From a bacterium (GTDB taxonomy: Bacteria; UBA8248), in contig OZ242260.1 in NCBI GenBank assembly GCA_965207065.1, positions 800,001-864,000 on the forward strand: a stretch of 64,000 bases of DNA, written 5' to 3'. The position numbers were made by a program, and so were the translations under genes. Below the pieces are notes generated by a model. That model was not told the DNA's origin and made no database searches. It saw only the letters and a list, made by a program, of their open reading frames with translations. Shown piece by piece: positions 1 to 64,000 of this stretch. Every line of letters begins with the position of its first letter. Positions within the stretch are counted from its first letter, which is position 1.

Positions 1-355
1 TGGAAATGATTGTCTTTAATGTATCAGATGAATATGCAAGTGTCTACGAGCAAAATCCGGAAGCGGTTTTCTGGATACTCATCCCGGTCCCGCGGGGCAG
101 CGGGGCGCGACTGTAAACAAGTCCTTCCGTGTCGGGCTTTGGAGAAGGATTATGCAATGTTCCGACTGAGACTCGCCGGAAGGCGCAGGAAATATACGGA
201 CCGCCAGTCCGTCGGAAAAGTTCGGGCTTACGCCGGTCCCGGGTCGGGATGGGCGGAGAGAAGCAGACCAGCCGTTTAAGATCCCAAACAGCGCGCATTC
301 ACTTCCCCTCAGGAGAGAGAGGCGGTCGTGATGCTTCAGGTTTTGCGTGTGGTTT

Positions 356-1858
356 CTAGATGAACCCGGCGACGGTGCCCTTCGCCGCGTCGAGGAAGCT
401 GCCCGGGAAGATGCCCAGCAGAAGCGTCGCCACCACCAGCACCACCAGGGCGAAGAAAAGAGAGGGCGCGCTCGACAGGCTCATCACCTCCTGGCCCTCG
501 CCCCGGTTCTCCATGTACATCACCATGATGATGCGCCCGTAGTAGTACATCGAGACCGCGCTCATCACGAGACCGATGACGGCCAGCCAGTAGTACTCGT
601 TCTGAACCGCCGCGGCGAAGAGGTAGAGCTTGCCGACGAAGCCGGCCGTCGGCGGGATGCCGCCGAGCGAGAGCAGGAACACCACGAAGGCCATCCCCGC
701 CCAGGGGTGCGCCTGCCCGATTCCCTTCCAGTCCTCGATGTTGTCGCCCCGGTAGCCGTCGCGGCACACGAGAATCAGCATCCCGAAGGCCCCGAGGTTC
801 GTGAACAGGTAGGCGAGCAGGTAGAACGCCACCGCGCTGATGCCGATGTCGGTGAACGTCACCTTGCCGTCCACCACGCTCATGGTGGCCACCACGCCCA
901 TCAGCACGTAGCCCGCGTGCCCGATGCTCGAGTACGCCAGCATGCGCTTCAGGCTTGTCTGGGCGATGGCCGCCACGTTCCCCCACACCAGCGTGAACGC
1001 CGTGAGCGCCCACAACAGGGTGTTCCACCTGTCAGCCATGGCCGGTAACGCCACGAAGAATATCCGCATCAGGGCGGCGACGGTCGCGAACTTGACGGCC
1101 ACGGACATGAAGCCCGTAATCGGCGTCGGCGCGCCCGTGTAGGCGTCGGGCAGCCACATGTGGAACGGCGACAGCGCCAGCTTGAAGCCGAAGCCCGCGA
1201 CCAGGAGAATGAGGCCGAAAATCATCATCGGGTTCTGCGCGATGGCGGCGCCGCCTTCGCCCGAGAACGCCGCCGCGATTCCGCGAATCGAGGTCGTTCC
1301 GGTGAACCCGTACGTCAGTGCCATGCCGTAGAGGAGTACGCCCGAGGCGAAAGCGCCCATGAGGAAATACTTGAGGCCCGCCTCCCGGCTCAAGGGGTCG
1401 TGCCGCATGAACGCCACGAGCACGTAGATGCTGATGCTCATGGTCTCGAGTCCCAGATAGATCGAAATCAAATCGTTGCCAGAGGCCATCACGAGCATGC
1501 CGAACACCGAGAAGAGCAGCATGGCGTACAATTCGCCGAAGTTGATCTTCTCCACCTTGGCGTACTGAAGCAGCAGCAGGATGGAGATGGCCGTACAGAG
1601 CAGCACGCTCACCTTCACGAACACGCTCAGGTTGTCGACCACGTAGAAGCCGCTGAACGTCGTTCTCGCGCCCTCGCCCCATTGCCCGAAAGCGACGAGC
1701 GCGAGAATCACGACCCCCACGAACGCCACGACGCCCACGCGCGACTTGTTCTCGAGCGACACGAACAGGTCGAGAATCAGAACGGCGCATACGAGTATGG
1801 CCAGCCCTATCTCGGGAAGGGCCAGGGACAAGGCGATGTCGGGAATCACCACTTGCAT
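356..1858 (-). CDS. nuoN: NADH-quinone oxidoreductase subunit N (reduced 10-gene operon)
   Basis: Multi-TM antiporter-like protein with EAGLKYFLMG, FKLALSPFHMWLPDAYTGAP and KRMLAYSSIGHAGY; last gene after nuoM. Confidence 0.97.
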   Translation of the reverse strand: MQVVIPDIALSLALPEIGLAILVCAVLILDLFVSLENKSRVGVVAFVGVVILALVAFGQWGEGARTTFSGFYVVDNLSVFVKVSVLLCTAISILLLLQYAKVEKINFGELYAMLLFSVFGMLVMASGNDLISIYLGLETMSISIYVLVAFMRHDPLSREAGLKYFLMGAFASGVLLYGMALTYGFTGTTSIRGIAAAFSGEGGAAIAQNPMMIFGLILLVAGFGFKLALSPFHMWLPDAYTGAPTPITGFMSVAVKFATVAALMRIFFVALPAMADRWNTLLWALTAFTLVWGNVAAIAQTSLKRMLAYSSIGHAGYVLMGVVATMSVVDGKVTFTDIGISAVAFYLLAYLFTNLGAFGMLILVCRDGYRGDNIEDWKGIGQAHPWAGMAFVVFLLSLGGIPPTAGFVGKLYLFAAAVQNEYYWLAVIGLVMSAVSMYYYGRIIMVMYMENRGEGQEVMSLSSAPSLFFALVVLVVATLLLGIFPGSFLDAAKGTVAGFI

Positions 1859-1892
1859 CGGAAAGACTCCATCAAATCAAGCGAAATCTCGT

Positions 1893-3443
1893 TCATTTTT
1901 TCTCGAGCTTCGTCAGTTTACCGAGCGCGGCCTTTTGCGGGACCTCCGCCGCGTTCACCATCTTCACGACCTTCTTCACGCTCGCCTCCATCCTTCCGAG
2001 GAACGGCTTGGGATACAGGCCGATCCAGAACATCAGGATGACCAGCGGCAGAAGGTAGAGAACCTCGCGCGCGTTGCAGTCGGTGAGCTTCTCGTTCTCC
2101 GGATTATCCAGCGTACCGAAGAATACCCGCTGGAATAGCCAGAGCATGTAGGCCGCCCCCAGGACGATGCCGATGACGGCGAACGCCGCGTACACGTAGC
2201 TCTTCTTGAACGCGCCGATCAGGATCAAGAACTCGCCCACGAACCCGTTGAGCCCCGGCAGACCGATGCTGCTCAGCATCGTGATGGCGAAAAGCACCGT
2301 AAAGACCGGCACGACCTTCGAGAGGCCGCCATAATCGGAGATGAGGCGCGTATGACGCCTCTCGTAAACGACGCCCACCAGAAGGAACAAGGCGCCCGTG
2401 CTGATCCCGTGGTTGATCATCTGTAGCTGCCCGCCGAGCACGCCCTGTTCGTTCAAGGCGAACACGCCCAGCATCACGAAGCCCAGGTGGCTCACGGAGG
2501 AATAGGCCACCAGTTTCTTGATGTCGGTCTGCGCCATGGCCACCAGCGCCCCGTAGATGATGCCGATGATGGAGAGAAGCATCATGAAGGGCACGAAAAC
2601 ATGGCTCGCCTGGGGGAGTAGCGGCAGGGCGAAGCGCACGAAACCGTAGGTTCCCATTTTCAGGAGGATGCCCGCCAGAATCACGCTGCCCGCAGTGGGC
2701 GCTTCCACGTGCGCGTCCGGCAGCCAGGTGTGGAAGGGGAACATGGGGACCTTGATGGCGAATCCGATGAAGAACGCCAGGAATATCCATATCTGGAGCG
2801 AAAGCGGTATCTTCGGCCCCACGCCGTACAACTCGACCAGGTCGAACGTGAGGGTTCCGGTGCCCATTTTCAAGTTGGCGAAGTAGAACGCCAGAATTCC
2901 CAGCAGCATCAACACGCTGCCGAACAGCGTATAGAGGAAGAACTTGATCGCCGCGTAGAGCTTCCTCGGCCCGCCCCACACGCCGATGAGGAAATACATC
3001 GGCACCAGGGTAATCTCGAAGAACACGTAGAAGAGGAAGATATCAAGCGCGATGAAGGTGCCCAGCATGCCGGTCGCCAGCAAAAGGAGGCAGACGTAGT
3101 ATTCTTTCTCGCGCTCCTCGATGGCGGTGAACGAGCATACGACCCCTATGATCATCGTGAGCGTGGTGAGAAGAACGAGCAGCACGCTGATCCCGTCGAT
3201 GCCGACGAAATAGCTCACCCCGATGGTGGGTATCCAGCTCACCTTCTCCACGAACTGAAAGCCGGCTTCGGACTGATCGAACCTGAACCAGAGGGGAAGC
3301 GAAATCAGGAAGTCCAAGACCGCCACCGCCGTGGCGAAACCCTTGATGGCTTTCGTCTGCTCTTTTTTCATGAAGAGCATGATAATCACCGCGCCCGCCG
3401 CGGGCAGGAAGGTGATCATCGTAAGAAGCGGCATGTTACTCAT
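1893..3443 (-). CDS. nuoM: NADH-quinone oxidoreductase subunit M (reduced operon)
   Basis: GIDGIS, FYVFFE, AIKVPMFPFHTWLPDAHVEAPTAGSVILAG and KKLVAYSSVSH motifs. Confidence 0.97.
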   Translation of the reverse strand: MSNMPLLTMITFLPAAGAVIIMLFMKKEQTKAIKGFATAVAVLDFLISLPLWFRFDQSEAGFQFVEKVSWIPTIGVSYFVGIDGISVLLVLLTTLTMIIGVVCSFTAIEEREKEYYVCLLLLATGMLGTFIALDIFLFYVFFEITLVPMYFLIGVWGGPRKLYAAIKFFLYTLFGSVLMLLGILAFYFANLKMGTGTLTFDLVELYGVGPKIPLSLQIWIFLAFFIGFAIKVPMFPFHTWLPDAHVEAPTAGSVILAGILLKMGTYGFVRFALPLLPQASHVFVPFMMLLSIIGIIYGALVAMAQTDIKKLVAYSSVSHLGFVMLGVFALNEQGVLGGQLQMINHGISTGALFLLVGVVYERRHTRLISDYGGLSKVVPVFTVLFAITMLSSIGLPGLNGFVGEFLILIGAFKKSYVYAAFAVIGIVLGAAYMLWLFQRVFFGTLDNPENEKLTDCNAREVLYLLPLVILMFWIGLYPKPFLGRMEASVKKVVKMVNAAEVPQKAALGKLTKLEKK

Positions 3444-3466
3444 AGTTCCTCCAAAACCTCATCGCA

Positions 3467-5488
3467 TCAGCGGAAAAGGTACGCGCTCAGCATCACGAAG
3501 ATGCCCAACAGCATCACGAAAAGATAATTCTGAACCATGCCGGATTGCAGGTATTTGAATACCTGGGAGAAGAAGCGGATGAAGCTCGCCGTGCCGTTCA
3601 CCGCGCCGTCCACCGTCCGCAGGTCGAAAATGCCCGAGAAGCGGCTCGACACCATAGTGATGAGCGAACTGCCGTTCACCGCCCCGTCCACCACCTTCGC
3701 ATCGAAGGTCCACAGGCCGCGCATGAGCTTGTAGGTCGGCTCGACGATGCAGGCCTGGTAAATCTCGTCAACATAGTATTTGCCGAGGAGCAGGTAATAG
3801 ATGCCCGGTATGCTCCTGTACAGGCGCCTCGGCGCTCCGGTGTCCTTGACGTACATGTACCACGCCAGGGCGATGCCGCCCACGGCGACTGCGATGGCCA
3901 GGATGATCAGAAGCACCACCGCCGGGCCGCTGTGCCCGCCGCCGGCCGCGGCGTTCATCAGGTGCACGCCCTGGTCCATGGCGTGGCCGCCCGCCGGCAT
4001 CTTCGCCAGCGAGGGCGCGAGGAAGCGGTGTATCCAGCCGCCCTCGGGCGGGAAGCCGGGAATCACGCCGCCGATGACGCTCAGGACCGCCAGGATGATG
4101 AGCGGAACCGTCATCGTGGGGGGTGATTCGTGAATATGCTCGCGGGCGTGATGGTCGACGCGCATCTCGCCGTGAAACGTCATGAAGATGAGCCGGAACA
4201 TGTAGAAGGCCGTCATGAAGGCCGCGACGGTGCCCATGATCCAGACCGTGTAGTGTCCCGTGAAGAAGGCGTTCGCCAGAATCTCGTCCTTGCTCCAGAA
4301 GCCCGCCAGAGGCGGAACGCCCGCGATGGCGATCGCGCCGATCAGGAACGTCCAGTACGTGATGGGCATCTTGTCCTTCAAGCCGCCCATGTAGCGCATG
4401 TCCTGCTGCTGTTCCTCGGGCGCATGGTGAAGCGCGTGGATCACGCTGCCGCTGCCCAGAAAGAGCAGGCCCTTGAAGAAGGCGTGCGTCATCAGGTGGA
4501 AGATGGCGGCCGTGAAGGCGCCCACGCCCAGCGCCATGAACATGAAGCCGAGCTGGCTTACCGTGCTGTAGGCGAGCACGCGTTTGATGTCGTTCTGCAC
4601 CAGGCCGATGCTCGCGGCGAAAAGCCCCGTGAGCGCGCCGACGACGGCGATGACGCTCATCGCGTCCGGCCCCATGACGTAGATGGGGCTCGTGCGCGCG
4701 ACCATGTAGACGCCCGCCGTCACCATGGTGGCGGCGTGGATGAGGGCGCTGACGGGGGTCGGGCCTTCCATGGCGTCGGGCAGCCAGACGTAGAGCGGAA
4801 TCTGCGCGCTCTTGCCGACGGCGCCGACGAACAGCAGAAGGCCGACGGCCGACGCCATCGCCGCGCTCATCTCGGGAGCCGCCTGGAAGACTTCCGTGTA
4901 GGTGAGGCTGCCGGTCAGCGTCCAGATGAGGAACATGCCGAGCAGGAAGCCCGCGTCGCCGATTCGGTTGACGATGAACGCCTTCTTGCCGGCGTCTGAT
5001 GCGGATTGCTTCTCGTACCAGAAGCCGATGAGCAGATAGCTGCAAAGGCCCACGCCCTCCCAGCCGACGAACATGACGAGATAGTTGTCCCCCAGCACCA
5101 GCAGGAACATCGAGAGCATGAACAGGTTGAGATAGGTGAAAAAGCGCGGATAGCCCGGGTCGCCGTGCATGTAGCCCACGGCGTAGACGTGCACCAGAAA
5201 GCCCACGCCCGACACCACGAGCAGCATGATGGTGCTCAGCGGGTCGATGAGGAAGCTCATGGAAACGCTCAGGCTTCCCGCTTCCACCCACGTCCAGAGC
5301 GGTATGGTGTGGCTGCCGCCCGCGCCGAATATCATCTGCCCGGCGATGCCCAGCACAACGAGAAACGACAGCCCCGCCATGCCGGAGGCGATGGGGCCCG
5401 CATTCTCGCCCACGTGCTTTCCGAACAATCCGTTGATCAGGACCCCGATCACCGGAAAAACGGGAATGAGCCAAGCCAGTTCGATCAT
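3467..5488 (-). CDS. nuoL: NADH-quinone oxidoreductase subunit L (reduced operon)
   Basis: GWEGVGLCSYLLIGFW, GKSAQIPLYVWLPDAMEGPTPVSALIHAATMV and a C-terminal transverse-helix region. Confidence 0.97.
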   Translation of the reverse strand: MIELAWLIPVFPVIGVLINGLFGKHVGENAGPIASGMAGLSFLVVLGIAGQMIFGAGGSHTIPLWTWVEAGSLSVSMSFLIDPLSTIMLLVVSGVGFLVHVYAVGYMHGDPGYPRFFTYLNLFMLSMFLLVLGDNYLVMFVGWEGVGLCSYLLIGFWYEKQSASDAGKKAFIVNRIGDAGFLLGMFLIWTLTGSLTYTEVFQAAPEMSAAMASAVGLLLFVGAVGKSAQIPLYVWLPDAMEGPTPVSALIHAATMVTAGVYMVARTSPIYVMGPDAMSVIAVVGALTGLFAASIGLVQNDIKRVLAYSTVSQLGFMFMALGVGAFTAAIFHLMTHAFFKGLLFLGSGSVIHALHHAPEEQQQDMRYMGGLKDKMPITYWTFLIGAIAIAGVPPLAGFWSKDEILANAFFTGHYTVWIMGTVAAFMTAFYMFRLIFMTFHGEMRVDHHAREHIHESPPTMTVPLIILAVLSVIGGVIPGFPPEGGWIHRFLAPSLAKMPAGGHAMDQGVHLMNAAAGGGHSGPAVVLLIILAIAVAVGGIALAWYMYVKDTGAPRRLYRSIPGIYYLLLGKYYVDEIYQACIVEPTYKLMRGLWTFDAKVVDGAVNGSSLITMVSSRFSGIFDLRTVDGAVNGTASFIRFFSQVFKYLQSGMVQNYLFVMLLGIFVMLSAYLFR

Positions 5489-5495
5489 GATTCCC

Positions 5496-5798
5496 CTACC
5501 ACTTCAAAAGGTTGATTTCGTCCACGTTGACCATCGTGCGGTCGCGGTTGAGCGCAATGAGTATCGCAAGTCCCACGGCCGCCTCGCACGCCGCCACGGT
5601 GATGACGAAGATGGCGAACACCTGGCCCGTCATATCCGCCAGGTGGCGCGAGAAGCCCACGAAGGTCACGTTCACGGCGTTGAGCATCAACTCGATGGAC
5701 AACAGGATGATGATGGCGTTGCGGCGCATCAGAACGCCCATCGCGCCGATGAGGAACAGGACGGCGCCCAGGACGAGAAAATGAGTCATCGGTATCAT
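5496..5798 (-). CDS. nuoK: NADH-quinone oxidoreductase subunit K (reduced operon)
   Basis: 100 aa, 3 TM; RRNAI, IELMLNA and [10 protein letters not shown]. Confidence 0.96.
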
Positions 5799-5816
5799 TG
5801 CGGGTTCTCTCTCCCT

Positions 5817-6326
5817 CTATCGCTCTATCGTGCGCTTCGCGAGGACGATGGCGCCGATCATCGAGGCCAGCAGGAGGACGGAGGCCACCTCGAAGGGAAA
5901 CAGGAATTTCGTGTACAAGACCGCGCCCAGGGCTTCGACGTTGCCCGGCGTGGCTCCCAGCGACCACTCCCACTGCTTGGGCGCCCCGAACTCCACCTCC
6001 CCCAGCACGGCCCATATTTCCAGCCCCAGAAGCACGGCCGCCACGAGCACCACGACGCCCTGGCGGTGCCACTGCCGCATCCGCACGGCCACCTCCACGT
6101 TCATCAGCATGATCGAGAACAGGTAGAGCACCATGATGCCGCCCGCGTAGAGCAATATCTGCACCGCCGCCAGAAACTCCGCTCCCGCCAGCACGAAGAC
6201 GCCCGCCAGGAAGAAGAACGTCAGCACCAGCAGCAGGGCCGCGTGAATCACGTTCGCGCGCGTGATCATCAGCAGGGAGGTCAGGATCATCCCGCCCGCG
6301 AACATATAGAAGAAATAGATTTCCAC
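5817..6326 (-). CDS. nuoJ: NADH-quinone oxidoreductase subunit J (reduced operon)
   Basis: AEFLAAVQILLYAGGIMVLYLF and FPFEVASVLLL motifs. Confidence 0.95.
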   Translation of the reverse strand: MEIYFFYMFAGGMILTSLLMITRANVIHAALLLVLTFFFLAGVFVLAGAEFLAAVQILLYAGGIMVLYLFSIMLMNVEVAVRMRQWHRQGVVVLVAAVLLGLEIWAVLGEVEFGAPKQWEWSLGATPGNVEALGAVLYTKFLFPFEVASVLLLASMIGAIVLAKRTIER

Positions 6327-6345
6327 CCTGCGTCTCTCCCGCTGG

Positions 6346-7317
6346 TTACAAGAACAGGTACTTCAGGAATCCGGTCAGGAAAATGTTGAGCATCACGAGC
6401 GGGAACATGAACTTCCATCCCACGCGCATCAGCTGATCGTAACGGTAGCGCGGCAGCGTCGCCCGCAGCCATATGAACACGAACATCAAGGCGCCCAGTT
6501 TGAGGCAGTACCAGACGAAGCCGGGGAGCGGAATGAAATCCGGCCCATCCCATCCGCCGAAAAACAGCACGATGCCAATCGTCGATATGACCATCATGCT
6601 GGCGTACTCCGCCAGGAAGAAGAACGCGAACTTCATCCCGCTGTATTCGGTGTGAAAGCCGGCCACGAGTTCGGTTTCCGCCTCGGGCAGGTCGAAGGGC
6701 ACCCGGTTCGTCTCCGCAAGCGCCGCGATAAAGAAGACGATAAAGGCCAACGGCTGATAGAACACGAACCATACGTCGCGCTGCGCGTGTACGATCTCCT
6801 GCAGGTTCAGGGAACCGGCGAGCATCAGCGGCCCGATGACGGAGAAGCCCAGGAATATCTCGTAGCTCAGCATCTGCGCCGCGCTCCTGAGCGCGCCCAG
6901 AAGCGAGTATTTGCTGTTCGAGGCCCAGCCCGCCATCACCACGCCGAACACGCCGAGTGAGCTGATCGCCAGAACGAAAAACAGCCCGATGTTGATTTGC
7001 GTGATATAGAACGTCGCGCTGAAGGGCAGCACCGCATAGACGACCAGTGCGGGCACCAGCACCATCACGGGGGCCAGGACGAAAACAACGCGGTCCGCCT
7101 TGTCGGGGATGATGTCTTCTTTGAAAAACAGCTTGAGCCCGTCCGCTATCGGCTGAAGGAGCCCGTGCCAGCCCACGCGCATCGGCCCCAGGCGCAACTG
7201 TGCGTGGGCGATCACTTTTCGCTCGACGTAGATCATATACGCCACCACGAGTTGCACCACGTTGACCACGATGAATATCTTTATCGCGGCGACCGCGACT
7301 TCTAGCGCCATGTCCAA
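6346..7317 (-). CDS. nuoH: NADH-quinone oxidoreductase subunit H (reduced operon)
   Basis: [25 protein letters not shown] and [26 protein letters not shown]. Confidence 0.97.
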
Positions 7318-7329
7318 CGAAACGACTCC

Positions 7330-8472
7330 TTACCGATCACACTCGCCCAACACGATGTCGATGCTTCCGATGATGGCCACCACGTCCGCGACCAACTGCC
7401 CGATGCACAGCTTCTTGAGCCCCCCCAGGTTGATGAACGAGGGCGGGCGGATGCGGACGCGATAGGGCGTCGTCGTCCCATCGCTCACGATGTAGAAGCC
7501 GAACTCGCCCTTGGGGTTTTCGATGCTGTGGTATATCTCGCCCTCCGGGGGCTTGATGGTTCGCGGCGTCTTGCAGGTCACCGGCCCGCCGGGAAGCTGG
7601 TCCAGGCACTGCTGGATGATGCGGGTGCTCTGGCGCAACTCCTCGATGCGCACCAGATAGCGGTCGTATATGTCGCCGTTCTCGCCGACGGGAACGACGA
7701 AATCGAGATAGGGATACGCCGCGTATGGCTTGGCGCGCCTTAAGTCCCAACGCACGCCGCTGCCCCGGATGATCGGGCCCGTCAATCCTAAGTCCATCGC
7801 ATCCTCGGCGGAGATGATGCCCACGTCGCGCGTCCTCTGCAGCCAGATGCGGTTGTTCGTGAGCAGCGTCTCGTAATCATCGATCCGGCTCGGGAAAATA
7901 TCGATGAACTCCTGCGTGAGTTGCAGGAACTTGTCCGGCACGTCCTCGTGCAGACCGCCCAGGCGGAAGGCGTTCACCGTCAGTCGGCCGCCGAACGCCG
8001 TCTCGAAGAGATCGAGCACCATCTCGCGCTCTCGGAAGCACCACAGGAACACCGTCATCGCCCCGATGTCGAGAGCGTGCGTGGCGAGCCAGAGCAGGTG
8101 GCTGGCGATGCGGGAGAGCTCCCCCACCATCGAGCGGATGTACTGCGCCCGCATGGGGATCTCCCAGTCGAAGAATTTCTCCACCGCCGTGACCCACGCG
8201 AGATTGTTCGAGGGCGCCGCGATGTAGTCGAGGCGGTCCGTATAGGGGATGAACATCGTGTAGGTGATGTTCTCGCCGATCTTCTCCGTGCCGCGGTGCA
8301 GGTAGCCGATGTCGCAGTCGAGGTCGTTCACCGTCTCGCCGTCGAGTTTCAGGATCACCCGGAGCACCCCGTGCGTGCTCGGGTGCTGGGGACCCATGTT
8401 GATGACGAGTTCTTCGGTCCCGTGCAGGGTGCTCTGCTGCTCGATACGAGACGTGTTCGCTACGCCGACCAT
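7330..8472 (-). CDS. nuoD: NADH-quinone oxidoreductase subunit D, short form (reduced operon)
   Basis: NMGPQHPSTHGVLR, GYLHRG, DRLDY and C-terminal IDIVLGECDR; no NiFe CxxC pairs. Confidence 0.96.
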   Translation of the reverse strand: MVGVANTSRIEQQSTLHGTEELVINMGPQHPSTHGVLRVILKLDGETVNDLDCDIGYLHRGTEKIGENITYTMFIPYTDRLDYIAAPSNNLAWVTAVEKFFDWEIPMRAQYIRSMVGELSRIASHLLWLATHALDIGAMTVFLWCFREREMVLDLFETAFGGRLTVNAFRLGGLHEDVPDKFLQLTQEFIDIFPSRIDDYETLLTNNRIWLQRTRDVGIISAEDAMDLGLTGPIIRGSGVRWDLRRAKPYAAYPYLDFVVPVGENGDIYDRYLVRIEELRQSTRIIQQCLDQLPGGPVTCKTPRTIKPPEGEIYHSIENPKGEFGFYIVSDGTTTPYRVRIRPPSFINLGGLKKLCIGQLVADVVAIIGSIDIVLGECDR

Positions 8473-8501
8473 TCCCTCATTTCCTCAAAAAGTGCGTTGC
8501 T

Positions 8502-9092
8502 CTAATCGCCGATTTCCTTGCGCTTCGGCTTGGTGTAAATCCGCTCTCCCCGACCCTCGAGCGGATAGTCCTTCCGCATCGGATGGCTGCCCCAGTTGTC
8601 GGGCAGAAGTATCCGCCTGAGATCCGGATGACCCTCGAATTCGATGCCGAACAAATCGTAGATTTCACGCTCCATCCAGTCCGCGCTGCTCCATACGCCC
8701 GAAACCGTAGGCATGGCCTGGCCTTCCTTGATCCGCACTTTCAGGCGAAGCCTGCGGTTATGTTCGATGCTGTAGAGCTGATACAGCACCTCGAAGGGAT
8801 TTTCGGCCTCCGGGTAGTGCACCGCCGTCAAGTCGGTGAGGAGTTTGAAGAGCGTATCGCCGTGGTCGCGCAGATGCGTGGACACGGCGACGATGGAGTC
8901 GAGTCCCACGACGAACGTCGCCTCGTCCTCATCGTCCTGATAGGCGCTCTGCTCCAGAACTGCGCCCGGAAACGCCGATTCCACCACTTCCTTCAAATCC
9001 TCGCCGGGCGGAGTCTTCACGGCTTCGGCGGGCTCATCGGCATCCGGAGCGCCGTTCGTCTGTTCGCTGTTTTCCTCTACCTCGTCCGGCAT
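8502..9092 (-). CDS. nuoC: NADH-quinone oxidoreductase subunit C (reduced operon)
   Basis: W.EREIYDLFGI.FEGHPDLRRIL..GSHPMRKDYP. Confidence 0.96.
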   Translation of the reverse strand: MPDEVEENSEQTNGAPDADEPAEAVKTPPGEDLKEVVESAFPGAVLEQSAYQDDEDEATFVVGLDSIVAVSTHLRDHGDTLFKLLTDLTAVHYPEAENPFEVLYQLYSIEHNRRLRLKVRIKEGQAMPTVSGVWSSADWMEREIYDLFGIEFEGHPDLRRILLPDNWGSHPMRKDYPLEGRGERIYTKPKRKEIGD

Positions 9093-9118
9093 CTTCTTCC
9101 CTTGTGCGCCGCAGGTTG

Positions 9119-9595
9119 TTACCGGCGGATGTATTTTTCCTGTTCAATTTTTTTCTGAAGCTGCATGACGCCCCACATCAAGGATTCGGGCCTGGGCGGG
9201 CAACCCGGAATGTAGACGTCCACCGGGATGATTTCATCCACTCCCTGCATCACCGCATAGTTCGCGTACGGGCCGCCGCAGGTGGCGCAGTTGCCCATCG
9301 CGATCACCCAGCGCGGCTCGGGCATCTGGTCGTAGACCTTGCGAATCGCATCACCCATCTTGTGGGTGACGGTGCCCGCCACGATGATCACGTCGGACTG
9401 GCGCGGCGTGGCGCGGAAGATCACGCCGAAACGGTCGAAATCGTAGCGCGCAGCGCCCGAGGCCATCATCTCGATGGCGCAGCACGCCAGGCCGAAGGTC
9501 ATCGGCCAAAGCGCGCTCTTCCTCGCCCAGGCGACCAGGCTGTCGACTTTCGACGTGACGAAATTATCGCTGAACTTGCCCTCGACTATGCCCAC
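9119..9595 (-). CDS. nuoB: NADH-quinone oxidoreductase subunit B (reduced operon)
   Basis: [11 protein letters not shown] and PGCPPRPE (N2 cluster ligands); GTG start at 9595 overlaps the nuoA stop, so the ORF-track start is too long. Confidence 0.95.
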
Positions 9596-9987
9596 TCCAA
9601 CGCTCCTTTTCGCCAAGCGTAGAAATAACCCACCAACAGGATGGCGATGAACAGCATCATCTCGATGAATCCGAACAGCCCGAGTGCGTCGTAGCGCACC
9701 GCCCAGGGGAAGAGGAACAAGGCCTCCACGTCGAAGAGCAGGAACAGTATGCCCAGCAGGTAGAACCGGATGGAGAAGCGCTCGTGCGCCTCCATCAGCG
9801 GGGGCATGCCGCACTCATAGGGGGAGTTCTTCTCGGAGTCGGGGTTGTTCGGGCGGACCAGCATCGCGAAGATCAGAATACTCGCCGCGAGGGCGGCCGC
9901 CATGAGCGTGATCAGGAAGATGGGGACGTAGGGATTGATGACCTGATAATCCCTGAAAAACGCGCCTACAACCTCCATGGCATCCAT
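9586..9987 (-). CDS. nuoA: NADH-quinone oxidoreductase subunit A (reduced operon)
   Basis: [22 protein letters not shown] and [10 protein letters not shown]; start chosen at ATG 9987 after a GGGGGA RBS. Confidence 0.94.
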
Positions 9988-10109
9988 GCGTGGTCCCCCA
10001 CAAAATACAGCATACCCCAAGAGTCATGAGAATGCGCCGCCTTCATCGTTGCCGCATGGCGGTCATTCCCCTCGAAAACCCCTGGATCAAAAGCATGATA
10101 TCGAACGAA

Positions 10110-10133
10110 CCGCCATGATTTATATCATGGCGG
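10110..10133. promoter_or_regulatory. Perfect palindrome CCGCCATGAT-TTAT-ATCATGGCGG between the two nuo operons (FNR/CRP-like site or terminator hairpin)
   Basis: 10-bp perfect inverted repeat with a 4-nt spacer; core ATGAT-N4-ATCAT versus FNR consensus TTGAT-N4-ATCAA. Confidence 0.5.
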
Positions 10134-10157
10134 CAATCGAAAAACCAACCCCTGAGG

Positions 10158-11636
10158 TCAATTAAAAAAGACCGTGGATCGATGGGCGAAATCCAGCACC
10201 GAGGAGGGGAAAATCCCCAATTGCAGGGTGGTCGCTACGGCGAGCACGAGCGCCGCGACCGCGTAGGACCAGCCCGGATGCGGCGCGCGCTTCACCACGC
10301 CGCCTTGCGGTTCGCGCATGTACATCACCACGACGAGCCTCAGGTAATAATACACGGCCACCACGCTGTTGAGCACCGCTATCACGGTCAGCCAGACGTA
10401 GCCGCCGTTCAGCGCTGCGCTGAACACGTGGAATTTCGCCACGAAACCCCCGGTGGGCGGAAGGCCGGAGAGCGAGACCATGAACACGGCCATCGCCGCC
10501 GCGAGACCTGGCCGGAAAGAGGCCAGACCCGCGAGGTTATCCAGCTTCGTGCCGCCGTCCTCGCGCATGTTCGAGATGAGGGTGAGCACGCAGAAAGCGC
10601 CCATGTTCATGAAAACGTAGACGAGCATGTAGTACAGGAACCCGCTCGTGGCCAACTCGGCACTCGAGCGCGACGCCACGAGCGCGACCATGAGATAGCC
10701 GGCGTGGGCGATGCTCGAATAGGCGAGCATCCGCTTCACGCAGGACTGCCAGATGGCGACGAGGTTCGCCAGGCTCATCGTGAGCACGGCCATCACCCAA
10801 AAAACCGTATCGAAGCTCCCGCCGGCGTCGCCCGCGGAGAGAAAAACCCGGAAAAACGCGGCGAAAGCCGCCGCCTTCGGACCCACGGACATGAACGCCG
10901 TCACCGCGGTGGGCGCGCCCTCGTATACGTCCGGCGTCCACATGTAGAAAGGCGCCGCGGCCACCTTGAAGCCCAGCCCAACCACCATGAAGCCCAGGCC
11001 CATCAGGAAGGCTGCCCCTCGCGAGGCGGGATTCTCGTGAAGCCGCGTGGCGATTTCTATCAGGTCGACCGACCCCGTCGCGCCGTAGACGAGCGCCATG
11101 CCGTAGAGCAGGAAACCCGAGGCGAACGAACCGAGCAGAAAGTATTTGAGCGACGCCTCGTTGCCCTCGGGACGCGCGCGCAGATAACCCGCCAGGACGT
11201 AGAGCGACAGGGAGAACACTTCCAGGCCCACGAAGATCATCAGCAGGTTCCGCGTCGCCGCCATGAGCATCATGCCGGAGGTGGCGAAGAGGATGAGGCC
11301 GAAATACTCGCCCGCCGGCGTATCGTCCAGCTCCCGCTGGGCCGCGGCGATGAGCACCGAGAAAATGCTCGCGAACAGGATGACGACGTAGAGAAACTGC
11401 GTGAACCCGTCGAAGAGGTACATGCCGCCGAACGACGCGGCCAGGCCCGGCAGCGCGCGCGCGCCGAGCGTCACCCCCAGGGCGGCGGCCAGCGTCATCA
11501 GCGTGATGATGATGATGACGGAGCGCTCCCCTTTTGCGAGAAAAACGTCCCACATCAGAACCAGCACCGCCCCGAATACCGGCAGGATCACCGGCAGCAG
11601 GTATCCCCAATGGATGGTGGGATGAACGATTTCCAA
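10158..11636 (-). CDS. nuoN: NADH-quinone oxidoreductase subunit N (full operon)
   Basis: EASLKYFLLGS, FKVAAAPFYMWTPDVYEGAP and KRMLAYSSIAHAGY. Confidence 0.97.
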   Translation of the reverse strand: MEIVHPTIHWGYLLPVILPVFGAVLVLMWDVFLAKGERSVIIIITLMTLAAALGVTLGARALPGLAASFGGMYLFDGFTQFLYVVILFASIFSVLIAAAQRELDDTPAGEYFGLILFATSGMMLMAATRNLLMIFVGLEVFSLSLYVLAGYLRARPEGNEASLKYFLLGSFASGFLLYGMALVYGATGSVDLIEIATRLHENPASRGAAFLMGLGFMVVGLGFKVAAAPFYMWTPDVYEGAPTAVTAFMSVGPKAAAFAAFFRVFLSAGDAGGSFDTVFWVMAVLTMSLANLVAIWQSCVKRMLAYSSIAHAGYLMVALVASRSSAELATSGFLYYMLVYVFMNMGAFCVLTLISNMREDGGTKLDNLAGLASFRPGLAAAMAVFMVSLSGLPPTGGFVAKFHVFSAALNGGYVWLTVIAVLNSVVAVYYYLRLVVVMYMREPQGGVVKRAPHPGWSYAVAALVLAVATTLQLGIFPSSVLDFAHRSTVFFN

Positions 11637-11638
11637 AG

Positions 11639-13195
11639 CTATTTCACCTCGACTCTTTGCACATAAGCGAGCGCGCTCTTTTGCAATTTCCGCTCAGGCG
11701 CCTTCTCCACGCGCAGCACCCGGCGGTTCACCTGCGTGAGCCAGGCCTTGGCCGACGGCTCGATGCGGTTGAACAACGGTTTGGGGTAAAGCCCGATCCA
11801 GAACATCAGCGCCACCATGGGCAGCATGACGAGCCACTCGCGCCTGTTCATGTCGGCGAGCCCCAGGTTCGCCCGCACGCTTACCTCGCCGAACAGCACG
11901 CGCTGGAGCATCCAGAGCATGTAGACCGCCGAGAGAACCACGCCGGTGGCCGCGATTACGGCGAACCAGGCGTTGCGCTCGAACGCGCCCAGCAGAATCG
12001 TGAACTCGCCCACGAACCCGTTCAGCCCCGGGAGGCCGATGCTGCTCAGCGCCGTGATGATGAAAAACGTCGAGAACACGGGCATCACCCGAAGGAGCCC
12101 TCCGAATTCATCGATTTGCCGCGTGTGCCTCCTCGAATAGATGAAGCCCACGATCAGGAAGAGCGCCCCGCTGCTGATGCCGTGGTTCACCATCTGGATA
12201 ACGCTCCCCGAGGCGCCCAGGAGGTTGAAGGAGAAAAGCCCCAGCATCACGAAGCCCAGATGGCTCACCGAGGAGTAGGCCACGAGCTTTTTCACGTCGG
12301 TCTGCACCATGGCCATGAGCGCCCCGTAGATGATCCCCACCAGCGCCAGGCATATGATGAGGAACGCGAACTCGCGCGCCGCCGTCGGGAACAGCGGCAT
12401 CGCCAGCCTCATGAAGCCGTACGTGCCCATTTTCAGGAGGACGCCGGCGAGGATGACGCTTCCCGCCGTGGGCGCTTCCACGTGGGCGTCGGGCAGCCAG
12501 GTGTGAAACGGGAAAATCGGCACCTTGATGGCGAAGGAGATGGCGAACGCGGCGAACAGCCACGGCTGGAGGGCGGCGTCCACCGGTTCTCTGATATGCG
12601 CCAGGATGTCGAACGTGCCGACCCCGCTCGTGAAATACAGCCAGATGATCGCCACGAGCATCAGCACGCTTCCGGCCATGGTGTACAGGAAGAACTTGAC
12701 GGCCGCGTAAATCCGGCGTCCCCCGCCCCAGACCCCGATGATGAGGTACATCGGAATCAGCATCCCTTCCCAGAAGACGTAGAACAGGAAGAAATCGAGC
12801 GCGAAGAACACACCGAGCATCCCCGTCTCCAGGAACAGCAGGGACATGTAGTAGAGCCTGGTCTTTTTCCGCACGTCCTCGAAGGAGAAAAGAATCGCGA
12901 CGGGCGTCAGGATGGTGGTCAGCATCACGAGCAGCAGGCTGATGCCGTCAACGCCCACCTTGTAGGAAATCCCGAATCTCGGGATCCACGCCGCTTCTTC
13001 GACGAACTGCATATCCGCGAAACCGGGCCGGAAGCCCATGTACATCACGGCCGAAAGAGCGAACGTGACCAGCGACACCGCCAGCGCGAACGCGCGTATG
13101 CCTCCGCTCCCCTTGCGCTCACCCTCTCGCGCGAACAGGAGCAGCAGACCGCCCAGCATGGGCAGGAACAGTATCGACGTGATTATTCCAGGCAC
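11639..13195 (-). CDS. nuoM: NADH-quinone oxidoreductase subunit M (full operon)
   Basis: GVDGIS, FYVFWE and AIKVPIFPFHTWLPDAHVEAPTAGSV. Confidence 0.97.
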   Translation of the reverse strand: MPGIITSILFLPMLGGLLLLFAREGERKGSGGIRAFALAVSLVTFALSAVMYMGFRPGFADMQFVEEAAWIPRFGISYKVGVDGISLLLVMLTTILTPVAILFSFEDVRKKTRLYYMSLLFLETGMLGVFFALDFFLFYVFWEGMLIPMYLIIGVWGGGRRIYAAVKFFLYTMAGSVLMLVAIIWLYFTSGVGTFDILAHIREPVDAALQPWLFAAFAISFAIKVPIFPFHTWLPDAHVEAPTAGSVILAGVLLKMGTYGFMRLAMPLFPTAAREFAFLIICLALVGIIYGALMAMVQTDVKKLVAYSSVSHLGFVMLGLFSFNLLGASGSVIQMVNHGISSGALFLIVGFIYSRRHTRQIDEFGGLLRVMPVFSTFFIITALSSIGLPGLNGFVGEFTILLGAFERNAWFAVIAATGVVLSAVYMLWMLQRVLFGEVSVRANLGLADMNRREWLVMLPMVALMFWIGLYPKPLFNRIEPSAKAWLTQVNRRVLRVEKAPERKLQKSALAYVQRVEVK

Positions 13196-13230
13196 TCGCC
13201 CCTAACGCTCCTCAAAGAATCGAAAAATCA

Positions 13231-15135
13231 TTACCGGGCCGTGAGGTACAGCAGAATCACGAGCGCGCCGACCAGCATCGATACGGCGTAGCTCTTCACG
13301 TAGCCCGTCTGGAGACGCCTCAGGACGCCGCCCAGGGATTGCACGAAAAAACCCGCGCCGTTCACGGCCGCGTCGACCAGACCGTCCTCGAACGCTCGCC
13401 AGCACCAGATCGACGCCCGCTTTACCGGTTGAATGATCAAGGCGTCGTATATCTCGTCCACGTAATACTTGTTCACCAGAAGACGGTGGATTCTCGGCCA
13501 GAGTTCCGCGTACGCGCTGCCGCCGTCGTTTTTGAGCACATAGAGATTGTAGGCCGCGTATATTCCGATGAAGGCGACCGCGAGCGAGAAGACCATCATC
13601 AGTATCTCGAACACCACCTCATGGTGCGCCTCGCCGTGACCGCCGAAAACAGGAGCGAGGAAATCGCCGAATACGTTCGCCCCCGTGATGATGGGAATCC
13701 CCACCCAGCCGCCGACAATGGAGAGCGCCGCCAGCGCCTGAAGCGGAAGCGTCATATTGGCCGGAGATTCATGGACTTTCTGCTGCTCCTCCAGGCTCAG
13801 GCTGCAGGTGCCGAAGAATACGCGGAACAAGAGCCTGAACATGTAGAACGCCGTCATCAACGCGCCGGCCGCGCCTGCGAGCCACAGGAGCACCCCGCCG
13901 CGCTCGGCCGTCATGGCCGAATAGAGAATGGCGTCCTTGCTGAAAAAGCCGGCGAAGGGGAATACGCCTGCGATGGCCAGTGCGCCTATGAGGAAGGTGT
14001 TGCTCGTTCGCGGGAGGGCCGCGTGGAGTCCGCCCATCCTGCGAAGGTCCTGCTCTCCGTCAAGCGCGTGAATCACGCTCCCCGCGCCCAGGAACAGGAG
14101 CGCCTTGAAAAACGCATGAGTCATCAGATGGAAGATCGCCGCGGAAAACGCGCCCACGCCGCATGCCAGGAACATATAGCCCAGTTGGCTCACTGTGCTG
14201 TAGGCGAGCACCTTCTTGATGTCGGTCTGCACCAGGGCGATGGACGCCGCCATCAACAGCGTGAGCGCTCCGATGACCGCCACCACCAGCATCGCCGTCG
14301 ATGAGAGTTCGAAGAGCACGTGCGCTCTCGCCACCATGTAGACGCCCGCCGTCACCATCGTAGCCGCGTGTATCAGGGCGCTGACCGGGGTGGGGCCTTC
14401 CATCGCGTCGGGCAGCCAGACGTAAAGCGGAATCTGCGCGCTCTTGCCCGTGGCGCCCGCGAAGAGCAGCAGGCAGATTATCGTCGCCGCCGCGCTCTCG
14501 GGGCCGAGCAGTTGAGGGGCCTTCGAGAACACCTCCGCGAAATCCAGCGAGCCCACGACGCTGTAGATGTAGAAAAGCGCAATCAGGAAGCAGAAATCAC
14601 CCACCCGGTTCACGATGAACGCCTTCTTGCCGGCCTCGGCCGCCGCCTTGCGCTCGTACCAGAAGCCGATGAGCAGGTAGCTGCAAAGACCCACCGCCTC
14701 CCAGCCCACGAACATGACCACGAAGTTGTCGCCCAGAACGAGCGTCAGCATGGAGAGCGAGAAGAGGTTCAGGTAGATGAAATAGCGAACCACGCCGCGG
14801 TCGCCGTGCATGTAGCCCATCGAGTAGAGGTGGATCAATGTCCCGACGCCGGTGACCACGAGCGCCATCACGGCCGAGAGCGGATCCAGCGAGAAGCTCG
14901 CCTGGATTTCGAAGGCGCCCACGGGAATCCACTCGAACAGGACGGCGCGGATGAGCCGCCCCTTCTCGGGCATCGCCAGAAGGCGGAGCCAGCTCACGAG
15001 CGAGGCCGCGAACGCGAGCGCCAGCGCCAGCGTCGCGGTCCAGCCGGCGAACTTCTCCCCGCGCTTCCAGCCGAAGAGCAGGTTCACCAGAACGCCGATG
15101 AGAGGGAACGCCAATATGAGGGTCAGACTATCCAT
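13231..15135 (-). CDS. nuoL: NADH-quinone oxidoreductase subunit L (full operon)
   Basis: GWEAVGLCSYLLIGFW and GKSAQIPLYVWLPDAMEGPTPVSALIHAATMV. Confidence 0.97.
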   Translation of the reverse strand: MDSLTLILAFPLIGVLVNLLFGWKRGEKFAGWTATLALALAFAASLVSWLRLLAMPEKGRLIRAVLFEWIPVGAFEIQASFSLDPLSAVMALVVTGVGTLIHLYSMGYMHGDRGVVRYFIYLNLFSLSMLTLVLGDNFVVMFVGWEAVGLCSYLLIGFWYERKAAAEAGKKAFIVNRVGDFCFLIALFYIYSVVGSLDFAEVFSKAPQLLGPESAAATIICLLLFAGATGKSAQIPLYVWLPDAMEGPTPVSALIHAATMVTAGVYMVARAHVLFELSSTAMLVVAVIGALTLLMAASIALVQTDIKKVLAYSTVSQLGYMFLACGVGAFSAAIFHLMTHAFFKALLFLGAGSVIHALDGEQDLRRMGGLHAALPRTSNTFLIGALAIAGVFPFAGFFSKDAILYSAMTAERGGVLLWLAGAAGALMTAFYMFRLLFRVFFGTCSLSLEEQQKVHESPANMTLPLQALAALSIVGGWVGIPIITGANVFGDFLAPVFGGHGEAHHEVVFEILMMVFSLAVAFIGIYAAYNLYVLKNDGGSAYAELWPRIHRLLVNKYYVDEIYDALIIQPVKRASIWCWRAFEDGLVDAAVNGAGFFVQSLGGVLRRLQTGYVKSYAVSMLVGALVILLYLTAR

Positions 15136-15147
15136 GATTCCTTAGCT

Positions 15148-15450
15148 CTATAGCTTCAGTAGATTGATCTCGTCCAGGTCGGTGGATTCACGGTTTCTGT
15201 ATATCAGCACCACGATGGCCAGGCCGATAGCGGCTTCCGCCGCGGCCACCGCCATCACGAAAAACACGATCATCTGGCCCGCCATCGAGTCCAGGAAGTG
15301 ACCATAGGCCACGAACGCCAGATTCGCCCCGTTCATCATCAACTCGATGCACAAGATGACGACGATGGCGTTTCTGCGCACCACGACGCCCACGACTCCT
15401 AAAGAGAAGAGAACCGCGCTCAGAATCAGGTAATGCTCAAGCGGCGCCAC
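15148..15450 (-). CDS. nuoK: NADH-quinone oxidoreductase subunit K (full operon)
   Basis: RRNAI, IELMMNG and [10 protein letters not shown]. Confidence 0.96.
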
Positions 15451-15462
15451 GTCCCACTCCTC

Positions 15463-15981
15463 CTAGCGGCTTCGCCTGCTCGCCAGCACCACGGCGCCGA
15501 CGATGCCCACGAACAACAATACGCCCATGGCCTGGAACGGCAGGACGTAATCCGTCAACAACAGGTTTCCGATAATCTGCGTGTTGCCCAGCTCACTCAC
15601 GCGCTCCGGGGGAAAACTTCCCTTTTTGCCCGTCATGAGGGAGGTGGAGAGGAATATCTTGAGCAGCACGCTGAATACGGCGAGTCCCGCGATGGCGCCC
15701 AGCATCTTCTGTCCGGGCAGGCGCAGCTCTTTTTGCTCCTCCCGGCCCAGGTTGATCAGCATCACCACGAACAGGAATAGCATCATGATCGCGCTGGCGT
15801 AGATGATCACCTGAACGATGGCGACGAACTGCGCGTGAAGCGAGAGATACAGCCCGGCAAGGCCCAGGAAGGTCAGGATCAGGGCGAGCACGCTGTAGAG
15901 CGGGCTGGGAAACGCGACGACGGCTATCGCGCCCACCGTCGTCACCACCGCCAGGAAATAAAAGAACAGGGAACTGGCCAC
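15463..15981 (-). CDS. nuoJ: NADH-quinone oxidoreductase subunit J (full operon)
   Basis: AQFVAIVQVIIYASAIMMLFLFVVML; lies between nuoI and nuoK. Confidence 0.95.
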   Translation of the reverse strand: MASSLFFYFLAVVTTVGAIAVVAFPSPLYSVLALILTFLGLAGLYLSLHAQFVAIVQVIIYASAIMMLFLFVVMLINLGREEQKELRLPGQKMLGAIAGLAVFSVLLKIFLSTSLMTGKKGSFPPERVSELGNTQIIGNLLLTDYVLPFQAMGVLLFVGIVGAVVLASRRSR

Positions 15982-16026
15982 TACCGCCCTTCCTCCAGCG
16001 GGCGGGCGCCCGCTTCAAATCGAACC

Positions 16027-16506
16027 CTAGACATACGTGAGCAGGTTTTTCTCGTCATAGCGGGCATGAAGCTCCGGATAATCCTCGGTCCGCTCCACGA
16101 TCAAATCGCCCTTCTCGTAGAGGAACTTGCCCCGGTCGTCCTGACAGAATTCATACTCGTTGCCCAGCACGACCGCGCCGACCGGGCAGGCTTCTTCGCA
16201 ATATCCGCAAAAGATGCAGCGAAGCTCGTTGATCTCGTAAATGCTGGCGTAGCGCTCGCCCTTCGAAGTCGGCGCCTCGGGGTCGTTCTCCTCAGATTCC
16301 ACATATATGCAATCTACCGGACACGCTGCCGAGCAGAGCTTGCACCCCACGCAGCGCTCCAGGCCGTCCTCCCAGCGCAGCAGCTTGTGGAGGCCGCGGT
16401 AGCCCACGGGCATCTCCTCCTTGACGTCGGGGTACTGCACGGTCACGCGGTTTTTGAAGGAATGCTTGAGCGTCAGCCACAATCCCCTGCAAATCTCGCC
16501 TAACAT
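16027..16506 (-). CDS. nuoI: NADH-quinone oxidoreductase subunit I (2x[4Fe-4S])
   Basis: CVGCKLCSAACP and CIFCGYCEEACP ferredoxin motifs; VTVQYP. Confidence 0.97.
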   Translation of the reverse strand: MLGEICRGLWLTLKHSFKNRVTVQYPDVKEEMPVGYRGLHKLLRWEDGLERCVGCKLCSAACPVDCIYVESEENDPEAPTSKGERYASIYEINELRCIFCGYCEEACPVGAVVLGNEYEFCQDDRGKFLYEKGDLIVERTEDYPELHARYDEKNLLTYV

Positions 16507-16533
16507 GAATCCTCCCCCCTTTCGATCGGCCCG

Positions 16534-17514
16534 CTAGCCCAGGAAAACGACGGCGGCGGCCGTGAGCATCACGTTCAGGATGGACAGCGGCAGAAGCACC
16601 TTCCATCCGAAACCCATCAGTTGGTCATAGCGCAGGCGCGGCGTGGAGGCGCGCAGCCACATGAAGAAGAACATGAACGCCAGCACCTTGATCAGGAACC
16701 AGAGGACGGGCGGCAGCAGCGGTCCGCGCCATCCGCCGAGGAAAAACGTCGCCCCCACCGCCGAGAGCGTGATCATGCTGCAGTACTCGGCGATGGAATA
16801 AACCGCAAAGTGCATGCTGCTGTATTCGGTATGAAAGCCGCCCGTGAGTTCGCTCTCGGCCTCGGGCAAGTCGAAGGGCGCCCGGTTCGTCTCCGCCAGC
16901 ATGCAGATGACGAAGAGCAGAAAGCCCAGGGGCTGCAATACGATGTAGGGCATACCGGCCTGGGCCTCGACGATTCCCTTCAAGCTCAGGGTGCCCGAAA
17001 TCATGACCACGCCCAGAAGCGACATGCCCAGCGAGAGTTCGTAGCTTATCAACTGGGCGGCGGAGCGAAGCCCGCCGATGAGCGGATACTTGCTGTTCGA
17101 CGCCCATGAGCCGAGCACGATGCCGTACACGCCGATGCCCGCCATGGCGAAGATGTACAGGATGCCGACGTTCACGTCGGCCACCACCAGGTCCACCTTC
17201 TGGCCGAACACGGTCACGGAATCGCCGAAGGGAACCACGGCGAAGGCGGCCAGCGCCGGAATGAGCGTGACGGCGGGCGCCAGGACGTAAATCACCTTGT
17301 CCGCCTGAGCGGGAATGATGGTTTCCTTGAACATGAGCTTGATCCCGTCGGCGATGGGCTGCAGAAGCCCCAACGGTCCCACGCGGTTGGGACCCACGCG
17401 CACCTGTATGAGCGCGAACACGCGCCGCTCCATCCAGGTCATGTAGGCGGCGAGAAGCAAAAGCCCGCCGAAGCCCACGAGCACTTTCCCGAGAATGATG
17501 AGCAGCCAAATCAT
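16534..17514 (-). CDS. nuoH: NADH-quinone oxidoreductase subunit H (full operon)
   Basis: [19 protein letters not shown] and [17 protein letters not shown]. Confidence 0.97.
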
Positions 17515-20112
17515 CTATGCGCCCACCTCTTGGGGTTTCTCCGTCTTGCGCACCTGAATCTCCACCCCCTGGCGGCCTGTCGCGCCGACAGCGTTGAGGA
17601 CCGAGCCCCCGTGCGCGCGCAAAAAACCCTCCGGCGCGAAGGCGACGCCCACCGGCGCGTTCTTGTCTACGTGTGCGGGAAGCTGAACGACCTCGCCGCC
17701 CACTTCGAATTCCACGAGTTCACCTTCCGCGAGGCCCAGGCTCTCCGCATCGCTCGGCGACAGGGCGAGGGCGGCGGCCGGCATATCGGCCAGATGATAG
17801 GCCGAGGCCGCATAAGCGCCCGAGAGCCACAAGACGGGCGTCAGCAGCATCCTCAAGCCCGGCTCCTGCGCCTCTTTCTCTGGGATCTGCGCGAGCTGAT
17901 AGGCGCGCCGCCCCTCTCGTCTTAAATGCAGCCCCTCATCGGGAACCCGGCCGAAGGCGTCCGCGTAATCACTGATGAGCGAGCGCGCCTGAATCCGTAT
18001 CTTGTCCAGCGAATTCGCCCGCAAGGGCCGCTCCATCGCTTTGGCGATATCGGCGAAGGCCCGCCAGGCGTCGGGGACCATCTTGTCGATCATCGGCTTG
18101 AGCGCGCGCGGGAGAGACTGCGCCCTGCGCTCCAGGTTCGTGACGCTGCCCGTTTCCTCATACAGCGTGGGTGCGGGGATCACGACGTCCGCGTATTCCG
18201 TACTGGCGTTCAAGTGGGATGCCTGCACGACGACGAAATCGGCCTTTTCCAGCGCCTCTCTCGCCCGCGCGCCGTCGGGATGCTCGCCTACGGGGTCGCT
18301 GCCCAGAATATAAAGTCCCTTGAGTTCACCGCTCACGAGGCCGCCTAAGATGCCGTTCGCGTCCTTGCCGGCTTGCGCGCCGGGCGGCCTCCCCCACGCT
18401 TCCCCGCAGGCGGAACGCGCCGCTTCATCCGACAAATCGCCGCCGGGCAGGGCTTCGGGGTGCAGGCCCATGTCGATTGCGCCCTGTAAGTTCGGCGCGC
18501 CGGCCGCGAAGAGCATATTGGCGCGGAGCAACAGTCCCAGATTGATCGCCTCCGAAACAGCGACCTTCCCCGTCTCTCCGGGCCCTGAGAGGATGCTCAC
18601 GGGGCCATCGGCCACCTGAATCGCCCGGGCGGCGGCCATGAGGTCATCGGGCGGCACGTCCGCCTCTTCGCACAGGGGTTCCAAGTCCACGGAATCGATG
18701 AGCGCGGCGTATTCTTCCGCGTTCTCTCCCTCGGGCTTCACTCCGTCGTCCACGAGGTAAGTCGCCAGCGCGCGCAGCGTGCGCGAGATGCCTCCCAGCA
18801 CCGGCACCAGATGATGCACCCTGCCCTGAACACGAAGATCGATGCGCCTTTGGTTCACGTTGACGATAACGGCGCCCGCCCGGTGCGCCTTTCTGATCTG
18901 AAGCGCGAGTATGGGGTGCTGCGTGAACGGGTCGCTCCCCACGATAATGACGGCCTTCGAGCGCCCCAGCTCCTCGATGGAGCCCGCACCGCCCACGCCG
19001 CCCAGGGCGGCGCTTTGCAAGTCCGTCTGCACGATGTCGCGCGGATGAATCCGGCTGTCCAGGTGGTTGGTTCCCAGGACCGAGCGCATGAAGGCGCCGA
19101 ACTGATAGGCAGTCTCGTTCGTGGAAGAGGCGCCGCCCAGACCGGCGATTGCGCCGCCGCCAGACTGCTCCATGAGCGCGCCCAAGCCTCTCGCCGCCTC
19201 GCCGACCGCCTCCGCCCAGCCGACGGGCGTCAGTTCGCCGTCTTTTCTGATCATCGGCTGTGTGATGCGCCCCTCGCCGTGCGCCCCGCTCCAGCCGTAG
19301 CGCGCGACGTCGCAAATCCATGTGTCGTTGATTCTTTCGTTCTCAGCCGCTGTGACGCGTTTGATCTCGCCGTCCTTCGTCCAGACGCCCTGGCGGCAGC
19401 CCACGCTGCAGAGGGTGCAGGGACCCTGGGTTTCCCCCATCTCCCACACGCGCGCGGTGAAGCGGTATTTGTTGTCCGTGAGCGCGCCCACGGGGCAGAT
19501 GTCGATGACGTTGCCCGAGACGACGCTCGTCATGGGCAGGTCCTCATAGACCCCCACCTCGGTGCGGTCGCCGCGCTGCGCCCAGCCGAATTCCGCTCCG
19601 CCGTCGATCTCCTCGGTGAAGCGGATGCACCGGGTGCAGTGCACGCAGCGGTTCATCTCGGGCTTGATGAAGGCGCTGATCTCCTTTTGTGGATAAATAC
19701 GTCTGAACTCGTGCGTCCTGCTGATCGCCTTGCCGTAGGCCATGGTCTGATCCTGCAAGGGGCACTCGCCGCCCTGATCGCACACCGGACAATCGAGCGG
19801 GTGGTTCTTGAGCAGAAATTCGAACACGCCTTCCTGCGCCTCGATGACGCGCGGGGTCACGGAACTCACCACCATGCCCTCGGCCGCCGGCGTGGCGCAG
19901 GAGGCTTGGAGTTTGGGTATCGGCCGGCCGTTTCCGGCGTCGAGCACTTCCACGAGACAGGCCCGGCACTGGCCCACGATGGAGAGGTTCTTGTGGTAGC
20001 AAAAATGCGGAACGTGCGCGCCGATGCGGAGCGCAGCCTCCAGGACGGGCAGGCCCTTGTCCATCGTGATGCTCTGATCGTTGAATACGAATGTTACCTG
20101 CTCATTCGACAT
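17515..20112 (-). CDS. nuoG: NADH-quinone oxidoreductase subunit G
   Basis: HFCYH..GQCRACLV (N1b), NHPLDCPVCDQGGECPLQD (N5), RCVHCTRC..CPVGAL (N4) and CTLCSVGC..ICD (N7-type). Confidence 0.96.
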   Translation of the reverse strand: MSNEQVTFVFNDQSITMDKGLPVLEAALRIGAHVPHFCYHKNLSIVGQCRACLVEVLDAGNGRPIPKLQASCATPAAEGMVVSSVTPRVIEAQEGVFEFLLKNHPLDCPVCDQGGECPLQDQTMAYGKAISRTHEFRRIYPQKEISAFIKPEMNRCVHCTRCIRFTEEIDGGAEFGWAQRGDRTEVGVYEDLPMTSVVSGNVIDICPVGALTDNKYRFTARVWEMGETQGPCTLCSVGCRQGVWTKDGEIKRVTAAENERINDTWICDVARYGWSGAHGEGRITQPMIRKDGELTPVGWAEAVGEAARGLGALMEQSGGGAIAGLGGASSTNETAYQFGAFMRSVLGTNHLDSRIHPRDIVQTDLQSAALGGVGGAGSIEELGRSKAVIIVGSDPFTQHPILALQIRKAHRAGAVIVNVNQRRIDLRVQGRVHHLVPVLGGISRTLRALATYLVDDGVKPEGENAEEYAALIDSVDLEPLCEEADVPPDDLMAAARAIQVADGPVSILSGPGETGKVAVSEAINLGLLLRANMLFAAGAPNLQGAIDMGLHPEALPGGDLSDEAARSACGEAWGRPPGAQAGKDANGILGGLVSGELKGLYILGSDPVGEHPDGARAREALEKADFVVVQASHLNASTEYADVVIPAPTLYEETGSVTNLERRAQSLPRALKPMIDKMVPDAWRAFADIAKAMERPLRANSLDKIRIQARSLISDYADAFGRVPDEGLHLRREGRRAYQLAQIPEKEAQEPGLRMLLTPVLWLSGAYAASAYHLADMPAAALALSPSDAESLGLAEGELVEFEVGGEVVQLPAHVDKNAPVGVAFAPEGFLRAHGGSVLNAVGATGRQGVEIQVRKTEKPQEVGA

Positions 20113-20129
20113 CTATCGCCTCTCCCCCA

Positions 20130-21434
20130 TCACATCGCGGCGGGATACGGGCTGCCCAGCGGACAGCGGCCCAGAGAGATGTGCGCCTCGAATTCATCGT
20201 GAAATTTCGTCAGGAACGCGCCGAACATCATGGCGCATGCATCAGACAACACGCAGATGGTGTTGCCGCGCATGTTGGGGTCTATCGAGGCGAGCGTATC
20301 CAGATCGTCGGGAACTCCCTCGCCCCGCTCCATGCGCGCCAGAATCTCGGACACCCAGCCGGTCCCCTCCCGGCAGACCGAGCACTGCCCGCAGGATTCG
20401 TGCTCGAAAAAGGCGGCGAGCCTGCCCGCTGCCTGCACCATGCACGTCGTTTCGTCCATGACGATGACCCCCCCGCTGCCGCCCATGCTGCCCGCCTTGG
20501 CCAGGGAGTCGAAATCCATCGTCACCTTGTCTTCATATACTTCCTTTGCGGTGAGGGCGGGCGCGCTCGCGCCGCCGGGTATCACCGCTTTTAGGGCAGC
20601 CCCGTTCCGCATGCCGCCGCAGTGCTCGTGAATCATCTCCTCGCACGTGAGGCCGAGCGGGAGTTCATACAGGCCCGGCTTCGCCACGTGGCCCGAGACG
20701 CAGTACATGCGGGTGCCCGAGTTCTTCTCATCGATTCCGATGCCGGCGAACCACTCCGCCCCCTTGTTCACGATGTGGGGGAGATTCGCGAGGGTCTCCA
20801 CGTTGTTGATGACCGTGGGCCGCGCATACAGGCCGATCACCGCGGGAAACGGTGGCTTCAAGCGCGGGTGTCCGCGCTTGCCCTCGAGCGATTCCAGAAG
20901 ACCCGTCTCCTCGCCGCAAATGTAGGCGCCCGCGCCGCGGTGGGTGTAGATATCGCACGAAAAACCGCTGCCCATGATGTTTTGGCCGATGTAGCCCTTC
21001 TCGTATGCCTCTGCCAGGGCCTTCTCCACCGCGCGCCAGGGAGCGACGAACTCGCCGCGGATGTAGATGTAGGCCTTCTCGATGCCCACGGCGTAGCAGG
21101 CGATGAGGATGCCCTCGATAAGCTGGTGCGGGTCGCGCAGCATGAGTTCGCGGTCCTTGAACGTGCCGGGTTCTCCCTCGTCCGCGTTGACGGCAAGGTA
21201 TTTCGGCCCGTCCACCTGGGGCACGAAGCTCCACTTCAGGCCGCAGGGGAACCCCGCGCCGCCGCGCCCGCGCAGGCCCGAGGACTTCACGAGTTCAATG
21301 ACGTCTGTGGGTTCGACGCCGCCCAGGAGCTTCCGCATCGCCTCATAACCGCCCGTGGCTTCATAGCCGGCGATATGGGGCGCGTCGGGGTTGTCGAACC
21401 GGCCCGTCACGATTTTCTCTAATACCAACGCCAT
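20130..21434 (-). CDS. nuoF: NADH-quinone oxidoreductase subunit F (FMN/NADH-binding)
   Basis: GLRGRGGAGFP, NADEGEPGTFKDR, GAGAYICGEET and ESCGQCSVCREG; ATG at 21434 right after the nuoE stop. Confidence 0.97.
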   Translation of the reverse strand: MALVLEKIVTGRFDNPDAPHIAGYEATGGYEAMRKLLGGVEPTDVIELVKSSGLRGRGGAGFPCGLKWSFVPQVDGPKYLAVNADEGEPGTFKDRELMLRDPHQLIEGILIACYAVGIEKAYIYIRGEFVAPWRAVEKALAEAYEKGYIGQNIMGSGFSCDIYTHRGAGAYICGEETGLLESLEGKRGHPRLKPPFPAVIGLYARPTVINNVETLANLPHIVNKGAEWFAGIGIDEKNSGTRMYCVSGHVAKPGLYELPLGLTCEEMIHEHCGGMRNGAALKAVIPGGASAPALTAKEVYEDKVTMDFDSLAKAGSMGGSGGVIVMDETTCMVQAAGRLAAFFEHESCGQCSVCREGTGWVSEILARMERGEGVPDDLDTLASIDPNMRGNTICVLSDACAMMFGAFLTKFHDEFEAHISLGRCPLGSPYPAAM

Positions 21435-21436
21435 CT

Positions 21437-22045
21437 TCAGACTCCTCGGCCCTGGCCTTCGCCGTCTGTTTCTTCGGCGCCTGCCAGGGCGGGCGACGCG
21501 ACTTCGTCCGCCCCGATGGGCGAGACGGACTCGCCATTTTCCAGCACGCTCAGGATATCGTTCATAATCTCGGGTGTTACGCGCTCGAAGTAGTCTTCGT
21601 TCACCTGCACGCAGGGAGCGCCGCCGCAGGCGCCCAGGCACTCGACCGCCTCGATCGAGAACTTCCCGTCCTCGCGCGTGTGGCCGGTGCGGCAATCCAG
21701 GCGGTTTTCGATATCGCGCAGCAGCCTGCCCGCTCCCATGAGGGCGCAGGAGAGGTTGTTGCACACCTGTACGTGGTACTCGCCGATAGGCTGGGTCTTG
21801 AGCATGGTGTAGAAGCTCACCACGCCCCACACCTCCATGGGGGAGACCTCGAAAATCTCGGCCACGTGCTGCATCACCGCGCTGGTGATGAAGCCCTCCT
21901 GCTCCTGGGCCAACTGGAGCGCGGGGATGAGGGCCGAGCGCTTTACCGGATACTTGGCGATGATGCGCTCTAATTCCGCGCGGTTCTCGGGCGAGAACTC
22001 GAAGCGTTCTTCCTGCCCGGAATGGGGAAACCGTATCAACGCCAA
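21437..22045 (-). CDS. nuoE: NADH-quinone oxidoreductase subunit E
   Basis: VCNNLSCALMG and ECLGACGGAP [2Fe-2S] ligands. Confidence 0.95.
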   Translation of the reverse strand: MALIRFPHSGQEERFEFSPENRAELERIIAKYPVKRSALIPALQLAQEQEGFITSAVMQHVAEIFEVSPMEVWGVVSFYTMLKTQPIGEYHVQVCNNLSCALMGAGRLLRDIENRLDCRTGHTREDGKFSIEAVECLGACGGAPCVQVNEDYFERVTPEIMNDILSVLENGESVSPIGADEVASPALAGAEETDGEGQGRGV

Positions 22046-22069
22046 AACGAGGCCATCCTCTATTTTACT

Positions 22070-23296
22070 CTAGCGATCTATCTCGCCCAAAACGATGTCG
22101 ATGCTGCCGATGGCGGCCACGACGTCGCCCATCAGCCCGCCCCGGGTGATCTCGGAGAGCGCGTGAAGATTCGCGAAACTAGGCGCGCGCACTTTTACCT
22201 TATAAGGACCGGGACTGCCATCGCTGATCATGTAATAGCCAAGCTCTCCCCGGGGGGATTCGATGGCCTGATACACCTCGCCCTCGGGCACGCTGTAGCC
22301 TTCGGTGAATATCTTGAAGTGGTGGATCAGCGCTTCCATGTCGTGGGCCAGCTGCTCCTTGGGCGGCGGCACCACCTTGGGGTTGTCCGCCATGAGGGGA
22401 CCCTCGGGCATTCCTTCGAGCGCCTGCATGGCGATGCGCCGGGACTCGCGCATCTCCGCGATTCGCACCAGATACCTGTCCAGAATATCGCCCCGCTCGC
22501 CCACGGGCACCTCGAAGTCGAATTCCTCATAGCCCGAGTAGGGCTCGTTCTTCCGGATGTCATACGCAACGCCGCAGGCTCTGAGCAACGGCCCCGTGAT
22601 GCCGAGCGCATAGGCCTCATCGGCCGTCATGGCGCAAACGCCCTCCGCGCGGCGTCTGTAGATGGGGTTGTTCGTGAGAAGTTCTTCATACTCGTCCACG
22701 CGGTCAGAGAAGGGTTCAAGAAACGCCCGGCAATCCTCGTAAAACGTCGGGTAGGGCTCGCGCGCGACGCCGCCCACGCGGAAATAGCTCGTCATCATGC
22801 GGACGCCGGCGACTTTCTCGAAAATCTTCAAGAGCTGCTCGCGCTCCCGGAAGCAATAGAGAAAGACCGTCATCGCGCCCAGATCGAGCGCGTGGGTGCC
22901 CAGCCAGACGAGGTGGCTGTTCAGGCGCGTCATCTCGGCGAGCAGAACGCGAAGATACTTGCAGCGGCGGGGAACCTCCATATCCAGGAGCTTCTCCACG
23001 GCCAGCACGAAGCCGAGGTTGTTCGACATGGGCGCCAGGTAATCCATGCGGTCGGTCATGGGGAGGGCCTTGTTGTAGGTTCTCTCCTCCATGTTCTTCT
23101 CGATGCCGGTATGCAGGTAGCCGATGATGGGCTTGCACGTGAGCACCGTCTCGCCGTCGAGCTCGAGCACCACGCGCAGAACACCGTGGGTGCTCGGATG
23201 CTGCGGCCCCATGTTGAGCGTCATGGTCTCGGTCTGGATGGGACCGAGCATGTCGCTGTCGAGTGGGTCCGTGCTTTGCGCTTGCGTGGCCATCAA
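22070..23296 (-). CDS. nuoD: NADH-quinone oxidoreductase subunit D (full operon)
   Basis: NMGPQHPSTHGVLR, DRMDY, MEALIHHFK and IDIVLGEIDR. Confidence 0.97.
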   Translation of the reverse strand: MMATQAQSTDPLDSDMLGPIQTETMTLNMGPQHPSTHGVLRVVLELDGETVLTCKPIIGYLHTGIEKNMEERTYNKALPMTDRMDYLAPMSNNLGFVLAVEKLLDMEVPRRCKYLRVLLAEMTRLNSHLVWLGTHALDLGAMTVFLYCFREREQLLKIFEKVAGVRMMTSYFRVGGVAREPYPTFYEDCRAFLEPFSDRVDEYEELLTNNPIYRRRAEGVCAMTADEAYALGITGPLLRACGVAYDIRKNEPYSGYEEFDFEVPVGERGDILDRYLVRIAEMRESRRIAMQALEGMPEGPLMADNPKVVPPPKEQLAHDMEALIHHFKIFTEGYSVPEGEVYQAIESPRGELGYYMISDGSPGPYKVKVRAPSFANLHALSEITRGGLMGDVVAAIGSIDIVLGEIDR

Positions 23297-23311
23297 TGGC
23301 TCCCGTGATCC

Positions 23312-23884
23312 TTATTCCGCCGCCCTGGGCTTGCCGGCAGGCGTATCCCTGAACGTGAACGCCACCGGCTCGGCGGAGATGTCGAAATCCTTGCGGTGGG
23401 GGTGCCCCTCGAATCCCTCGGGTGTGAGGATGCGCTCGAGGTCGGGGTGCCCCTCGAAGGTGATTCCCAACAGGTCGTACGCCTCGCTCTCATGGAGCCT
23501 CGCGCCCGGCCATATTCCGCAGACGCTGGGCATCGCCGGTTCGAGATCATCCGCGCAGGGCGCTTCGAGGCGCAGCCGCCGCGATTTTTCGGGATTCAGG
23601 AGCGAATACGTCACCTTGAACCGGTAAGAAACCGGCAACTCCAGACAATCCACCCCGCAGACGAAGCTCAGCAGCTTGTAGCCTCTTTCACCGCGCAGAA
23701 AACGCGCCGCTTCGAGCAGGGCGTCCGGCGCGACCTGTGCGGATATCTGCCCGCGATGTTCCGTCGCTCCAAGGAAGCCGGCCCCGATTTTCGCCTGAAG
23801 CAAAACGAGGTCGGGGTCTTTCTTCTCGATCGGCTCCTCGGCCGGTTCTTCGACCTCCTCCTGCTCCCGTTCCTCTTCACTCAA
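23312..23884 (-). CDS. nuoC: NADH-quinone oxidoreductase subunit C (full operon)
   Basis: ESEAYDLLGITFEGHPDLERIL..GHPHRKDF. Confidence 0.95.
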   Translation of the reverse strand: MSEEEREQEEVEEPAEEPIEKKDPDLVLLQAKIGAGFLGATEHRGQISAQVAPDALLEAARFLRGERGYKLLSFVCGVDCLELPVSYRFKVTYSLLNPEKSRRLRLEAPCADDLEPAMPSVCGIWPGARLHESEAYDLLGITFEGHPDLERILTPEGFEGHPHRKDFDISAEPVAFTFRDTPAGKPRAAE

Positions 23885-23996
23885 CGGCTCAACCCCTCAT
23901 TCCACAAAGGTTTGTTTTACTTCACGAAAAAGCGCTCACCCCGCCCCTGAGTCGACTATCACAACTCACATGGCGTGGGGAGCCTTCTCACATCAT

Positions 23997-24494
23997 CTAA
24001 AGCGAGGTGACGCCGGAATCCTCTCGGTAGAGCGTTTCGTCCGCAATTTTCGCCTGCAGCTTCATGATCCCGTCGATGAGCGTTTCGGGGCGCGGCGGAC
24101 AGCCCGGCACGTAGATATCGACGGGCACGACCTCGTCCACGCCCTGCACGAGCGCGTAGTTGTTGAATATCCCGCCCGTGGACGCGCACGCGCCCATGGA
24201 GATCACCCATTTCGGCTCGGGCATCTGATCGTATATCTGCCGGAGCACGGGCGCCATCTTCCGCGATACCCGGCCCGCCACGATCATCAAATCCGCCTGT
24301 CGGGGCGAGGCGCGGAACACCTCGGCGCCGAAGCGCGAGATGTCGTATTTCGCAGCCGAAGTCGACATCATCTCGATGGCGCAGCAAGCCAGCCCGAAAA
24401 GCGCCGGCCACAGGCTGTTCTTACGCGCCCATTTGATGACGTCGGTCGCGCGGCCCAGCACCACCTGGCCTTCGAGTTGCTGTTCTAGTCCCAT
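23997..24494 (-). CDS. nuoB: NADH-quinone oxidoreductase subunit B (full operon)
   Basis: [19 protein letters not shown] and [11 protein letters not shown] at 24494 overlaps the nuoA stop. Confidence 0.96.
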
Positions 24495-24841
24495 TCGAGC
24501 GCTCCCCGGCGCCACTCGTATATCAGACTGGCCACCAGCAAAGCCATGAAAGGCAGAATCGCGATAAACCCGTATACGCCCAGGCTTTTCAGGTTCACCG
24601 CCCATGGAAACAGGAAGATGGTCTCCACGTCGAAAACGATGAACAATATCGCCACCAGAAAGAATTTCACGCTGAAACGTCCCCGCGCGTTCGATTCGGG
24701 CACGATGCCGCACTCGTAGGCGAAATCCTTCTCCACCGTGGACTTGCGCCTGCCCAGCAGGAACGTCACGCCCAGGTTCACGACGGCGAACCCGACCGCC
24801 AGCGCTATCAGAATCAATATGGGTATATATTCTTCCGGCAT
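24485..24841 (-). CDS. nuoA: NADH-quinone oxidoreductase subunit A (full operon)
   Basis: [20 protein letters not shown] and [10 protein letters not shown]. Confidence 0.95.
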
Positions 24842-25148
24842 TTCCCGCCCCCACGGCGCTCTAACACGCACTTTTTACTTATGCCACTTGGGATATCAAA
24901 TCGAGCGCATCTTACGGCTGGCATCCCGTGGTGTCAACAATTCGCCGCTCCATACGCCACAAACGGAAAACCGTCCCGGCTCCACAGGTCTCTCATTCCA
25001 CATCATGTCTCAATCGCGGGAATTTGTCATTTTCTTGCCCCTGAAAATAAGGTATTTTGTTCTTGCCGCCATCTGTCGCCCGGGAGAATGGCGCAACTGA
25101 ACGAAATCCCGGGACGTCCTTCCGCGCGCGGGCATGAGGGTTTGAGCC

Positions 25149-26279
25149 ATGAACGAACCGAATCCACTCACCAAGGCGCATCTCGACGCCTTGAGAAGCG
25201 AATTCGAGGAACTGAGCAGGCTCCAGGTGGGCTATCCCTGCAACCAGAGCTTCGATTACTCGGATTTGCTGCCCTTCATGGAATACAGCCTCAACAACGT
25301 GGGCGACCCCTTTCACGACAGCAATTTCCGCAGCAACACCCATGAGATCGAGCGCGAGGTCATCGCCCGCTTCGCCTCGTTGATGCGCCTGGAGCAGGAG
25401 CAGGCCTGGGGCTACGTCACCTCCGGCGGAACCGAGGGCAACATGTACGGCATCTACATGGGGCGCGAACTGTTCCCGGACGGGGTGGTCTATTTCTCCC
25501 AGGACACGCACTACAGCGTCCTCAAGATCCTGCGCGTGCTGAACGTGCGCAACATCATGATCAAGAGCAGCGAGAACGGAGAAATCGACTACGAGGACCT
25601 CCGCGAGACCATCCGCATCCACCGTGACGCGCCGGTCATCTTCATGGCGAACATCGGCTCCACAATGAAAGGCGCCATTGACGACGTGAGCAAGGTGCGC
25701 GCCATCCTGGACGATCTGGCTATCACGAACGCCTACATACACGCGGACGCCGCCTTAAGCGGCATGATCCTGCCCTTCGTCGACGACCCGCAGCCCTACG
25801 GCTTCGACGCCGGTTTCGACAGCGTCTCCATCAGCGGTCACAAGCTCATCGGCTGCCCGCTGCCCTGCGGCGTCGTGCTGACGAAGCGCGATTACGTGGC
25901 GCGCATCGCGCGCTCGATAGAGTACGTGGGCGTGCTCGACACCACGCTGCCCGGCTCGCGCAGCGGGCTTACGCCGCTCATGCTGTGGTACGCCTTCGAG
26001 CGCCTGGGGATGGACGGGTTCCGGGAACTCGTGAAGGAGATGCTGGCTGTCGCCGCGTACGCAGTCGAGAGCTTTGGCGAGTTCGGCATCCCTGCCTGGC
26101 GTCACAAGAACTCGGTGACGGTCGTTTTTCCGAGACCCCCGGCCGAGGTGATGCGCAAGTGGCAGATCGCGCCGCTGGGAGACATCGCCCACATCATCAC
26201 CATGCCGCACGTCACGCGCGAGATGGTGAACGAGTTCGTCGACGACTGCGTGAAGCATAAACACAGGCAAACGGCCTGA
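25149..26279 (+). CDS. hdc: PLP-dependent group II decarboxylase, histidine (or serine) decarboxylase-like
   Basis: GYPCNQ, LNNVGDPF, WGYVTSGGTEGNMYG, IHADAALSG and SISGHK (PLP Lys); 376 aa as in bacterial Hdc. Confidence 0.85.
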   Translation: MNEPNPLTKAHLDALRSEFEELSRLQVGYPCNQSFDYSDLLPFMEYSLNNVGDPFHDSNFRSNTHEIEREVIARFASLMRLEQEQAWGYVTSGGTEGNMYGIYMGRELFPDGVVYFSQDTHYSVLKILRVLNVRNIMIKSSENGEIDYEDLRETIRIHRDAPVIFMANIGSTMKGAIDDVSKVRAILDDLAITNAYIHADAALSGMILPFVDDPQPYGFDAGFDSVSISGHKLIGCPLPCGVVLTKRDYVARIARSIEYVGVLDTTLPGSRSGLTPLMLWYAFERLGMDGFRELVKEMLAVAAYAVESFGEFGIPAWRHKNSVTVVFPRPPAEVMRKWQIAPLGDIAHIITMPHVTREMVNEFVDDCVKHKHRQTA

Positions 26280-26291
26280 GGAGGATTCTGG

Positions 26292-26684
26292 ATGAATCGA
26301 ATCATCATCACGGTGCGCGACGAGGTCGGCGTCATCGCGGATATCAGCAAGGCGCTGGCCGATGAATCCATCAATATCGAGGCGATCAACACCGAGGTCG
26401 CGGGCGAGAAAGGCGTCGTCATCCTCACCACGAACGAGCCCGACCGCGCCCTGCGCGTGCTCATGAACGCGGGCTTCCGCGCGATCTCGGACGAGGCGAC
26501 GGTCATCAGGCTGCGCGACGAGCCGGGCGCTCTCGCCAAGGTGGCGGAGAAATTCAAGGTCGCGGGCGTGAACATCCAGAGCATGCACATCCTGAACCGC
26601 CACGCCGGTTACGCGAACGTCGCCCTCACCGCGGATGACGACGCGAAGGCCAAGGTGCTGTTAGAAAACGAGGACGTTCTCTGA
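26292..26684 (+). CDS. Tandem ACT-domain protein
   Basis: Two ACT repeats: RDEVGVIADISKALADESINI and RDEPGALAKVAEKFKVAGVNI; GAGGA RBS. Confidence 0.85.
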   Translation: MNRIIITVRDEVGVIADISKALADESINIEAINTEVAGEKGVVILTTNEPDRALRVLMNAGFRAISDEATVIRLRDEPGALAKVAEKFKVAGVNIQSMHILNRHAGYANVALTADDDAKAKVLLENEDVL

Positions 26685-26713
26685 GGATTCGCGTGAGGGG
26701 CATTCCCGGTTTT

Positions 26714-26871
26714 GTAGGGACAGGCCCCCGTGCCTGTCCGAGGCCGCGACCTGTCTTTAAGAGGTTGTGGGGTTTTGTTCTTCATTCCGGCGAAAGCCGG
26801 AATCCGGAACCGATCAGGAAAGAAAATCCAAAGGGCGGCCTCAAAATCACTCCACCCTTGAGGGGGAGTGA
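26714..26871. repeat. Cluster of three short REP-like palindromes
   Basis: GTAG-GGACAGGC-CCCCGT-GCCTGTCC (26714-26739); ATTCCGGC-GAAA-GCCGGAAT (26784-26803); TCACTCCaCCC-TTGA-GGGGGAGTGA (26847-26871). Confidence 0.7.
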
Positions 26872-26970
26872 ACCTCAAAAGCGTTCGCGCAACCAAAATT
26901 CGTTTCCCGGAAGTTTTTCAACAGCCTATTAAGGAAAAATGGGAAGGGAAACGCATCACCCCGGAAAACT

Positions 26971-27840
26971 TCACCCCGCCAGGATCAGAAGAACGATTCC
27001 CGCCAGGATCACCACGCCTCCCAGCATCGTTTCGCGGACGCGGTCACGCTCCTTGAAGAAAACGTAGCCGATACCGATGGCCAGGAGAATCTCGATCTGC
27101 TTCACCGATTCCACGTAGGAGGTGAGCGTGAGGCGGTAGGCCTCCGCCTGGGCGAGGCTCGTGATGAAGGCGAACAGCCCCAGGGATACGAAGCCTTTCC
27201 AGAGCCTGGGCGCGTGCTTAAAGTGCTCGGCGGATTTCCACAAGGTCAGCGGCAGCACGACGAGCGATGCCGCCGCATAGGTGGCGAACGTGCCGAAGGT
27301 GGCGTCTGAGAGCACCGCCGCCTGCTTGAAGGTGATCACCGAGGGCGCGTACAGCAGCGAGGCGAGCACGGTGTAGCGCATCCCCTTGTCGGTGAAGAGC
27401 GCGCGGACGGGCTCGAACCAGCCGATTCGCGCGCGAGAGACGTTCAGCCCGTAGACGCCTGCGAGGGTGACTAAAATACCCACGAGCCCCCAGGCCGAGG
27501 GCGCCTCGCCCAGCGTGATGAAAGCGAGCACCACCAGCCAGATGGTTGCGAGCTTCCACAGCGAGGTCACCACGCCCATCGAGCCGTACAGGAGCGCCTT
27601 CGAGAGCGCAAGCGTGGCCGAGGTCTGCAGGAAGCCGAAGAGGACGCAAAACCACCAGAAGCCGGGCTGTAACTCGGGCACGCCCCGCATCCACACCGCC
27701 ACGGCCGCGAAGGGGAGCAGGAACGCGAACCGCCCCAGCACGTTGATGTACTCATCGAGCTTGTGGCCGATAGATTTCATCGCCGCGTTTCTGAGCACCT
27801 GCGCGAGAGCCGCAATGACGGCGAGCGTCACCCAGTCCAT
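26971..27840 (-). CDS. EamA/DMT-family transporter
   Basis: 289 aa, about 10 TM in two repeats; LGE.PS..G..GI and C-terminal FFKER..GGVVILAGIVLL. Confidence 0.85.
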   Translation of the reverse strand: MDWVTLAVIAALAQVLRNAAMKSIGHKLDEYINVLGRFAFLLPFAAVAVWMRGVPELQPGFWWFCVLFGFLQTSATLALSKALLYGSMGVVTSLWKLATIWLVVLAFITLGEAPSAWGLVGILVTLAGVYGLNVSRARIGWFEPVRALFTDKGMRYTVLASLLYAPSVITFKQAAVLSDATFGTFATYAAASLVVLPLTLWKSAEHFKHAPRLWKGFVSLGLFAFITSLAQAEAYRLTLTSYVESVKQIEILLAIGIGYVFFKERDRVRETMLGGVVILAGIVLLILAG

Positions 27841-28046
27841 GTCATTCTCCTATACTCCCTTGCCACGTGAAACCAGCGCCATTTCTACGCGCACTTTAGG
27901 CTTAAGTCCAACAGCGAGGGGTTTCCAGGCTCTTACGAAAGACGCCCTCCCAATGCGAAGTGAAATCCCTCTCCCGTCTGACACGGACTCGCGCGGTGTG
28001 CTAATCTGGCGATGCTGATTCTATCCCCGGAAAGGAGTTTTTTCTC

Positions 28047-29075
28047 ATGATCCGCGACGACGTATTCGTATTCGACAACGTGGTGCACATGTACGACTAC
28101 TCGGATGAGAACCTCGTCTCGGAGCAAAGCGAATACGACCGCCACTACCACGTGAGCAAGGTGCTGCGCCGTAGGCGAACCGCGCCCACGGACGTCTACG
28201 CGAACTGGCACCCGGTGGAGGGCTTCAAGCGCCGCTGGAGCGTGGAGGACATGGGCCGCCTCGTTTTCGAGGATTCGGGCACCGACATGGCGATGGCCCA
28301 GGCCGTACCCCTGTTCGACCTGTATAAAGACGGCTTCGCGCCCGTGAAGGCGCAGTACGCCTTCGCGCAGGCCTATCCCGAACGCTGCCTGTTCTGCGGG
28401 GCCGTGGACCCCATGTACCCCAGCGTGGCTGCAGCGTGCGAGGAGATGGAGCGCCAGGTGAAAGAGTGGGGAGCGAAATCCATGAAAATCTACAACGCCC
28501 ACGTGGACGGGAAATCCTGGGCGTGCGACGACCCCGAAATCGCCTACCCCCTCTATGAGAAAGGGCGCGAACTCGGCATCGAGGTATTCCAGTTCCACAA
28601 GGGAAACCCCATCACGCGGGCGAAGCTGCGCGACTTATCGCCGCTCGACATCGAGGGCGCGGCCCTCGATTTTCCCGATCTGCTCTTCGGCATCCACCAC
28701 CTGGCGGTGCCCTACTTCGAGGAAGTCGTCTGGATGGCGAACCGCTACGAGAACGTCTTCCTCGTGCTCTCGGGCATCGGCCATACGCCCATGGTCGCGC
28801 CCAGGACCTTCACCGAGTGGATGGGCAGATTGTTGCGCGACGTGGGCTCCGAGAGAGTGCTCTGGGGTTCCGAGATGGCGCTTCTGGGGAACGCGAAGCC
28901 CGTTATCGAGTGGATATGGGAGATGGAAATCCCCGAATCCATGCAGGATGACTACGGCTATCCGCAGATCACCGAAGAGGACAAGCGCAACATTCTGGGC
29001 CTGAACCAGGCGCGCATCTTCGGCGTGGACGTGGAGGCCAAAAAGCAGGAACTCTGGAGCGGAGCGGCTCGATGA
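28047..29075 (+). CDS. Amidohydrolase-2 family TIM-barrel protein
   Basis: FDNVVH, YPLYEK...FHKG, FPDL..IHH, RVLWGSE and KRNILGLNQARIFG. Confidence 0.8.
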   Translation: MIRDDVFVFDNVVHMYDYSDENLVSEQSEYDRHYHVSKVLRRRRTAPTDVYANWHPVEGFKRRWSVEDMGRLVFEDSGTDMAMAQAVPLFDLYKDGFAPVKAQYAFAQAYPERCLFCGAVDPMYPSVAAACEEMERQVKEWGAKSMKIYNAHVDGKSWACDDPEIAYPLYEKGRELGIEVFQFHKGNPITRAKLRDLSPLDIEGAALDFPDLLFGIHHLAVPYFEEVVWMANRYENVFLVLSGIGHTPMVAPRTFTEWMGRLLRDVGSERVLWGSEMALLGNAKPVIEWIWEMEIPESMQDDYGYPQITEEDKRNILGLNQARIFGVDVEAKKQELWSGAAR

Positions 29076-29410
29076 ACGAGCACGACGCCCTCGTAACCGA
29101 CGTCCAGGACATTATCGAGACGCAGATTCGCCCGCTACTCAAGATTCACGGCGGGGGCATCACGCTCGATAGCGTGAGCGAAAAAGGCGAAGTATCGCTG
29201 CGCTTCGAGGGCGCGTGCCGCGGCTGCATGCTCAAGAGCGTCACCTACGCCCTGGGCGTGCGCCAGAAGCTCATGCAGCACCCCGGCGTCACGGACGTCG
29301 CGGTCGAGGGCGTCCGAATTTCGGATCACGCCATCAAACGGGTGGAGAAATTCTACTCCGGCTATTCGTTTTGGGTGGGGCAACCGCTCAAAGACCAATC
29401 ATCGTCTTGA
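29072..29410 (+). CDS. NifU C-terminal (Nfu) domain protein
   Basis: IRPLLKIHGGGI...FEGACRGC (Nfu CxxC); ATGA overlap with the upstream gene. Confidence 0.85.
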   Translation: MNEHDALVTDVQDIIETQIRPLLKIHGGGITLDSVSEKGEVSLRFEGACRGCMLKSVTYALGVRQKLMQHPGVTDVAVEGVRISDHAIKRVEKFYSGYSFWVGQPLKDQSSS

Positions 29411-29427
29411 TCGCATCGCGCTACCAG

Positions 29428-30696
29428 ATGAGCAAAGAACTGCGCCTGTGGTACGGATGGGTGATCCTCCTCAGTGTCTTCATGATCCTGACGGTGACCA
29501 TCGGCATCAGAAACTCCATCGGCGTTTTCTTCAAGGACATCTCTGGCGAGTTCGGCTGGAACCGCGCGGAGACAGCCGCCGCCTTCACCATGGGCATGCT
29601 CGGCCAGGCGATGGTCGCCCCCTTCGCGGGCTGGGTGCTCGAGCGTTTCAACATGCGCTGGGTGATCGGCGCAGGCATCCTCGTGAACGGAGCGGCGCTC
29701 ATCATCGGAGCCTATATCGGCGCCCTCTGGCAATTCTACGCCATGTATTTTCTGCTATCGGTCGGCTTCGCCTTCACGGCCAACCTGCCGCAGGTGCAAC
29801 TGCTCTCGAACTGGTTCGTCTTGAAGCGCGGCCTCGCCATGGGGTTTTCGCACGCAGCCCAGGGCTTCGCGCCCATCGTGAACATCTTCACCCCCCTGCT
29901 CATCGCGGCACTCGGCTGGCGGGGGAGCTATCTCGCGCTGGCGGGAATCGTGCTCCTCCTCGTGCTGCCCTTCGCCGTGACGACGCTGCGCGACCACCCC
30001 AGAGAGAAGCGAACCGCTCCCGACGCGCCTTTTCTCACGTCTGAGGAGTTCTCCCGCGCCCGCGCCAGGGCCGCCGTTATCATTCCTGCAGATAAAGAAA
30101 CGGAAACTGTATCCTTTACTTTTTTCTTCACCCGCAGGTTCATGCTGATCGGAGGAATATACGGCAGCATCGCGTATGTCTTCACCGCCGTTCTGGTGCA
30201 TTTGATCCCCCACGCGACGGACCAGGGCTTCTCTCCCTCGGGGGGCGCCGCGCTCTTCGCCCTTTACGGGGCGGCCCTCGTCGTGGGAAACGGGCTGAGC
30301 GCGATTTCGGATCGCATCGGGAGGCTCCCCACCTACATGGTGGGCGTGGTGTGCGGCGTGGCCGCGAGTTATCTCCTGGCCGCCTTCACGCGCGCATCGC
30401 ACGAGTGGCTGATATACGCGGGCGCGATGGGGGTGGGTTTCGCCCTGGGTTTCGTCCGCCCCACGGCGTCCTCTCTGTTGGCGGATCATTTCGCGGGGCC
30501 GGGATTCGGTCTCGTGAACGGGTGCGCAATGATGGTCTTCTCGCTCATTGGCGCACTCGGCCCCCTCGTGACGGGGATGCTTTTCGACGCCAGCGGAAAC
30601 TATTATTCGGGTTTTCTCCTCGTGGGCGGCATGTTCATCGTTGGCGCGATTTTCGTCGTGAGCCTCTCGCGTATGCCGCGCGAAGAGCGCGCTTAG
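29428..30696 (+). CDS. MFS transporter
   Basis: About 12 TM; WYGWVIL, EFGWNRA, NWFVLKRGLAMG and SDRIGR. Confidence 0.9.
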   Translation: MSKELRLWYGWVILLSVFMILTVTIGIRNSIGVFFKDISGEFGWNRAETAAAFTMGMLGQAMVAPFAGWVLERFNMRWVIGAGILVNGAALIIGAYIGALWQFYAMYFLLSVGFAFTANLPQVQLLSNWFVLKRGLAMGFSHAAQGFAPIVNIFTPLLIAALGWRGSYLALAGIVLLLVLPFAVTTLRDHPREKRTAPDAPFLTSEEFSRARARAAVIIPADKETETVSFTFFFTRRFMLIGGIYGSIAYVFTAVLVHLIPHATDQGFSPSGGAALFALYGAALVVGNGLSAISDRIGRLPTYMVGVVCGVAASYLLAAFTRASHEWLIYAGAMGVGFALGFVRPTASSLLADHFAGPGFGLVNGCAMMVFSLIGALGPLVTGMLFDASGNYYSGFLLVGGMFIVGAIFVVSLSRMPREERA

Positions 30697-30700
30697 GACC

Positions 30701-31969
30701 ATGAACGTCATGCGGGACGAATCGCGCCTCTGGTACGGCTGGGTGGTGCTGGCCGTGGTCTTTCTCGTCATGATTTCGCTCATCGCCATTCGCGCCACCA
30801 TCGGGCCCTTCTTCAAGGAAATCTCGGGTGAGCTGGGCTGGAGCCGGGGGGCGACGGCGGCGGCTTTTTCCATCGGCATGCTGGCCCAGGCGATCATCTC
30901 GCCGCTGGCGGGCATCTTTTCCGACCGCTGGAGCATACGGGCGTCGATGTCGGCGGGGGTCGTGGTATTCGGCCTCTCGCTTCTCATCGGGAGCCAAATC
31001 TCCTCGCTCTGGCATTTTTATCTGATGTACATCGGCCTGTGCGCAGGCTTCGCCGCGAGCACTTGGATCGCCCAGGTGCCCACGCTCTCGAACTGGTTCG
31101 TGATAAAAAGAGGGCTCGCCCTGGGCATTTCCAACACCTGCCAGGGAGGGGCCTTCTGCCTGAATATAGCGACTCCCTACCTCATCACGGCCCTGGGCTG
31201 GCGAATGAGCTATCTAGCGCTGGCGGGTGTAACCCTGCTCATCGTGCTCCCCGTCTGCATCATTTTTCACAGGGACCACCCATCGGACAAAGGCACCATC
31301 GCCGACGCTCCTTTCGTCCTGGAACTGCCGGAGGAGCAAACTCCGAAACCAGCGCCTCCATCCGCCGATGAGCCGCCGGTCTCCATGTACAACCTGCCGT
31401 TTTTCTTCTTCATGGGTTCGTTTCTGCCCATGGCGTACACCTTTGCGGGGATGCTCGTCCATCTGGTGCCACACGCCACGGATCAGGGCTTCTCGCTCGA
31501 AACCGCGAGCGTTCTGTTCGCCATCTGGGGCTTATGCCAGGTGGGAGCGAACCTCATCAGCCCGGTCTCGGACCGCCTTGGCCGGGTGCCGACGTTCCTC
31601 ATCGGCGTGGTTCTCGGGATCGCCTCCGTCCTGGTTCTGGCCAACTTCGAGCAGGGCGACCCCCAAATCCGCTTCTACCTGGGCACGATCGCCAATGGTC
31701 TCGCCCTGGGGCTCATGCGGCCTACCGGCTCGGCCATCCTGGCGGATTATTTCGAAGGCCCGGGCTTCGGGCGCGTGAACGGCGTAGCGATGATGGGCTT
31801 CGCCCTCTGGGGTTCGGCAGGGCCATGGACCACGGGTTTCCTCTTCGACCTGCACGGCTCCTACCTTTGGGGACTTTCGGCCTTCGCGCTCATGTTTTTC
31901 CTCTGCGGCTTCTTTGTCGTGTTGCTCGGCTGGGTGAAAAGAGATAAGAGAGGGGCGTCTCCAGCCTGA
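30701..31969 (+). CDS. MFS transporter (paralog of the upstream gene)
   Basis: WYGWVVL, ELGWSRG, NWFVIKRGLALG and SDRLGR; shares HL.PHATDQGFS with the upstream MFS. Confidence 0.9.
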   Translation: MNVMRDESRLWYGWVVLAVVFLVMISLIAIRATIGPFFKEISGELGWSRGATAAAFSIGMLAQAIISPLAGIFSDRWSIRASMSAGVVVFGLSLLIGSQISSLWHFYLMYIGLCAGFAASTWIAQVPTLSNWFVIKRGLALGISNTCQGGAFCLNIATPYLITALGWRMSYLALAGVTLLIVLPVCIIFHRDHPSDKGTIADAPFVLELPEEQTPKPAPPSADEPPVSMYNLPFFFFMGSFLPMAYTFAGMLVHLVPHATDQGFSLETASVLFAIWGLCQVGANLISPVSDRLGRVPTFLIGVVLGIASVLVLANFEQGDPQIRFYLGTIANGLALGLMRPTGSAILADYFEGPGFGRVNGVAMMGFALWGSAGPWTTGFLFDLHGSYLWGLSAFALMFFLCGFFVVLLGWVKRDKRGASPA

Positions 31970-31998
31970 ATCATGGAACCCCGAATTCGAGGATACGC

Positions 31999-32904
31999 AT
32001 GCCGATAGAAAAAGTAGATGGGTTCTATTTTCACCCCACCTCGCGCGATCGCGTACTGGCGCAGCGCCACGCGGACCCGGCCAAAACGCCCTGGACGCCG
32101 TTGGACAAGCCACTGGCAGAGTGCAAGGTCACCCTGGTATCAACGGCAGGCATCTTCATGAAGAACGACGTTTCTTTCGATTACGAAAGAGAGCACCGCG
32201 AGGGCACCTGGGGCGACCCCACCCACCGGGAGATTCCCAAGACGGCGGGCCAGCACGACGTGGAATATTCCCATCTGCACGTCGACACTTCGTTCTTGGC
32301 CCAAGACAGGAACGTGTCCTGGCCGGTCGATATTTTCCTGGAATTCGAAAGAGAGGGGAAAATCGGCGCGCTGGCCGATACGCTCTATTCCATCATGGGC
32401 TACATCCCGAACTTCAACCCGCTGGTGAAGCGCACGGCGCCCCTGATGATCGAGAAAATGAAAGAAGAAGGAGTCGACGCGGCCTTCCTCTATCCGGTCT
32501 GACCCTTGTGCAACCGGTCCGGCGGACTGCTTCAGCGTGAAATCGAAAAGGCGGGGATCGCCACCGTCATCATCTCCAACGTGCCCGAGACCACCGAGCG
32601 CGTCTGCGTGCCCAGGGCGGTGTTCGTCCAGTACCCCTTCGGGCGGCAACTGGGCGTCGTGGGCGATTACGAGGGACAGCGCCGGATTTGCGAGGACATG
32701 GCGGCGCTGCTCGAAGAAGCAAAAGCGCCCAACGCCTACCGGCACCTGCCGTATGAATGGCCCGAACCGCCGGAGACCACCAAATGGCGTCCGGACGTGC
32801 CGCCGCCCATCTTCACCGTCCGGCAGGCCAAAGAGGGTGGACACAATCTGCTGGATGACTTCAAGGACGAAGAGCGCGCCGCGTATACCGATGCAGAGCG
32901 TTAG
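31999..32904 (+). CDS. GrdB/PrdB-like (glycine/proline reductase selenoprotein B family) selenoprotein, Sec at TGA 32500-32502
   Basis: PWTPLDKPLAECKVTLVSTAG...H.H.D....DRN..WP then LYPV-TGA-PLCNRSGGLLQREIEKAGIATV..PRAVFVQYPFGRQLG all in one frame; 301 aa with UxxC. Confidence 0.85.
32510..32530 (+). promoter_or_regulatory. Putative bacterial SECIS element
   Basis: Hairpin CGGTCC-GGC-GGACTG (32515-32529), G-starting apical loop about 18 nt after the in-frame TGA. Confidence 0.6.
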
Positions 32905-32964
32905 GCGAGCACACGGGACGCGCCGAAAATCTTCCCGGTGCTATCGCACCTCAGCGCCGGAAAA

Positions 32965-34374
32965 TTATGCTTTCTCCAACCTGGCGAAATTGAGATAAAA
33001 CCGCCCGTCCACTTCCGTGCGCGAAAGCGTCTGCGCGAAATCTTTGGACTCCACCCGGTAGTCCCGCTCTTCTCCTCTCGCTCTGGTAACGCTCAAAAGC
33101 GTCTCCCCATCGAGGCCGCCGGGCGTCTCCTGCCCCATCAAGGAGAGGATGGTGGGGGCCAGGTCGACGTTCCCCGTCGGCGCATCCACCCGCGCGCCCG
33201 CCGGAAAAGCGGGGCCTGCGCCAATCAGGAAATTGCCTAACTCATACGGGCTGCACGAGCCGTGCGTTCCGCCGCTTCCCTTGTTGTTGACCGATGAATA
33301 CCCCCAGCCGGGTAGCGCGTCTTCGCGTTTCTCTCCCTCCAAGAATCCATCGCCCCACTGAAAGCCCATCAGCAAATCTGGCGCGCGTGGTCCACCGCAG
33401 CCCACAAGGCTCAAAGACATCGTGCCCGGCAACGCGCCTTCGGCTCCATCCCCGTCTTTGGAGAACAGCGGTCCCGCCCAGTCCTTCGTCCGCAAGAACT
33501 CTGCGAGCTCCAACATCGTGGTTTCCGATTCGCCGTAGAAAAGCGCGGCGCCCTCGCTGTGCGCCACCTGCCAACTCTCCCCGCGGACGGGGAGGTCCGC
33601 AAGTTCCGCTTCCAGGTCGATCATGCCCGCCGTCGTCACCACCCCGTGGTCGGAGAACAAAAGAAGGTTCGTCTGCGCCCAATCATCGCGCTCCGCTCGA
33701 AACCTCTCCCAGAACGCGCCGAACAGCCTGTCCACCCCCTCCAAAGCCTCGCGATGAACTGCACCTGCTGTGCCCTGGTGGTGCTGCGTGCTGTCCGGCT
33801 CGCTCAGGTGAACCACGAGCACGGCGGGTTCGAGTTCGGGGATGGCGTAATCGAGCGCCACGTCGAGCGCCCACGCGCAGCGTTCCAAATCAGGTTCGCC
33901 TGCGGCGGGGATTTCCCCCGCCTCCTCGATTCTTCCAATTTCTTCAGCGGGATGCGTCGCCTCAGGATGGATCAGACACGCAGGCCGGCCCGCGTTCCAG
34001 AGCCAGGCGGAACCGCTCGACGCGGCGCTGACGATGACGCCGCCGCCCACCCGCTCGAAAAAGGTGTCCCTCAAGAGCAGACGCCCGCCCATGGCGCGCT
34101 CCCAAGCGAGGAGGTGCTCGTAGCGGCCCGTGGTGATGGATTCGCCCAACTCGGGTGAAAAGAGGGAATTGCCCGGCAGGCCGTGCGTTCGGGGGTAGAC
34201 GCCGGTGGCCAGGCTCGAGACGCAAACCCTGGTCGAGGTGGGAAACGTGCTGCGGTGATTCTGGAACCAGACACCCCGCTCCGCCGCGGCGAGGAGATTC
34301 GGCGTTCTCTCCTCACTCAGGGCATCCGCGCGCAGACCATCGAACTGAATCGCTATTACGCGGGGCGTCGGCAT
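32965..34374 (-). CDS. Alkaline phosphatase superfamily nucleotide pyrophosphatase/phosphodiesterase
   Basis: IQFDGLRAD, FPTSTRV..SLATG..P.THG, EPDSTQH, FSDHG, GTHG and NVDLAPTIL. Confidence 0.85.
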   Translation of the reverse strand: MPTPRVIAIQFDGLRADALSEERTPNLLAAAERGVWFQNHRSTFPTSTRVCVSSLATGVYPRTHGLPGNSLFSPELGESITTGRYEHLLAWERAMGGRLLLRDTFFERVGGGVIVSAASSGSAWLWNAGRPACLIHPEATHPAEEIGRIEEAGEIPAAGEPDLERCAWALDVALDYAIPELEPAVLVVHLSEPDSTQHHQGTAGAVHREALEGVDRLFGAFWERFRAERDDWAQTNLLLFSDHGVVTTAGMIDLEAELADLPVRGESWQVAHSEGAALFYGESETTMLELAEFLRTKDWAGPLFSKDGDGAEGALPGTMSLSLVGCGGPRAPDLLMGFQWGDGFLEGEKREDALPGWGYSSVNNKGSGGTHGSCSPYELGNFLIGAGPAFPAGARVDAPTGNVDLAPTILSLMGQETPGGLDGETLLSVTRARGEERDYRVESKDFAQTLSRTEVDGRFYLNFARLEKA

Positions 34375-34388
34375 GGTTGCTCATCCCG

Positions 34389-34421
34389 AAAAAAAGCGGC
34401 GGGGGATTCCGCCCCCGCCGC
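34389..34421 (-). terminator. Rho-independent terminator after the nitrile hydratase alpha-like gene
   Basis: 10-bp GC stem GCGGCGGGGG/CCCCCGCCGC followed by T7 on the minus strand. Confidence 0.8.
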
Positions 34422-34442
34422 ATGGAAAAGTCGAGCCTTGGA

Positions 34443-35207
34443 TCAGGTGGCCTGCTCCGACGCCTGCATCGCTTCTTCGAGTTGTTCCGGCGTCAGGGGA
34501 TCGCCCACGCCGATCATCGAATCGCGCGTCACGAGCTGGAAGAGTTGCGCTTCGTTCCAGTCCTCGGTTCCCGCCGGACGCTGGGGGATGATGAGATAGC
34601 GGCAATCCGCGTTCGAGTCGATGACGATGAGCTCCACGTCATCGGGCGCATCGAAGCCCATGTCCTTCAAGGTTCCCCTCGGGTCCGACACGGCCTTCGA
34701 GCGATAGGGGAAACTCTTGTACCAGGTGGGGGGCTGGCCGAGGATTTGCCTCGGGTAGCACGAACACAGCGTGCACACCACCATGTAGCGGGTCGTGTCG
34801 GTATTCTCGAGAGCCACCACGCGGTTGATGCCCGTGGTGTCGACCCCCATCTCGCCGCAGGCGGCGTCCGCGTCCGCAAGGAGCCTCTCCTTGAAGCCCT
34901 CATCCACCCATGCGCGCGCGATGATGCGCGAACCGATGGCGGGGCTCTGGCCATAAATCTCCTCCACCGCGCGTCTCATCTCGTCGGTCGTGAGAAGGCC
35001 CTTCTCTCTGAGGACGTTCATCAGGGCCATCATGCGCACCTGGTAGTAGTCCAGATCGTGCTCGACCTGGGTCACGGCTCCTTCGCGGTAGGCGTCGTCG
35101 GACTGCATCCGCGCGTTGTGCGCCCCAGGGTCCTGGCTGTAGGTGTGGGGATGGTCGCCGTGATGGTGAACATGTCCGCCGTTGTGGTGATCGTGTGAGT
35201 GCGCCAT
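34443..35207 (-). CDS. Cobalt-type nitrile hydratase alpha / thiocyanate hydrolase gamma-like subunit
   Basis: VVCTLCSCYP metal motif (Thr/Tyr = Co type), ARAWVD..FK.RLL, WYKS..YR and VTRDSMIGVG; His-rich N-terminus. Confidence 0.9.
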   Translation of the reverse strand: MAHSHDHHNGGHVHHHGDHPHTYSQDPGAHNARMQSDDAYREGAVTQVEHDLDYYQVRMMALMNVLREKGLLTTDEMRRAVEEIYGQSPAIGSRIIARAWVDEGFKERLLADADAACGEMGVDTTGINRVVALENTDTTRYMVVCTLCSCYPRQILGQPPTWYKSFPYRSKAVSDPRGTLKDMGFDAPDDVELIVIDSNADCRYLIIPQRPAGTEDWNEAQLFQLVTRDSMIGVGDPLTPEQLEEAMQASEQAT

Positions 35208-35245
35208 GGTGTGCTCCTCGCTCACGGGGGAACCGGTGGATTCGC

Positions 35246-35533
35246 CTAGACCGGCTCCAGCCAATGTTCATATATTTCGATATAGAGTTTGTCCTGTTTT
35301 TTCCCCGCCTCGTGATCCCAGAGATCGTTGATTTCGAACTCCACCCAGTAGAGTTCCCTGAGCGGCAGGCCGTCGCCGCCGTAGGCGAGATTCTCGGGGT
35401 TTTTGTATTTGCCGAAATAACGGTTGACGACGCCCGTCTTTCCCTTCACGAAATAAGTCGTCCGGTGGTGGCCGTCGGGGTACATCTCCTTGATGCGAAC
35501 CCTGTCGCCCACGCGGTAGCGGGTTTCCTCCAT
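35246..35533 (-). CDS. Nitrile hydratase beta C-terminal SH3-like domain protein (ScnA-like)
   Basis: RYRVGDRVRI....PDGHHRT..FVKGKTGVV, LY.VEF..DLW and EIYEHWLEP. Confidence 0.88.
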   Translation of the reverse strand: MEETRYRVGDRVRIKEMYPDGHHRTTYFVKGKTGVVNRYFGKYKNPENLAYGGDGLPLRELYWVEFEINDLWDHEAGKKQDKLYIEIYEHWLEPV

Positions 35534-35616
35534 CGGAACATCCCCTTTGCAGTTGAATCGACTTGATCTGAAATACTTATCTGAATTTTACACCGCGAAG
35601 GCTCTTTGTCCAGCCC

Positions 35617-36633
35617 CTACTTCGCAAGTCCGTACACGCGCCTGGCATTCGTAGTGAGAATCATCTCCTGCTCCGCTTCCGAGAGGCGGTTCAGGCCCGG
35701 AATATCCCGCGCGGGCTGGTGATAGCCCATGTCCGCCGGATAGTCCGTGCCGTAGAGAATCCGCTCCGCCCCAAGCGTCTTCGCCGCGAACTCGAAGCAA
35801 TCCGCGTTGTGGATGATGGTGTCGTAATAGAAACGACCGAAATACTGCTCGGGGTCCTTCGCTCCGTGGACCTTGGGTTCCCTACGCTCGCCGTAGCCGT
35901 GCTGCCAGCGGCCCCGGATCCAGGGCACGAAGCCGCCCACGTGGGAGAGATAGAATTTCAGTTCCGGGAACCTGTCCATTACGCCGCCGAAGATGAGGCA
36001 CGCCACCGCAACCGTGGTGTCGAGCGGGTTTCCGATAAAATTCCTCAAGTAGAAATCCTGGAGGCGATCTCCACCGCCCAGCACGTTCGTGGGGTGCACG
36101 AACACAGGCATGTCGAGCGCCTCCGCCTTGGCCCAGAATACGTCCAGACCCGGATCGTCGAGGTTTTTTCCCGCCACGTTCGAGGCGATCATCACGCCGA
36201 GGTGGCCGTTCGCGCTTGCGCGCTCGAGTTCCGCCGCCGCAGCTTCCGGGTCCTGGAGGGGCACCGTGGCCATGCAGGAGAATTTATCGGGATACTCCCC
36301 CGCCAGCGCGCTCAGGCCGTCGTTCAGCGAAGCGGCCAACTCCTTGTTCGCTTCCGCCTCCAATGTATAGAGCGTCATGGCCGGGCCGATGGAGAGCACC
36401 TGATGCGCGACGCCCATCCGCTCCATGTCAGCGAAGCGCGGCTCAAGCTCATAATAAAGGGGCGTGAGCTTATTCCTGAGTTCCGAATCGCGCCCCAGAA
36501 CCTTTCCGCGCGTAATGAGCCACTCGCCGTGTTCGTCAGTTTCTATCGACGCCGTGCGGCCGAAGCGGCCCGCGCGCACGTCCGCGATGAACTGCCCGGG
36601 ATAGATATGTGTATGGGGGTCGATCGCCGTCAT
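35617..36633 (-). CDS. Amidohydrolase-2 family (ACMSD/decarboxylase-hydratase-like)
   Basis: IDPHTH, VPLQDPEAAAAELER, VFVHP, SHVGG and LYGTDYP. Confidence 0.88.
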   Translation of the reverse strand: MTAIDPHTHIYPGQFIADVRAGRFGRTASIETDEHGEWLITRGKVLGRDSELRNKLTPLYYELEPRFADMERMGVAHQVLSIGPAMTLYTLEAEANKELAASLNDGLSALAGEYPDKFSCMATVPLQDPEAAAAELERASANGHLGVMIASNVAGKNLDDPGLDVFWAKAEALDMPVFVHPTNVLGGGDRLQDFYLRNFIGNPLDTTVAVACLIFGGVMDRFPELKFYLSHVGGFVPWIRGRWQHGYGERREPKVHGAKDPEQYFGRFYYDTIIHNADCFEFAAKTLGAERILYGTDYPADMGYHQPARDIPGLNRLSEAEQEMILTTNARRVYGLAK

Positions 36634-36718
36634 CTTTTTCTCTATCTTCTGCCGGGGGGAGGCCCTCCCGGGCCCCCTCACCGCACGTGAATCGAGTCGT
36701 ATTCGCCGCCGCTGGCTT

Positions 36719-37735
36719 TTACACGTCCAGCTTGTAGAGCTTCTTCACGTTTCCGTAGAGCATCTGTTCCTGCTCATCCGCCGAGAAGCGCGAAAGCCCC
36801 GGAATCTCCTTCGCCCCGGCCAGATAGCCCATGTCGAAGGGATAGTCCGTACCGTAGAGAATCTTGTCCACGCCGAGCGTTTTCACGGCGAACTCGAAGG
36901 AATCCGCGTTGTGGATGATGGTGTCGTAATAAATTTTTCCGAAATACTGTTCGGGGTCTTTTGCGCCGTGCACCTTGGGTTCCCTGCGCTCGCCGTAGCC
37001 GTGCTGCCAGCGGCCCCGGATCCAGGGAACGAAACCGCCCACGTGCGAGACCAGGAACTTGATGTTCGGGAAGCGATCGAACACGCCGCCGAAGATGAGA
37101 CAGGCGATGGATATCGTCGTGTCGAGCGGGTTGCCGATGAAGTTCCTCAGGTAATAGTCCTTGAGCCGGTCGTTGACGCCGATGACGTCCACCGGGTGAA
37201 TGAAAATCGGCACGTCGTGCTCACACGCCTTGGCCCAGACGACGTCGAGCGCGGGGTCATCGAGATTATTTCCCGCGATGTTCGAGCCGATCTGACAACC
37301 CAGGTGGCCGTTTTTCACCGCGCGGTCGAGTTCCGCCGCCGCGGCTTCGGGGTCCTGGAGCGGAATCTGCGCCATGCACAGGAAACGCTCGGGGTGTTCT
37401 TTCGTGAGCGCGGTCAGCGCATCGTTCAGCGATGCGGAGAGTTCCCTGTTCAGGCCTGCGTCGAGCGCATAGTGCGTCATCGGCGGAACGACGGAGAGAA
37501 TCTGAATGTCCACGTTCTGGTTGTTGTCCATGTCGCTCAGGCGCATCTCGACGTCATAGGTTTCTTTCGGCAGCGGGTTCTTGTGAATCCGCTCCTCGCC
37601 GAGAACGGTGTTTTTCGTGACGAGCAGTTCCCACGGGTCGCCCGCTTCGATGGTGACGGCGTCGCCGAAACGGCCCTGGCGTACGTCTTCGATGAAACTC
37701 TCGGGAGCGATGTGGGCATGAGGGTCGATGATCAC
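36719..37735 (-). CDS. Amidohydrolase-2 family (ACMSD-like), paralog of the adjacent gene
   Basis: IDPHAH, IPLQDPEAAAAELDR, IFIHP, SHVGG and LYGTDYPFDM. Confidence 0.88.
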   Translation of the reverse strand: MIIDPHAHIAPESFIEDVRQGRFGDAVTIEAGDPWELLVTKNTVLGEERIHKNPLPKETYDVEMRLSDMDNNQNVDIQILSVVPPMTHYALDAGLNRELSASLNDALTALTKEHPERFLCMAQIPLQDPEAAAAELDRAVKNGHLGCQIGSNIAGNNLDDPALDVVWAKACEHDVPIFIHPVDVIGVNDRLKDYYLRNFIGNPLDTTISIACLIFGGVFDRFPNIKFLVSHVGGFVPWIRGRWQHGYGERREPKVHGAKDPEQYFGKIYYDTIIHNADSFEFAVKTLGVDKILYGTDYPFDMGYLAGAKEIPGLSRFSADEQEQMLYGNVKKLYKLDV

Positions 37736-37932
37736 CTGGACTTCTCCTTATCGGTACGTGAATGAGGATAAACCTAATTTCGCTCAGAAATAGATTCTTG
37801 GATTTTTCGAGGGCCGATTATGCACACTTTGCCGCCGCCGCGCCAGAGCGCGGGGTCATGATCCCGATTGTTGCGCAGCGCAATCGAGACGACGCGCATG
37901 CCGGTCAGCGTCTGTGTTCCGGCCGCGCCGTT

Positions 37933-39162
37933 TTAAAACGTCTTGTCGATCACGATGCGCACGTTCTTCTCTCCCACCCGCACGGGGCGCGATGTGCGAC
38001 CTTCGAGATCGCCTGCGCCCGCGGGACCCGCCGAGCCGTCCGCGTCGAGACGCGCCGAGAGCGTAACCATTCCCTCGAACGGCACGCCGGGGATCATCAC
38101 GTTTCGCTTCGATACCTCGAACTTGAGCGGGAAACGGGGGTTCGCCACCCGCACGACCGCCAGCGGCGGGCCTCCGCCTCCCTTGCGCGCGATCAGGAAC
38201 AAGACGGGCTTGCCCTGGGCCTTGGCCTGCAAGGCGGGGGCAATCTCTATCGTACCCGAAATCACCTCTCCCGCCCCTTGCGGCTGTGCGGGTATGGGCG
38301 CTGCTTCTCCTTTTGCTTCTTGTGAGAGAACGATCTCCACGCCTCGCGCACCCACCTGGACCGGCCCGCGTGCGCCGCCGAAAATATCGCCCGGCTGCGT
38401 CCCGACTTTTCCGTCCCCATCGAGCTTGGCGATGAGGCGGACCTCACCTGCGAACGCCACCCCCTGGAGCATCACGTTTTGCTCGCTCATGGTGAAATCC
38501 AGGGGAAAACCGGGATTCAGAATCCGCATGACCGCCAGGGGCGGGCCGGGTTGCTTCCCGCGCGCGATGATGAAAATCGCCGCCTTGCCCTTCGCCTTTT
38601 CCTTAAGTTTGGGGGCGACGCGGACCACGCCGCGAATCGTCTTGCCGCTCCCGGTCGATGGCGCCGCTTCAGGGGGCGGTGCGGGTTTTGCGGGAGATTT
38701 TTTCGCGACCTTCGGAGGAGGAGCGGTGCCGATCTGATCGATCACCACGTCCACGTCTTTCGCGCCCACGGCAACCGGGCCTGCGGCCCGCCCCTCGAAA
38801 TCGCCCTGGACCAGCGGCCCAGGAACGCCGTCCGCATCGAGGCGGGCGCGCACGCGGACGCGGCCCGCGAATTTCTGGCCGCGAATCATCATATCGTCTT
38901 TCGTGATGACGTATCGGTAGGGAAACCGCGTCTCCACGAGGCGCTGCACCGCCAGCGGCGGGCCGCCTCCCTCGCGCTCCAAAATGATGAACAACGTGCG
39001 CGTGCGCCATGCCTTTACGGGCAGCTTCGCGCTCATCCGAATGGTGCCCGAAACGGATTCTTCCGGCGGGCCGAGTTCGGGAAGGAGATCGCAACCGCTC
39101 AGCATCACGGAGAGACAAATCGCAGTGAGAGCGACGCAAAAATTTTTGAATATGCGCTTCAT
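37933..39162 (-). CDS. Lipoprotein with three repeats of a CycH/CcmI C-terminal-like domain
   Basis: Lipobox LSG-C; three copies of GPPLAV.R....FP...M..G....G.V...A(R/K)LD.DG.....GD..G...V.VG...V.(I/V)V. Confidence 0.7.
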   Translation of the reverse strand: MKRIFKNFCVALTAICLSVMLSGCDLLPELGPPEESVSGTIRMSAKLPVKAWRTRTLFIILEREGGGPPLAVQRLVETRFPYRYVITKDDMMIRGQKFAGRVRVRARLDADGVPGPLVQGDFEGRAAGPVAVGAKDVDVVIDQIGTAPPPKVAKKSPAKPAPPPEAAPSTGSGKTIRGVVRVAPKLKEKAKGKAAIFIIARGKQPGPPLAVMRILNPGFPLDFTMSEQNVMLQGVAFAGEVRLIAKLDGDGKVGTQPGDIFGGARGPVQVGARGVEIVLSQEAKGEAAPIPAQPQGAGEVISGTIEIAPALQAKAQGKPVLFLIARKGGGGPPLAVVRVANPRFPLKFEVSKRNVMIPGVPFEGMVTLSARLDADGSAGPAGAGDLEGRTSRPVRVGEKNVRIVIDKTF

Positions 39163-40094
39163 GGGCATTCCCGTGGTGAATTCGCTTGCAGAAAGGCTTC
39201 CACCTCACTCAGACGGGGGAGCGCGGCCCTTCCCCCGAGGGCGGTGCAGTTCATCGCGGCGACCGCGTTTGCGAAGCGCAACGTATCCTCAAGGCCCATC
39301 TTGCGCAATACGCCGTAGAGGAAAGCGCCATGAAACGCATCGCCCGCCCCGGTGGTGTCGAGAACGTCCACATGAAAACCCGGCGATTCGTAAAACCGCG
39401 TCCCGTCGTATGCGAGCGCGCCGCGAGCGCCGAGGGTGACGCCCACTACCCTGGGCCCCATCGCGTGAAGCAGGCTTAAACTCTCGCGGTGATCGGAAAC
39501 GCCGGTGAACAGCGCAGGAAAATCTTCCGCCGCCATCAGGTAATCCGTTAAGCCGATGAGGCCTTCGATTCCCTCGGGCGCACGCTCCGCATCCAGGAAC
39601 ACGGGCGCACCCTCCTCTCGCGCCCACCGGGCGGCGGCGATTTCCGCCTCGACATGGTGACCATCCAGATGCAGGGCGCGGCCTGCTCGCACCACCTCCT
39701 CACGCACGTCTTCGGGAGCCAGGGAAACCTCGCGCCGCCAGAGAATCGTCCGCGCGCCTTTTTCCTCCACGTCTCCTTCCCGCTGAACGATGATGAGGGC
39801 GAACTGGCTCGCACGTCCTTTCTGCGTGACGACACCTTCCACGTTCACCCCCTCGCTCTCCAGACTCGCAAGGGAAAACGCGCCCGCCTCGTCGTCGCCC
39901 ACCGCGCCGATGTAGGCCGCGCGCATGCCCAGGCGCGCCAGCGCCGCCATGGCCGTCGCCGCCTGCCCGCCGCCCGCGCGCGCCATTTCCAGAATGCCGC
40001 TCTTGGTGTTCGCTGTTGGATATTCACGCACCACACAGAACTGATCGGCGGAGTTCAGGCCGATTCCCACGGCGTCGAATCTTTTCTGCGTCAT
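39159..40094 (-). CDS. PfkB-family carbohydrate kinase
   Basis: GGGQAATA..ALARLG, GAVGDD.AG and DTTGAGDAFHGAF. Confidence 0.92.
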   Translation of the reverse strand: MTQKRFDAVGIGLNSADQFCVVREYPTANTKSGILEMARAGGGQAATAMAALARLGMRAAYIGAVGDDEAGAFSLASLESEGVNVEGVVTQKGRASQFALIIVQREGDVEEKGARTILWRREVSLAPEDVREEVVRAGRALHLDGHHVEAEIAAARWAREEGAPVFLDAERAPEGIEGLIGLTDYLMAAEDFPALFTGVSDHRESLSLLHAMGPRVVGVTLGARGALAYDGTRFYESPGFHVDVLDTTGAGDAFHGAFLYGVLRKMGLEDTLRFANAVAAMNCTALGGRAALPRLSEVEAFLQANSPRECP

Positions 40095-40111
40095 GAAAGG
40101 AAGTTTCCGCT

Positions 40112-40864
40112 TCAGATGAATTCGCGCTGGCGGACACCTTCGGGGTCTGCGGCGTGGAGCGCGGCGCGCTCGGCATCCGTGGGTTCGGGCGTGGCGGGAG
40201 TCTGTTCCAGATCGCCCAGGTCGAATCCCGTGGCGGCGCGCAAGGCATCCGCCGTCACCCCCTGGTGAATCGACTTGACTCTAAGTCGACCCTCCGCCTT
40301 TTCAAAAATACACAAAGGTGTCACCACCGCTTCCACGTTGCCCGAAGCCGTCACGAAATCACATCGCTCGGGAAAGCTCCTCGCGTCGTGAACCGTCCGC
40401 CAGAGCACGGTGCGCCCCGCCGTGGGCAGAATGTGCGCGCTGCCCGCGCCGCCCGGAAGGCGCACCTTGGGCGACGCCGGGTCCCCGATGAAGGAGAGGT
40501 TCATGTCGCCGCGCGCGTCGATTTGCGCGCCTCCGAGAAACGCCAGGTCGAGCTTGCCGCGTGCGGAGAGATCGAAAATTTCCGTGAGGGTGAAATACGA
40601 GAGCGCCCCCTCCATGAGCTGCCTTGCCACGGTGGAGCCGGGAAGATGAGAGGGCTTGGGGTCCACGCCGCCCGGTATGTTCAGATAGGTCAGGTTCGGC
40701 GCATGGGTGTTCCGCGCCATGACGATCGCCGCCATCGGCAGCGGCGAGGCCACCCCGTGGAACACGAGTTCCCCGTCACGGATGAATCTCGAGAGAAAAA
40801 CCGCCATCCTGTCTGCGGCGGCGCGCACATCCTCGGCCGCGCCTTCGTGCAAGACGACGCTCAT
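40112..40864 (-). CDS. CoA-transferase family I beta subunit-like (GctB/AibB-like), catalytic Glu absent
   Basis: GVASPL, THAPNLTYL, FLGGAQID.RG..N, RLPGGAG and TGFDL; ATGA overlap with the alpha gene. Confidence 0.82.
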   Translation of the reverse strand: MSVVLHEGAAEDVRAAADRMAVFLSRFIRDGELVFHGVASPLPMAAIVMARNTHAPNLTYLNIPGGVDPKPSHLPGSTVARQLMEGALSYFTLTEIFDLSARGKLDLAFLGGAQIDARGDMNLSFIGDPASPKVRLPGGAGSAHILPTAGRTVLWRTVHDARSFPERCDFVTASGNVEAVVTPLCIFEKAEGRLRVKSIHQGVTADALRAATGFDLGDLEQTPATPEPTDAERAALHAADPEGVRQREFI

Positions 40865-41703
40865 GCAACGCTCCCCGAGGCCGCCGCGCTGCCCGCATGG
40901 TCGCGTTCCTCCCAGGAATCCAGGTGCGCGCGCAGGGATTCCGCACCGGATGCCGAATCGAGGTATGCGCCCACGGCGTCCTCGTCGATGTCGTAGAACG
41001 GATGGCACCCCCCGGGCCGCGCGCCCCCCGGCGCGTGCACTACCGCCTGCACCATGAAGGCGGGAACCGCCGTTCTGTCGGGTTTCTCGACGAAAAACGC
41101 TGTCTCCTCGATGCGTTCCGCCGTCAGGATCACCGACTCGGCCGCCCGGGACATCAGCACGTCCTCGAACGCGCCGCCATCTATCCGCGCGTTTCCCTCC
41201 GCATCGGCATACGTCACATGGAGTACGGCGAACCGGGGCCTGATTCGGGGAACCATATAGGTCGACACGCCCGTGTAGGGGTCTTTCACCTGCCGGAAAC
41301 CCGTAAGCGCCGCCACGTCGCTCCCGTCCAGACCCGCCACGGGCTGACTCGGAAGACCGTATGCGGAGGCCCTGAGACCCGCGATGACCGTGGAGCAGGC
41401 GTGTTCGACCGCCTGCACGCGGCCTTCCTCCACGCTGAGGCGGTAGGAGGGCGCCAGGCCGAAGAGGTTTTCGAAGCCCACATAACCCGTCTGCGTCTGC
41501 GCTACGGCCCCCGCCGCGCATAGCAAATCGACATCGTAGGCGCCGGCCGTCTTAACGAGGCGCAAATTCTCCCGCCCCCGGCGGGCGAGTTCGCGGACGA
41601 AAGCGGCGGGAATTCTCGTGAGCGAGTTTCCGCCCAGGGCGAGCATATCCCCGTCCTGCACAAGGGCCGCCGCCTGCGTGAGGGACATGATTTTGCCTGC
41701 CAT
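40861..41703 (-). CDS. CoA-transferase family I alpha subunit-like (GctA/AibA-like)
   Basis: VQDGD.LALGG..R.P.A..REL.R, DPYTG, H...AD..GN and VVHAPGGARP..C...YD.D. Confidence 0.85.
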   Translation of the reverse strand: MAGKIMSLTQAAALVQDGDMLALGGNSLTRIPAAFVRELARRGRENLRLVKTAGAYDVDLLCAAGAVAQTQTGYVGFENLFGLAPSYRLSVEEGRVQAVEHACSTVIAGLRASAYGLPSQPVAGLDGSDVAALTGFRQVKDPYTGVSTYMVPRIRPRFAVLHVTYADAEGNARIDGGAFEDVLMSRAAESVILTAERIEETAFFVEKPDRTAVPAFMVQAVVHAPGGARPGGCHPFYDIDEDAVGAYLDSASGAESLRAHLDSWEERDHAGSAAASGSVA

Positions 41704-41961
41704 CGATTCCTCCTCATCGAGATGAACGCTCCCGTGATTATCCCCCAGAGGCGCGCGCCCCTCAAGGCGGACGTGCCGATAAGCCGTGAAGTTCCAGTAT
41801 AAGGGGTTGAATTTCTCGAAAAACCCGATTTTCCCCGTTTGACAAGAACACCCATCTTTTCTAGGCTTTAGGATAATTCTAGGGCGTAGGAGAGCCTCCC
41901 CGCCCGTGGGCTCGTGAAATAGCCCGGTAAAGACCGCTCAGTCCGCCCATCCGGGGTGAGC

Positions 41962-42891
41962 ATGAATCCCCAAGAAAATACGTCACCACCAGAAGGTTCA
42001 CCTGCGCCTTCAGAGGCGACCGACTTCGCCGATCTGCCCTGGGGCAGCGATAAGTCCGCGGGAAACCCCGAGAACTGGGAAATCCTGGAGACTGCGGGCG
42101 CGCCCGATGCGGACCACCCCGACGGCCAAGAGACCGCCTCCGGGGCTTCGGATGATTCCGAGCGATTCAACATCAAAATCGACGTCTTCGAAGGCCCGCT
42201 CGAGCTCCTCCTCCACCTGGTGCGCGAGCACAAGCTGGACATCCATGACATTCCGGTCGCCTTCATTACGGATCAATACCTGAAATACGTGGAACTGCTC
42301 AAAAAGCTGAACATCAACCTGGCGTCGGAATATCTCGTCATGGCTTCTTATCTGGTCTATATCAAGAGCAGGACCCTTCTGCCCCGGACCGAGGAGGACG
42401 CGGAAGAGGAAGACCCCGAAGTCCTGCGCCAGGAACTCCAGCGCCAGCTCATCGAATACCAGAAATTCAAGAAAATCAGCCAGGTGTTCCGCCATGCCGA
42501 AGAGGAGCAATCCTGGCTCTATACGCGGGGCGCCGACCCTCTCCTGCTGGAGGAAGACGAGGAAGAAGAAGCGCCCAAACTACAAGTGACGGTGTTCGAC
42601 CTCATCAGCGCCATGCAACACCTCATCGAATCCATCGGGGAAGAGGGCATTCACCTCGTGGACATCGATGAGCTCGAAGTCGCCGACATGAGAGCCAGGC
42701 TGCTGGACACTCTCGAAGACGCAGGTAAGGAGGGCGTCTTATTCCATTCATTGTTCCAGACGAGGCGCGCTCTGGAAGTAGTGGCGATATTCCTGGCGCT
42801 CCTGGAACTCATCAAGGGAAATCTCGTCGTGGCGCAACAGGCGTCCAATTTCGGTGAAATCCGAATTTCAAAGGCGGTGCGTGATGAATAA
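41962..42891 (+). CDS. scpA: Segregation and condensation protein A
   Basis: FEGPLELLLHL, ITDQYL, EYLVMA..L.YIKSR.LLP and FLALLEL. Confidence 0.95.
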   Translation: MNPQENTSPPEGSPAPSEATDFADLPWGSDKSAGNPENWEILETAGAPDADHPDGQETASGASDDSERFNIKIDVFEGPLELLLHLVREHKLDIHDIPVAFITDQYLKYVELLKKLNINLASEYLVMASYLVYIKSRTLLPRTEEDAEEEDPEVLRQELQRQLIEYQKFKKISQVFRHAEEEQSWLYTRGADPLLLEEDEEEEAPKLQVTVFDLISAMQHLIESIGEEGIHLVDIDELEVADMRARLLDTLEDAGKEGVLFHSLFQTRRALEVVAIFLALLELIKGNLVVAQQASNFGEIRISKAVRDE

Positions 42892-43930
42892 CCCCCAACC
42901 AGAAAAAGAGAATATTGAACGCATGGAACCGGAAACTCCCTACGAACTCGCAGAAGATGAAATATCGTCCCCGGACGCCGCGGCCAAAGCTCTGGCGGAA
43001 CATCAGTTGGAGGCCATGGAAGAACCTCGCCAGGAGACGCTCTTCGAGATCGACGAGGCGCACGAACCCGTCGAGATGGCCGAAGATGCGCCCGATGAGG
43101 AGGAAGCAGGAGAATTCGACAAGGATGCGCCCCTCGTCATGGACCTGGGCGAAGCGAAAAAGATTGTCGAATCCATTCTGTTCGTCGCGAGCGAGCCGCT
43201 CAGACCCCGGGACATTTCTTTTCTGTTCAAGGGCGTCTCCAACGTGAACGTCAAGGTCGTCCGAAAACTCCTGGGCGAACTGGTCGAGGAATACGGCGAC
43301 AAAACCCTGCAGATCATCGAAGTGGCCGAGGGCTTCCGCCTGTGCACGAGAGCGGAGTTCTCTCCCTGGGTGAAGCGATTCCTGAAAACGGCGAAAAAAA
43401 CCAAGCTGTCCCAGGCGGCGCTCGAAACCCTGGCCATCCTGGCCTACAAGCAGCCCATCACGAAAGCGGAGATCGAGGAGATCAGGCGGGTGGATTGCGG
43501 CGGCGTGCTGCATACCTTGCTCGAACGCGGCCTCATCCGCATCATCGGGCGCCGGGACGTCGTGGGCCGGCCCATTGTCTACGGCACCACGCCCCTGTTC
43601 CTGGAGCACTTCGGCTTCAAGAACCTTTCGGATATGCCGAAGCCCGAGGAATTCGAGATGACCGAGAGGATCGACTGGGAGCCGGCGGAAGGCCAGGAAG
43701 AGATCGTCGCGCTCGAAGCCGGGGCGGAGACGCCGCCATCGAACGGTCATGCAAACGGCCATTCGAACGGACATACGAATGGTCACACCAATGGCCACGC
43801 AAACGGCCAGGCGGACGAGGACACCAAGCAGGATGACGCTCCGGCGCAAGCGGAGGCATTGCCGTCGAACGGCCAGGCTAACGGCCAGGCGGATAAAGAC
43901 CTCGAAAAGAATTCGGAGACCACCTCCTGA
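42884..43930 (+). CDS. scpB: SMC-Scp complex subunit ScpB with extended termini
   Basis: ESILF, LSQAALETLAILAYKQPITKAEIEEIR and GRPIVYGTT..FLEHFG. Confidence 0.95.
   Translation: MNNPQPEKENIERMEPETPYELAEDEISSPDAAAKALAEHQLEAMEEPRQETLFEIDEAHEPVEMAEDAPDEEEAGEFDKDAPLVMDLGEAKKIVESILFVASEPLRPRDISFLFKGVSNVNVKVVRKLLGELVEEYGDKTLQIIEVAEGFRLCTRAEFSPWVKRFLKTAKKTKLSQAALETLAILAYKQPITKAEIEEIRRVDCGGVLHTLLERGLIRIIGRRDVVGRPIVYGTTPLFLEHFGFKNLSDMPKPEEFEMTERIDWEPAEGQEEIVALEAGAETPPSNGHANGHSNGHTNGHTNGHANGQADEDTKQDDAPAQAEALPSNGQANGQADKDLEKNSETTS
43739..43812 (+). repeat. 12-bp coding tandem repeat (x-N-G-H) in the scpB tail
   Basis: SNGH ANGH SNGH TNGH TNGH ANGQ; degenerate at codon third positions. Confidence 0.85.
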
Positions 43931-43957
43931 CGAAAACCACGGCATTCTGATACAACC

Positions 43958-43994
43958 AAAAGGAGGAAGGCCCAGGCTTTCCTCCTTTTATTTT
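43958..43994 (+). terminator. Rho-independent terminator after scpB
   Basis: AAAAGGAGGAAGGCC-CA-GGCTTTCCTCCTTTT followed by ATTTT. Confidence 0.8.
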
Positions 43995-44037
43995 CACATT
44001 CGCGGCGTAAGCCGAGCCTCTTTGGTTGGGATTGAAT

Positions 44038-44982
44038 ATGCGTTTCGGAATCATGGCGACGGGAGGCGTGGGCGGGTATTTCGGCGCCATGCTGGCGAGG
44101 AGTGGCAAGGACGTCGCTTTCATCGCGCGCGGCCCGCACCTGGAAGCCATGCGAACAGACGGGCTTCGCGTGGAGAGCGTCGCGCCCGGGGCATTCAGCG
44201 TGCGTGAAGGAATTTTTACGGATTCTCCAGCGGAGGCCGGTGTTTGCGACGTCATCCTCTACTGCGTGAAAACGACTGCCAACGACTTCGCCATTCCCGC
44301 CATCGCGCCCATGGTCGGCGCAGACTCCGTGATCGTGAACCTGCAAAACGGCGTGGATAATGAGGAAAAACTGGCTGCCGTCTACGGCGCGGAACGGGTG
44401 ATGGGAGGCGCCGCCTACATATTCACCTCCATCGCGGGGCCGGGCCTCATCCGCCAAATCGGGGGACCGAGGCGAATGGTTTTCGGCGAACTGGGCGGCG
44501 GCTCGAGCGGACGTGGCGATGCGATACTAGCTGAACTCAAAGACGCGGAAATCAACGCGGAATACTCGGAAGACATCGAGGCGGAGCTTTGGACGAAGTT
44601 CATCTTCATCTGCGCGGTCGGCGGGGTGACAGCGCTCACGCGCTCATCCATCAGCGAGATTATGGCCTATGAGGGCACGAGAAACATGATGCGAGAGACG
44701 ATGCGCGAGGTCTTTCTGGTGGGCCGGGCGATGGGCGTGAACCTTCCCGAGGGCGCGGACGAGGGGCGCTACCGTTTCATCGACGAGCAGAACCCGGCCA
44801 GCAAGGGCAGCCTGTGCCATGACCTGGAAGCCGGCAGGCGTCTCGAGATCGACGCTTTGTGCGGAACCGTCTCTCGCATCGGGGCGGAGGTAGGCGTCGA
44901 GACGCCGTGCAACGATTTCATCTCGTACACTCTGAAACTCGCCGACCTTCAAATCGCGGGCGAAGTGAAGCCTCCAAGATAA
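44038..44982 (+). CDS. panE: Ketopantoate reductase family protein
   Basis: GGVGGYFG, LQNGV, LWTKF and SL..DL..GRRLEIDAL.G. Confidence 0.85.
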   Translation: MRFGIMATGGVGGYFGAMLARSGKDVAFIARGPHLEAMRTDGLRVESVAPGAFSVREGIFTDSPAEAGVCDVILYCVKTTANDFAIPAIAPMVGADSVIVNLQNGVDNEEKLAAVYGAERVMGGAAYIFTSIAGPGLIRQIGGPRRMVFGELGGGSSGRGDAILAELKDAEINAEYSEDIEAELWTKFIFICAVGGVTALTRSSISEIMAYEGTRNMMRETMREVFLVGRAMGVNLPEGADEGRYRFIDEQNPASKGSLCHDLEAGRRLEIDALCGTVSRIGAEVGVETPCNDFISYTLKLADLQIAGEVKPPR

Positions 44983-45078
44983 GCGCATCGCTCTCTCATA
45001 TTTCACCATCAGCCGCGACGTGATAGTCTTCACGGAACCCGGATATCACCCAAACCGACACATGGAGATGCGCTTTCG

Positions 45079-45546
45079 ATGGCCCGAAAATATTGGCTCA
45101 TGAAGAGTGAACCGGACGCATACTCGTTCGATGACCTGATGGCGGAACCCGAGCAGACCGCCTGCTGGGACGGCATCCGAAACTACCAGGCCAGAAACTT
45201 CATGATGGAGATGAAGGTGGGCGACCTCGTTCTCTTCTACCATTCGAACGCGAAACCGCCCCACGTGGCGGGCACCGCACGGGTGGCGCGGGAATACTAC
45301 CCCGATCACACCCAATACGACAAAAAATCCAAATACTACGACCCGAAGGCTCCCACTGACGCTCCGCGCTGGCAGATGGTGGATTTGCAGGCGACGGGAA
45401 AGCTCCCCCGGCCCGTCACGCTGAGCGAACTCAAGGAAAATCCCAAGCTGGCCAAGATGCGCGTCACCCAAAAGGGACAGCGCCTGAGCGTTCAGCCCGT
45501 GACCAACAAGGAATTCGACGAAGTGCTGCGAATGGCGAAGAAGTAG
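45079..45546 (+). CDS. EVE domain protein
   Basis: YWLMKSEP, WDGIRNYQARNFM, GD..LFYHS and RLSVQPV. Confidence 0.95.
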   Translation: MARKYWLMKSEPDAYSFDDLMAEPEQTACWDGIRNYQARNFMMEMKVGDLVLFYHSNAKPPHVAGTARVAREYYPDHTQYDKKSKYYDPKAPTDAPRWQMVDLQATGKLPRPVTLSELKENPKLAKMRVTQKGQRLSVQPVTNKEFDEVLRMAKK

Positions 45547-45574
45547 CCATTCGCAGCTTGGAGAATCGGCGCCT

Positions 45575-46993
45575 CTAGCTCGCCAGGCGCTGTTTCATCG
45601 CCTCGAAATCAGCCTCGTAGAAGAACTCCTTCTCTCCGAAGGCCGGCTTGAGGCCGGTGAGCCAGGTAGCGTTCTCGTCGTATTCGGCGAAGAAGACGCG
45701 GCCCAGCCACTCGGGGTTTCTCGCCTGGAGGAACTGAAGCGCGATGATGCGCTCGCCGCGGACTTCCTCTATGCCCAACACCTGCACCTTTCCTGGGGCC
45801 GCGCTCATCGAGGGGCCCCGCGCGGTTCGCGCCAGACCGGACACCTGGGAGTAGGCCTTCCGGTAGATAGCGTGCGCCTCCACCAGGGGCAGTTCGAAGT
45901 AGCGCTTGGCGCCCGTGTCCCTTTCCACGAACATGTAATAGGGTATCAGCCCGAGCCGCACCTGCTCCTTCCACATGCGCGCCCACATGTCCGCGTCGTC
46001 GTTGATATGCTTCAGGAGCGGCGCCTGCGTCCTGATGACGGCGCCCGTATCCCGCACCCTTCTGATGGCCTCGCGCGCCGTCGAGGTCTGGACCTCACGT
46101 TCGTGGTTGAAGTGCGCCATGATGGCGATGTGCTTGCCGCCTTTCACCATCTTCTCGAATAGACGCATCAGATCGTCCGCATCGGCGTCCGAGGTGAAGC
46201 GATACGGCCAGAAGGTCAGCGCCTTCGAGCCGATGCGGATGTCGCGGATGTGCGCGAAGCGCGAATCATCCAGCAAGGGCTCCATGTATCCCTCGAGCGC
46301 CTTGGTCTTCATGATCAGGGGATCGCCGCCGGTGAAGAGGACGTCCGTCACCTCTTTATGCTCGGCGAGATACCTGTGCAGGATGTCCGCATCCGTGGAG
46401 ATGAAGCGTAGCTCCTTGTCCCCCACGAACTGCGCCCAGCGGAAACAGAAGGTGCAGTAGGCGTGGCACGTCTGCCCCTGGCCGGGGAAGAAAAGCACCG
46501 TCTCGTGGTATTTGTGCTGCATACCTTCCACGTGCTCATCGTCGATGGTGGGGACGTTCAGCGTCTGCTGCCCGGCGGGGTGGGGGTTCAGGCCGGCCCT
46601 GATCTCGTGGATGGCGGCATTGAGCTGCTCCTTGGGCGCTTCTCGCCTCAGGAGATCCGCCACGGAATCGAAATCCTCTTTCGAGATCATTCCCTCCTGG
46701 GGAAAGGAGAGCTGGAACAAGGGGTCCTCGGGTACGTTGTCCCAATCGATGAGATTCTCCACCATGTAGCGATTCGTGCGGAAGGGCAGCACATGCCCCA
46801 CCACTTTCATGCTGAAGCGAATGTCATCGGGCAGACTCTGTAGCTCGGGAACTTTGTCTATTTGCTGGACCACAATCGGTTTGTAGCGAGGCGGATCGAT
46901 GGACAGCAGATTCTGGCCGTTCGGACCGCCGTTTTGGGTTTTTGCCGTCCCCGCCTCAGTCTGGCCGGGATTCTCTGAAGAAGACATGCTCAT
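45575..46993 (-). CDS. KamA-family radical SAM aminomutase
   Basis: HKY.ETVL, CHAYCTFCFR, VLFTGGDP, AHFNH.RE, PYYMF and PGK (PLP-Lys region). Confidence 0.88.
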   Translation of the reverse strand: MSMSSSENPGQTEAGTAKTQNGGPNGQNLLSIDPPRYKPIVVQQIDKVPELQSLPDDIRFSMKVVGHVLPFRTNRYMVENLIDWDNVPEDPLFQLSFPQEGMISKEDFDSVADLLRREAPKEQLNAAIHEIRAGLNPHPAGQQTLNVPTIDDEHVEGMQHKYHETVLFFPGQGQTCHAYCTFCFRWAQFVGDKELRFISTDADILHRYLAEHKEVTDVLFTGGDPLIMKTKALEGYMEPLLDDSRFAHIRDIRIGSKALTFWPYRFTSDADADDLMRLFEKMVKGGKHIAIMAHFNHEREVQTSTAREAIRRVRDTGAVIRTQAPLLKHINDDADMWARMWKEQVRLGLIPYYMFVERDTGAKRYFELPLVEAHAIYRKAYSQVSGLARTARGPSMSAAPGKVQVLGIEEVRGERIIALQFLQARNPEWLGRVFFAEYDENATWLTGLKPAFGEKEFFYEADFEAMKQRLAS

Positions 46994-47234
46994 TTTCTGG
47001 CCCTCCAGGCAGTGTCCTATTGGACTCGAATCAGAATTCGAAACTTCCTCATGTTGTTCATTTCAATAAACTGCTTTCACCCGATGTCATATCCTGTTCA
47101 ATCCATCGGATACATCTTTCTCTATAATAGATGATATCCCCATCCTTGAAAACATGCCACAAAATAGGCTCCGTCTTCTCTTGGGAAAACCGGTGTTTTC
47201 TGAAAAAAATGAAAGCGCTCGAAAAAAAGGAGAG

Positions 47235-47277
47235 AAAAAATCCCCGCCCAGGCGTCATTCATCGCGTGAGCGGGGAC
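47235..47277 (-). terminator. Probable terminator after the metallophosphoesterase
   Basis: Minus-strand hairpin TCCCCGCTCA...TGGGCGGGGA followed by a T-tract. Confidence 0.65.
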
Positions 47278-47288
47278 TTTCCGCTTAT

Positions 47289-48029
47289 CTAGTGGGGCAT
47301 GTGGGCGGGGTTCCAGAACTCGCCCGTGCGAATCGTGTGGGCCTGCTTATCCCCGCCGGGGTCCCAGCTCTCCTCGTTCTTGCGCGCCTGTTCCTCGAAA
47401 TCATACTCGACGCGGTGGATTTCCCCTGCCCACTTCCCGGCTCCCTGGTATTCGAGCAGGACGTAGGCGGGGCGGTTGTCTCCGTCCCAGTTCACCGCGG
47501 CGGAGGCGGCGCACACGAGGGTCTGCTCCCCGACCTGGCGGATATAAGGGCCGTGACACTGCCCGAAGGCCACGACTTCTGATTTCTCCCCCGCGAGGCG
47601 TTCGAGTATCTCGTCGTCAGTGAGCCTGAGCGGGAGCGCGCCTTCGTCGTTACCCGGCGAACCATGGAAGATGCGGAGATCGTGGCCTGGTTCGGGCGTA
47701 AGCGTCATTTCGCGGGGCAGCCCACGGAGCCAGTCGAGCTGATCTTCGCTCAGGTGCTCGCGCGTCAGGCGGGAACTATCGTTTCGCGCGGGAAAATCGT
47801 TTTCCCCCTCGTCGACGTGGTCGATGACCCAGCGATCGAAATTCCCCAGTATGGGCAGGCAGTTTTTCCTGGAACGCAGGCGATCGACCACCTCGCCCGG
47901 CTCCGGCCCGCCCATGACGTGATCGCCGGGCACTATCTCCCAGTGCACATCGTGCTTGTCGACTTCCGCCAGAACGGCGTCCAGCGGCGCGAGTTGGGCA
48001 TGAATGTCGGAATAAAGCGCGAGTCTCAT
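47289..48029 (-). CDS. Metallophosphoesterase family protein (divergent motifs)
   Basis: SDIHA, GD.V.GGP.P, LGNFD, FHGSP and DGDNRPAY. Confidence 0.8.
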   Translation of the reverse strand: MRLALYSDIHAQLAPLDAVLAEVDKHDVHWEIVPGDHVMGGPEPGEVVDRLRSRKNCLPILGNFDRWVIDHVDEGENDFPARNDSSRLTREHLSEDQLDWLRGLPREMTLTPEPGHDLRIFHGSPGNDEGALPLRLTDDEILERLAGEKSEVVAFGQCHGPYIRQVGEQTLVCAASAAVNWDGDNRPAYVLLEYQGAGKWAGEIHRVEYDFEEQARKNEESWDPGGDKQAHTIRTGEFWNPAHMPH

Positions 48030-48084
48030 TTCTCAATCTCCATAATTGATAATGTATGAATATCTGTATATGCCGATGATCGAA

Positions 48085-49419
48085 CTAGTGTAGCAATCTC
48101 CTGCCGGATTCCGCCAACGCCTCCATCTTCTCCCCGAGGCGGGGGTAGAGCAGCTTCCCGTTTTTCTTCACGGCCTTTCCGGCTACGTAGACCGTATCCA
48201 CGTTGGCGTAAGACGCCTGGAAAACGGCTGTCTCCAGCGGGTCGTTCACGGGATAGAGGTTCAGGTCGGTCTTTCTGATCAGGATGAGGTCCGCCTGCTT
48301 GCCGGGCTTGAGCGTGCCCGCCTTGTATCCCAGCCCCAGTGCGTTGGCGCCGTCTATCGTCGCCCACTCCAGCGCGCGCTTCGCGGGAACCGCGACCTGC
48401 GCCGGCGAGGTTCGCCCGTCGAGTATCTTCTGGTTTTCCTGCGCGCGTGCGAACTGAAGTCCCATCCGCATCATGGTGAACATGTCGCCGCTGATGTTCG
48501 ATTCCACGTCGATCCCGAGCGTCGGCCTGCCACCCAGCGCCAGAACGCGACCGATGACGGGCTCGCCGTGGCCCATCTGCATCTCCACCTCGGGGCAGGA
48601 GGTGACCGAGCAGCCCGAGTCGACGAGTATCCGCAACTCCTCCTCGCTCAACTGGTTCGCGTGCACGGCGTTGAAATCGGGCCCCAGAAGCCCCTTGCGC
48701 GCCAGTTCCCGTATGCCGTCGGGCGTCACCCGGTAGAACCCGCCGCCGATGTGCGCGCTCCAGAGCAAGTCGTATTCACGGGCCAGGCAGATATCGTGCA
48801 CGCACATCTCGAGCGTGGAGAGATCCGGTCCTCTCGTTGCCAGTGCCAGTTTGATGAGCCCGCCGTCCGAAGCCAGCCGCCCCGCCCGCAGGCGCCTCAC
48901 CTCATCGGGGGGATGCGGCCTGTGGCTGAGCGGCGTCTCGCCCTCTGTGATTTTAGGCTTGGGCGTTCCATGGCCGAAAACCGCGCGGATGCCCGCCTCC
49001 TCCAGGCCGTCTAAGCCTGCGTCAGTGTGCTCGGGCGTGGGGTTGTTGTGGCACCAGTCGAAGAGCGTCGTGACGCCGCCGCTGAGTTGATTCAGCGCAC
49101 CCACCAGGTTCGCGAGATAAATATCTTCGGGCTGAAACCCGGGGCCGAAACCCTCGTGCATCTGCCGGATATACTCCACCAGCGACCAGTCGCCCGCGAC
49201 CCCGCGTATGCCCGTCTGCCAGGTATGCTGGTGCGCGTTCACGAAACCGGGCATGACGATGAAATCGCCCGCATCGACGCTTTCGGCCTCGGGGGCATGA
49301 ATGTTCCGGCCGACTTCCCGTATCTCATCGTCCTCGATGAGCAGGTCCCCGCCTTCGACCTCGCCGAGTACGGGGTCGAGCGTGAGAATGCTGCCACCGC
49401 GCAGGAGCGTCCTCCCCAT
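48085..49419 (-). CDS. Metal-dependent amidohydrolase (MTA/SAH deaminase, AtzA-like family)
   Basis: PGFVNAHQH, CPEVEMQMGHG, LGID and G.L.PGKQADL; starts MGRTLLRGG and overlaps the upstream stop. Confidence 0.85.
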   Translation of the reverse strand: MGRTLLRGGSILTLDPVLGEVEGGDLLIEDDEIREVGRNIHAPEAESVDAGDFIVMPGFVNAHQHTWQTGIRGVAGDWSLVEYIRQMHEGFGPGFQPEDIYLANLVGALNQLSGGVTTLFDWCHNNPTPEHTDAGLDGLEEAGIRAVFGHGTPKPKITEGETPLSHRPHPPDEVRRLRAGRLASDGGLIKLALATRGPDLSTLEMCVHDICLAREYDLLWSAHIGGGFYRVTPDGIRELARKGLLGPDFNAVHANQLSEEELRILVDSGCSVTSCPEVEMQMGHGEPVIGRVLALGGRPTLGIDVESNISGDMFTMMRMGLQFARAQENQKILDGRTSPAQVAVPAKRALEWATIDGANALGLGYKAGTLKPGKQADLILIRKTDLNLYPVNDPLETAVFQASYANVDTVYVAGKAVKKNGKLLYPRLGEKMEALAESGRRLLH

Positions 49420-50528
49420 TACAAAGAACCTCCCGCGGGCGGCGCGTACTCCCGGAGCGCCTCTTCTTTCCACTGCAGTCCGAGGCCTGGTTTGTCGGTA
49501 AGCACCAGATTCCCGTCCCTGAACTCCATCGGCTCCTCGATGATGCACTCCCACCAGGGCATGTTCTCGCACCAGACGCCGTGCTCCTCCGCACTCAGAA
49601 GATGCGCCGAAACCTCGTGGAACAGGTGCGGTGTCACCGGCTTTCCGAACTCTTTCGCGATCGCCGCCGCACGGCGCCAGCCCGTGACGCCGGAGCAGCG
49701 CTCGAGATCGGGCATCAGGATATCGGCCGCGCCCGCGACGAGCAGGTGGCGCATCCCGCGCGGGTTGTAGTTCGTCTCCCCGGTGCAGATGGGAATGTTG
49801 CTGGCCTTGGCTACCTCGGCGCACCCCCTGATGTCTTCGTGATCGACCGGCTCCTCCACCCAGTAGAGATCGAACGGATCGAACGCCCTGCACGCCTCTT
49901 TCGCGGTTTCCACGTCCCAGGCCTGGTTGGCGTCCACCATGAGCGCGACCTCATCCCCTATCGCCTCACGCACGGCGCGGATTCGCTCGACGTCGTCATC
50001 CACCCTGCCGCCCACGCGGAGCTTCATGGCCTTGAAGCCGCGCGCCTTGAGCGCTGCAGCCTCCTCCATGAGTTCGTCTATCGTGAGGTTGAGCCAGAGG
50101 CCCTCGCTCGCGTAGCAGGGAATCTCGCGCTTCTCGCCGCCCAGGTACTTCCACAGCGGCTGGCCCGCCGCCTGGGCCGCCAGGTCCCAGCAGGCGGTAT
50201 CGAGCGCGGACATCGCCAGGGCGCTGATGCCGTCGCGGCCCACGAAGCTCACCGCCTTGCGCATGGCCTCCCAGTTCGCCTCGGCGTCGGCGGGGTCCTT
50301 GCCGAGCAGGTTGGCGAACAGATCGCGCACCATCGCTATCATCGCGCGGGTGCGCTCGGGTCCGAAGGCGAAGCACCAGCCGTGGCCCTTCAAGCCCTCT
50401 TTCGTCCGGAGAGTGACGCAGCAGGTGTCGACGGCATGCACCTCGAAAGTGGCCACCTTGAGCGGCCGGGCCAGCGGCACGCAAACGTGCGCCGGCGTCA
50501 TGCTGATAATGGTTTGAGAAGACGGCAA
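49419..50528 (-). CDS. Mandelate racemase/muconate-lactonizing enzyme family protein
   Basis: DTACWDL, K.RVG, LMVDANQ, WVEEP, TGE, PHLF and PGLG; TTG start with an AGGAGG RBS. Confidence 0.9.
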   Translation of the reverse strand: MPSSQTIISMTPAHVCVPLARPLKVATFEVHAVDTCCVTLRTKEGLKGHGWCFAFGPERTRAMIAMVRDLFANLLGKDPADAEANWEAMRKAVSFVGRDGISALAMSALDTACWDLAAQAAGQPLWKYLGGEKREIPCYASEGLWLNLTIDELMEEAAALKARGFKAMKLRVGGRVDDDVERIRAVREAIGDEVALMVDANQAWDVETAKEACRAFDPFDLYWVEEPVDHEDIRGCAEVAKASNIPICTGETNYNPRGMRHLLVAGAADILMPDLERCSGVTGWRRAAAIAKEFGKPVTPHLFHEVSAHLLSAEEHGVWCENMPWWECIIEEPMEFRDGNLVLTDKPGLGLQWKEEALREYAPPAGGSL

Positions 50529-50669
50529 AACGTACCTCCTTCGCAAAGAGTGTGGGATGTCGCCCTGTCCTTCATGAGCTTTGCGCGACAGGTTACCCTG
50601 TTCGGCCCCGAATGGCTATAATCGCGTGTCTCGCAATTTTGTGAGAAACCCGAGGGAGTAATACCAAAG

Positions 50670-51539
50670 ATGACCGCTATCCGGCTTCAGAAAATTATCG
50701 CCCAGGCGGGCCTCGCCTCGCGCCGTGAAGCGGAACGCCTGATCGAGGAGGGCTGCGTTCGGGTGAATGGAGCGCGCGTGGTCACCTTAGGCGCCAAGGC
50801 GGACCCGCTGACCGATTCCATCAAGGTGAACGGAAAGCTCATTACGAAAAAGGAGGCTCCCCTCTACCTGGTGCTGAACAAACCGAAGAACGTGCTCACC
50901 ACCATGCAGGACGAGGAGGGCAAGGACAGGCCCACGGTGGCGGACCTGCTGCCCCAGGGCTTGAGACGCGTATTCCCCGTCGGCAGGCTCGATTTCGACG
51001 TCGAGGGGGTGTTGCTCCTCACCAACGACGGGGAGATGGCGAACCGCCTCGCCCACCCGAGATACGGGATACCCCGCGTCTATGAGGCGAAGGTGAAGGG
51101 AGCGCCCACCGAGGCCGCCCTCGCCCGGATGGCGGACGGGTCATGGATGCGCGGGCGGAGAAGGAAACCCCAGGAAGCGCTCGTGCGGACCATCCGCGCA
51201 AAGACGGAGAAGAACACATGGCTCAGAATCGAACTCCACGAGGGCAGACAACACCAGGTCAAGAGGATGTGCGAGGCCGTGGGGCACCCTGTCATCAAGC
51301 TCGTCCGGCGCGCATACGGGGGGATCACGGCCAGGGGCCTTCCCGCCGCCAAAGTGAGGACCCTCACCCACGATGAGGTCGAAAAACTGAAGCTGATGAC
51401 GAATATCCGCACCGAAGCGGCGAAGCTTCCGCCATCCAGAGTGGGCTGGGCCAAGGCCAAGGCGAAACCGAAGCGCACACCGCGCGGACAATCAGCAAAA
51501 CAGAAAACGAAAGCACCCGGTAAAACCGGCTCCTCATGA
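50670..51539 (+). CDS. rluB: 23S rRNA pseudouridine synthase (RluB/RsuA family)
   Basis: S4 domain RLQKIIAQAGLASRR, VGRLD..GVLLLTNDG and EGRQHQVKRM. Confidence 0.88.
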   Translation: MTAIRLQKIIAQAGLASRREAERLIEEGCVRVNGARVVTLGAKADPLTDSIKVNGKLITKKEAPLYLVLNKPKNVLTTMQDEEGKDRPTVADLLPQGLRRVFPVGRLDFDVEGVLLLTNDGEMANRLAHPRYGIPRVYEAKVKGAPTEAALARMADGSWMRGRRRKPQEALVRTIRAKTEKNTWLRIELHEGRQHQVKRMCEAVGHPVIKLVRRAYGGITARGLPAAKVRTLTHDEVEKLKLMTNIRTEAAKLPPSRVGWAKAKAKPKRTPRGQSAKQKTKAPGKTGSS

Positions 51540-51638
51540 TGCAGGCGCTTGATGGACGCTCCAAGCAAAGAAAACCACGGGGTTCGTGTGTTATGATGCG
51601 TCAATACGCGAGAGAAAAGTAAAAAGGCCGCTTAAACG

Positions 51639-52244
51639 ATGAGCGCACCTGCTTCAAACAGATTAACGCTGGCGACCAAGATCACGCTGGTCCGGGTTTT
51701 CCTGATCCCCGTTTTCGTGATGTGCCTCGCCTACAAGAAGCCGGGAATCGCCCTGGCCGTCTTCATCATCGCGGGCGTGGCGGACGGGGTCGACGGCTAT
51801 ATCGCGAGACGGCGCGGCGAGATGACGGAGTTGGGCGCCATGCTCGACCCCATTGCGGACAAACTGCTCATGTTCACCGCATACATGATGATGGGGATTT
51901 CAGGACAAATCCCGATCTGGCTGGCCGTCTCCGTGGTGAGCCGGGATCTGCTGCTGTCCATCGGCTGCCTGATGCTGTTCATGAGCGTGGGCTTCCAGAC
52001 GCCGTCTCCTTCCATGCTGGGGAAAACCACGACGACCGCCCAGATGGTCACCGCAGGTGCCGCTCTTCTGGCGGCGGCGCTGAGCGCGGAGACAAACATC
52101 GTGCTATTGACCATGTACTTGATCACCTGCGGACTGACGCTCGCCTCGGGGGTTCATTATCTCTTCTTCGTGGGCACCCGGATGGTTTACGAGAAACCGG
52201 ACGAAAGCCAAACGGAGAAATCCACCCCTGCGGCCCGGAACTGA
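51639..52244 (+). CDS. CDP-alcohol phosphatidyltransferase (PgsA-like)
   Basis: DGVDGYIARR...T.LGAMLDPIADKL. Confidence 0.9.
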   Translation: MSAPASNRLTLATKITLVRVFLIPVFVMCLAYKKPGIALAVFIIAGVADGVDGYIARRRGEMTELGAMLDPIADKLLMFTAYMMMGISGQIPIWLAVSVVSRDLLLSIGCLMLFMSVGFQTPSPSMLGKTTTTAQMVTAGAALLAAALSAETNIVLLTMYLITCGLTLASGVHYLFFVGTRMVYEKPDESQTEKSTPAARN

Positions 52245-52260
52245 GGCCAGGCTGACCGAC

Positions 52261-53307
52261 ATGGACAATCAACCCCAAATCCTCACGTGGAAGAGAATAT
52301 GGCTTATTCTCATATTCATCGCCGGCATCTGGCTTCTGGTGAGCGCCCGCGCGGCGCTGGTGCCCCTCGCGGCTTCCTTCATCCTCGCCTATCTGCTCCA
52401 GCCCCTGGTCGATAAGCTGGAGAGATGGAAAATACCGAGGCCCCTCGCCGTCCTGATCCCCCTGCTGGGTTTGGGCTTGGTTCTTTTGATCTTGTGGGCG
52501 AGCATCGCGCCCGTGGTGCGAGAGCAAGTGACGGCGTTCGCCAAGAAGCTTCCCGACTACATCAAGCTCACACAATCCTGGCTCATCGCCACGCTCGATA
52601 AATTCGACCTCCCCCAGACGGCCGAACTCCAGAAATACTTCACCGAAAACCTCTCCTTGCTGAGCCAGTTTCCCGTTACCGCGCTCAGGTTCCTGCTGAG
52701 AACGACCAGCGGCATTTTTTCCATCGCCATCGGCATGATCTATCTCATCCTCATCCCCGTGATGACCTTCTATGTCCTGAGGGACTGGAAAGAGCTATGG
52801 AAGGGGTTTTTCGCCTACGTGCACCGCGACTACCGCGCTGAGGTGGAGAAAAGGGTCTTCCGGCTCGACGAACTGCTCGGTTCGTTCATCAAGGGGCAGT
52901 TGCTGATCGCCTTCATCCTCTCCGCAGTGTACGTGCTGGGCTTCTTCATCGTGGACATGCCGCTGTGGCTGGTGATGGGCATTTTTACGGGTATCGCCTG
53001 CATGTTTCCCTACGTGGAATGGATTATCGCCCTGCCGATCGCCCTGCTGCTCTCCGCACTCGGCCATCAGGACTGGCTCCACCCGCTGGCAACGCTGGCC
53101 GTGTTCGGGATCATCTCGCCCATAGCGGGCATGACCCTCGTTCCCCGCATCCTGGGCAACCGCATCGGACTTCACCCCGTGGTGGTGCTCGCATCCATCA
53201 TGATAGGGGGGGAGTTGATGGGATTCGCGGGAATCCTCCTCGCCGTCCCGCTCGCGGCGGCCATCAAGGTGGCTCTCGAGGCCATTTCAGACTACTACCT
53301 GATGTAA
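52261..53307 (+). CDS. AI-2E (PerM) family transporter
   Basis: ILAYLLQPLV, FIKGQL and PRILG..IGLHPVVV..GGELMGFAGILLAVP. Confidence 0.9.
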   Translation: MDNQPQILTWKRIWLILIFIAGIWLLVSARAALVPLAASFILAYLLQPLVDKLERWKIPRPLAVLIPLLGLGLVLLILWASIAPVVREQVTAFAKKLPDYIKLTQSWLIATLDKFDLPQTAELQKYFTENLSLLSQFPVTALRFLLRTTSGIFSIAIGMIYLILIPVMTFYVLRDWKELWKGFFAYVHRDYRAEVEKRVFRLDELLGSFIKGQLLIAFILSAVYVLGFFIVDMPLWLVMGIFTGIACMFPYVEWIIALPIALLLSALGHQDWLHPLATLAVFGIISPIAGMTLVPRILGNRIGLHPVVVLASIMIGGELMGFAGILLAVPLAAAIKVALEAISDYYLM

Positions 53308-53425
53308 GTTTTCCTGGACGTTCCTCGCGGTTGGCGTGAACCACCGCTCAGTGGGTTGTTGAAAAAGCCCTTGAGTGGGAAAAGGAAACCCCCTTAAAAG
53401 GGAAACCCCATAAAGGCACCCCCCC

Positions 53426-53583
53426 CTACTCGGGTACTTCCACCCCCCGGTCCACGGCGCGGGCCATGAGGAAGAGGAGGTCGGAGACGCGGTTCAGGTA
53501 GACGAGCAGGTCGGGGTTGTCGATGTAGCCCTCATCCCGCAGCTTGACCGACCATCTCTCCCCCCGGCGGATGATGGTGAGCG
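53426..53583 (-). pseudogene. Displaced duplicate 3' fragment of pduO (last ~51 codons)
   Basis: LTIIRRGERWSVKLRDEGYIDNPDLLVYLNRVSDLLFLMARAVDRGVEVPE*; no 5' part. Confidence 0.9.
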
Positions 53584-53603
53584 AAATCGTCAGCCACCCA
53601 CGC

Positions 53604-54257
53604 CTAAACCTGAATCTTTCCCTCGATGAAAGCTCTGGCGCATTCGTAGTGCCAGTTTGTTTTGGTCTTCGTGTGAAACCGCCGCAGCGTGTAGCCAGGC
53701 GCTTTCGGCGCGCTTTTCGAGTTGCACCAGATATACCGGGTTCCATTGACGCCTTCGGTCAATGCGCAAAACAAGCCCACGTAATCCTTACCGCCGAAGA
53801 AAACGACATCATCCCCGGTTTCATCAGGCAGCATATTGAAATCTTCATACTGGTCTTTCTTTCGTCTGCGTTTGTACGCATCAGCGCGTGGGCTGAAGGT
53901 AATGTCATAAACAGGCGTCAGGAAATCTGAGCGGATCAAACCCCACCCCGCAGAGAGGATATAGAAACGCTCCAAACCGCAATGTTCCTTCAGGAGCCGA
54001 TAGACCGGATTTTCGTAGAGTTGCCAGGCAGGAAGAAGTCCGTGCGGGTTGCCGCGAAGTTCGGTATTGTATTCCAAAAGCATGGCTCGCCACGACACTC
54101 CTGTTTTGGAATCATCATCCGGTCGCGCGTAGGCTTGGCTCAAACCACCGGGCGCTGCGCCGGGATCGGCGACGAACAATACCTTTCGTTCATCTCGCGT
54201 GCGCAGATGGCCGGCTTCGGGATTCTTTCTTGCGGCGCATTGTATGACGAGGATCAA
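53604..54257 (-). CDS. YaaA-like / DUF6884-like hypothetical protein
   Basis: LVIQCAARK ... PAWQLY ... FYILSAGWGLI ... YD pattern resembles the YaaA/DUF6884 fold. Confidence 0.6.
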   Translation of the reverse strand: MILVIQCAARKNPEAGHLRTRDERKVLFVADPGAAPGGLSQAYARPDDDSKTGVSWRAMLLEYNTELRGNPHGLLPAWQLYENPVYRLLKEHCGLERFYILSAGWGLIRSDFLTPVYDITFSPRADAYKRRRKKDQYEDFNMLPDETGDDVVFFGGKDYVGLFCALTEGVNGTRYIWCNSKSAPKAPGYTLRRFHTKTKTNWHYECARAFIEGKIQV

Positions 54258-54976
54258 GCGGGAATTTCCATCTCATCGATCAAGCGCGGCAGTTCGTCGA
54301 GAAAGGCCGGGTCGTAGTCTTCATTGACGTGGTTCGAGTTCCAGAGTCCTGAGCTCCGGACTTTTTCCCTGTCACTATTACAACCAAGCCACGAAGAAGG
54401 CGGATCGATGGGATGCTTGCCCCAGTTGCTCAAGAGGGCAATCGCGTTCCTCTCGATGTATCCACGCTTACTTTCAGGACCCGCTTCGTCCTCGATGGCG
54501 AGCCAGAGAAAGGGCATGTCGCCGATATGCCTGCTGACGGTTCTTTCCAGGCACAGTTCGCTCGTTCTGACTTCTCGCGACGCCGTGTCCCCCATTCCCC
54601 AACAGGGATAGTCCAGACTGTCTTTTTTTATCAGGGCCGCTCCCACAATTTTCCTGAAGATCGACCCCCGGTGATTGCCGCCGCTTGTGCGCGTTATTCC
54701 TTTATGTTGTTTCAGACGCGTCCAGAGTTTGGTTTTGCTCCCGGCTTTCAGGGCGTGCGTACCCACCCGCACAATGCGCGAACCTTTCCCGGTATCGGCG
54801 CGGACTTCGCCTTCCTCCTTGAAAAAATAAACTCCGCGCTTGGGCCACCTCATTTTGCCCGAACAATCGGACAATCGGCGCGCTCCGCCGAGACGCTCCT
54901 CAAGCATTGCTAGAAGATCATAAAACCGCTTCAAATCGTCGAGGCGTGATGATGAAGACGGCTGGCTTGTCGGCAT
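54254..54976 (-). CDS. GIY-YIG-like nuclease hypothetical protein
   Basis: PKRGVYFF ... IVRVGT ... LWTRLKQH ... IERNAI ... WN follows the GIY/YIG/R/E/N motif order. Confidence 0.55.
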   Translation of the reverse strand: MPTSQPSSSSRLDDLKRFYDLLAMLEERLGGARRLSDCSGKMRWPKRGVYFFKEEGEVRADTGKGSRIVRVGTHALKAGSKTKLWTRLKQHKGITRTSGGNHRGSIFRKIVGAALIKKDSLDYPCWGMGDTASREVRTSELCLERTVSRHIGDMPFLWLAIEDEAGPESKRGYIERNAIALLSNWGKHPIDPPSSWLGCNSDREKVRSSGLWNSNHVNEDYDPAFLDELPRLIDEMEIPA

Positions 54977-55046
54977 GAATTATCCTAAGAAAACATTTCG
55001 ATGCGCCGGGGCACGGCGTAGATCGTTTCGCGTTTTTCGAATTGAA

Positions 55047-55571
55047 TCAGGCGGGTACTTCCACCCCCCGGTCCACGGCGCGGGCCATGAGGAAGAGCAG
55101 GTCCGAGACGCGGTTCAGGTAGATGAGCAGGTCGGGGTTGTCGATGTAGCCCTCATCCCGCAGTTTGACCGACCATCTCTCGCCCCGGCGGATGATGGTG
55201 AGCGCCATGTCCAGCGCGGCGCCGCAGGGCGAATCGCCCGAGATCACCCAGTCGGTGATTTGAATCTCTTTCTCGTAGCGCGCCACCTGCGCGTCGGCCC
55301 ACGCGACCTGCTCCGCGCCCACGCGCTCTTTGAGCCTGCCGAGTTTGCCCCGCAGCGTCGCCAGGTCGCTGCTCACGAGGTAGAGGTCTTTCTGAATTTT
55401 GAGGATTTCGGGCTTCAGCCATTCGGGGGCCGTCGAGCGGGCGAGGCCGAGCGCGGCTTTCGCCTCATCGAGCGCGCCGTAGGCCTGCACTTGGGGATGA
55501 TACTTGGGAACCCTGTCCGCGAACCATAAATCGGTGTTCCCATCGTCTCCCCTTCTCGTGACGATGGACAT
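55047..55571 (-). CDS. pduO: Cob(I)alamin adenosyltransferase, PduO type
   Basis: TRRGDDGNT, RVPK...AYGALDE, RRGER and YLNRVSDLLF. Confidence 0.93.
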   Translation of the reverse strand: MSIVTRRGDDGNTDLWFADRVPKYHPQVQAYGALDEAKAALGLARSTAPEWLKPEILKIQKDLYLVSSDLATLRGKLGRLKERVGAEQVAWADAQVARYEKEIQITDWVISGDSPCGAALDMALTIIRRGERWSVKLRDEGYIDNPDLLIYLNRVSDLLFLMARAVDRGVEVPA

Positions 55572-55588
55572 CGGCTCACTCCTTCAGG

Positions 55589-56650
55589 CTAGAGTCTCTT
55601 GATGACGTCGGTGGCGACGGAGCGCGTCGTCCCTGTGCCCCCTAAGTCCGCCGTGCGGTTGCCACCGGCCAGATGCGCGCGAACCGCGCCGTCGAGCCGC
55701 TTCGCCGCGCGCTCCTCGCCCAGATAATCGACCATCAAGGCGGCGGAAATAAGCGCGGCCACCGGGTTGGCGATCCCCTTGCCCATGATGTCGGGTGCGG
55801 AGCCGTGCACGGGCTCGAACAGGCCGGGCGCATCTCCCTTGGGATTCGTGTTGGCGCTCGCGGCGACTCCCAGCCCGCCGACGATGGCGGCGCCCAGGTC
55901 CGTCAGGATGTCGCCGAAGAGGTTCGTGGACACCACAACGTCGAAATGCTCGGGCCTTCTCACGAACTCCAAGGCGGCGGCGTCTACGAGATATTTCGCC
56001 GTCTCGATTTTCTTGTAGCGGGGCCTTGCGGCGACTTCCTCAAAAATCTCATCCCACATCACCAGCGTATGGCCCTGCGCGTTCGATTTCGTGATGTTGG
56101 TCACGTGCTTTTTCCGCTTGAGCGCCGCCTCGAACGCCGCCTCGATAATGCGCTCACAGCCCATGCGCGTGAAGAGCGTGATCTGGGCGGCCAGCTCTCC
56201 CGGGTGTCCCTCGTAGTGTCTGCCGCCGATGGGGCTGTATTCCCCCTCGGTATTCTCGCGGAAGAAGAGCATGTCGATGTCGCCCGGCTCGTAACCGCGC
56301 AGCGGCGATTCCAGCCCCTCGTACAGGACGATGGGCCGCATGTTGACGTAAAGGTCGAAACCCCTGCGCAGCGGAAGCAGAAGCTGGTTGAGGGTGATGT
56401 GATCGGGGATGTCGGGCCGGCCCACCGCGCCGAGCAGAATCGCGTCGTGCTTTCTCACGCGGTCCAGAAAATTCTCCGGGCACATACGGCCCGTCTCGTG
56501 ATAGAAATCGCTCCCCCAGGGGTATTTCGTGAAAGAAAACTCAAGGCCGCGCTCGCTCTTCGCCAGCGCCCTTAAAACGCGCACAGCCTGTGTGATGACT
56601 TCGGGCCCGATGCCGTCCGCGGGAATTAAACCGATGCTGTGCTTCGCCAT
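55589..56650 (-). CDS. Tartrate/isopropylmalate dehydrogenase family (beta-decarboxylating dehydrogenase)
   Basis: DGIGPEV, RENTEGEY, NLFGDILTD and FEPVHGSAPDI.GKGIANP. Confidence 0.9.
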   Translation of the reverse strand: MAKHSIGLIPADGIGPEVITQAVRVLRALAKSERGLEFSFTKYPWGSDFYHETGRMCPENFLDRVRKHDAILLGAVGRPDIPDHITLNQLLLPLRRGFDLYVNMRPIVLYEGLESPLRGYEPGDIDMLFFRENTEGEYSPIGGRHYEGHPGELAAQITLFTRMGCERIIEAAFEAALKRKKHVTNITKSNAQGHTLVMWDEIFEEVAARPRYKKIETAKYLVDAAALEFVRRPEHFDVVVSTNLFGDILTDLGAAIVGGLGVAASANTNPKGDAPGLFEPVHGSAPDIMGKGIANPVAALISAALMVDYLGEERAAKRLDGAVRAHLAGGNRTADLGGTGTTRSVATDVIKRL

Positions 56651-56711
56651 TGCTTCTCCCTATTGATTCCATGCGCGGCAGGTACGTCGTTCTCATCCCC
56701 GCCACTTAGAA

Positions 56712-58292
56712 TTAAAGTCCTTTTTCGATGAGATATTCCACCGGATTATAGTCGTCCGTCAAAACCGGGCCATAAAGGCGCGAGCCCGGCGGCGCCACGC
56801 GAGAGCGCGCGGCGAACTCGAACTTCCGGTCCCGGCGTATCGCCTCGCTTACCCGGCGGAAGCGACCTGCGTCCTCGTCCCGGAACCCGAAGATGAGAAT
56901 GTTCTGCGCTACATAAGCGTTGGCCGGGTCCGTACTGTAGATGTATATCTCGGGGAACACCGACTTCATCGTCCGGTAGACGGATGCGTAAATCGCGCCG
57001 CCGGCGCCCGCGCGGTAGCCGATCAGGTTCAGCATGAACACGCCGCCGGACGCCAGGCGCTCACGCGCTTCCTCGAAAAACTCCCGGGTGACCAGATGCG
57101 GCGGTATGTTCCTCAAGCCCCGGTAGGCGTCGCCGACGATGAAATCGTATTTTTCACCGGATGAGCGGAGAATGCGCCTGCCGTCTCCCACCAGGGTCTT
57201 CAGCTTCGGGAATTTCCCCAGCCTGAAAAATTTTTTTCCCGCATCGACGACTTCCTCGTCGAGTTCGGCCACTGCGATGGACATCTCAGGCTTCATGAGT
57301 TGAAGGGCCTTGGGCATCGTGAAGGCGCCGCCGCCGATGAAGATCGCGCGCTTCATGTGGGGCGCGAACAGCGGCCCCAACTCCAGGAAGCGAGTGTATT
57401 CGTAAAAAAACTTTCTGTCGTCGTCCAGGACCATCGCCCCCTCGGGCTGATGATCCAGGTACATCTCGCGCACACGCGCGCCGTCCGCTTTGGCCCTCTC
57501 GAACACGCGGATCATGTGGTACATGTTCTCGCGCACCCAAATCGTATCTTTATCCACGCCTGGGATGACGCCCAGCCACGCGGCGCCAGTCCCCATCGAG
57601 GCGAGCACGAACGCTCCGAGAAGCAGGTTCGCCCGCGCGTTTCGCTTCGAGAACAAACTGGCGAGGTCGCCGCTGAGGTAGAGCCCGAAGAGCGCCGTCA
57701 GCGCAAGCGCGCCCGCCGTCGTCAGGAAGATGCCGTTCAGCCCGAAGAAGGGAATGAAGACGAAGCCCGTCGCAAACGTGCCGAGGATGCTCCCGACCGT
57801 GGACCAGGTGAAGAGGTTGCCCGTCACCGCCCCCAGGCTCCCCACTCCCCTGGCTGCGAGCTTCACCGCGAAGGGCGTCAGCGTGGCGAGCACGCATCCC
57901 GGAGCGGCGAAGAGCAAAAGACCGGCGAACACCGGCCCCGAGCGCAGGCCCAGGCCCTCTTCCATCGCGGGCAGCAGAATCCCCCGCAGGGCCGGCACAA
58001 GGGCCACGAGTCCCGCGCCGCCCAGCATGAGCAGGAAGAACAATTTCGTAGACGGCTTGCGATCCGCGAGCCTCCCGCCGATGGAATAGCCGAGGCTCAG
58101 CGCGGCCAGGATGATGCCGATCATCGAGGTCCAGGTGTAGAGCGTGTTGCCGAAGTGAGGGGCGAGCACGCGTCCCGCCGCGATCTCCATGACGAGAATC
58201 GAGCCGCCCGAGAGAAAGACCGAGAAATAGAGATACAGGCCCGCCATGTTCTTCGTTTCCGTTTCCGGCGCTCGCCTGGGCTGCCTCGCCAC
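56712..58292 (-). CDS. Fused membrane domain / spermidine synthase-like methyltransferase
   Basis: N-terminal TMs (MEI.AGR.LAP.FGN, STVGSILGTF) plus IGGGA..ELD..GDGR..YD.IV.DA and VLTDDYNP; GTG start with a GAGGAG RBS. Confidence 0.88.
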   Translation of the reverse strand: MARQPRRAPETETKNMAGLYLYFSVFLSGGSILVMEIAAGRVLAPHFGNTLYTWTSMIGIILAALSLGYSIGGRLADRKPSTKLFFLLMLGGAGLVALVPALRGILLPAMEEGLGLRSGPVFAGLLLFAAPGCVLATLTPFAVKLAARGVGSLGAVTGNLFTWSTVGSILGTFATGFVFIPFFGLNGIFLTTAGALALTALFGLYLSGDLASLFSKRNARANLLLGAFVLASMGTGAAWLGVIPGVDKDTIWVRENMYHMIRVFERAKADGARVREMYLDHQPEGAMVLDDDRKFFYEYTRFLELGPLFAPHMKRAIFIGGGAFTMPKALQLMKPEMSIAVAELDEEVVDAGKKFFRLGKFPKLKTLVGDGRRILRSSGEKYDFIVGDAYRGLRNIPPHLVTREFFEEARERLASGGVFMLNLIGYRAGAGGAIYASVYRTMKSVFPEIYIYSTDPANAYVAQNILIFGFRDEDAGRFRRVSEAIRRDRKFEFAARSRVAPPGSRLYGPVLTDDYNPVEYLIEKGL

Positions 58293-58476
58293 AACGCACT
58301 CCTCGAAAAAATGAAACCCACACCCGGCAAAAATGAATCCGCACTCTATGGCACAGAAAGGCCTGAGGCAAGCCTTGGGTCCGCCTGGATTTTTTCGGGT
58401 CGATGCCTCATAAATAGATTGAAATTCGCACGGAACCAAGCTGTATGGATTTTCCCTCAACAAAGAGAACGACGAT

Positions 58477-59166
58477 TTGACCTCCGATAAGGTGTATCCA
58501 TCTTCCAAAGCCGCCATCGCCGATATACCCGATGGCGCCACCATTCTGCTGGGCGGGTTCGGCGGCGCGGGCATCCCGGAAAATCTCCTGGTCGCCATGG
58601 CCGATCATCCCGCGCGCGACCTGACCGTCGTCACCAACCACGCGGGTTTCGGCGAGCGCGGCCTCGCCGTGCTGCTCAGGCAGGGAAAGGTGCGGAAAAT
58701 CATCTGCAGCTACGCCTTCCACAGGAGCGCGTTCGTGTTCAGAGAACTGTTCCTCGAGGGAAAAATCGAACTCGAACAACTACCCCAGGGGACCATGGCC
58801 GAGAGAATCCGGGCGGCGGGCGCGGGCATCGCCGCCTTCTACACGCCCACCGGCGTCGGCACGCAGGCGGCCGAGGGCAAAGAGACTCGCACGATCAACG
58901 GACGCGAGACCGTTCTCGAACATCCCCTGCCGGGCGACGTCGCGATCATCAAGGCGCACCGGGCCGACAGCACGGGAAACCTCACCTACCGGGGCACGGC
59001 GGCGAACTTCAACCCCGTCATGGCGACGGCGGCTCCGCTCACCATCGTCGAGGTGGAGGAAATCGTGGACCCCGGCATCATCGCGCCAGAGAGCGTACAC
59101 ACGCCATCGATATACGTGCAAAGAGTCGTAAGAGGAGAAGACCTTGGCCTCCGATCCGAAACTTGA
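58477..59166 (+). CDS. 3-oxoacid CoA-transferase subunit A
   Basis: GGFG..GIPE.L, PQGTMAERIRAAGAGI.AFYTPTG.GT and NFNP.MA. Confidence 0.92.
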   Translation: MTSDKVYPSSKAAIADIPDGATILLGGFGGAGIPENLLVAMADHPARDLTVVTNHAGFGERGLAVLLRQGKVRKIICSYAFHRSAFVFRELFLEGKIELEQLPQGTMAERIRAAGAGIAAFYTPTGVGTQAAEGKETRTINGRETVLEHPLPGDVAIIKAHRADSTGNLTYRGTAANFNPVMATAAPLTIVEVEEIVDPGIIAPESVHTPSIYVQRVVRGEDLGLRSET

Positions 59167-59839
59167 GAACTGCGCCCTCAAGCCGGCCGACATCACCCGT
59201 CGCGTGGCGGCGGAACTGCCGGACGGCGCGGTGGTGAACTTAGGCATCGGCATCCCCACGCTGGTGGGCAATTACGTGGAAGCCGGGCGCGGCGTGATGT
59301 TCATGGCCGAAAACGGAATCATCGGCGCGGGTCCCAGGCCCGATCCCGGCGAAGAGGACAAGGACTACATCAACGCCTCGCGTGAACCCATCACCACGCT
59401 TCCGGGCGCGTCCGTGTTCGGACACGCCGACGCCTTCGCCATGATACGCGGCGGCCACATCGACATCGCCATCATGGGCGCGCTGCAGGTCTCGGCCCAG
59501 GGCGATCTGGCGAACTGGACGGTGCCGGGACTGGGCAAAGGCGGCATCGGCGGCGCGATGGATCTGGCGGCGGGCGCGCGCGAGGTCTACGCCATCATGA
59601 CCCACACCATGAAAGACGGCGGCCTGAAGCTCCTCGAAGATTGCACCTATCCCCTCACCGCGCGGCAGGTCGTCACCAAGCTGTTCACCGACATCGCGTT
59701 CATCGAGTTCACGCCGGATGGCCCCATCTTAAGGGAAGTGGCCGAAGGCCTCACCGCCGATGACGTGCAGGCGGTGAGCGAACCCAGACTCCTCACGAAC
59801 GGGCCGCCGGGCACCCTGACGCGTGAGGAAACGCCATGA
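59144..59839 (+). CDS. 3-oxoacid CoA-transferase subunit B
   Basis: VNLGIGIPT, AENG (catalytic Glu), GDLANW and GGAMDL. Confidence 0.92.
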   Translation: MASDPKLENCALKPADITRRVAAELPDGAVVNLGIGIPTLVGNYVEAGRGVMFMAENGIIGAGPRPDPGEEDKDYINASREPITTLPGASVFGHADAFAMIRGGHIDIAIMGALQVSAQGDLANWTVPGLGKGGIGGAMDLAAGAREVYAIMTHTMKDGGLKLLEDCTYPLTARQVVTKLFTDIAFIEFTPDGPILREVAEGLTADDVQAVSEPRLLTNGPPGTLTREETP

Positions 59840-61056
59840 CGCGCGCGGGGAGCGGCCTCTCCTCCAATCCCGATTCCGCCACCGCCGCGCGCGAAGCGAT
59901 AGAAGAAGCCATGGCGGAGGCGAAGATCGACGCCGCCTCCCTCGTTTTCCTGTTCGCGACACCGGGACACCTGAGCAGATGGCCCGAGGTGGTCGCCGCA
60001 GTCGCCGAGGGGACAGGCGGCGCAAGGGTCGTCGGCTGCACGGGCTTCGGCGTCATGACGGCGCAGGGCGAAATCGAGCGGACGCCGGGCATCTCGGTTC
60101 TGGCGGTCGGTGGCGACGCCCCGCCCGCAGCGCCTTTTCTGGTCGAGGGCCTTGGCGACGCGCCACTGGAAAGCGGGCGCGCCATCGGCCGGGCGGCGAA
60201 AAAAGAGCTGGGAGACGCACTCTCTCACGAGAATTCGCCCCTGGTCGTCATCATGCCCGACAGCTATCACCTCCAGGCCGACGCGCTTTTCGAGGGAATT
60301 CACGAGGAGTTGGGTGAGGAGGCCATCATCGTGGGGGGCGGCGCCGCCGAGGACGGCTCGGCGGGGAAAACATTTCAGTTCCTGGACGGTCAGATGCAGA
60401 CAAACGCCGTCTCGGGCGTCGTATTCGCGGGCGCGCCCAGGCGGTTTATTGGAATATCACAGGCTTATCTACCGGTGGGCGAGCCCAGGCTCATCACCCG
60501 GGCGGAGGATAACGTCGTCTGGGAGATTTCCGGCGAGCGCGCCTACGACGCCTTCGCCGAGGCGGCGGGCCCCGAATGGATGGAGAACATCCAGTTCGCC
60601 GCCATGAACCTGTTCATCGGCATTCCGGGGGATCCGGACAAGGTGATGCTCGACCACGGCGAATATATCGTGCGGCCCATCGTGGGCGCGGACGAAGAGC
60701 GGGGCATCATCGCGCTGCCGACGCCGGTGAAAACAGGCCAGGCCATCACCTTCGCCAAACGGGACGGTTCGCGCGCGCGTGAGGACCTCCGCACGATGCT
60801 GGAAAAAGGATCCCGGCGCTTCGGCGCCACAGAAGAAGCGGACGCGCGCGCGTTCGGCCTATATTTCAACTGCGCGGGCCGGGGCAGCTCCCTCTACGGA
60901 GAGAAGGAGGTGGACGCCATGGCGATCCGGGAGAAGATGCGCGGGCTGCCCGTCGCGGGGTTTTTTACGGGTTCCGAGATAGCGCCCATCGGGAAAATTG
61001 ATCACCTCCACCAGTATTCCGGCGTCCTCGTTCTGCTGGGAGAGGACACGGCCTAA
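59836..61056 (+). CDS. FIST (FIST_N + FIST_C) domain protein
   Basis: VVGCTG.G, GGGA, SQ...P.GEP..IT, FNCAGRG and GFF..SEIAP. Confidence 0.88.
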   Translation: MTRAGSGLSSNPDSATAAREAIEEAMAEAKIDAASLVFLFATPGHLSRWPEVVAAVAEGTGGARVVGCTGFGVMTAQGEIERTPGISVLAVGGDAPPAAPFLVEGLGDAPLESGRAIGRAAKKELGDALSHENSPLVVIMPDSYHLQADALFEGIHEELGEEAIIVGGGAAEDGSAGKTFQFLDGQMQTNAVSGVVFAGAPRRFIGISQAYLPVGEPRLITRAEDNVVWEISGERAYDAFAEAAGPEWMENIQFAAMNLFIGIPGDPDKVMLDHGEYIVRPIVGADEERGIIALPTPVKTGQAITFAKRDGSRAREDLRTMLEKGSRRFGATEEADARAFGLYFNCAGRGSSLYGEKEVDAMAIREKMRGLPVAGFFTGSEIAPIGKIDHLHQYSGVLVLLGEDTA

Positions 61057-61092
61057 GGGAAAAATTACTCATCATCCACGGGAGTGCGTCTT

Positions 61093-61521
61093 ATGGGATA
61101 CAGCACAGGCAACATCATCATCACGACCCTTCATGTGCTGAGCGCGATTCTGGCGGTCGGCGGCGTGGCCTTTCTTCGCTTCGTGGTCATCCCCACGGCG
61201 ACGGACCTCCCCGAGGCGGAGCGGGGGCCGTTCATGGCGAAAATCCAGAAACGGTTCATCCCCATACTCCACGGCTCGTTCCTGATCCTGATACTGACGG
61301 GGTTTCACCACCTCACCCGTCTCGTGCGGAGCGGCCTCGCCATTCCGGGGTCGCTGATCGTGAAGATCGTCCTGGCGCTCGTCATCATCTTCATAGGAGT
61401 CGCGCTCACCATCCCGAAGGGCTTCGGGGGCATGAAGACGCAGCGCAAGACCTGGCTCCTCATCAATCTGATCCTCGCCCTCATCGTCGTCTACCTGGGC
61501 GTTTCGGTCACCCACGGGTAA
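61093..61521 (+). CDS. 4-TM membrane protein (CopD/DUF4149-like)
   Basis: LHVLSAI..VGG..F, LTG and KI.LAL; four hydrophobic segments. Confidence 0.6.
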   Translation: MGYSTGNIIITTLHVLSAILAVGGVAFLRFVVIPTATDLPEAERGPFMAKIQKRFIPILHGSFLILILTGFHHLTRLVRSGLAIPGSLIVKIVLALVIIFIGVALTIPKGFGGMKTQRKTWLLINLILALIVVYLGVSVTHG

Positions 61522-61545
61522 GGCAGGCAAAGGAGAGCGTAAGTG

Positions 61546-62547
61546 ATGCGGGCAGGCTGGTACGAACGCAAGGGCGGGGCGCGCGAGGTCATCGAAGTCG
61601 GCGAGATGGCGAGGCCCGAACCCGGCGCAGGCGAAATCAGGGTGCGGCTTCACGCATCGGGCGTGAACCCCACGGATTGCAAGCGCCGCGGCGGCCAGGG
61701 AACCGAGGACTGGGGCTATTTCGAGCATTTTCCCGATTTTCCGAGGACCATCCCCCACAACGACGGCGCGGGCGTCGTGGACAAGTCAGGACCTGGCGCG
61801 AGCGGCCATGAAGTCGGCGATCGCATTTGGGTCTACAACGCGCGCTACAAACGCGCGTTCGGCACCTCGGCGCAGTACGTCTGCCTGCCCGAGAGGTTTC
61901 TGGTCCGCCTGCCGGAGGGAACCACATTCGCAGAAGGGGCGTGCCTCGGCATTCCCGCCATGACGGCGCATCGATGCCTGTTCGCGGACGGCCCCATCGA
62001 GGGCAAGACGGTGCTGGTGACGGGCGGCGCGGGCCGCGTGGGCGTCTACGCCGTGCAACTGGCCAGATGGGCGGGAGCGCGCGTGATCGCCACGGTGAGT
62101 TCGGACGCCAAGGCGGAGCGGGCGTCGGCGGCCGAGCACATCATCAACTACCGCGAAGAAGACGTTGCCGAAAAGGTGCTTGCGATCACGGACGGCGCGG
62201 GCGTGGACCGCGTTGTGGACGTGAATTTAGGGGTGAACTGGGAGACGAACTACAAAATCCTGAAGGTCGGCGGCGTGATCACATCTTATTCCTCGATGGG
62301 GGACCGCAACCCACGCTTTCCCCACTACGAACTCATGCTGAACAACATCACCATCAGACTCGTGATGGTCCACTGCTGCCCGCCGGAGGCTCTGCTCCAC
62401 GCGGCGGCGGACATCACCCGCGCGCTGGACGCAGGCGCGCTCACACACCACATCGCCGAGCGTTTCCCGCTCGAAGAACTCGCAAGCGCGCACGAGACCG
62501 TGGAAGCGGGTGAAGCGGTTGGCAACGTAATCGTGGAAATCGACTAG
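61546..62547 (+). CDS. NADPH:quinone oxidoreductase (zeta-crystallin/MDR family)
   Basis: SGVNPTD, PHNDGAG, GIPAMTAH and LVTGGAGRVG..AVQLA. Confidence 0.9.
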   Translation: MRAGWYERKGGAREVIEVGEMARPEPGAGEIRVRLHASGVNPTDCKRRGGQGTEDWGYFEHFPDFPRTIPHNDGAGVVDKSGPGASGHEVGDRIWVYNARYKRAFGTSAQYVCLPERFLVRLPEGTTFAEGACLGIPAMTAHRCLFADGPIEGKTVLVTGGAGRVGVYAVQLARWAGARVIATVSSDAKAERASAAEHIINYREEDVAEKVLAITDGAGVDRVVDVNLGVNWETNYKILKVGGVITSYSSMGDRNPRFPHYELMLNNITIRLVMVHCCPPEALLHAAADITRALDAGALTHHIAERFPLEELASAHETVEAGEAVGNVIVEID

Positions 62548-63764
62548 GCGATACTCAGCTTTTTCAACCCCGATTCCAGGGCGTCGAGCGTCCGGTCGAT
62601 CTGCGCCTCGGTGTGCGTCGCCATGAGGGTGGCCCTGAGCCTGCTGGTGCCCTCGGGCACCGTGGGCGGGCGGATGGCTAAGAGATAAACGCCCGCCTCC
62701 ATCAGGTATTCCGCGAGCGCCAGCGTTTTTTCCGTGTCCTTGATGATGATGGGGAAAATCGGAATCTCCGCCCCGGGAGGCTGCTCGCTCACGCGAACCC
62801 CGATGTAGCGAAGCCCCGCGCGAAAGCGCGCGCACAAGTCCGCCAAATTCTCCCGGCGGCGCTCCCCCTCGGCGCCTTCCACGACGCGAAGGGCGGCGCG
62901 GGAGGCAGCGGCCACGGCGGGCGGCGGGCTGGTCGAGTAGATATAGGGCCGCGCCTTGTTGATGAGGTAATCGATCACTTCGGAATCCGCGCACGCGAAT
63001 GCGCCGTATGAGGCGAGCGCCTTGCCCAGCGTGCCCATGGACACCGATACGCCGTCTTCCACACCGAAATAAGCGCCGCTCCCCCTGCCGTCCTGGCCGA
63101 TGACCCCCGTGCCGTGCGCGTCGTCGACCACGAGCATCGCGCCATATTTGCGCGCGAGGTCGCAGATACCGCGCAGGGGCGCCAGATCGCCGTCCATGCT
63201 GAAGACGCCGTCCGTCACGATGAGCTTCCGGCGCGCCCGGGAATTCTTGAGAGCGTCTTCCAGGCGATTGAGGTTCGCGTGCGGATAGATGTGGACCTGC
63301 GCCCGGGAGAGCCGGCAGCCGTCCACGATGCTCGCGTGATTTAACGCGTCACTGAAAACGGCGTCTCCCTCACCGGCCAGGGCGGTGATCAACCCCACGT
63401 TCGCCAGAAACCCCGAGCCGAAGAGGAGCGCGGCGTCCTTTCGCTTGAAAGCGGCCAATGCGCGCGCCAACTCTTCGTGAGCGCTCATGTGGCCCGAAAT
63501 GAGCGGGGAGGCGGCCCCGCTCGCGCCTGCGGCCCTTGCCGCCTCAACGGACGCCTCGATAATGGCGGAAAAATTAGCGAGGCCCAGATAGTTGTTGCTC
63601 GAGAGGTTGATGAGGGTCCTGCCTCCGTGGCGCATGGTCGGCCCCTGCATTCCCTCAACCGTGCGCAAGCCCCGGCGCAGATTGGCTTCCGTGAGTTCGC
63701 GCAGTTCATCTTCCAGCTGCGCCTTCCAGTCTTTTTGAGTGGTGTCTACGCTCGTCTCGTCCAT
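62544..63764 (-). CDS. bioF: 8-amino-7-oxononanoate synthase
   Basis: SSNNYLGL, DALNHASI, DGVFSMDGD, DDAHG, GTLGKA and IRPPTVP.G..RLR. Confidence 0.92.
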   Translation of the reverse strand: MDETSVDTTQKDWKAQLEDELRELTEANLRRGLRTVEGMQGPTMRHGGRTLINLSSNNYLGLANFSAIIEASVEAARAAGASGAASPLISGHMSAHEELARALAAFKRKDAALLFGSGFLANVGLITALAGEGDAVFSDALNHASIVDGCRLSRAQVHIYPHANLNRLEDALKNSRARRKLIVTDGVFSMDGDLAPLRGICDLARKYGAMLVVDDAHGTGVIGQDGRGSGAYFGVEDGVSVSMGTLGKALASYGAFACADSEVIDYLINKARPYIYSTSPPPAVAAASRAALRVVEGAEGERRRENLADLCARFRAGLRYIGVRVSEQPPGAEIPIFPIIIKDTEKTLALAEYLMEAGVYLLAIRPPTVPEGTSRLRATLMATHTEAQIDRTLDALESGLKKLSIA

Positions 63765-63895
63765 GCGCTCATTTTAGGAGACAAAGACGCGCCCGAAAAG
63801 CGGGGACGGCGAAACTCTTGCGCCGTATGCGCAATGGTGTCATTTTTCGGGAGACTTTGGTGGTCCGGATTCAACCCGGCGGAAAGGAGCTTCTG

Positions 63896-64000
63896 TTGAA
63901 CTGGCTTTTGGTGGCGGGCGGCGGCGCAATCGGCAGCGCGCTGCGATACGGACTGGCGCTCTTCGTGCAGCGATCGCTGGGCGCAGGCTGGCCCTTCGGC
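63896..64000 (+). CDS. crcB: Fluoride exporter CrcB/FluC (N-terminal part, runs off the window)
   Basis: Not in the ORF track; TTG start after AAAGGAG translates to (M)NWLLVAGGGAIGSALRYGLALFVQRSLGAGWPFG, the FluC GG..G...RY..(F/W)P.G signature. Confidence 0.88.
   Translation, partial: MNWLLVAGGGAIGSALRYGLALFVQRSLGAGWPFG

Follow-up and report, generated by a model that had tools for sequence, protein, structure and literature searches.

The ten-gene operon nuoABCDHJKLMN (operon 2) and an unlinked nuoI (nuoI2) encode, with a probability of roughly three in four, a proton pump resembling complex I that has 11 subunits and no NADH module. Operon 2 lies in the window, the 64,000-nucleotide stretch of DNA that was analyzed, beside a complete 14-gene operon (operon 1) of the same source genome, G000 (Table 1). 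NuoA, B, C, D, H, I, J, K, L, M, and N are all encoded, ten of them in operon 2 and NuoI in trans. The second nuoI is relocated but retained together with operon 2, and the trees agree; we therefore read the system as an 11-subunit complex I with one displaced gene.

Table 1 Features of the two nuo operons and of related loci. Positions are those of the window unless preceded by genome and contig.
Feature	Position	Strand	Evidence or remark
Operon 2, nuoABCDHJKLMN	356..9987	-	ten ORFs and profile matches
nuoA2, 133 aa	9586..9987	-	NuoA model match
nuoB2, 158 aa, four N2 cysteines, 10-nt overlap with nuoA2 stop	9119..9595	-	TIGR01957 240 bits, cut-off 143
nuoC2, 196 aa	8502..9092	-	TIGR01961 144 bits, cut-off 122
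nuoD2, 380 aa	7330..8472	-	NuoD model match and motif/register comparisons
nuoH2, 323 aa	6346..7317	-	12 nt after nuoD2, 19 nt before nuoJ2
nuoJ2, 169 aa	5817..6326	-	NuoJ model match
nuoK2, 100 aa	5496..5798	-	NuoK model match
nuoL2, 673 aa	3467..5488	-	TIGR01974 755 bits
nuoM2, 516 aa, sole nuoM in operon 2	1893..3443	-	TIGR01972 643 bits
nuoN2, 500 aa	356..1858	-	TIGR01770 438 bits
Operon 1, complete 14-gene nuoA-N	10158..24844	-	ends 170 nt upstream of nuoA2
nuoI1 of operon 1, 159 aa, 33-residue acidic inter-motif loop	16027..16506	-	not the inferred partner of operon 2
nuoI2, 182 aa, two 4Fe-4S motifs, basic hairpin	G000:C1:1211108-1211656, outside window	-	TIGR01971 121-122 bits, cut-off 113
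FpoF-like gene	G000:C1:416833-418404		within F420 biosynthesis operon

The description of operon 2 in the original prediction was borne out. Its ten minus-strand ORFs, running from 9987 to 356, give stop-free translations that match profile models in the order NuoA, B, C, D, H, J, K, L, M, N; NuoA2 and NuoJ2 fall short of the curated cut-off of the model that fits each best, and each of the remaining eight exceeds one or more cut-offs. The same gaps were measured on either side of nuoH2, with no nuoEFG or nuoI in between, and the synteny survey shows nuoH2 directly followed by nuoJ, without nuoI, in all 46 phylum genomes where the junction is visible (49 examined). NuoB2 retains its N2 cysteines (38, 39, 103, and 132, numbered from 9595), and NuoD2 retains the His and Tyr motifs that we take to be those of the quinone site. 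The N2, N6a, and N6b ligands are all present, and the large subunit is a NuoD, not a NiFe subunit. A 2M complex I, which is defined by a second nuoM in the operon, can be dismissed, as operon 2 carries only one. Purifying selection acts on the operon 2 genes, with dN/dS values of 0.04-0.18 in nine of the ten (nuoB omitted; seven relatives per gene), which rules out decay. Promoter-like sites in the window fall below shuffled counts (1 vs 2.9), and terminator-like sites are near them (14 vs 9.4, sd 3.3). Fourteen RNA-labelled runs contain 0.13-0.23 of the sampled words, a figure that speaks neither for nor against expression of operon 2.

The earlier implication that the enzyme has ten subunits and lacks NuoI does not hold, since a genome search for an extra nuoI found one above the model cut-off, and a ten-subunit complex was rejected given this cognate gene. 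nuoI2 lies about 400 kb from operon 2, between trxB and pncB (22 nt after the former and 25 nt before the latter in G000). It occurs in 46 of the 49 phylum genomes, the three misses being drafts of 50-230 contigs, and trxB is directly upstream in 38/38 genomes checked; many of the compared genomes are close kin and these counts are not independent. Such a tight linkage to trxB, and not to nuo genes, would fit a true NuoI-less enzyme made from operon 2, with nuoI2 serving elsewhere, for instance with TrxB. We nevertheless consider this extremely unlikely, as NuoI2 retains the N-terminal helix and fold of complex I, is found alongside operon 2, and represents the sole NuoI of the reduced relatives G021 and G022, while trxB is the only thioredoxin reductase gene of G000 and scores above the TIGR01292 cut-off. 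A fold search with NuoI2 confirmed the NuoI fold and gave nothing further. TrxB was also discarded as an electron input module, being an ordinary single thioredoxin reductase. Upstream of trxB, there is a promoter-like site scoring 10/12 (two found vs 0.9 expected). Judging from co-retention and trees, NuoI2 very probably assembles with the ten operon 2 subunits.

The co-retention is clearest in G021 and G022 (2.1 Mb, 95% complete, 6 and 2 contigs, respectively), which have one nuoH, within operon 2, and one nuoI, the orphan. No match to NuoF or NuoG was found in these two genomes; they encode NDH-2, and the eleven-subunit set is their sole complex I. As a counter-case, G023 combines NDH-2 with operon 1.

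In the NuoI tree, the orphan NuoIs form a clade (99/96) among the NuoIs of NuoEFG-less operons (85/86), although NuoI is short and the branch uniting the orphans with the 11-gene NuoIs is not starred. A clade of orphan and operon 1 NuoIs is rejected (tree test, p-AU 0.0009), and one of orphan and G032 NuoIs alone is not recovered but not rejected (p-AU 0.29). Of the two sources suggested for a borrowed NuoI, the neighboring operon is thereby disfavored and a site elsewhere in the genome is supported. G032, which the NuoH tree places as the sister of the lineage (SH-aLRT 99), has the nearest outside operon, with nuoI between nuoH and nuoJ, and no nuoI next to trxB was found in it. We hypothesize that nuoI left an ancestral ABCD-H-I-JKLMN operon for the trxB-pncB-nrnA cluster early in the lineage. 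No literature describing operon 2 with a trxB-linked nuoI was found, which is a weak indication given variable gene names and limited coverage; the available portions of PMC9531527, PMC8941161, and PMC12361115 hold nothing on such a layout.

The predicted lack of a cognate NuoEFG was confirmed. G000 has a single NuoEFG set, and the only other E/F/G-like locus, at 3.38 Mb, is an NAD-dependent formate dehydrogenase (TIGR01591 799 bits, cut-off 666), outside of which no second NuoF was found in the genome. Operon 2 would have been an ordinary split operon if both a second nuoI and a nuoEFG grouping with it had been present; only the nuoI is. A 14-subunit NADH:quinone oxidoreductase was rejected, as operon 2 has no NuoE, F, or G of its own. 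The Mrp antiporter at 2.67 Mb is, by inspection, a separate system. For genomes in which nuoEFG is single and the other genes come in duplicate, borrowing has been proposed (PMC4453560, in a table note), and operon 2 might similarly use NuoI1 and NuoEFG of operon 1 to form a second NADH dehydrogenase. The single NuoEFG of G000 and the adjacency of the two operons wherever both are seen on one locus fit this idea, but the conservation of a dedicated nuoI2, the retention of operon 2 in G021 and G022, where NuoF and NuoG have no match, and the sequence of NuoD2 make it highly improbable. NuoD2 lacks a 25-residue segment typical of NuoEFG-linked NuoDs, which is present in 34/34 NuoDs followed by NuoEFG and absent in 41 of the 45 followed directly by nuoH (kept in four).

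The likeliest electron donor of the 11-subunit complex, rather than NADH, appears to be ferredoxin, because of this missing segment and the NuoD2 lysines, the basic NuoI2 hairpin, and a 2-oxoacid:ferredoxin oxidoreductase without SucA or Rnf match. NuoD2 302-380 aligns with NdhH 316-394 at equal length, which places K301/K307 on K315/K321, in a register read from the aligned ranges and not from a displayed alignment; K315 and K321 are the ferredoxin-binding lysines of cyanobacterial NdhH. Lys or Arg occupies both NuoD2 sites in 48/49 loci. The orphan NuoIs have a loop of 26 residues with two to three Lys/Arg at the hairpin tip (38/38), and the operon 1 NuoIs a loop of 33 residues with a net charge of -2 to -6 (10/10). 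In NdhI, the hairpin lysines bind ferredoxin (PMC6992706, PMC7021789). K85 and R87 of the NuoI2 hairpin are named candidates for docking. Together, the basic residues of NuoI2 and NuoD2 form a putative ferredoxin-docking signature.

Regarding metabolism, POR_N is found in 25/25 genomes and a KorA-type alpha subunit in G000, which assigns KorAB by type and not by substrate. SucA was found in 0/12 genomes and Rnf in 0/5; on the opposite side, alpha2beta2 E1 genes are present in 5/5. Acidic ferredoxins are encoded, those found being 4Fe-4S FdxA types. In G021, the sole OFOR alpha match is in two pieces (real or assembly error), and operon 2 is still kept.

We consider it likely that the complex runs forward with ferredoxin as its main electron source. 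Ferredoxin reduced for the most part by 2-oxoacid:ferredoxin oxidoreductase would dock on the basic patch, electrons would pass from N6a-N6b (NuoI2) to N2 (NuoB2) and the quinone, and NuoH/L/M/N would pump protons, while operon 1 would handle NADH separately. Cluster order and pumping are taken over from known complex I. The earlier suggestion of a different ferredoxin-like partner is supported as far as the donor type is concerned, but not as a replacement for NuoI.

Two other donor schemes have to be considered. The same core could accept F420H2 electrons through a docked FpoF-like protein encoded in the F420 operon, as a bacterial Fpo/Fqo-like pump. This protein joins a 4Fe-4S dicluster domain to FrhB N and C domains, and its gene lies in cofG-cofH-x-cofD-cofE, once per genome in 25/28 class genomes. 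However, the gene is unlinked to any nuo gene and was not found in G020, G021, G022, and G032, all with an operon 2-type operon, even if G021 and G022 keep cof genes; the FpoF model gives 111 bits (cut-off 475) and FrhB models score higher. These points exclude Fpo/Fqo membership and render the scheme unlikely. A soluble ferredoxin:F420 oxidoreductase role would equally suit the FpoF-like protein. Complex prediction of NuoI2 with it gave a score of 0.00, which is no answer and favors neither side. It is similarly doubtful that the complex is a docking platform for both ferredoxin and the FpoF-like protein, which would give a bacterium a proton-pumping F420H2:quinone enzyme; so far, this function is described for archaea (PMC8498797, in part).

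The complex could also operate mainly in reverse, as originally suggested, with the proton motive force driving electrons from quinol to ferredoxin. Reverse operation has been proposed for NUO-2 of Nitrospina (relevant part of PMC3578206), and G000 has several ferredoxin-dependent enzymes. Nonetheless, 11/11 class genomes show no NarG/Nxr-type match at E<=1e-20 (a divergent Nxr could escape), RuBisCO is found in 0/12 genomes, and citrate-binding matches reach only 21-32 bits, those of G000 falling in succinyl-CoA-synthetase-like genes (labelled by inspection). There is one NuoM only, and the cell, having neither SucA nor Rnf, requires a sink for ferredoxin. The reverse mode is accordingly left without support and seems very unlikely.

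The apparent complex I without NuoI dissolves, and the remaining result is useful but modest. In surveys that go by operons, this enzyme would count as incomplete, and the 25-residue NuoD segment may help separate headless from NuoEFG-dependent complexes in genomes. Which donor serves 11-subunit complexes has yet to be settled (PMC3144371); the lineage provides a natural experiment, in which the NADH complex was lost, NDH-2 gained, and the headless complex retained, and K301/K307 of NuoD2 with K85/R87 of NuoI2 make ferredoxin docking testable.

Among known systems, archaeal Fpo/Fqo (F420H2 dehydrogenase) shares the 11-subunit core, and in G000 F420 genes occur along with a protein built like FpoF, but this protein is encoded apart from the nuo genes, scores far under the FpoF cut-off, and is absent from some genomes that carry the operon. 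NUO-2 of Nitrospina gracilis, as far as described in the relevant parts of PMC3578206 and the PMC10839748 supplement, is likewise a second, dispersed complex I of a related lineage with proposed ferredoxin use. It consists, however, of nuoACHIJKLMN, nuoEGD, and separate B and F, and differs from operon 2 in that nuoI stays clustered and a modified NuoEFG belongs to it; the different gene order and the lack of an FMN-less NuoF2-like second NuoF here exclude membership. Cyanobacterial NDH-1L (PDB 6KHI, 6L7O; PMC6992706, PMC7021789) shares the basic NuoI/NdhI hairpin and the two NuoD/NdhH lysines in register, a likeness covering these elements; the ferredoxins detected here belong to the 4Fe-4S FdxA and not the plant type, and the pathway differs. 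The logic of G021 and G022 is that of haloarchaeal Nuo without NuoEFG, found with KorAB/PorAB and NDH-2 (PMC8305020): ferredoxin-linked decarboxylation, a headless Nuo as proposed ferredoxin sink, and NDH-2 for NADH. Unlike the haloarchaea, where this role is unproven, most members of the phylum keep a full complex I too. Known 11-subunit complexes I without NuoEFG have the same eleven subunits, lack a dedicated partner gene within the operon, and have ferredoxin as proposed shuttle, and there, as in G000, nuoEFG is mimicked from another locus by an NAD-dependent formate dehydrogenase. In contrast to them, nuoI is here unlinked and fixed beside trxB across the phylum, and operon 2 and a complete operon of 14 genes form a tandem.

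The layout of operon 2 (nuoABCDHJKLMN) is real and its enzyme class is ordinary, with one gene, nuoI, relocated. In the source genome (G000; 4.48 Mb, one contig, with the window at G000:C1:800001-864000), all ten of its ORFs are intact, with matches to NuoA, B, C, D, H, J, K, L, M, and N, and the gaps on the two sides of nuoH are 12 nt and 19 nt, which confirms this part of the original prediction. The 14-gene operon 1 stops 170 nt upstream. We observe dN/dS values of 0.04-0.18 in operon 2 (nine genes computed), compared to 0.06-0.10 in operon 1 (five genes). The outside operon closest to operon 2 comes from RIFCSPLOWO2_12_FULL_45_22, and GTDB clusters the class of the latter with Tectomicrobia and UBA8248 (PMC10839748). 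This suggests that the source genome falls in that group and not in class Nitrospinia.

A search of the whole genome gave 11 NuoI matches, two of which exceed the TIGR01971 cut-off, nuoI1 of operon 1 and an orphan, nuoI2. The predicted ten-subunit pump without NuoI is contradicted by this second gene, and a true enzyme of that kind now appears extremely improbable. The predicted absence of a second nuoEFG stands, the sole other E/F/G-like locus being a formate dehydrogenase; in G026, a similar locus (L173) adjoins operon 1 divergently. NuoI2 contains both 4Fe-4S motifs; its match to NuoI subunits of solved structure begins at its N-terminus (E 2.5e-28), and a predicted model shows their fold. 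Its gene (dN/dS 0.056, 9 relatives) lies in a trxB-nuoI-pncB-nrnA cluster with successive gaps of 22, 25, and 13 nt.

Four lines (distribution, loss test, outgroup, and trees) say that nuoI2 is operon 2's gene. The orphan is present in 46 of 49 phylum genomes and adjoins trxB in 38/38 checked (38 orphans covered, 8 further matches set aside), and nuoJ directly follows nuoH2 at all 46 visible junctions, a count without G060 and G063 (no nuoH2 match) and G023 (contig end). The reduced relatives G021 and G022 lack operon 1 and any NuoF or NuoG match, and each has a single nuoH and a single nuoI, which is the orphan; NDH-2 occurs in 3 of 20 genomes tested, these two and G023. The outgroup G032, sister in the NuoH tree (support 99), has, like Aquificota relatives, the order ABCD-H-I-JKLM(N), and no nuoI beside trxB. 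In the NuoI tree (84 proteins), 12 orphans form a clade (99/96) nested in an unstarred group (85/86) of NuoI whose operons have no NuoEFG, and separate from operon-1 NuoI. On 42 of the 84 rows, clades of orphans with G032 (p-AU 0.29) or with G032 and Aquificota (p-AU 0.49) are compatible with the data, not thereby proven. A basic loop of 26 residues is common to the orphans and to the NuoI encoded within the G032 and Aquificota operons. The proposal that NuoI is borrowed from the neighbouring operon is not supported: grouping with operon-1 NuoI was rejected (p-AU 0.0009, same rows), and the orphan fits the NuoEFG-less group.

Side observations were also made in relatives. G021 (L192, split) and G022 (L191) carry an additional thioredoxin-reductase-like gene, which scores under the TIGR01292 cut-off. 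A gene 24-27% identical to TrxB (flavin/pyridine nucleotide fold) lies between nuoD and nuoG in the complex I operons of loci L083, L084, L102, L103, L106, L108, and L112, perhaps as an alternative input module. Two contigs of G020 (C8 and C11) each carry nuoH1, nuoH2, nuoI1, nuoF, and nuoG with identical scores, probably an assembly duplication.

A 25-residue NuoD segment, which we take to be the region contacting NuoG, is present in 34/34 NuoDs with E, F, or G next, missing from 41/45 with H next and from NuoD2, and kept in four more rows where nuoD is followed by some other gene (counts are of loci, some genomes repeated). That operon 2 shares the NuoEFG of operon 1 seems very unlikely. Hairpin-tip K/R residues number 2-3 in 38/38 orphan NuoI; in the predicted NuoI2 model the hairpin spans 78-97, and its tip carries K85 and R87. 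The operon-1 NuoI loop is longer and acidic (10/10). NuoD2 302-380 and 302-332 align with NdhH 316-394 and 316-346, ranges of equal length, so that K301 and K307 would fall on NdhH K315 and K321, a register taken from the ranges alone. Both sites are K/R in 48 of 49 loci, a set that includes one genome twice and three loci from outside the phylum.

The metabolic context fits ferredoxin as donor: POR_N occurs in 25/25 genomes, G000 has a KorAB-type pair (beta subunit below its cut-offs) acidic ferredoxins are present, and SucA (0/12 genomes) and Rnf (0/5) were not found. Against ferredoxin, G021 has a single OFOR alpha match, which is split into two pieces by a real break or an assembly error, and E1 alpha genes occur in 5/5 genomes. 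Reverse electron transport, earlier suggested as an example, is now judged hardly likely, as our searches gave no match of Nxr/NarG type, none to RuBisCO, and no convincing one to citrate lyase. An FpoF-architecture protein as partner of the operon-2 core is unlikely: its gene lies within the F420 operon of 25 of the 28 class genomes, where it is single-copy, but the protein reaches a score of 111 where the cut-off is 475 and has no match in G020, G021, G022, or G032. This FrhB-family protein has a Pro-rich C-terminal extension across its family.

Coordinates of the features discussed and of further loci observed
Feature	Position	Locus	Remark
Orphan nuoI (nuoI2)	G000:C1:1211108-1211656		outside window; above TIGR01971 cut-off
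NDH-2 genes, reduced genomes without 14-gene operon	G021:C5:109915-111180; G022:C1:1129918-1131183	L265-L267	
F420 biosynthesis operon	G000:C1:414724-421461	L200:6724-13461	cofG-cofH-[FpoF/FrhB-like]-[nitroreductase-like]-cofD-cofC-like-cofE
Phage-like head and tail genes	G000:C1:422101-428034		right after F420 operon (by inspection)
Formate dehydrogenase, NAD-dependent	G000:C1:3379585-3383990	L008	fused NuoE/F-like subunit
Mrp-type antiporter operon	G000:C1:2671573-2677417	L009	distinct from both nuo operons (by inspection)
Broken OFOR alpha match	G021:C6:803387-804015	L258	
Three-gene OFOR	G000:C1:3489481-3492930	L202	oxalate oxidoreductase models closest, scores below cut-offs
FdxA-type ferredoxin, Ala/Pro linker and ~220 further residues, fused	G000:C1:3826001-3826969		candidate donor
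Multi-cluster polyferredoxin	G000:C1:3760888-3761364		near bc-complex-like genes; candidate donor
PLP decarboxylase, presumably	window 25149-26279 (+)		by inspection
Nitrile-hydratase-like subunit genes, presumably	window 34443-35533 (-)		by inspection
Lysine-aminomutase-like radical SAM gene, presumably	window 45575-46993 (-)		by inspection

The main value of operon 2 lies in the loss experiment offered by G021 and G022 and in the putative docking residues. We found no literature description of a trxB-linked nuoI, which is weak evidence. Operon 2 is not a Nitrospina NUO-2, whose gene layout and NuoEFG differ (PMC3578206; PMC10839748). Its metabolic context runs parallel to the haloarchaeal case (PMC8305020) and the D. 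hafniense model (PMC11238625). In cyanobacterial NDH-1, ferredoxin is bound by NdhI K86/K89/K91 and NdhH K315/K321 (PMC7021789), the NdhI lysines sitting on a hairpin loop (PMC6992706); the basic hairpin of NuoI2 and the NuoD2 lysines in the NdhH register suggest, as a sequence signature, a similar docking site.

Follow-up and report, generated by a model that had tools for sequence, protein, structure and literature searches.

A stand-alone PrdB-like gene of a UBA8248 bacterium that very probably encodes a selenoprotein through an in-frame UGA

The gene at 31999-32904 on the forward strand of the window, the 64,000-nucleotide stretch of contig OZ242260.1 that was analysed, very probably encodes one 301-residue selenoprotein of the GrdB/PrdB superfamily, from a stand-alone PrdB-like branch, in which an in-frame UGA is read as selenocysteine. 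The assembled genome that carries it is 4.48 Mb long, in one contig, and GC-rich. The coding sequence begins with ATG at 31999, with a Shine-Dalgarno-like GAGGA (read from the sequence at 31989-31993) 5 nt before it. It runs for 167 codons to a TGA at 32500-32502, and then for another 133 codons to the TAG stop at 32902-32904. The initial annotation had described two open reading frames in one frame, split only by TGA-CCC, and a 301-residue readthrough product. Direct reading bears this out: the ORFs 31999-32502 and 32506-32904 share a frame, the CCC at 32503-32505 is followed by TTG TGC, and translation with TGA as U gives 301 residues with the U at position 168. The peptide around U168 on readthrough is ...AAFLYPV-U-PLC-NRSGG.... 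The TGA, taken as the selenocysteine codon from the homolog column, opens a U-P-L-C motif, and the TGC at 32509-32511 encodes Cys171, which is conserved in the alignments and is likely the resolving cysteine of the UxxC pair.

The gene had been proposed to be GrdB/PrdB-like. This relation stood, but the protein is not the PrdB or GrdB catalytic subunit of a known reductase complex, since there is no PrdA-type partner and the match lies below the equivalog cut-off. The protein matches the Pfam GRDB model (PF07355) at 37.8 bits, against a cut-off of 22, over residues 33-164 only. Its best NCBIfam match is PrdB TIGR04483, with 132.1 bits, an E value of 2.1e-38, and coverage of model positions 18-234 of 238. 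This score does not reach the TIGR04483 equivalog cut-off of 300, and the 53 bits to TIGR01918 do not reach the cut-off of 65.45. The protein is PrdB-like and is not a PrdB equivalog. The genome holds four genes of the GrdB/PrdB superfamily: the PrdB-like gene, two orphan paralogs at C1:1874086 (68% identity, 118 bits to PrdB) and C1:1074556 (42% identity, 164 bits to PrdB), and one genuine GrdB with 416 bits to TIGR01918. The genuine GrdB adjoins GrdE and a GrdA gene with a TGA, and lies 2.26 Mb from the PrdB-like gene. The one PF09338 (GrdE/PrdA) match in the whole genome is the GrdE of this grd cluster, and the genome therefore has no PrdA, the pyruvoyl proprotein that partners PrdB and is normally encoded next to it. 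No PrdA/GrdE-type neighbour was found at the seven loci inspected, which are those of the PrdB-like gene, the two paralogs and four distant homologs.

These results bear on whether the gene encodes PrdB proper, which in the Stickland-type reduction of proline is the selenoprotein subunit of the D-proline reductase. PrdB is the best NCBIfam match and is covered over 217 of 238 model positions, several homologs carry the JGI label 'D-proline reductase (dithiol) PrdB', and the UxxC motif is as given for D-proline reductase in PMC13188914. However, the 132 bits are set against an equivalog cut-off of 300, the sole PF09338 gene sits in the grd cluster and none lies beside the PrdB-like gene, its two paralogs or the four distant homologs, and the protein extends about 60 residues beyond the 238-position model. 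A true PrdB is very unlikely on this evidence, and a stand-alone PrdB-like selenoprotein is the preferred reading.

Judged from sequence comparison, the TGA at 32500-32502 very probably encodes selenocysteine. In a six-frame search, 33 of 41 related genomes (the gene's own genome among them) gave matches, and the 20 best orthologous ones, at 74-100% identity, all have exactly one in-frame TGA. These 20 were aligned with 18 more distant homologs and paralogs chosen from the same list. Across the 38 genomic homologs, down to 28% identity, the U168 column holds TGA in 37 and TGC in one (L051), and the grd-cluster GrdB of the same genome is among the 37. Full-length homologs from a collection of 5.8 billion proteins make up 11 of the 120 matches listed (254-309 aa, 37-43% identity), and there the column holds Cys in 10, with the motif CPLCC, and Asn in one (P0075). 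The expectation that homologs would have Cys or Sec opposite the TGA is thus borne out in all of the genomic homologs and in 10 of the 11 database ones. Cys171 is invariant in the alignment of the full-length database homologs and is kept in at least 90% of rows in two further alignments; among the 38 aligned genomic homologs, L053 has Asp in place of this resolving Cys. Over codons 169-270, dN/dS is about 0.05-0.14 in seven ortholog pairs, no higher than over codons 1-167, which indicates that translation continues in this frame beyond the TGA. The site stands above chance because of the conserved TGA/Cys column, the purifying selection after the TGA and the conservation of the hairpin described below.

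The machinery for inserting selenocysteine had been named as a check, and selA, selB, selC and selD are all present in the genome above their cut-offs. The tRNA-Sec (selC) scores 75.9 bits and is called SeC with anticodon TCA by ARAGORN. Genome searches gave SelB at 386 bits and SelA at 579 bits, and SelD was found at 334 bits, with one in-frame TGA in selD itself.

The TGA could in principle be a real stop, leaving a 167-residue N-terminal protein and perhaps a separately started 132-residue C-terminal protein. Such an arrangement would agree with the database, in which 108 of the 120 listed relatives stop at the TGA and match only about half of the query (mostly with lengths of 165-172 aa), and with the presence of a TTG-started ORF at 32506. 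Against it, the TTG is not kept as a start: the codon after CCN is CTC, CTG, CTT, ATT or GTC in the orthologs, which excludes a conserved restart, and there is no space for a ribosome-binding site. The Cys-type homologs are continuous single proteins, paralogs that are as little as 28% identical keep the TGA in a single alignment column, and AlphaFold2 folds both halves as one domain. Two separate proteins seem about as improbable here as a true PrdB, and one protein read through the UGA remains the preferred reading. The initial annotation had predicted that standard callers would split this gene, and the 108 fragments agree with that. With relatives that are mostly N-terminal stumps, the catalytic motif and the C-terminal half are missing from most databases. 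One more database sequence, P0058, the twelfth beyond the stumps when counted with the full-length set, looks frameshifted.

An even less probable reading is that of a pseudogene or an assembly error, with a nonsense change in a former Cys gene. One base is enough to turn TGC or TGT into TGA, and in G004, G008 and G022, three of 22 further genomes of the genus, the orthologs look frameshifted, lying in pieces in different frames. But 37 of 38 homologs, drawn from many genomes, share this TGA, and the part after it is under purifying selection, with dN/dS not near 1. In addition, contigs from two other studies span the whole gene with no indels and no listed change at 32500-32502, in a comparison where 26 lesser differences were not displayed. 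The least probable reading of all is a genome-wide recoding of TGA to an ordinary amino acid (Trp or Gly, NCBI tables 4 and 25), which the open frame alone would allow, but against which stand the use of TGA as the stop of 2366 open frames that are 250 codons or longer, the lack of internal TGA in SelA, SelB and most of the searched genes, a column that aligns with Cys and not with Trp or Gly, and the presence of a dedicated tRNA-Sec and SelB. The comparative data contradict the pseudogene reading, and the recoding is contradicted as well; both were rejected, like the split gene and the true PrdB.

A selenocysteine codon in a bacterium would be expected to come with a SECIS element, and the initial annotation had pointed to a hairpin just 3' of the UGA, with its loop about 18 nt after the TGA. 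It was found as described: the arms CGGTCC (32515-32520) and GGACTG (32524-32529) enclose the loop GGC (32521-32523) and form six pairs, one of them G-U. This SECIS-like core, CGGUCC / GGC / GGACUG in RNA letters at 32515-32529, begins 12 nt past the UGA, and its loop begins 18 nt past the last base of the TGA. Counted from the U of the UGA, the loop is at 21 nt, equal to the distance in the genome's own GrdB, whose hairpin is GCGCAGC-GGG-GCUGCGC. The genome's own selD has a near-identical hairpin, GGGUCC-GGA-GGACCU, after its TGA, with the loop 20 nt from the U. The sole Cys-type homolog with DNA in hand, L051, has no such hairpin (n = 1).

Conservation of the hairpin was evaluated in an alignment of 36 Sec-type homologs that spans the TGA with 9 nt on its 5' side and 57 nt on its 3' side. 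RNAalifold, unaided, recovered five of the six hairpin pairs, between columns 25-29 and 35-39. In a nine-pair version, 78.4% of cells are paired, versus 15-55% after a shift of the 3' partner by 1-3 columns. Compensatory changes are seen at four hairpin pairs, and the observed covariation score was reached by none of 500 shuffles, a count that is not a probability because the sequences are related. The covariation depends on related sequences and on a few paralog lineages. Among the 20 orthologs, variable third-codon positions number 0 of 5 inside the hairpin versus 11 of 14 outside it (Fisher p = 0.005). Part of the nucleotide conservation of the hairpin is due to coding constraint, since the peptide RSGGL is itself conserved. 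The invariant G that opens the loop also opens a Gly or Val codon.

Several orthologs' minimum free energy folds show a possible lower extension of the hairpin at 32509-32534, a weak feature made of the pairs U9-A34, G10-C33, A12-U32 and A13-U31 with C/C mismatches (the U of UGA is numbered 0). When 32507-32537 is folded, the two outer bases pair and both A-U pairs stay open, and across the family these A-U pairs are partly kept, in 16 and 27 of 36 rows. The predicted stability is unexceptional: the 19-nt core folds at -6.7 kcal/mol (z -1.29) and a 31-nt stretch at -7.8 kcal/mol (z +0.40). The minimum free energy fold of 71 nt around the TGA did not recover the hairpin and is no more stable than shuffles (z +1.03). 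An Rfam scan of 32300-32800 with E values up to 10 gave no match for the hairpin; its three weak matches are unrelated and lie on the other strand.

Hairpins of this kind were also counted in the rest of the genome, as stems of at least 6 bp with at least 3 G-C pairs and a loop of 3-5 nt that has G in its first two positions and starts 18-24 nt from the U. They follow 45 of 2366 TGA stops of long ORFs (1.9%) and 403 of 20,000 random TGA triplets (2.0%). A crude genome scan for an open frame, a TGA, an open frame and a hairpin gave 211 places, mostly noise. The bare pattern of a TGA and a hairpin is not beyond chance. The hairpin of the PrdB-like gene, which is present, conserved and marked by compensatory changes, is most likely a SECIS element and the site of SelB binding.

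The PrdB-like gene is the last of a same-strand run on the forward strand, and a convergent phosphodiesterase-family gene comes next. The run includes an Amidohydro_2 gene (28047-29075), a gene for a NifU C-terminal-domain, Nfu-like protein (29072-29410; Pfam NifU, 58.5 bits), and two genes for MFS transporters of the monocarboxylate / oxalate-formate type. One of these, at 29215-30696 (Pfam MFS_1 and NCBIfam), has an uncertain start and overlaps the NifU-like gene; the other, at 30701-31969 (Pfam MFS_1), ends 30 nt upstream of the PrdB-like gene. Against NCBIfam SfMCT the MFS genes score 94-107 bits, with 107 for the one at 30701-31969, below the cut-off of 320. An MFS gene is directly upstream of the ortholog in all 19 same-genus loci. 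The 3' end of the farther MFS gene (the one at 29215-30696 here) is at the locus edge in 17 of these loci, and in the other two (L042 and L043) a NifU-like gene precedes a single MFS gene. That the NifU-like gene is tied to the selenoprotein is a conjecture. A contig of 193 nt from an RNA library covers 31855-32045, the junction of the MFS and selenoprotein genes, which is a weak signal; that run gave no RNA coverage over the remainder of the PrdB-like gene, which argues neither way. The MFS gene at 30701-31969 is probably in the same operon as the PrdB-like gene. Beyond the genus, the two paralogs and the four distant homologs share no gene context. The MFS linkage is thus confined to one genus, which makes any inference about the substrate from it a weak one.

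The structure of the PrdB-like protein was predicted with AlphaFold2 from 30 sequences (pLDDT 91.1, pTM 0.91), with low confidence from about residue 270. The model is an alpha/beta domain in which a strand at 161-165 leads to U168, C171 and a helix at 171-184, with pLDDT 96-99 there. The parts before and after the TGA fold into one confident domain. A placement between strand and helix is usual for redox-active CxxC-type pairs, and in the model the U/CxxC motif is at the N-terminal end of the helix after a beta-strand, an agreement of geometry only. Searches of the PDB by sequence and by profile gave 0 matches. Foldseek against the PDB gave a best E value of 0.017 and nothing at E <= 0.001, and a wide search with VIA-align gave a best Z of 8.5, to assorted Rossmann-like alpha/beta proteins and inside the tool's stated background range. 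As these matches are only generic, the structure offers no clue to function other than where the motif lies.

The most likely mechanism, by analogy with PrdB and GrdB, is that of a redox pair. SelB and Sec-tRNA(Sec) would decode the UGA at 32500-32502 as Sec, with SelB on the hairpin. Sec168 and Cys171 would form the U-x-x-C redox pair at the junction of a beta-strand and an alpha-helix in a Rossmann-like alpha/beta domain. The selenol of Sec168 would attack the substrate, or a partner-bound substrate, and Cys171 would resolve the adduct, giving a Se-S bond that a thiol system would re-reduce. For PrdB and GrdB this chemistry of selenol attack, Se-S bond and thiol reduction is established biochemistry, as summarised in PMC13188914. 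In a genome with no PrdA the protein would not be part of a classical D-proline reductase, and the gene also lies apart from the genome's own glycine-reductase cluster. The upstream monocarboxylate-type MFS genes are a weak hint, which suggests an imported small organic acid as the class of substrate. A further idea, which we regard as speculative and rather unlikely, is that the stand-alone PrdB-like selenoproteins, of which there are three paralogs here, are self-sufficient reductases, with no pyruvoyl partner, and reductively cleave a small organic acid, brought in by the adjacent MFS transporters, in a selenol-dependent reaction not described before. If true, it would place Stickland-like chemistry in marine or sponge-associated bacteria labelled Nitrospinota, outside the anaerobic fermenters.

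The initial annotation had called this selenoprotein hidden. That is right for annotation pipelines and wrong for the selenoprotein literature, where the family has been catalogued in marine selenoproteomes since 2005 (PMC1088965, PMC2398784). The gene is new, its family is already known, and it adds no new principle. Tables 1-3 of PMC1088965 have 'Proline reductase PrdB, UxxC' as the third most abundant selenoprotein family of the Sargasso Sea, with 42 Sec and 1 Cys forms, and Table 2 of PMC2398784 gives 235 Sec versus 110 Cys forms of proline reductase PrdB (pfam07355) in the GOS data. The PrdB family is also listed for the non-clostridial Anaeromyxobacter and Geobacter in Table 3 of PMC1794560. 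A literature search for PrdB-like selenoproteins under that name found nothing. A literature search for Nitrospinota selenoproteins found BSepDB. The named close relatives of the gene come from Nitrospinota or Nitrospinaceae MAGs, one of them from a sponge-labelled data set, and Table 2 of the BSepDB paper (PMC13326102) places MAGs so named (GTDB UBA8248) in the top ten of bacteria by richness in selenoproteins. An isolate is among these entries, with a homolog (L096) 73% identical to the PrdB-like gene. The value of the present case is that it corrects a systematic truncation in annotation and raises the question of the substrate, for a family that is among the commoner marine selenoproteins and is filed as 'proline reductase' in Table 2 of PMC2398784.

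The hairpin can be compared with known bacterial SECIS elements. The 'canonical SECIS' example in Table 1 of PMC13326102, from the selD of another bacterium, contains GGGUCC-GGC-GGACC. Like bacterial SECIS elements in general, the hairpin of the PrdB-like gene lies directly 3' of the UGA, within the coding region, and its small apical loop, which opens with G, is some 20 nt from the UGA. Its apical GGUCC-GGC-GGAC is common to the published selD example and to the selD of the gene's own genome as well. Unlike bacterial SECIS elements, the hairpin here has six contiguous pairs only, at about -7 kcal/mol, and its lower stem is interrupted and poorly conserved.

The protein shares its superfamily with GrdB, GrdF and GrdH (TIGR01917, TIGR01918), the substrate-specific selenoprotein B components of glycine, sarcosine and betaine reductases, and its Sec column matches the TGA of the genome's own GrdB. 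Unlike those proteins, it aligns with the GrdB model over the C-terminal half alone (221-397 of some 431 positions), and its gene does not adjoin GrdA and GrdE as that of GrdB does. It is closest to PrdB (TIGR04483), the subunit of D-proline reductase, for which the enzyme of Clostridium sticklandii is the reference (Kabisch et al. 1999, as cited in PMC1088965): the two are homologous over nearly the whole model, with Sec in UxxC. They differ in that the PrdB-like protein exceeds the 238-position model by about 60 residues, with a C-terminal extension at 255-301, and in that its gene is adjoined by MFS transporters and not by prd genes, in a genome without PrdA. The likeness to the PrdB of the marine catalogues (PMC1088965, PMC2398784) extends to the PF07355 match, the UxxC motif, an excess of Sec over Cys forms (37:1 here) and the occurrence in marine bacteria. 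The catalogue papers treat the family as proline reductase, whereas the gene here has no PrdA partner. As Pfam model, motif, habitat and names in databases are shared, we infer that the PrdB-like gene and the catalogued PrdB belong to the same subfamily.

The source genome holds two further PrdB-like genes on its single contig (C1), both orphans and each carrying one TGA in the same column as U168 of the selenoprotein gene at window 31999-32904. One is 68% identical (C1:1874086-1874961, + strand) and the other 42% identical (C1:1074556-1075248, - strand). The two paralogs share no common neighbourhood: one lies with an MDMPI_N/SCP2 protein, and the other with an amino-acid permease and an alpha/beta hydrolase. 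In another genome of the same class, PrdB-like genes form a tandem pair (L049 and L071, G032:C1:2444699-2446585).

The orthologs in three genomes of the same genus are found as 2-3 pieces in different frames (G004:C2:1211406-1212307, G008:C1:2068139-2069039 and G022:C1:320046-320947), and are either frameshifted pseudogenes or the product of assembly indel errors. The U-P-L-C motif itself varies among homologs. Locus L053 (G039:C106) encodes U-P-L-D, which is without the resolving Cys, and the full-length database homolog P0075 has N-L-V-C, with Asn occupying the Sec/Cys column.

A 193-nt metatranscriptomic contig from run X20 runs from the last part of the MFS gene into the beginning of the selenoprotein gene (window 31855-32045, 2 mismatches), which is compatible with co-transcription of the two genes, without proving it. 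Downstream, window 34443-35264 (-) encodes a nitrile-hydratase alpha-like protein (238 bits), which also has a sub-threshold match to the Frankia ribosomal-peptide family. In its vicinity are three Amidohydro_2 genes, at window 28047-29075 (+), 35617-36681 (-) and 36719-37735 (-).

Outside the window, the source genome has a glycine-reductase-type cluster at about C1:3089286-3096325 (L105:3286-10325), in the order thiolase-like/DUF5940 protein, GrdA, GrdE (PF09338) and then GrdB. Both GrdA and GrdB have an in-frame TGA, and the cluster GrdB matches TIGR01918 at 416 bits. The interval between grdE and grdB holds two ORFs, one of them unknown and the other with a PIN domain.

The selD gene of the source genome (L019, C1:543537-544499, - strand) has an in-frame TGA of its own, at C1:544472, and its product reads VKAGGUGSKLGP around that codon. 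The hairpin 3' of this TGA, GGGUCC-GGA-GGACCU, is nearly identical to that of the PrdB-like gene.

A crude genome-wide scan for in-frame TGA codons with a hairpin returned 211 places, noise for the most part, among which motifs resembling those of selenoprotein families recur. These are a UGSC-type motif in at least eight copies (for instance at C1:435348, 1412192, 1437168, 1696031, 1901342, 2141451, 2469535 and 3965089), five CxxU AhpD-like sites (C1:235548, 571320, 1673393, 2851726 and 3675745) and two GVGFULLTQL sites (C1:786753 and 2567638). The recurrence of these motifs suggests that the genome is rich in selenoproteins. For related 'Nitrospinota'/UBA8248 MAGs, BSepDB records 48-54 selenoprotein genes (PMC13326102, Table 2).

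Follow-up and report, generated by a model that had tools for sequence, protein, structure and literature searches.

In the 64,000-nucleotide stretch of bacterial DNA analyzed here (contig OZ242260.1, positions 800,001 to 864,000, called the window below), an islet of 1.45 kb (53595-55046), flanked by the genes for an AI-2E transporter and for a PduO-type cob(I)alamin adenosyltransferase, carries two small genes, designated A and B. The question that this locus raises is what the two genes do together, and for whom. A preliminary description, made from the sequence alone, had proposed a two-gene defence or DNA-processing system consisting of a GIY-YIG-like nuclease and a YaaA/DUF6884-like protein, an uncharacterised pair possibly acting on modified or damaged DNA. 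The features of the locus are as follows.

53345..53430, no strand assigned: copy of a dispersed repeat, about 80 nt, with a terminator-like minus-strand hairpin at 53404-53389
53431..53594, minus strand: left copy of a direct repeat (94% identical by pairwise alignment), an orphan duplication of the 3' end of the adenosyltransferase gene
53604..54257, minus strand: gene A, 217 aa, TTG start, a divergent DUF6884/YaaA-like protein
54254..54976, minus strand: gene B, 240 aa, ATG start, a GIY_YIG_3-type putative nuclease, PADLOC PDC-M57B
54977..55046, minus strand: spacer of 70 nt between the adenosyltransferase stop and the start of B
55047..55571, minus strand: intact gene for the PduO-type cob(I)alamin adenosyltransferase, 174 aa (PF01923, E 4.4e-42)

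The arrangement of A and B agrees with the preliminary description. At 54254-54257 the plus-strand sequence is tcaa (TTGA on the coding strand), so that the TTG start of A overlaps the TGA stop of B by 4 nt, as the ORF list also has it, suggesting that the two genes are probably translationally coupled. The ATG of B is preceded, at a distance of 6 nt, by a ribosome-binding site of the AGGA type. A scan of 53300-55700, including the 70-nt spacer, returned no sigma-70-like promoter, and there were no Rfam matches at E<=1. Contigs from three RNA runs cover only 55052-55232, at the 3' end of the adenosyltransferase gene, before continuing into other sequence, and are uninformative on expression of the cassette. 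The composition is atypical for the host, as had been claimed: GC is 0.542 in the islet against 0.618 in the whole window, the lowest value among sliding 1452-nt segments of the window (fraction at or below: 0.002), and GC3 is 0.60 in A and 0.63 in B against 0.82-0.84 in three flanking genes.

The islet is bounded by a direct repeat of 164 nt (53431-53594 and 55052-55215), the right copy being the last 164 nt of the intact adenosyltransferase gene. The repeat is a duplicated 3' end of that gene, and PF01923 matches both the 174-aa ORF and an orphan ORF of 106 aa at 53426-53746. In the latter the match is confined to profile positions 124-170, and this ORF is probably not a gene. The left copy begins 10 nt beyond the stop of A, and the ORF list places A and B alone between the two copies, with no methyltransferase gene in the islet; the earlier statement that they are its sole cargo holds. 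The dispersed repeat next to the left copy has 32 matches in the same genome among 40 scored candidates, and many in congeners. The adenosyltransferase operon probably ended in this terminator region before the cassette came to stand upstream of it. An integrase-borne genomic island was considered and rejected: the flanking repeat of a target-gene 3' end is present, but the islet consists only of A and B, and its neighbours are housekeeping genes.

By identity and fold class, B is a GIY-YIG-type protein, and it may be expected to act as a nuclease. B has 5,237 homologues in the collection searched, and the precomputed Pfam assignments place the window's B and all 120 of the homologues listed in PF26468.1, which is GIY_YIG_3 in the Atlas and is present in 100% of the members of the nearest clusters. 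Residues 11-236 of B match the PADLOC profile PDC-M57B (E 3.2e-83). The AF2 model (pLDDT 81) has strands at 48-54, 67-73 and 155-160 and helices at 84-92, 101-118 and 170-182, a predicted order that corresponds to the beta-beta-alpha-alpha-beta-alpha core of the GIY-YIG fold. An unbiased structure search of 48,161 chains gave 21 with Z of at least 2 and was dominated by GIY-YIG nucleases (ranks 1, 3, 4, 5, 6, 9 and 13), all at modest Z between 5.0 and 2.3: T4 EndoII (5.0), the UvrC GIY-YIG domain (4.2), PD-T4-3 (4.0), I-TevI (3.8), R.Eco29kI (3.7), Hpy188I (2.4) and At-HIGLE (2.3). The entry titles state GIY-YIG only for UvrC and Eco29kI; EndoII, Hpy188I, I-TevI, PD-T4-3 and HIGLE we take to be GIY-YIG enzymes.

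The motif that had been read in B by eye is present, with G48, Y50, R70, G72, R87, H91, E175 and N177 invariant or nearly so in 34 sequences. Y50, R70/G72, R87, H91, E175 and N177 stand in the order expected for GIY-YIG catalytic residues, a correspondence of order and not of residue-level superposition. Profile methods place B at some distance from the canonical family. The alignment of the B family by hhalign with 12 canonical GIY-YIG domains (UvrC and small ones, from the genus and its relatives) is weak (probability 0.5, E 0.12) and puts the second GIY-YIG motif at ALKAG, not at VRVG as in the preliminary description. The canonical model PF01541 did not match B at E<=1, and in a search of the whole genome it found three other loci, the B gene not being among them. 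A Foldseek search of the PDB returned nothing significant for B, with Eco29kI and Hpy188I only at E ~2. NCBIfam held no match for either protein, and the A and B profiles found nothing below E 0.1 among PDB sequences.

A has a YaaA-like fold and is DUF6884-like, as had also been proposed. In Foldseek the top match of its AF2 model (pLDDT 93) is E. coli YaaA (5caj; E 2.8e-4, prob 0.98), and in VIA-align the same structure ranks first of 48,161 chains (Z 6.9, rmsd 5.1, 158 residues), followed by a chain with Z 5.0. Against Pfam DUF6884 (PF21818), A scores 26.1 bits (E 1e-5), short of the gathering cut-off of 30 bits, so we file it as DUF6884-like and not as a member of that family; many of its close homologues carry a precomputed PF21818.4 match. 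Its matches to PDC-M57A (E 2.4e-5, 22.7 bits) and to DpdC (E 3e-5) are weak. Within the A family of 30 sequences, the PADLOC DpdC profiles match every one, and PDC-M57A matches 26. The best PHROGs match reached only E 0.012. For DUF6884, PMC11701544 describes a CxxxK and an LSAxxG motif, a DNA cleft resembling that of YaaA and a model of base flipping, and it names YfjM as a member. Both motifs are found in A, where C7-x3-K11 and L101-S102-A103-G104-W105-G106, which include the residues noted earlier, are invariant in the 30 sequences, and A may likewise flip bases. In Table 1 of PMC10220248, YfjM appears as one of the proteins enriched on DNA with abasic sites or RNA bases. DpdC bears DUF6884 according to PMC12235509, and by itself converts preQ0-DNA to ADG-DNA according to PMC10164549.

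The resemblance of A to DpdC, a DNA-modifying enzyme, raises a reading in which A, like DpdC, chemically marks DNA, in this case the host's own, and B cleaves whatever lacks the mark, in the manner of restriction and modification. The GIY-YIG nucleases include several Type II restriction enzymes, and Eco29kI and Hpy188I are among the structural matches of B. We nevertheless consider this arrangement very improbable, because a protein of 217 aa with no cofactor domain is unlikely to be a stand-alone marker, and because the substrate of DpdC is described as preQ0 put into DNA beforehand by DpdA and DpdB (PMC10164549), and the islet contains no such genes.

A and B are obligately linked, and fusions of the two domains are frequent. 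A full-length A directly follows B at 69 of 79 genome loci and at 51 of 80 metagenome loci, with 13 more of the latter cut by contig ends. When 46 longer B homologues were scanned, 24 had a DUF6884 domain and a further three a YaaA domain; fusions of A and B occur in both orders. We suggest that the two proteins may form a complex.

The site of insertion is a variable hotspot, and the preliminary view of a small variable islet stands. The cassette is at the same site in seven of 23 congeners, while in five the gap at the site is only 21-52 bp. One congener has a GmrSD_C gene there (GmrSD-type restriction, also matching PADLOC HEC-06 and Orf5), and another has two transposases of IS elements. 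The cassette is accessory and exchanged. In six congeners its dS is 0.56-0.94, against 0.25-0.50 for the flanks, and in the near-identical strain L124 the flanks have dS 0-0.04 while B has 0.21 and A 0.34. The divergence in L124 is concentrated in codons 101-160 of B (dS 0.87) and 33-95 of A (dS 0.54), making this a diverged, mosaic allele. Values of dN/dS are 0.07-0.56, below 1 throughout, and so give no sign of positive selection by this crude measure. Confirmed matches number 330 among the 185,579 species genomes searched. Carriers include 10 of 72,556 plasmid records and three confirmed viral contigs; carriage by plasmids or phages is therefore rare.

Such a cassette might serve only itself, either as a nuclease unit of the homing type, copying itself into a site that it prefers, or as an addiction module with B as toxin and A as antidote. 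Homing endonucleases occur among GIY-YIG enzymes, I-TevI is one of the structural matches of B, A and B are small and overlapping, and a single site has occupied and empty alleles in congeners. In many phyla the cassette often stands alone between housekeeping genes, and duplication of the 3' end of a target gene, in one and the same geometry, occurs independently at two loci, that of the window and L027. A recent invasion by a homing element would leave the element more alike than its flanks, however, and the dS values show the opposite among the congeners as well as in L124. As a general mark of the cassette, the flanking duplication was rejected: 63 of 67 scored genome loci are within the null, the four above it being three congeners and L027, and among 80 metagenome loci a clear flanking repeat is found only in L124, apart from a 32-nt match of marginal strength in L192. 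The cassette is inserted at different sites in different phyla, the window's own genome has one copy of it, and no contig of the 80 metagenome loci has the terminal overlap of a circular form. The motifs of A are invariant as in an enzyme, and fusion in both orders is not what one commonly finds in toxin-antidote pairs. A selfish role seems improbable to us.

The neighbourhoods of the cassette elsewhere give a divided answer on defence. Among 74 unrelated loci, 13 have a specific PADLOC defence protein as immediate neighbour (BrxA, HmaC, PD-Lambda-3_B, Dsr1, AbiEii twice, SoFic, a Type IIG RM, HKD+Snf2, WYL and PDC candidates), which agrees with the expected enrichment near defence genes, but 59 have no PADLOC match at all on the nearest neighbours, which does not. 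About 51 of the 74 lack mobile-element, toxin-antitoxin or defence neighbours by our own sorting of Pfam matches, and the majority of loci are not defence islands.

The many loci among housekeeping genes would also suit an accessory DNA-repair module. Here A would be the sensor of lesions such as abasic sites, embedded ribonucleotides or oxidised bases; B would incise the DNA beside the lesion in the manner of UvrC, and repair would be completed by host enzymes or, in some relatives, by a fused 5'-3' exonuclease. Three of the 46 longer B homologues are fusions of a 5'-3' exonuclease, DUF6884 and B, and the UvrC GIY-YIG domain is one of the best structural matches of B. These fusions, the published link of YaaA to oxidative stress, and the lesion binding of YfjM fit repair as well as they fit defence. 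On the other side, the distribution is patchy among species and among congeners alike, the GC3 of the cassette is atypical, a restriction gene or IS elements take the same site in other congeners, alleles are swapped between near-identical strains, and defence genes are over-represented among the neighbours. Weighing these points, we regard the repair reading as unlikely.

Our preferred reading, which we find about as easy to believe as to doubt, is that A and B make up a nuclease system that acts in response to base modification or damage and probably serves defence; we infer both the nature of the target and the defence role. B and A would be expressed from one transcript with coupled translation and would work as one functional unit. 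A would bind duplex DNA and flip out an unusual nucleotide, perhaps a 7-deazaguanine-type base or else a damaged or abasic site, into a pocket bearing the invariant Cys-x3-Lys and LSAGWG motifs, and this recognition would guide B, or permit it, to nick or cleave close by. The cellular role would then most probably be that of an accessory, horizontally exchanged, modification-dependent (Type IV-like) restriction module in a variable hotspot. A more specific version is offered tentatively, as a possibility that we rather doubt: that the pair represents a novel type of restriction triggered by a modification or a lesion, in which the Cys-Lys pocket of a YaaA-fold reader inspects a flipped base, 7-deazaguanine-type phage DNA being the leading guess, and licenses GIY-YIG cutting, and that in this lineage the 164-nt repeats serve as homology arms for the swapping of whole alleles and, within them, of the patches B 101-160 and A 33-95, which may determine specificity.

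If the pair works in this way, it would be a compact, two-protein means of discriminating foreign or damaged DNA from normal DNA, and it would give the widespread YaaA/DUF6884 fold its first clear cellular job. The locus is a good test case, since the cassette is intact, the same site is empty, occupied or differently occupied in congeners, and a near-identical strain has a mosaic allele, which indicates where specificity is likely to be determined. The interpretation in the preliminary description is supported, every part of it that can be checked computationally having come out in favour.

The discovery is a modest one in that the pair is already in the PADLOC catalogue of defence candidates, as PDC-M57; the description of it as uncharacterised can be kept, although the pair was not uncatalogued. 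The PDC set, obtained by "guilt-by-embedding", comprises 145 candidates according to Payne et al. (bioRxiv 10.1101/2024.01.29.577857). A search of full texts, leaving aside the supplementary tables of Payne et al., in which M57 may be described, found no paper on PDC-M57 and none that names DpdC together with YaaA. The window's copy is probably a further member of PDC-M57, with a divergent A. Like PDC-M57, it is a unit of two genes, DUF6884-type and GIY_YIG_3-type, with B fitting the M57B profile end to end, and some of the sampled loci adjoin BREX, Hma or Type IIG RM genes, which fits how PDC-M57 was found. It differs in that A is longer than the 138-position M57A profile and belongs to a divergent subfamily, the best match of M57A within the A family being E 1.6e-8.

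Among the other systems, DpdC shares the DUF6884 domain, and its match in all 30 A-family sequences is around the LSAGWG motif, but the match is local (residues 97-134 of A) and weak (best E 1.6e-7), and the partner of A is a putative nuclease and not DpdA or DpdB. E. coli YaaA (DUF328) and B. subtilis YfjM (DUF6884) have their overall fold in common with A, and a DNA-binding role is described for such proteins in PMC11701544, but both stand alone where A comes with a putative nuclease as its partner, and YaaA is only 13% identical to A. R.Eco29kI, Hpy188I, T4 EndoII and PD-T4-3 belong to the same fold class as B by the structure search. PD-T4-3 is specific for 5hmC. From the canonical GIY-YIG nucleases, B is set apart by a long first hairpin, a helical insert at about residues 119-153, and VRVG where the second, YIG motif stands.

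The putative GIY_YIG_3-type nuclease gene (B) and the DUF6884/YaaA-like gene (A) together occupy a 1.45-kb stretch of atypical composition, flanked on both sides by housekeeping genes. This islet has a GC content of 0.542 (window, 0.618), which is the minimum among all sliding windows of the same size, and GC3 is 0.60-0.63 in the cassette genes compared with 0.82-0.84 in the adjoining genes. In the window sequence, the start codon of A overlaps the stop codon of B as TTGA.

54254-54976, minus strand: gene B, ORF of 240 aa with an ATG start
53604-54257, minus strand: gene A, ORF of 217 aa with a TTG start, downstream of B
52261-53307: AI-2E transporter gene, one flank of the islet
Same flank as the transporter: CDP-alcohol phosphatidyltransferase gene
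55047-55571: PduO-type cob(I)alamin adenosyltransferase gene, other flank of the islet
Same flank as the adenosyltransferase: isocitrate/isopropylmalate dehydrogenase gene
53431-53594 and 55052-55215: 164-nt direct repeat bracketing the islet, 94% identity between copies
53345-53430: dispersed repeat of ~80 nt beyond the left repeat copy, with a terminator-like hairpin on the minus strand

The right copy of the direct repeat is the genuine 3' end of the adenosyltransferase gene, and the left copy, an orphan fragment, begins 10 nt beyond the A stop codon. The dispersed repeat has 32 matches in its own genome among the 40 scored of 162 candidates, has many in congeners, and has no matching Rfam family. 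A promoter scan detected no sigma-70-type promoter upstream of B, thus it is plausible that the cassette is co-transcribed with the adenosyltransferase gene.

The cassette is found at the same site in seven of the 23 genomes of the genus, one of the 23 not being judged because its contig ends at the site. The duplicated gene end is present in four of these cassette congeners (G000, G002, G012 and G013) and absent from three (G006, G015 and G022). Five congeners have the flanking genes just 21-52 bp apart. Elsewhere the site is otherwise occupied, by a 338-aa GmrSD_C protein also matching PADLOC HEC-06 and Orf5 in G007 (L092 1040-2056), and by two DDE transposase genes in G011 (L091 1267-2697 and 2870-4219). 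The duplication fits either an integrase-type insertion with later loss of the integrase, or one-sided homologous plus illegitimate recombination. The repeat copies are 94-98% alike within one genome, versus ~91-93% for orthologous copies between species, which is consistent with gene conversion or with repeated exchange. Contigs of three RNA libraries match the window only at 55052-55232, the 3' end of the adenosyltransferase gene, before running into sequence unlike the window, which points to a related organism whose arrangement downstream of the gene differs.

Compared with six congeners, the window's cassette has a synonymous divergence (dS) of 0.56-0.94, higher than the 0.25-0.50 of the flanking genes. 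L124 is more telling: this metagenome contig comes from a strain nearly identical to that of the window, and its flanks are 98.1-100% identical to the window's (dS 0-0.04). Its cassette (3001-4373), a mosaic allele, aligns with window positions 53604-54976 with no indels, yet A is only 88.1% identical (dS 0.34) and B 92.0% (dS 0.21). The differences are clustered in B codons 101-160 (dS 0.87) and A codons 33-95 (dS 0.54), and dN/dS is below 1 everywhere. Such clustered divergence between near-identical flanks indicates import of sequence, with an allele or patch replaced by recombination, rather than rapid change in place.

Profile searches of B against Pfam (in a copy without PF26468), NCBIfam and PHROGs gave no match. 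In PADLOC, the profile for PDC-M57B, one half of a phage defence candidate pair, covers B end to end (E 3.2e-83), and a large protein collection lists PF26468, named GIY_YIG_3 in the Atlas, for B and for 120 of 120 listed homologues. In the AF2 model of B (pLDDT 81), strands and helices follow the GIY-YIG core order, strand-strand-helix-helix-strand-helix, with a helical insert in addition. Foldseek returned no significant match with this model; exhaustive structural alignment against 48,161 chains gave Z>=2 for 21 only, in which T4 EndoII, the UvrC GIY-YIG domain, PD-T4-3, I-TevI, R.Eco29kI, Hpy188I and At-HIGLE rank 1, 3, 4, 5, 6, 9 and 13 (Z 5.0 to 2.3). Entry titles name GIY-YIG for UvrC and Eco29kI only; the other five we take to be GIY-YIG enzymes. 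Residues Y50, R70, G72, R87, H91, E175 and N177 do not vary across 34 homologues. Profile alignment to the genus's canonical GIY-YIG domains is weak (E 0.12); it matches up the Arg helix and the first motif and puts the second motif in a different place, so that any exact assignment of catalytic residues in B is inferred.

Protein A scores 26.1 bits against Pfam DUF6884, below the 30-bit cut-off, and in PADLOC it matches PDC-M57A (E 2.4e-5) and DpdC (E 3e-5), an enzyme of the Dpd 7-deazaguanine DNA modification system. Across its family these matches are likewise weak, with 30 of 30 members matching DpdC (best E 1.6e-7) and 26 of 30 matching PDC-M57A (best E 1.6e-8). The confident AF2 model (pLDDT 93) has E. 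coli YaaA as its best Foldseek match (E 2.8e-4, prob 0.98) and as the first hit of the exhaustive aligner (Z 6.9, runner-up 5.0). The CxxxK and LSAxxG motifs, given for DUF6884 in the Pfam paper (PMC11701544), are invariant in the A family. Based on the weak profile matches, the YaaA-topped structural ranking and both invariant motifs, A is a longer, divergent branch within the DUF6884/YaaA group.

A full A lies directly downstream of B in 69 of 79 loci on one-genome-per-species contigs, with a partial or cut A in five and none in five; among 80 metagenome loci, A is full in 51, partial in eight and missing from eight, and in 13 the contig ends too early to judge. We surveyed 46 longer B homologues, hand-picked from 150 listed, in which domain counts overlap as some proteins have more than one domain. 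DUF6884 occurs in 24, in either order relative to B, a YaaA domain only in three, DUF7662 in eight, and a 5'-3' exonuclease with DUF6884 and B in three; 14 have no recognised extra domain. The exonuclease fusions favor a DNA repair role for the pair, as do lesion binding by the B. subtilis DUF6884 protein YfjM, described in PMC10220248, and the role of YaaA in oxidative stress described in PMC11701544; we consider repair unlikely. In two genomes labelled Candidatus Rariloculaceae, an additional incomplete coding stretch resembling A (L018 1179-1703, L045 1187-1714; 57% identity over residues 1-173) lies upstream of the complete pair, at a distance of about 3.3 kb. A Planctomycetales locus (L056) has two neighbouring B-type genes on the same strand (3633-4316 and 5001-5699), and no A homologue was detected there.

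Relatives of B number 5,237 at E<=0.001 in the large protein collection, mostly at 60-70% identity, and 330 confirmed matches from many phyla are found in the species-genome collection. Plasmids (10 of 72,556 records) and viral contigs (three) rarely carry the family. Outside the genus we inspected the nearest ORF on either side at 74 loci, 143 proteins in total. By our own sorting of Pfam matches, about 23 loci lie next to a mobile-element, toxin-antitoxin or defence-type gene, and the remainder have metabolic or transport neighbours. PADLOC matched neighbours in 15 of the 74 at E<=1e-8; L017 and L063 were discounted as generic ATPase or methyltransferase matches, and the 13 retained include BrxA, HmaC with PD-Lambda-3_B, Dsr1, AbiEii (twice), SoFic, a Type IIG enzyme, an HKD+Snf2 protein, WYL and other PDC candidates. 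Enrichment of defence neighbours around the cassette is our judgement from these raw counts rather than a statistic.

Ten Dehalococcoidia loci (L020, L024, L026, L028, L033, L040, L051, L053, L064 and L080) lie just downstream of a NIPSNAP-domain gene, eight with the cassette and two (L064 and L080) with B alone, which resembles another fixed site specific to a lineage. In L033, L051 and L064 the closest downstream ORF is a fumarylacetoacetate-hydrolase-family gene. A Spirochaetia locus (L027) has a direct repeat of ~107 nt (78% identity, 4847-4953 and 6383-6488) abutting both cassette ends, in the same geometry as in the window, an outer repeat of ~250 nt (3455-3700 and 7306-7551), and an ORF (3405-5726) that extends from upstream into B.

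We give about even chances that the pair is a reader-plus-nuclease unit acting on unusual DNA, an accessory and probably defensive module. This reading draws on the hotspot behaviour of the site, the presence of a restriction gene there in one congener, the swapping of cassette alleles, the defence neighbours, and the PADLOC authors' route of discovery, which identified candidates through their embedding within BREX, DISARM or Type I RM systems (bioRxiv 10.1101/2024.01.29.577857). Two other readings are less likely than defence or repair: that the genes form a selfish or addiction cassette, which we consider improbable, or a mark-and-cut pair, which we consider highly improbable.

The pair itself already has a PADLOC entry, PDC-M57, and belongs to the 145 untested candidates of that preprint (bioRxiv 10.1101/2024.01.29.577857). 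A full-text literature search found no paper on PDC-M57 by name; the preprint's supplementary tables may give further detail. To this candidate system the window locus adds an A subfamily that is divergent, a site that congeners clearly show in its natural empty, cassette-bearing and otherwise occupied states, and evidence for mosaic allele exchange.
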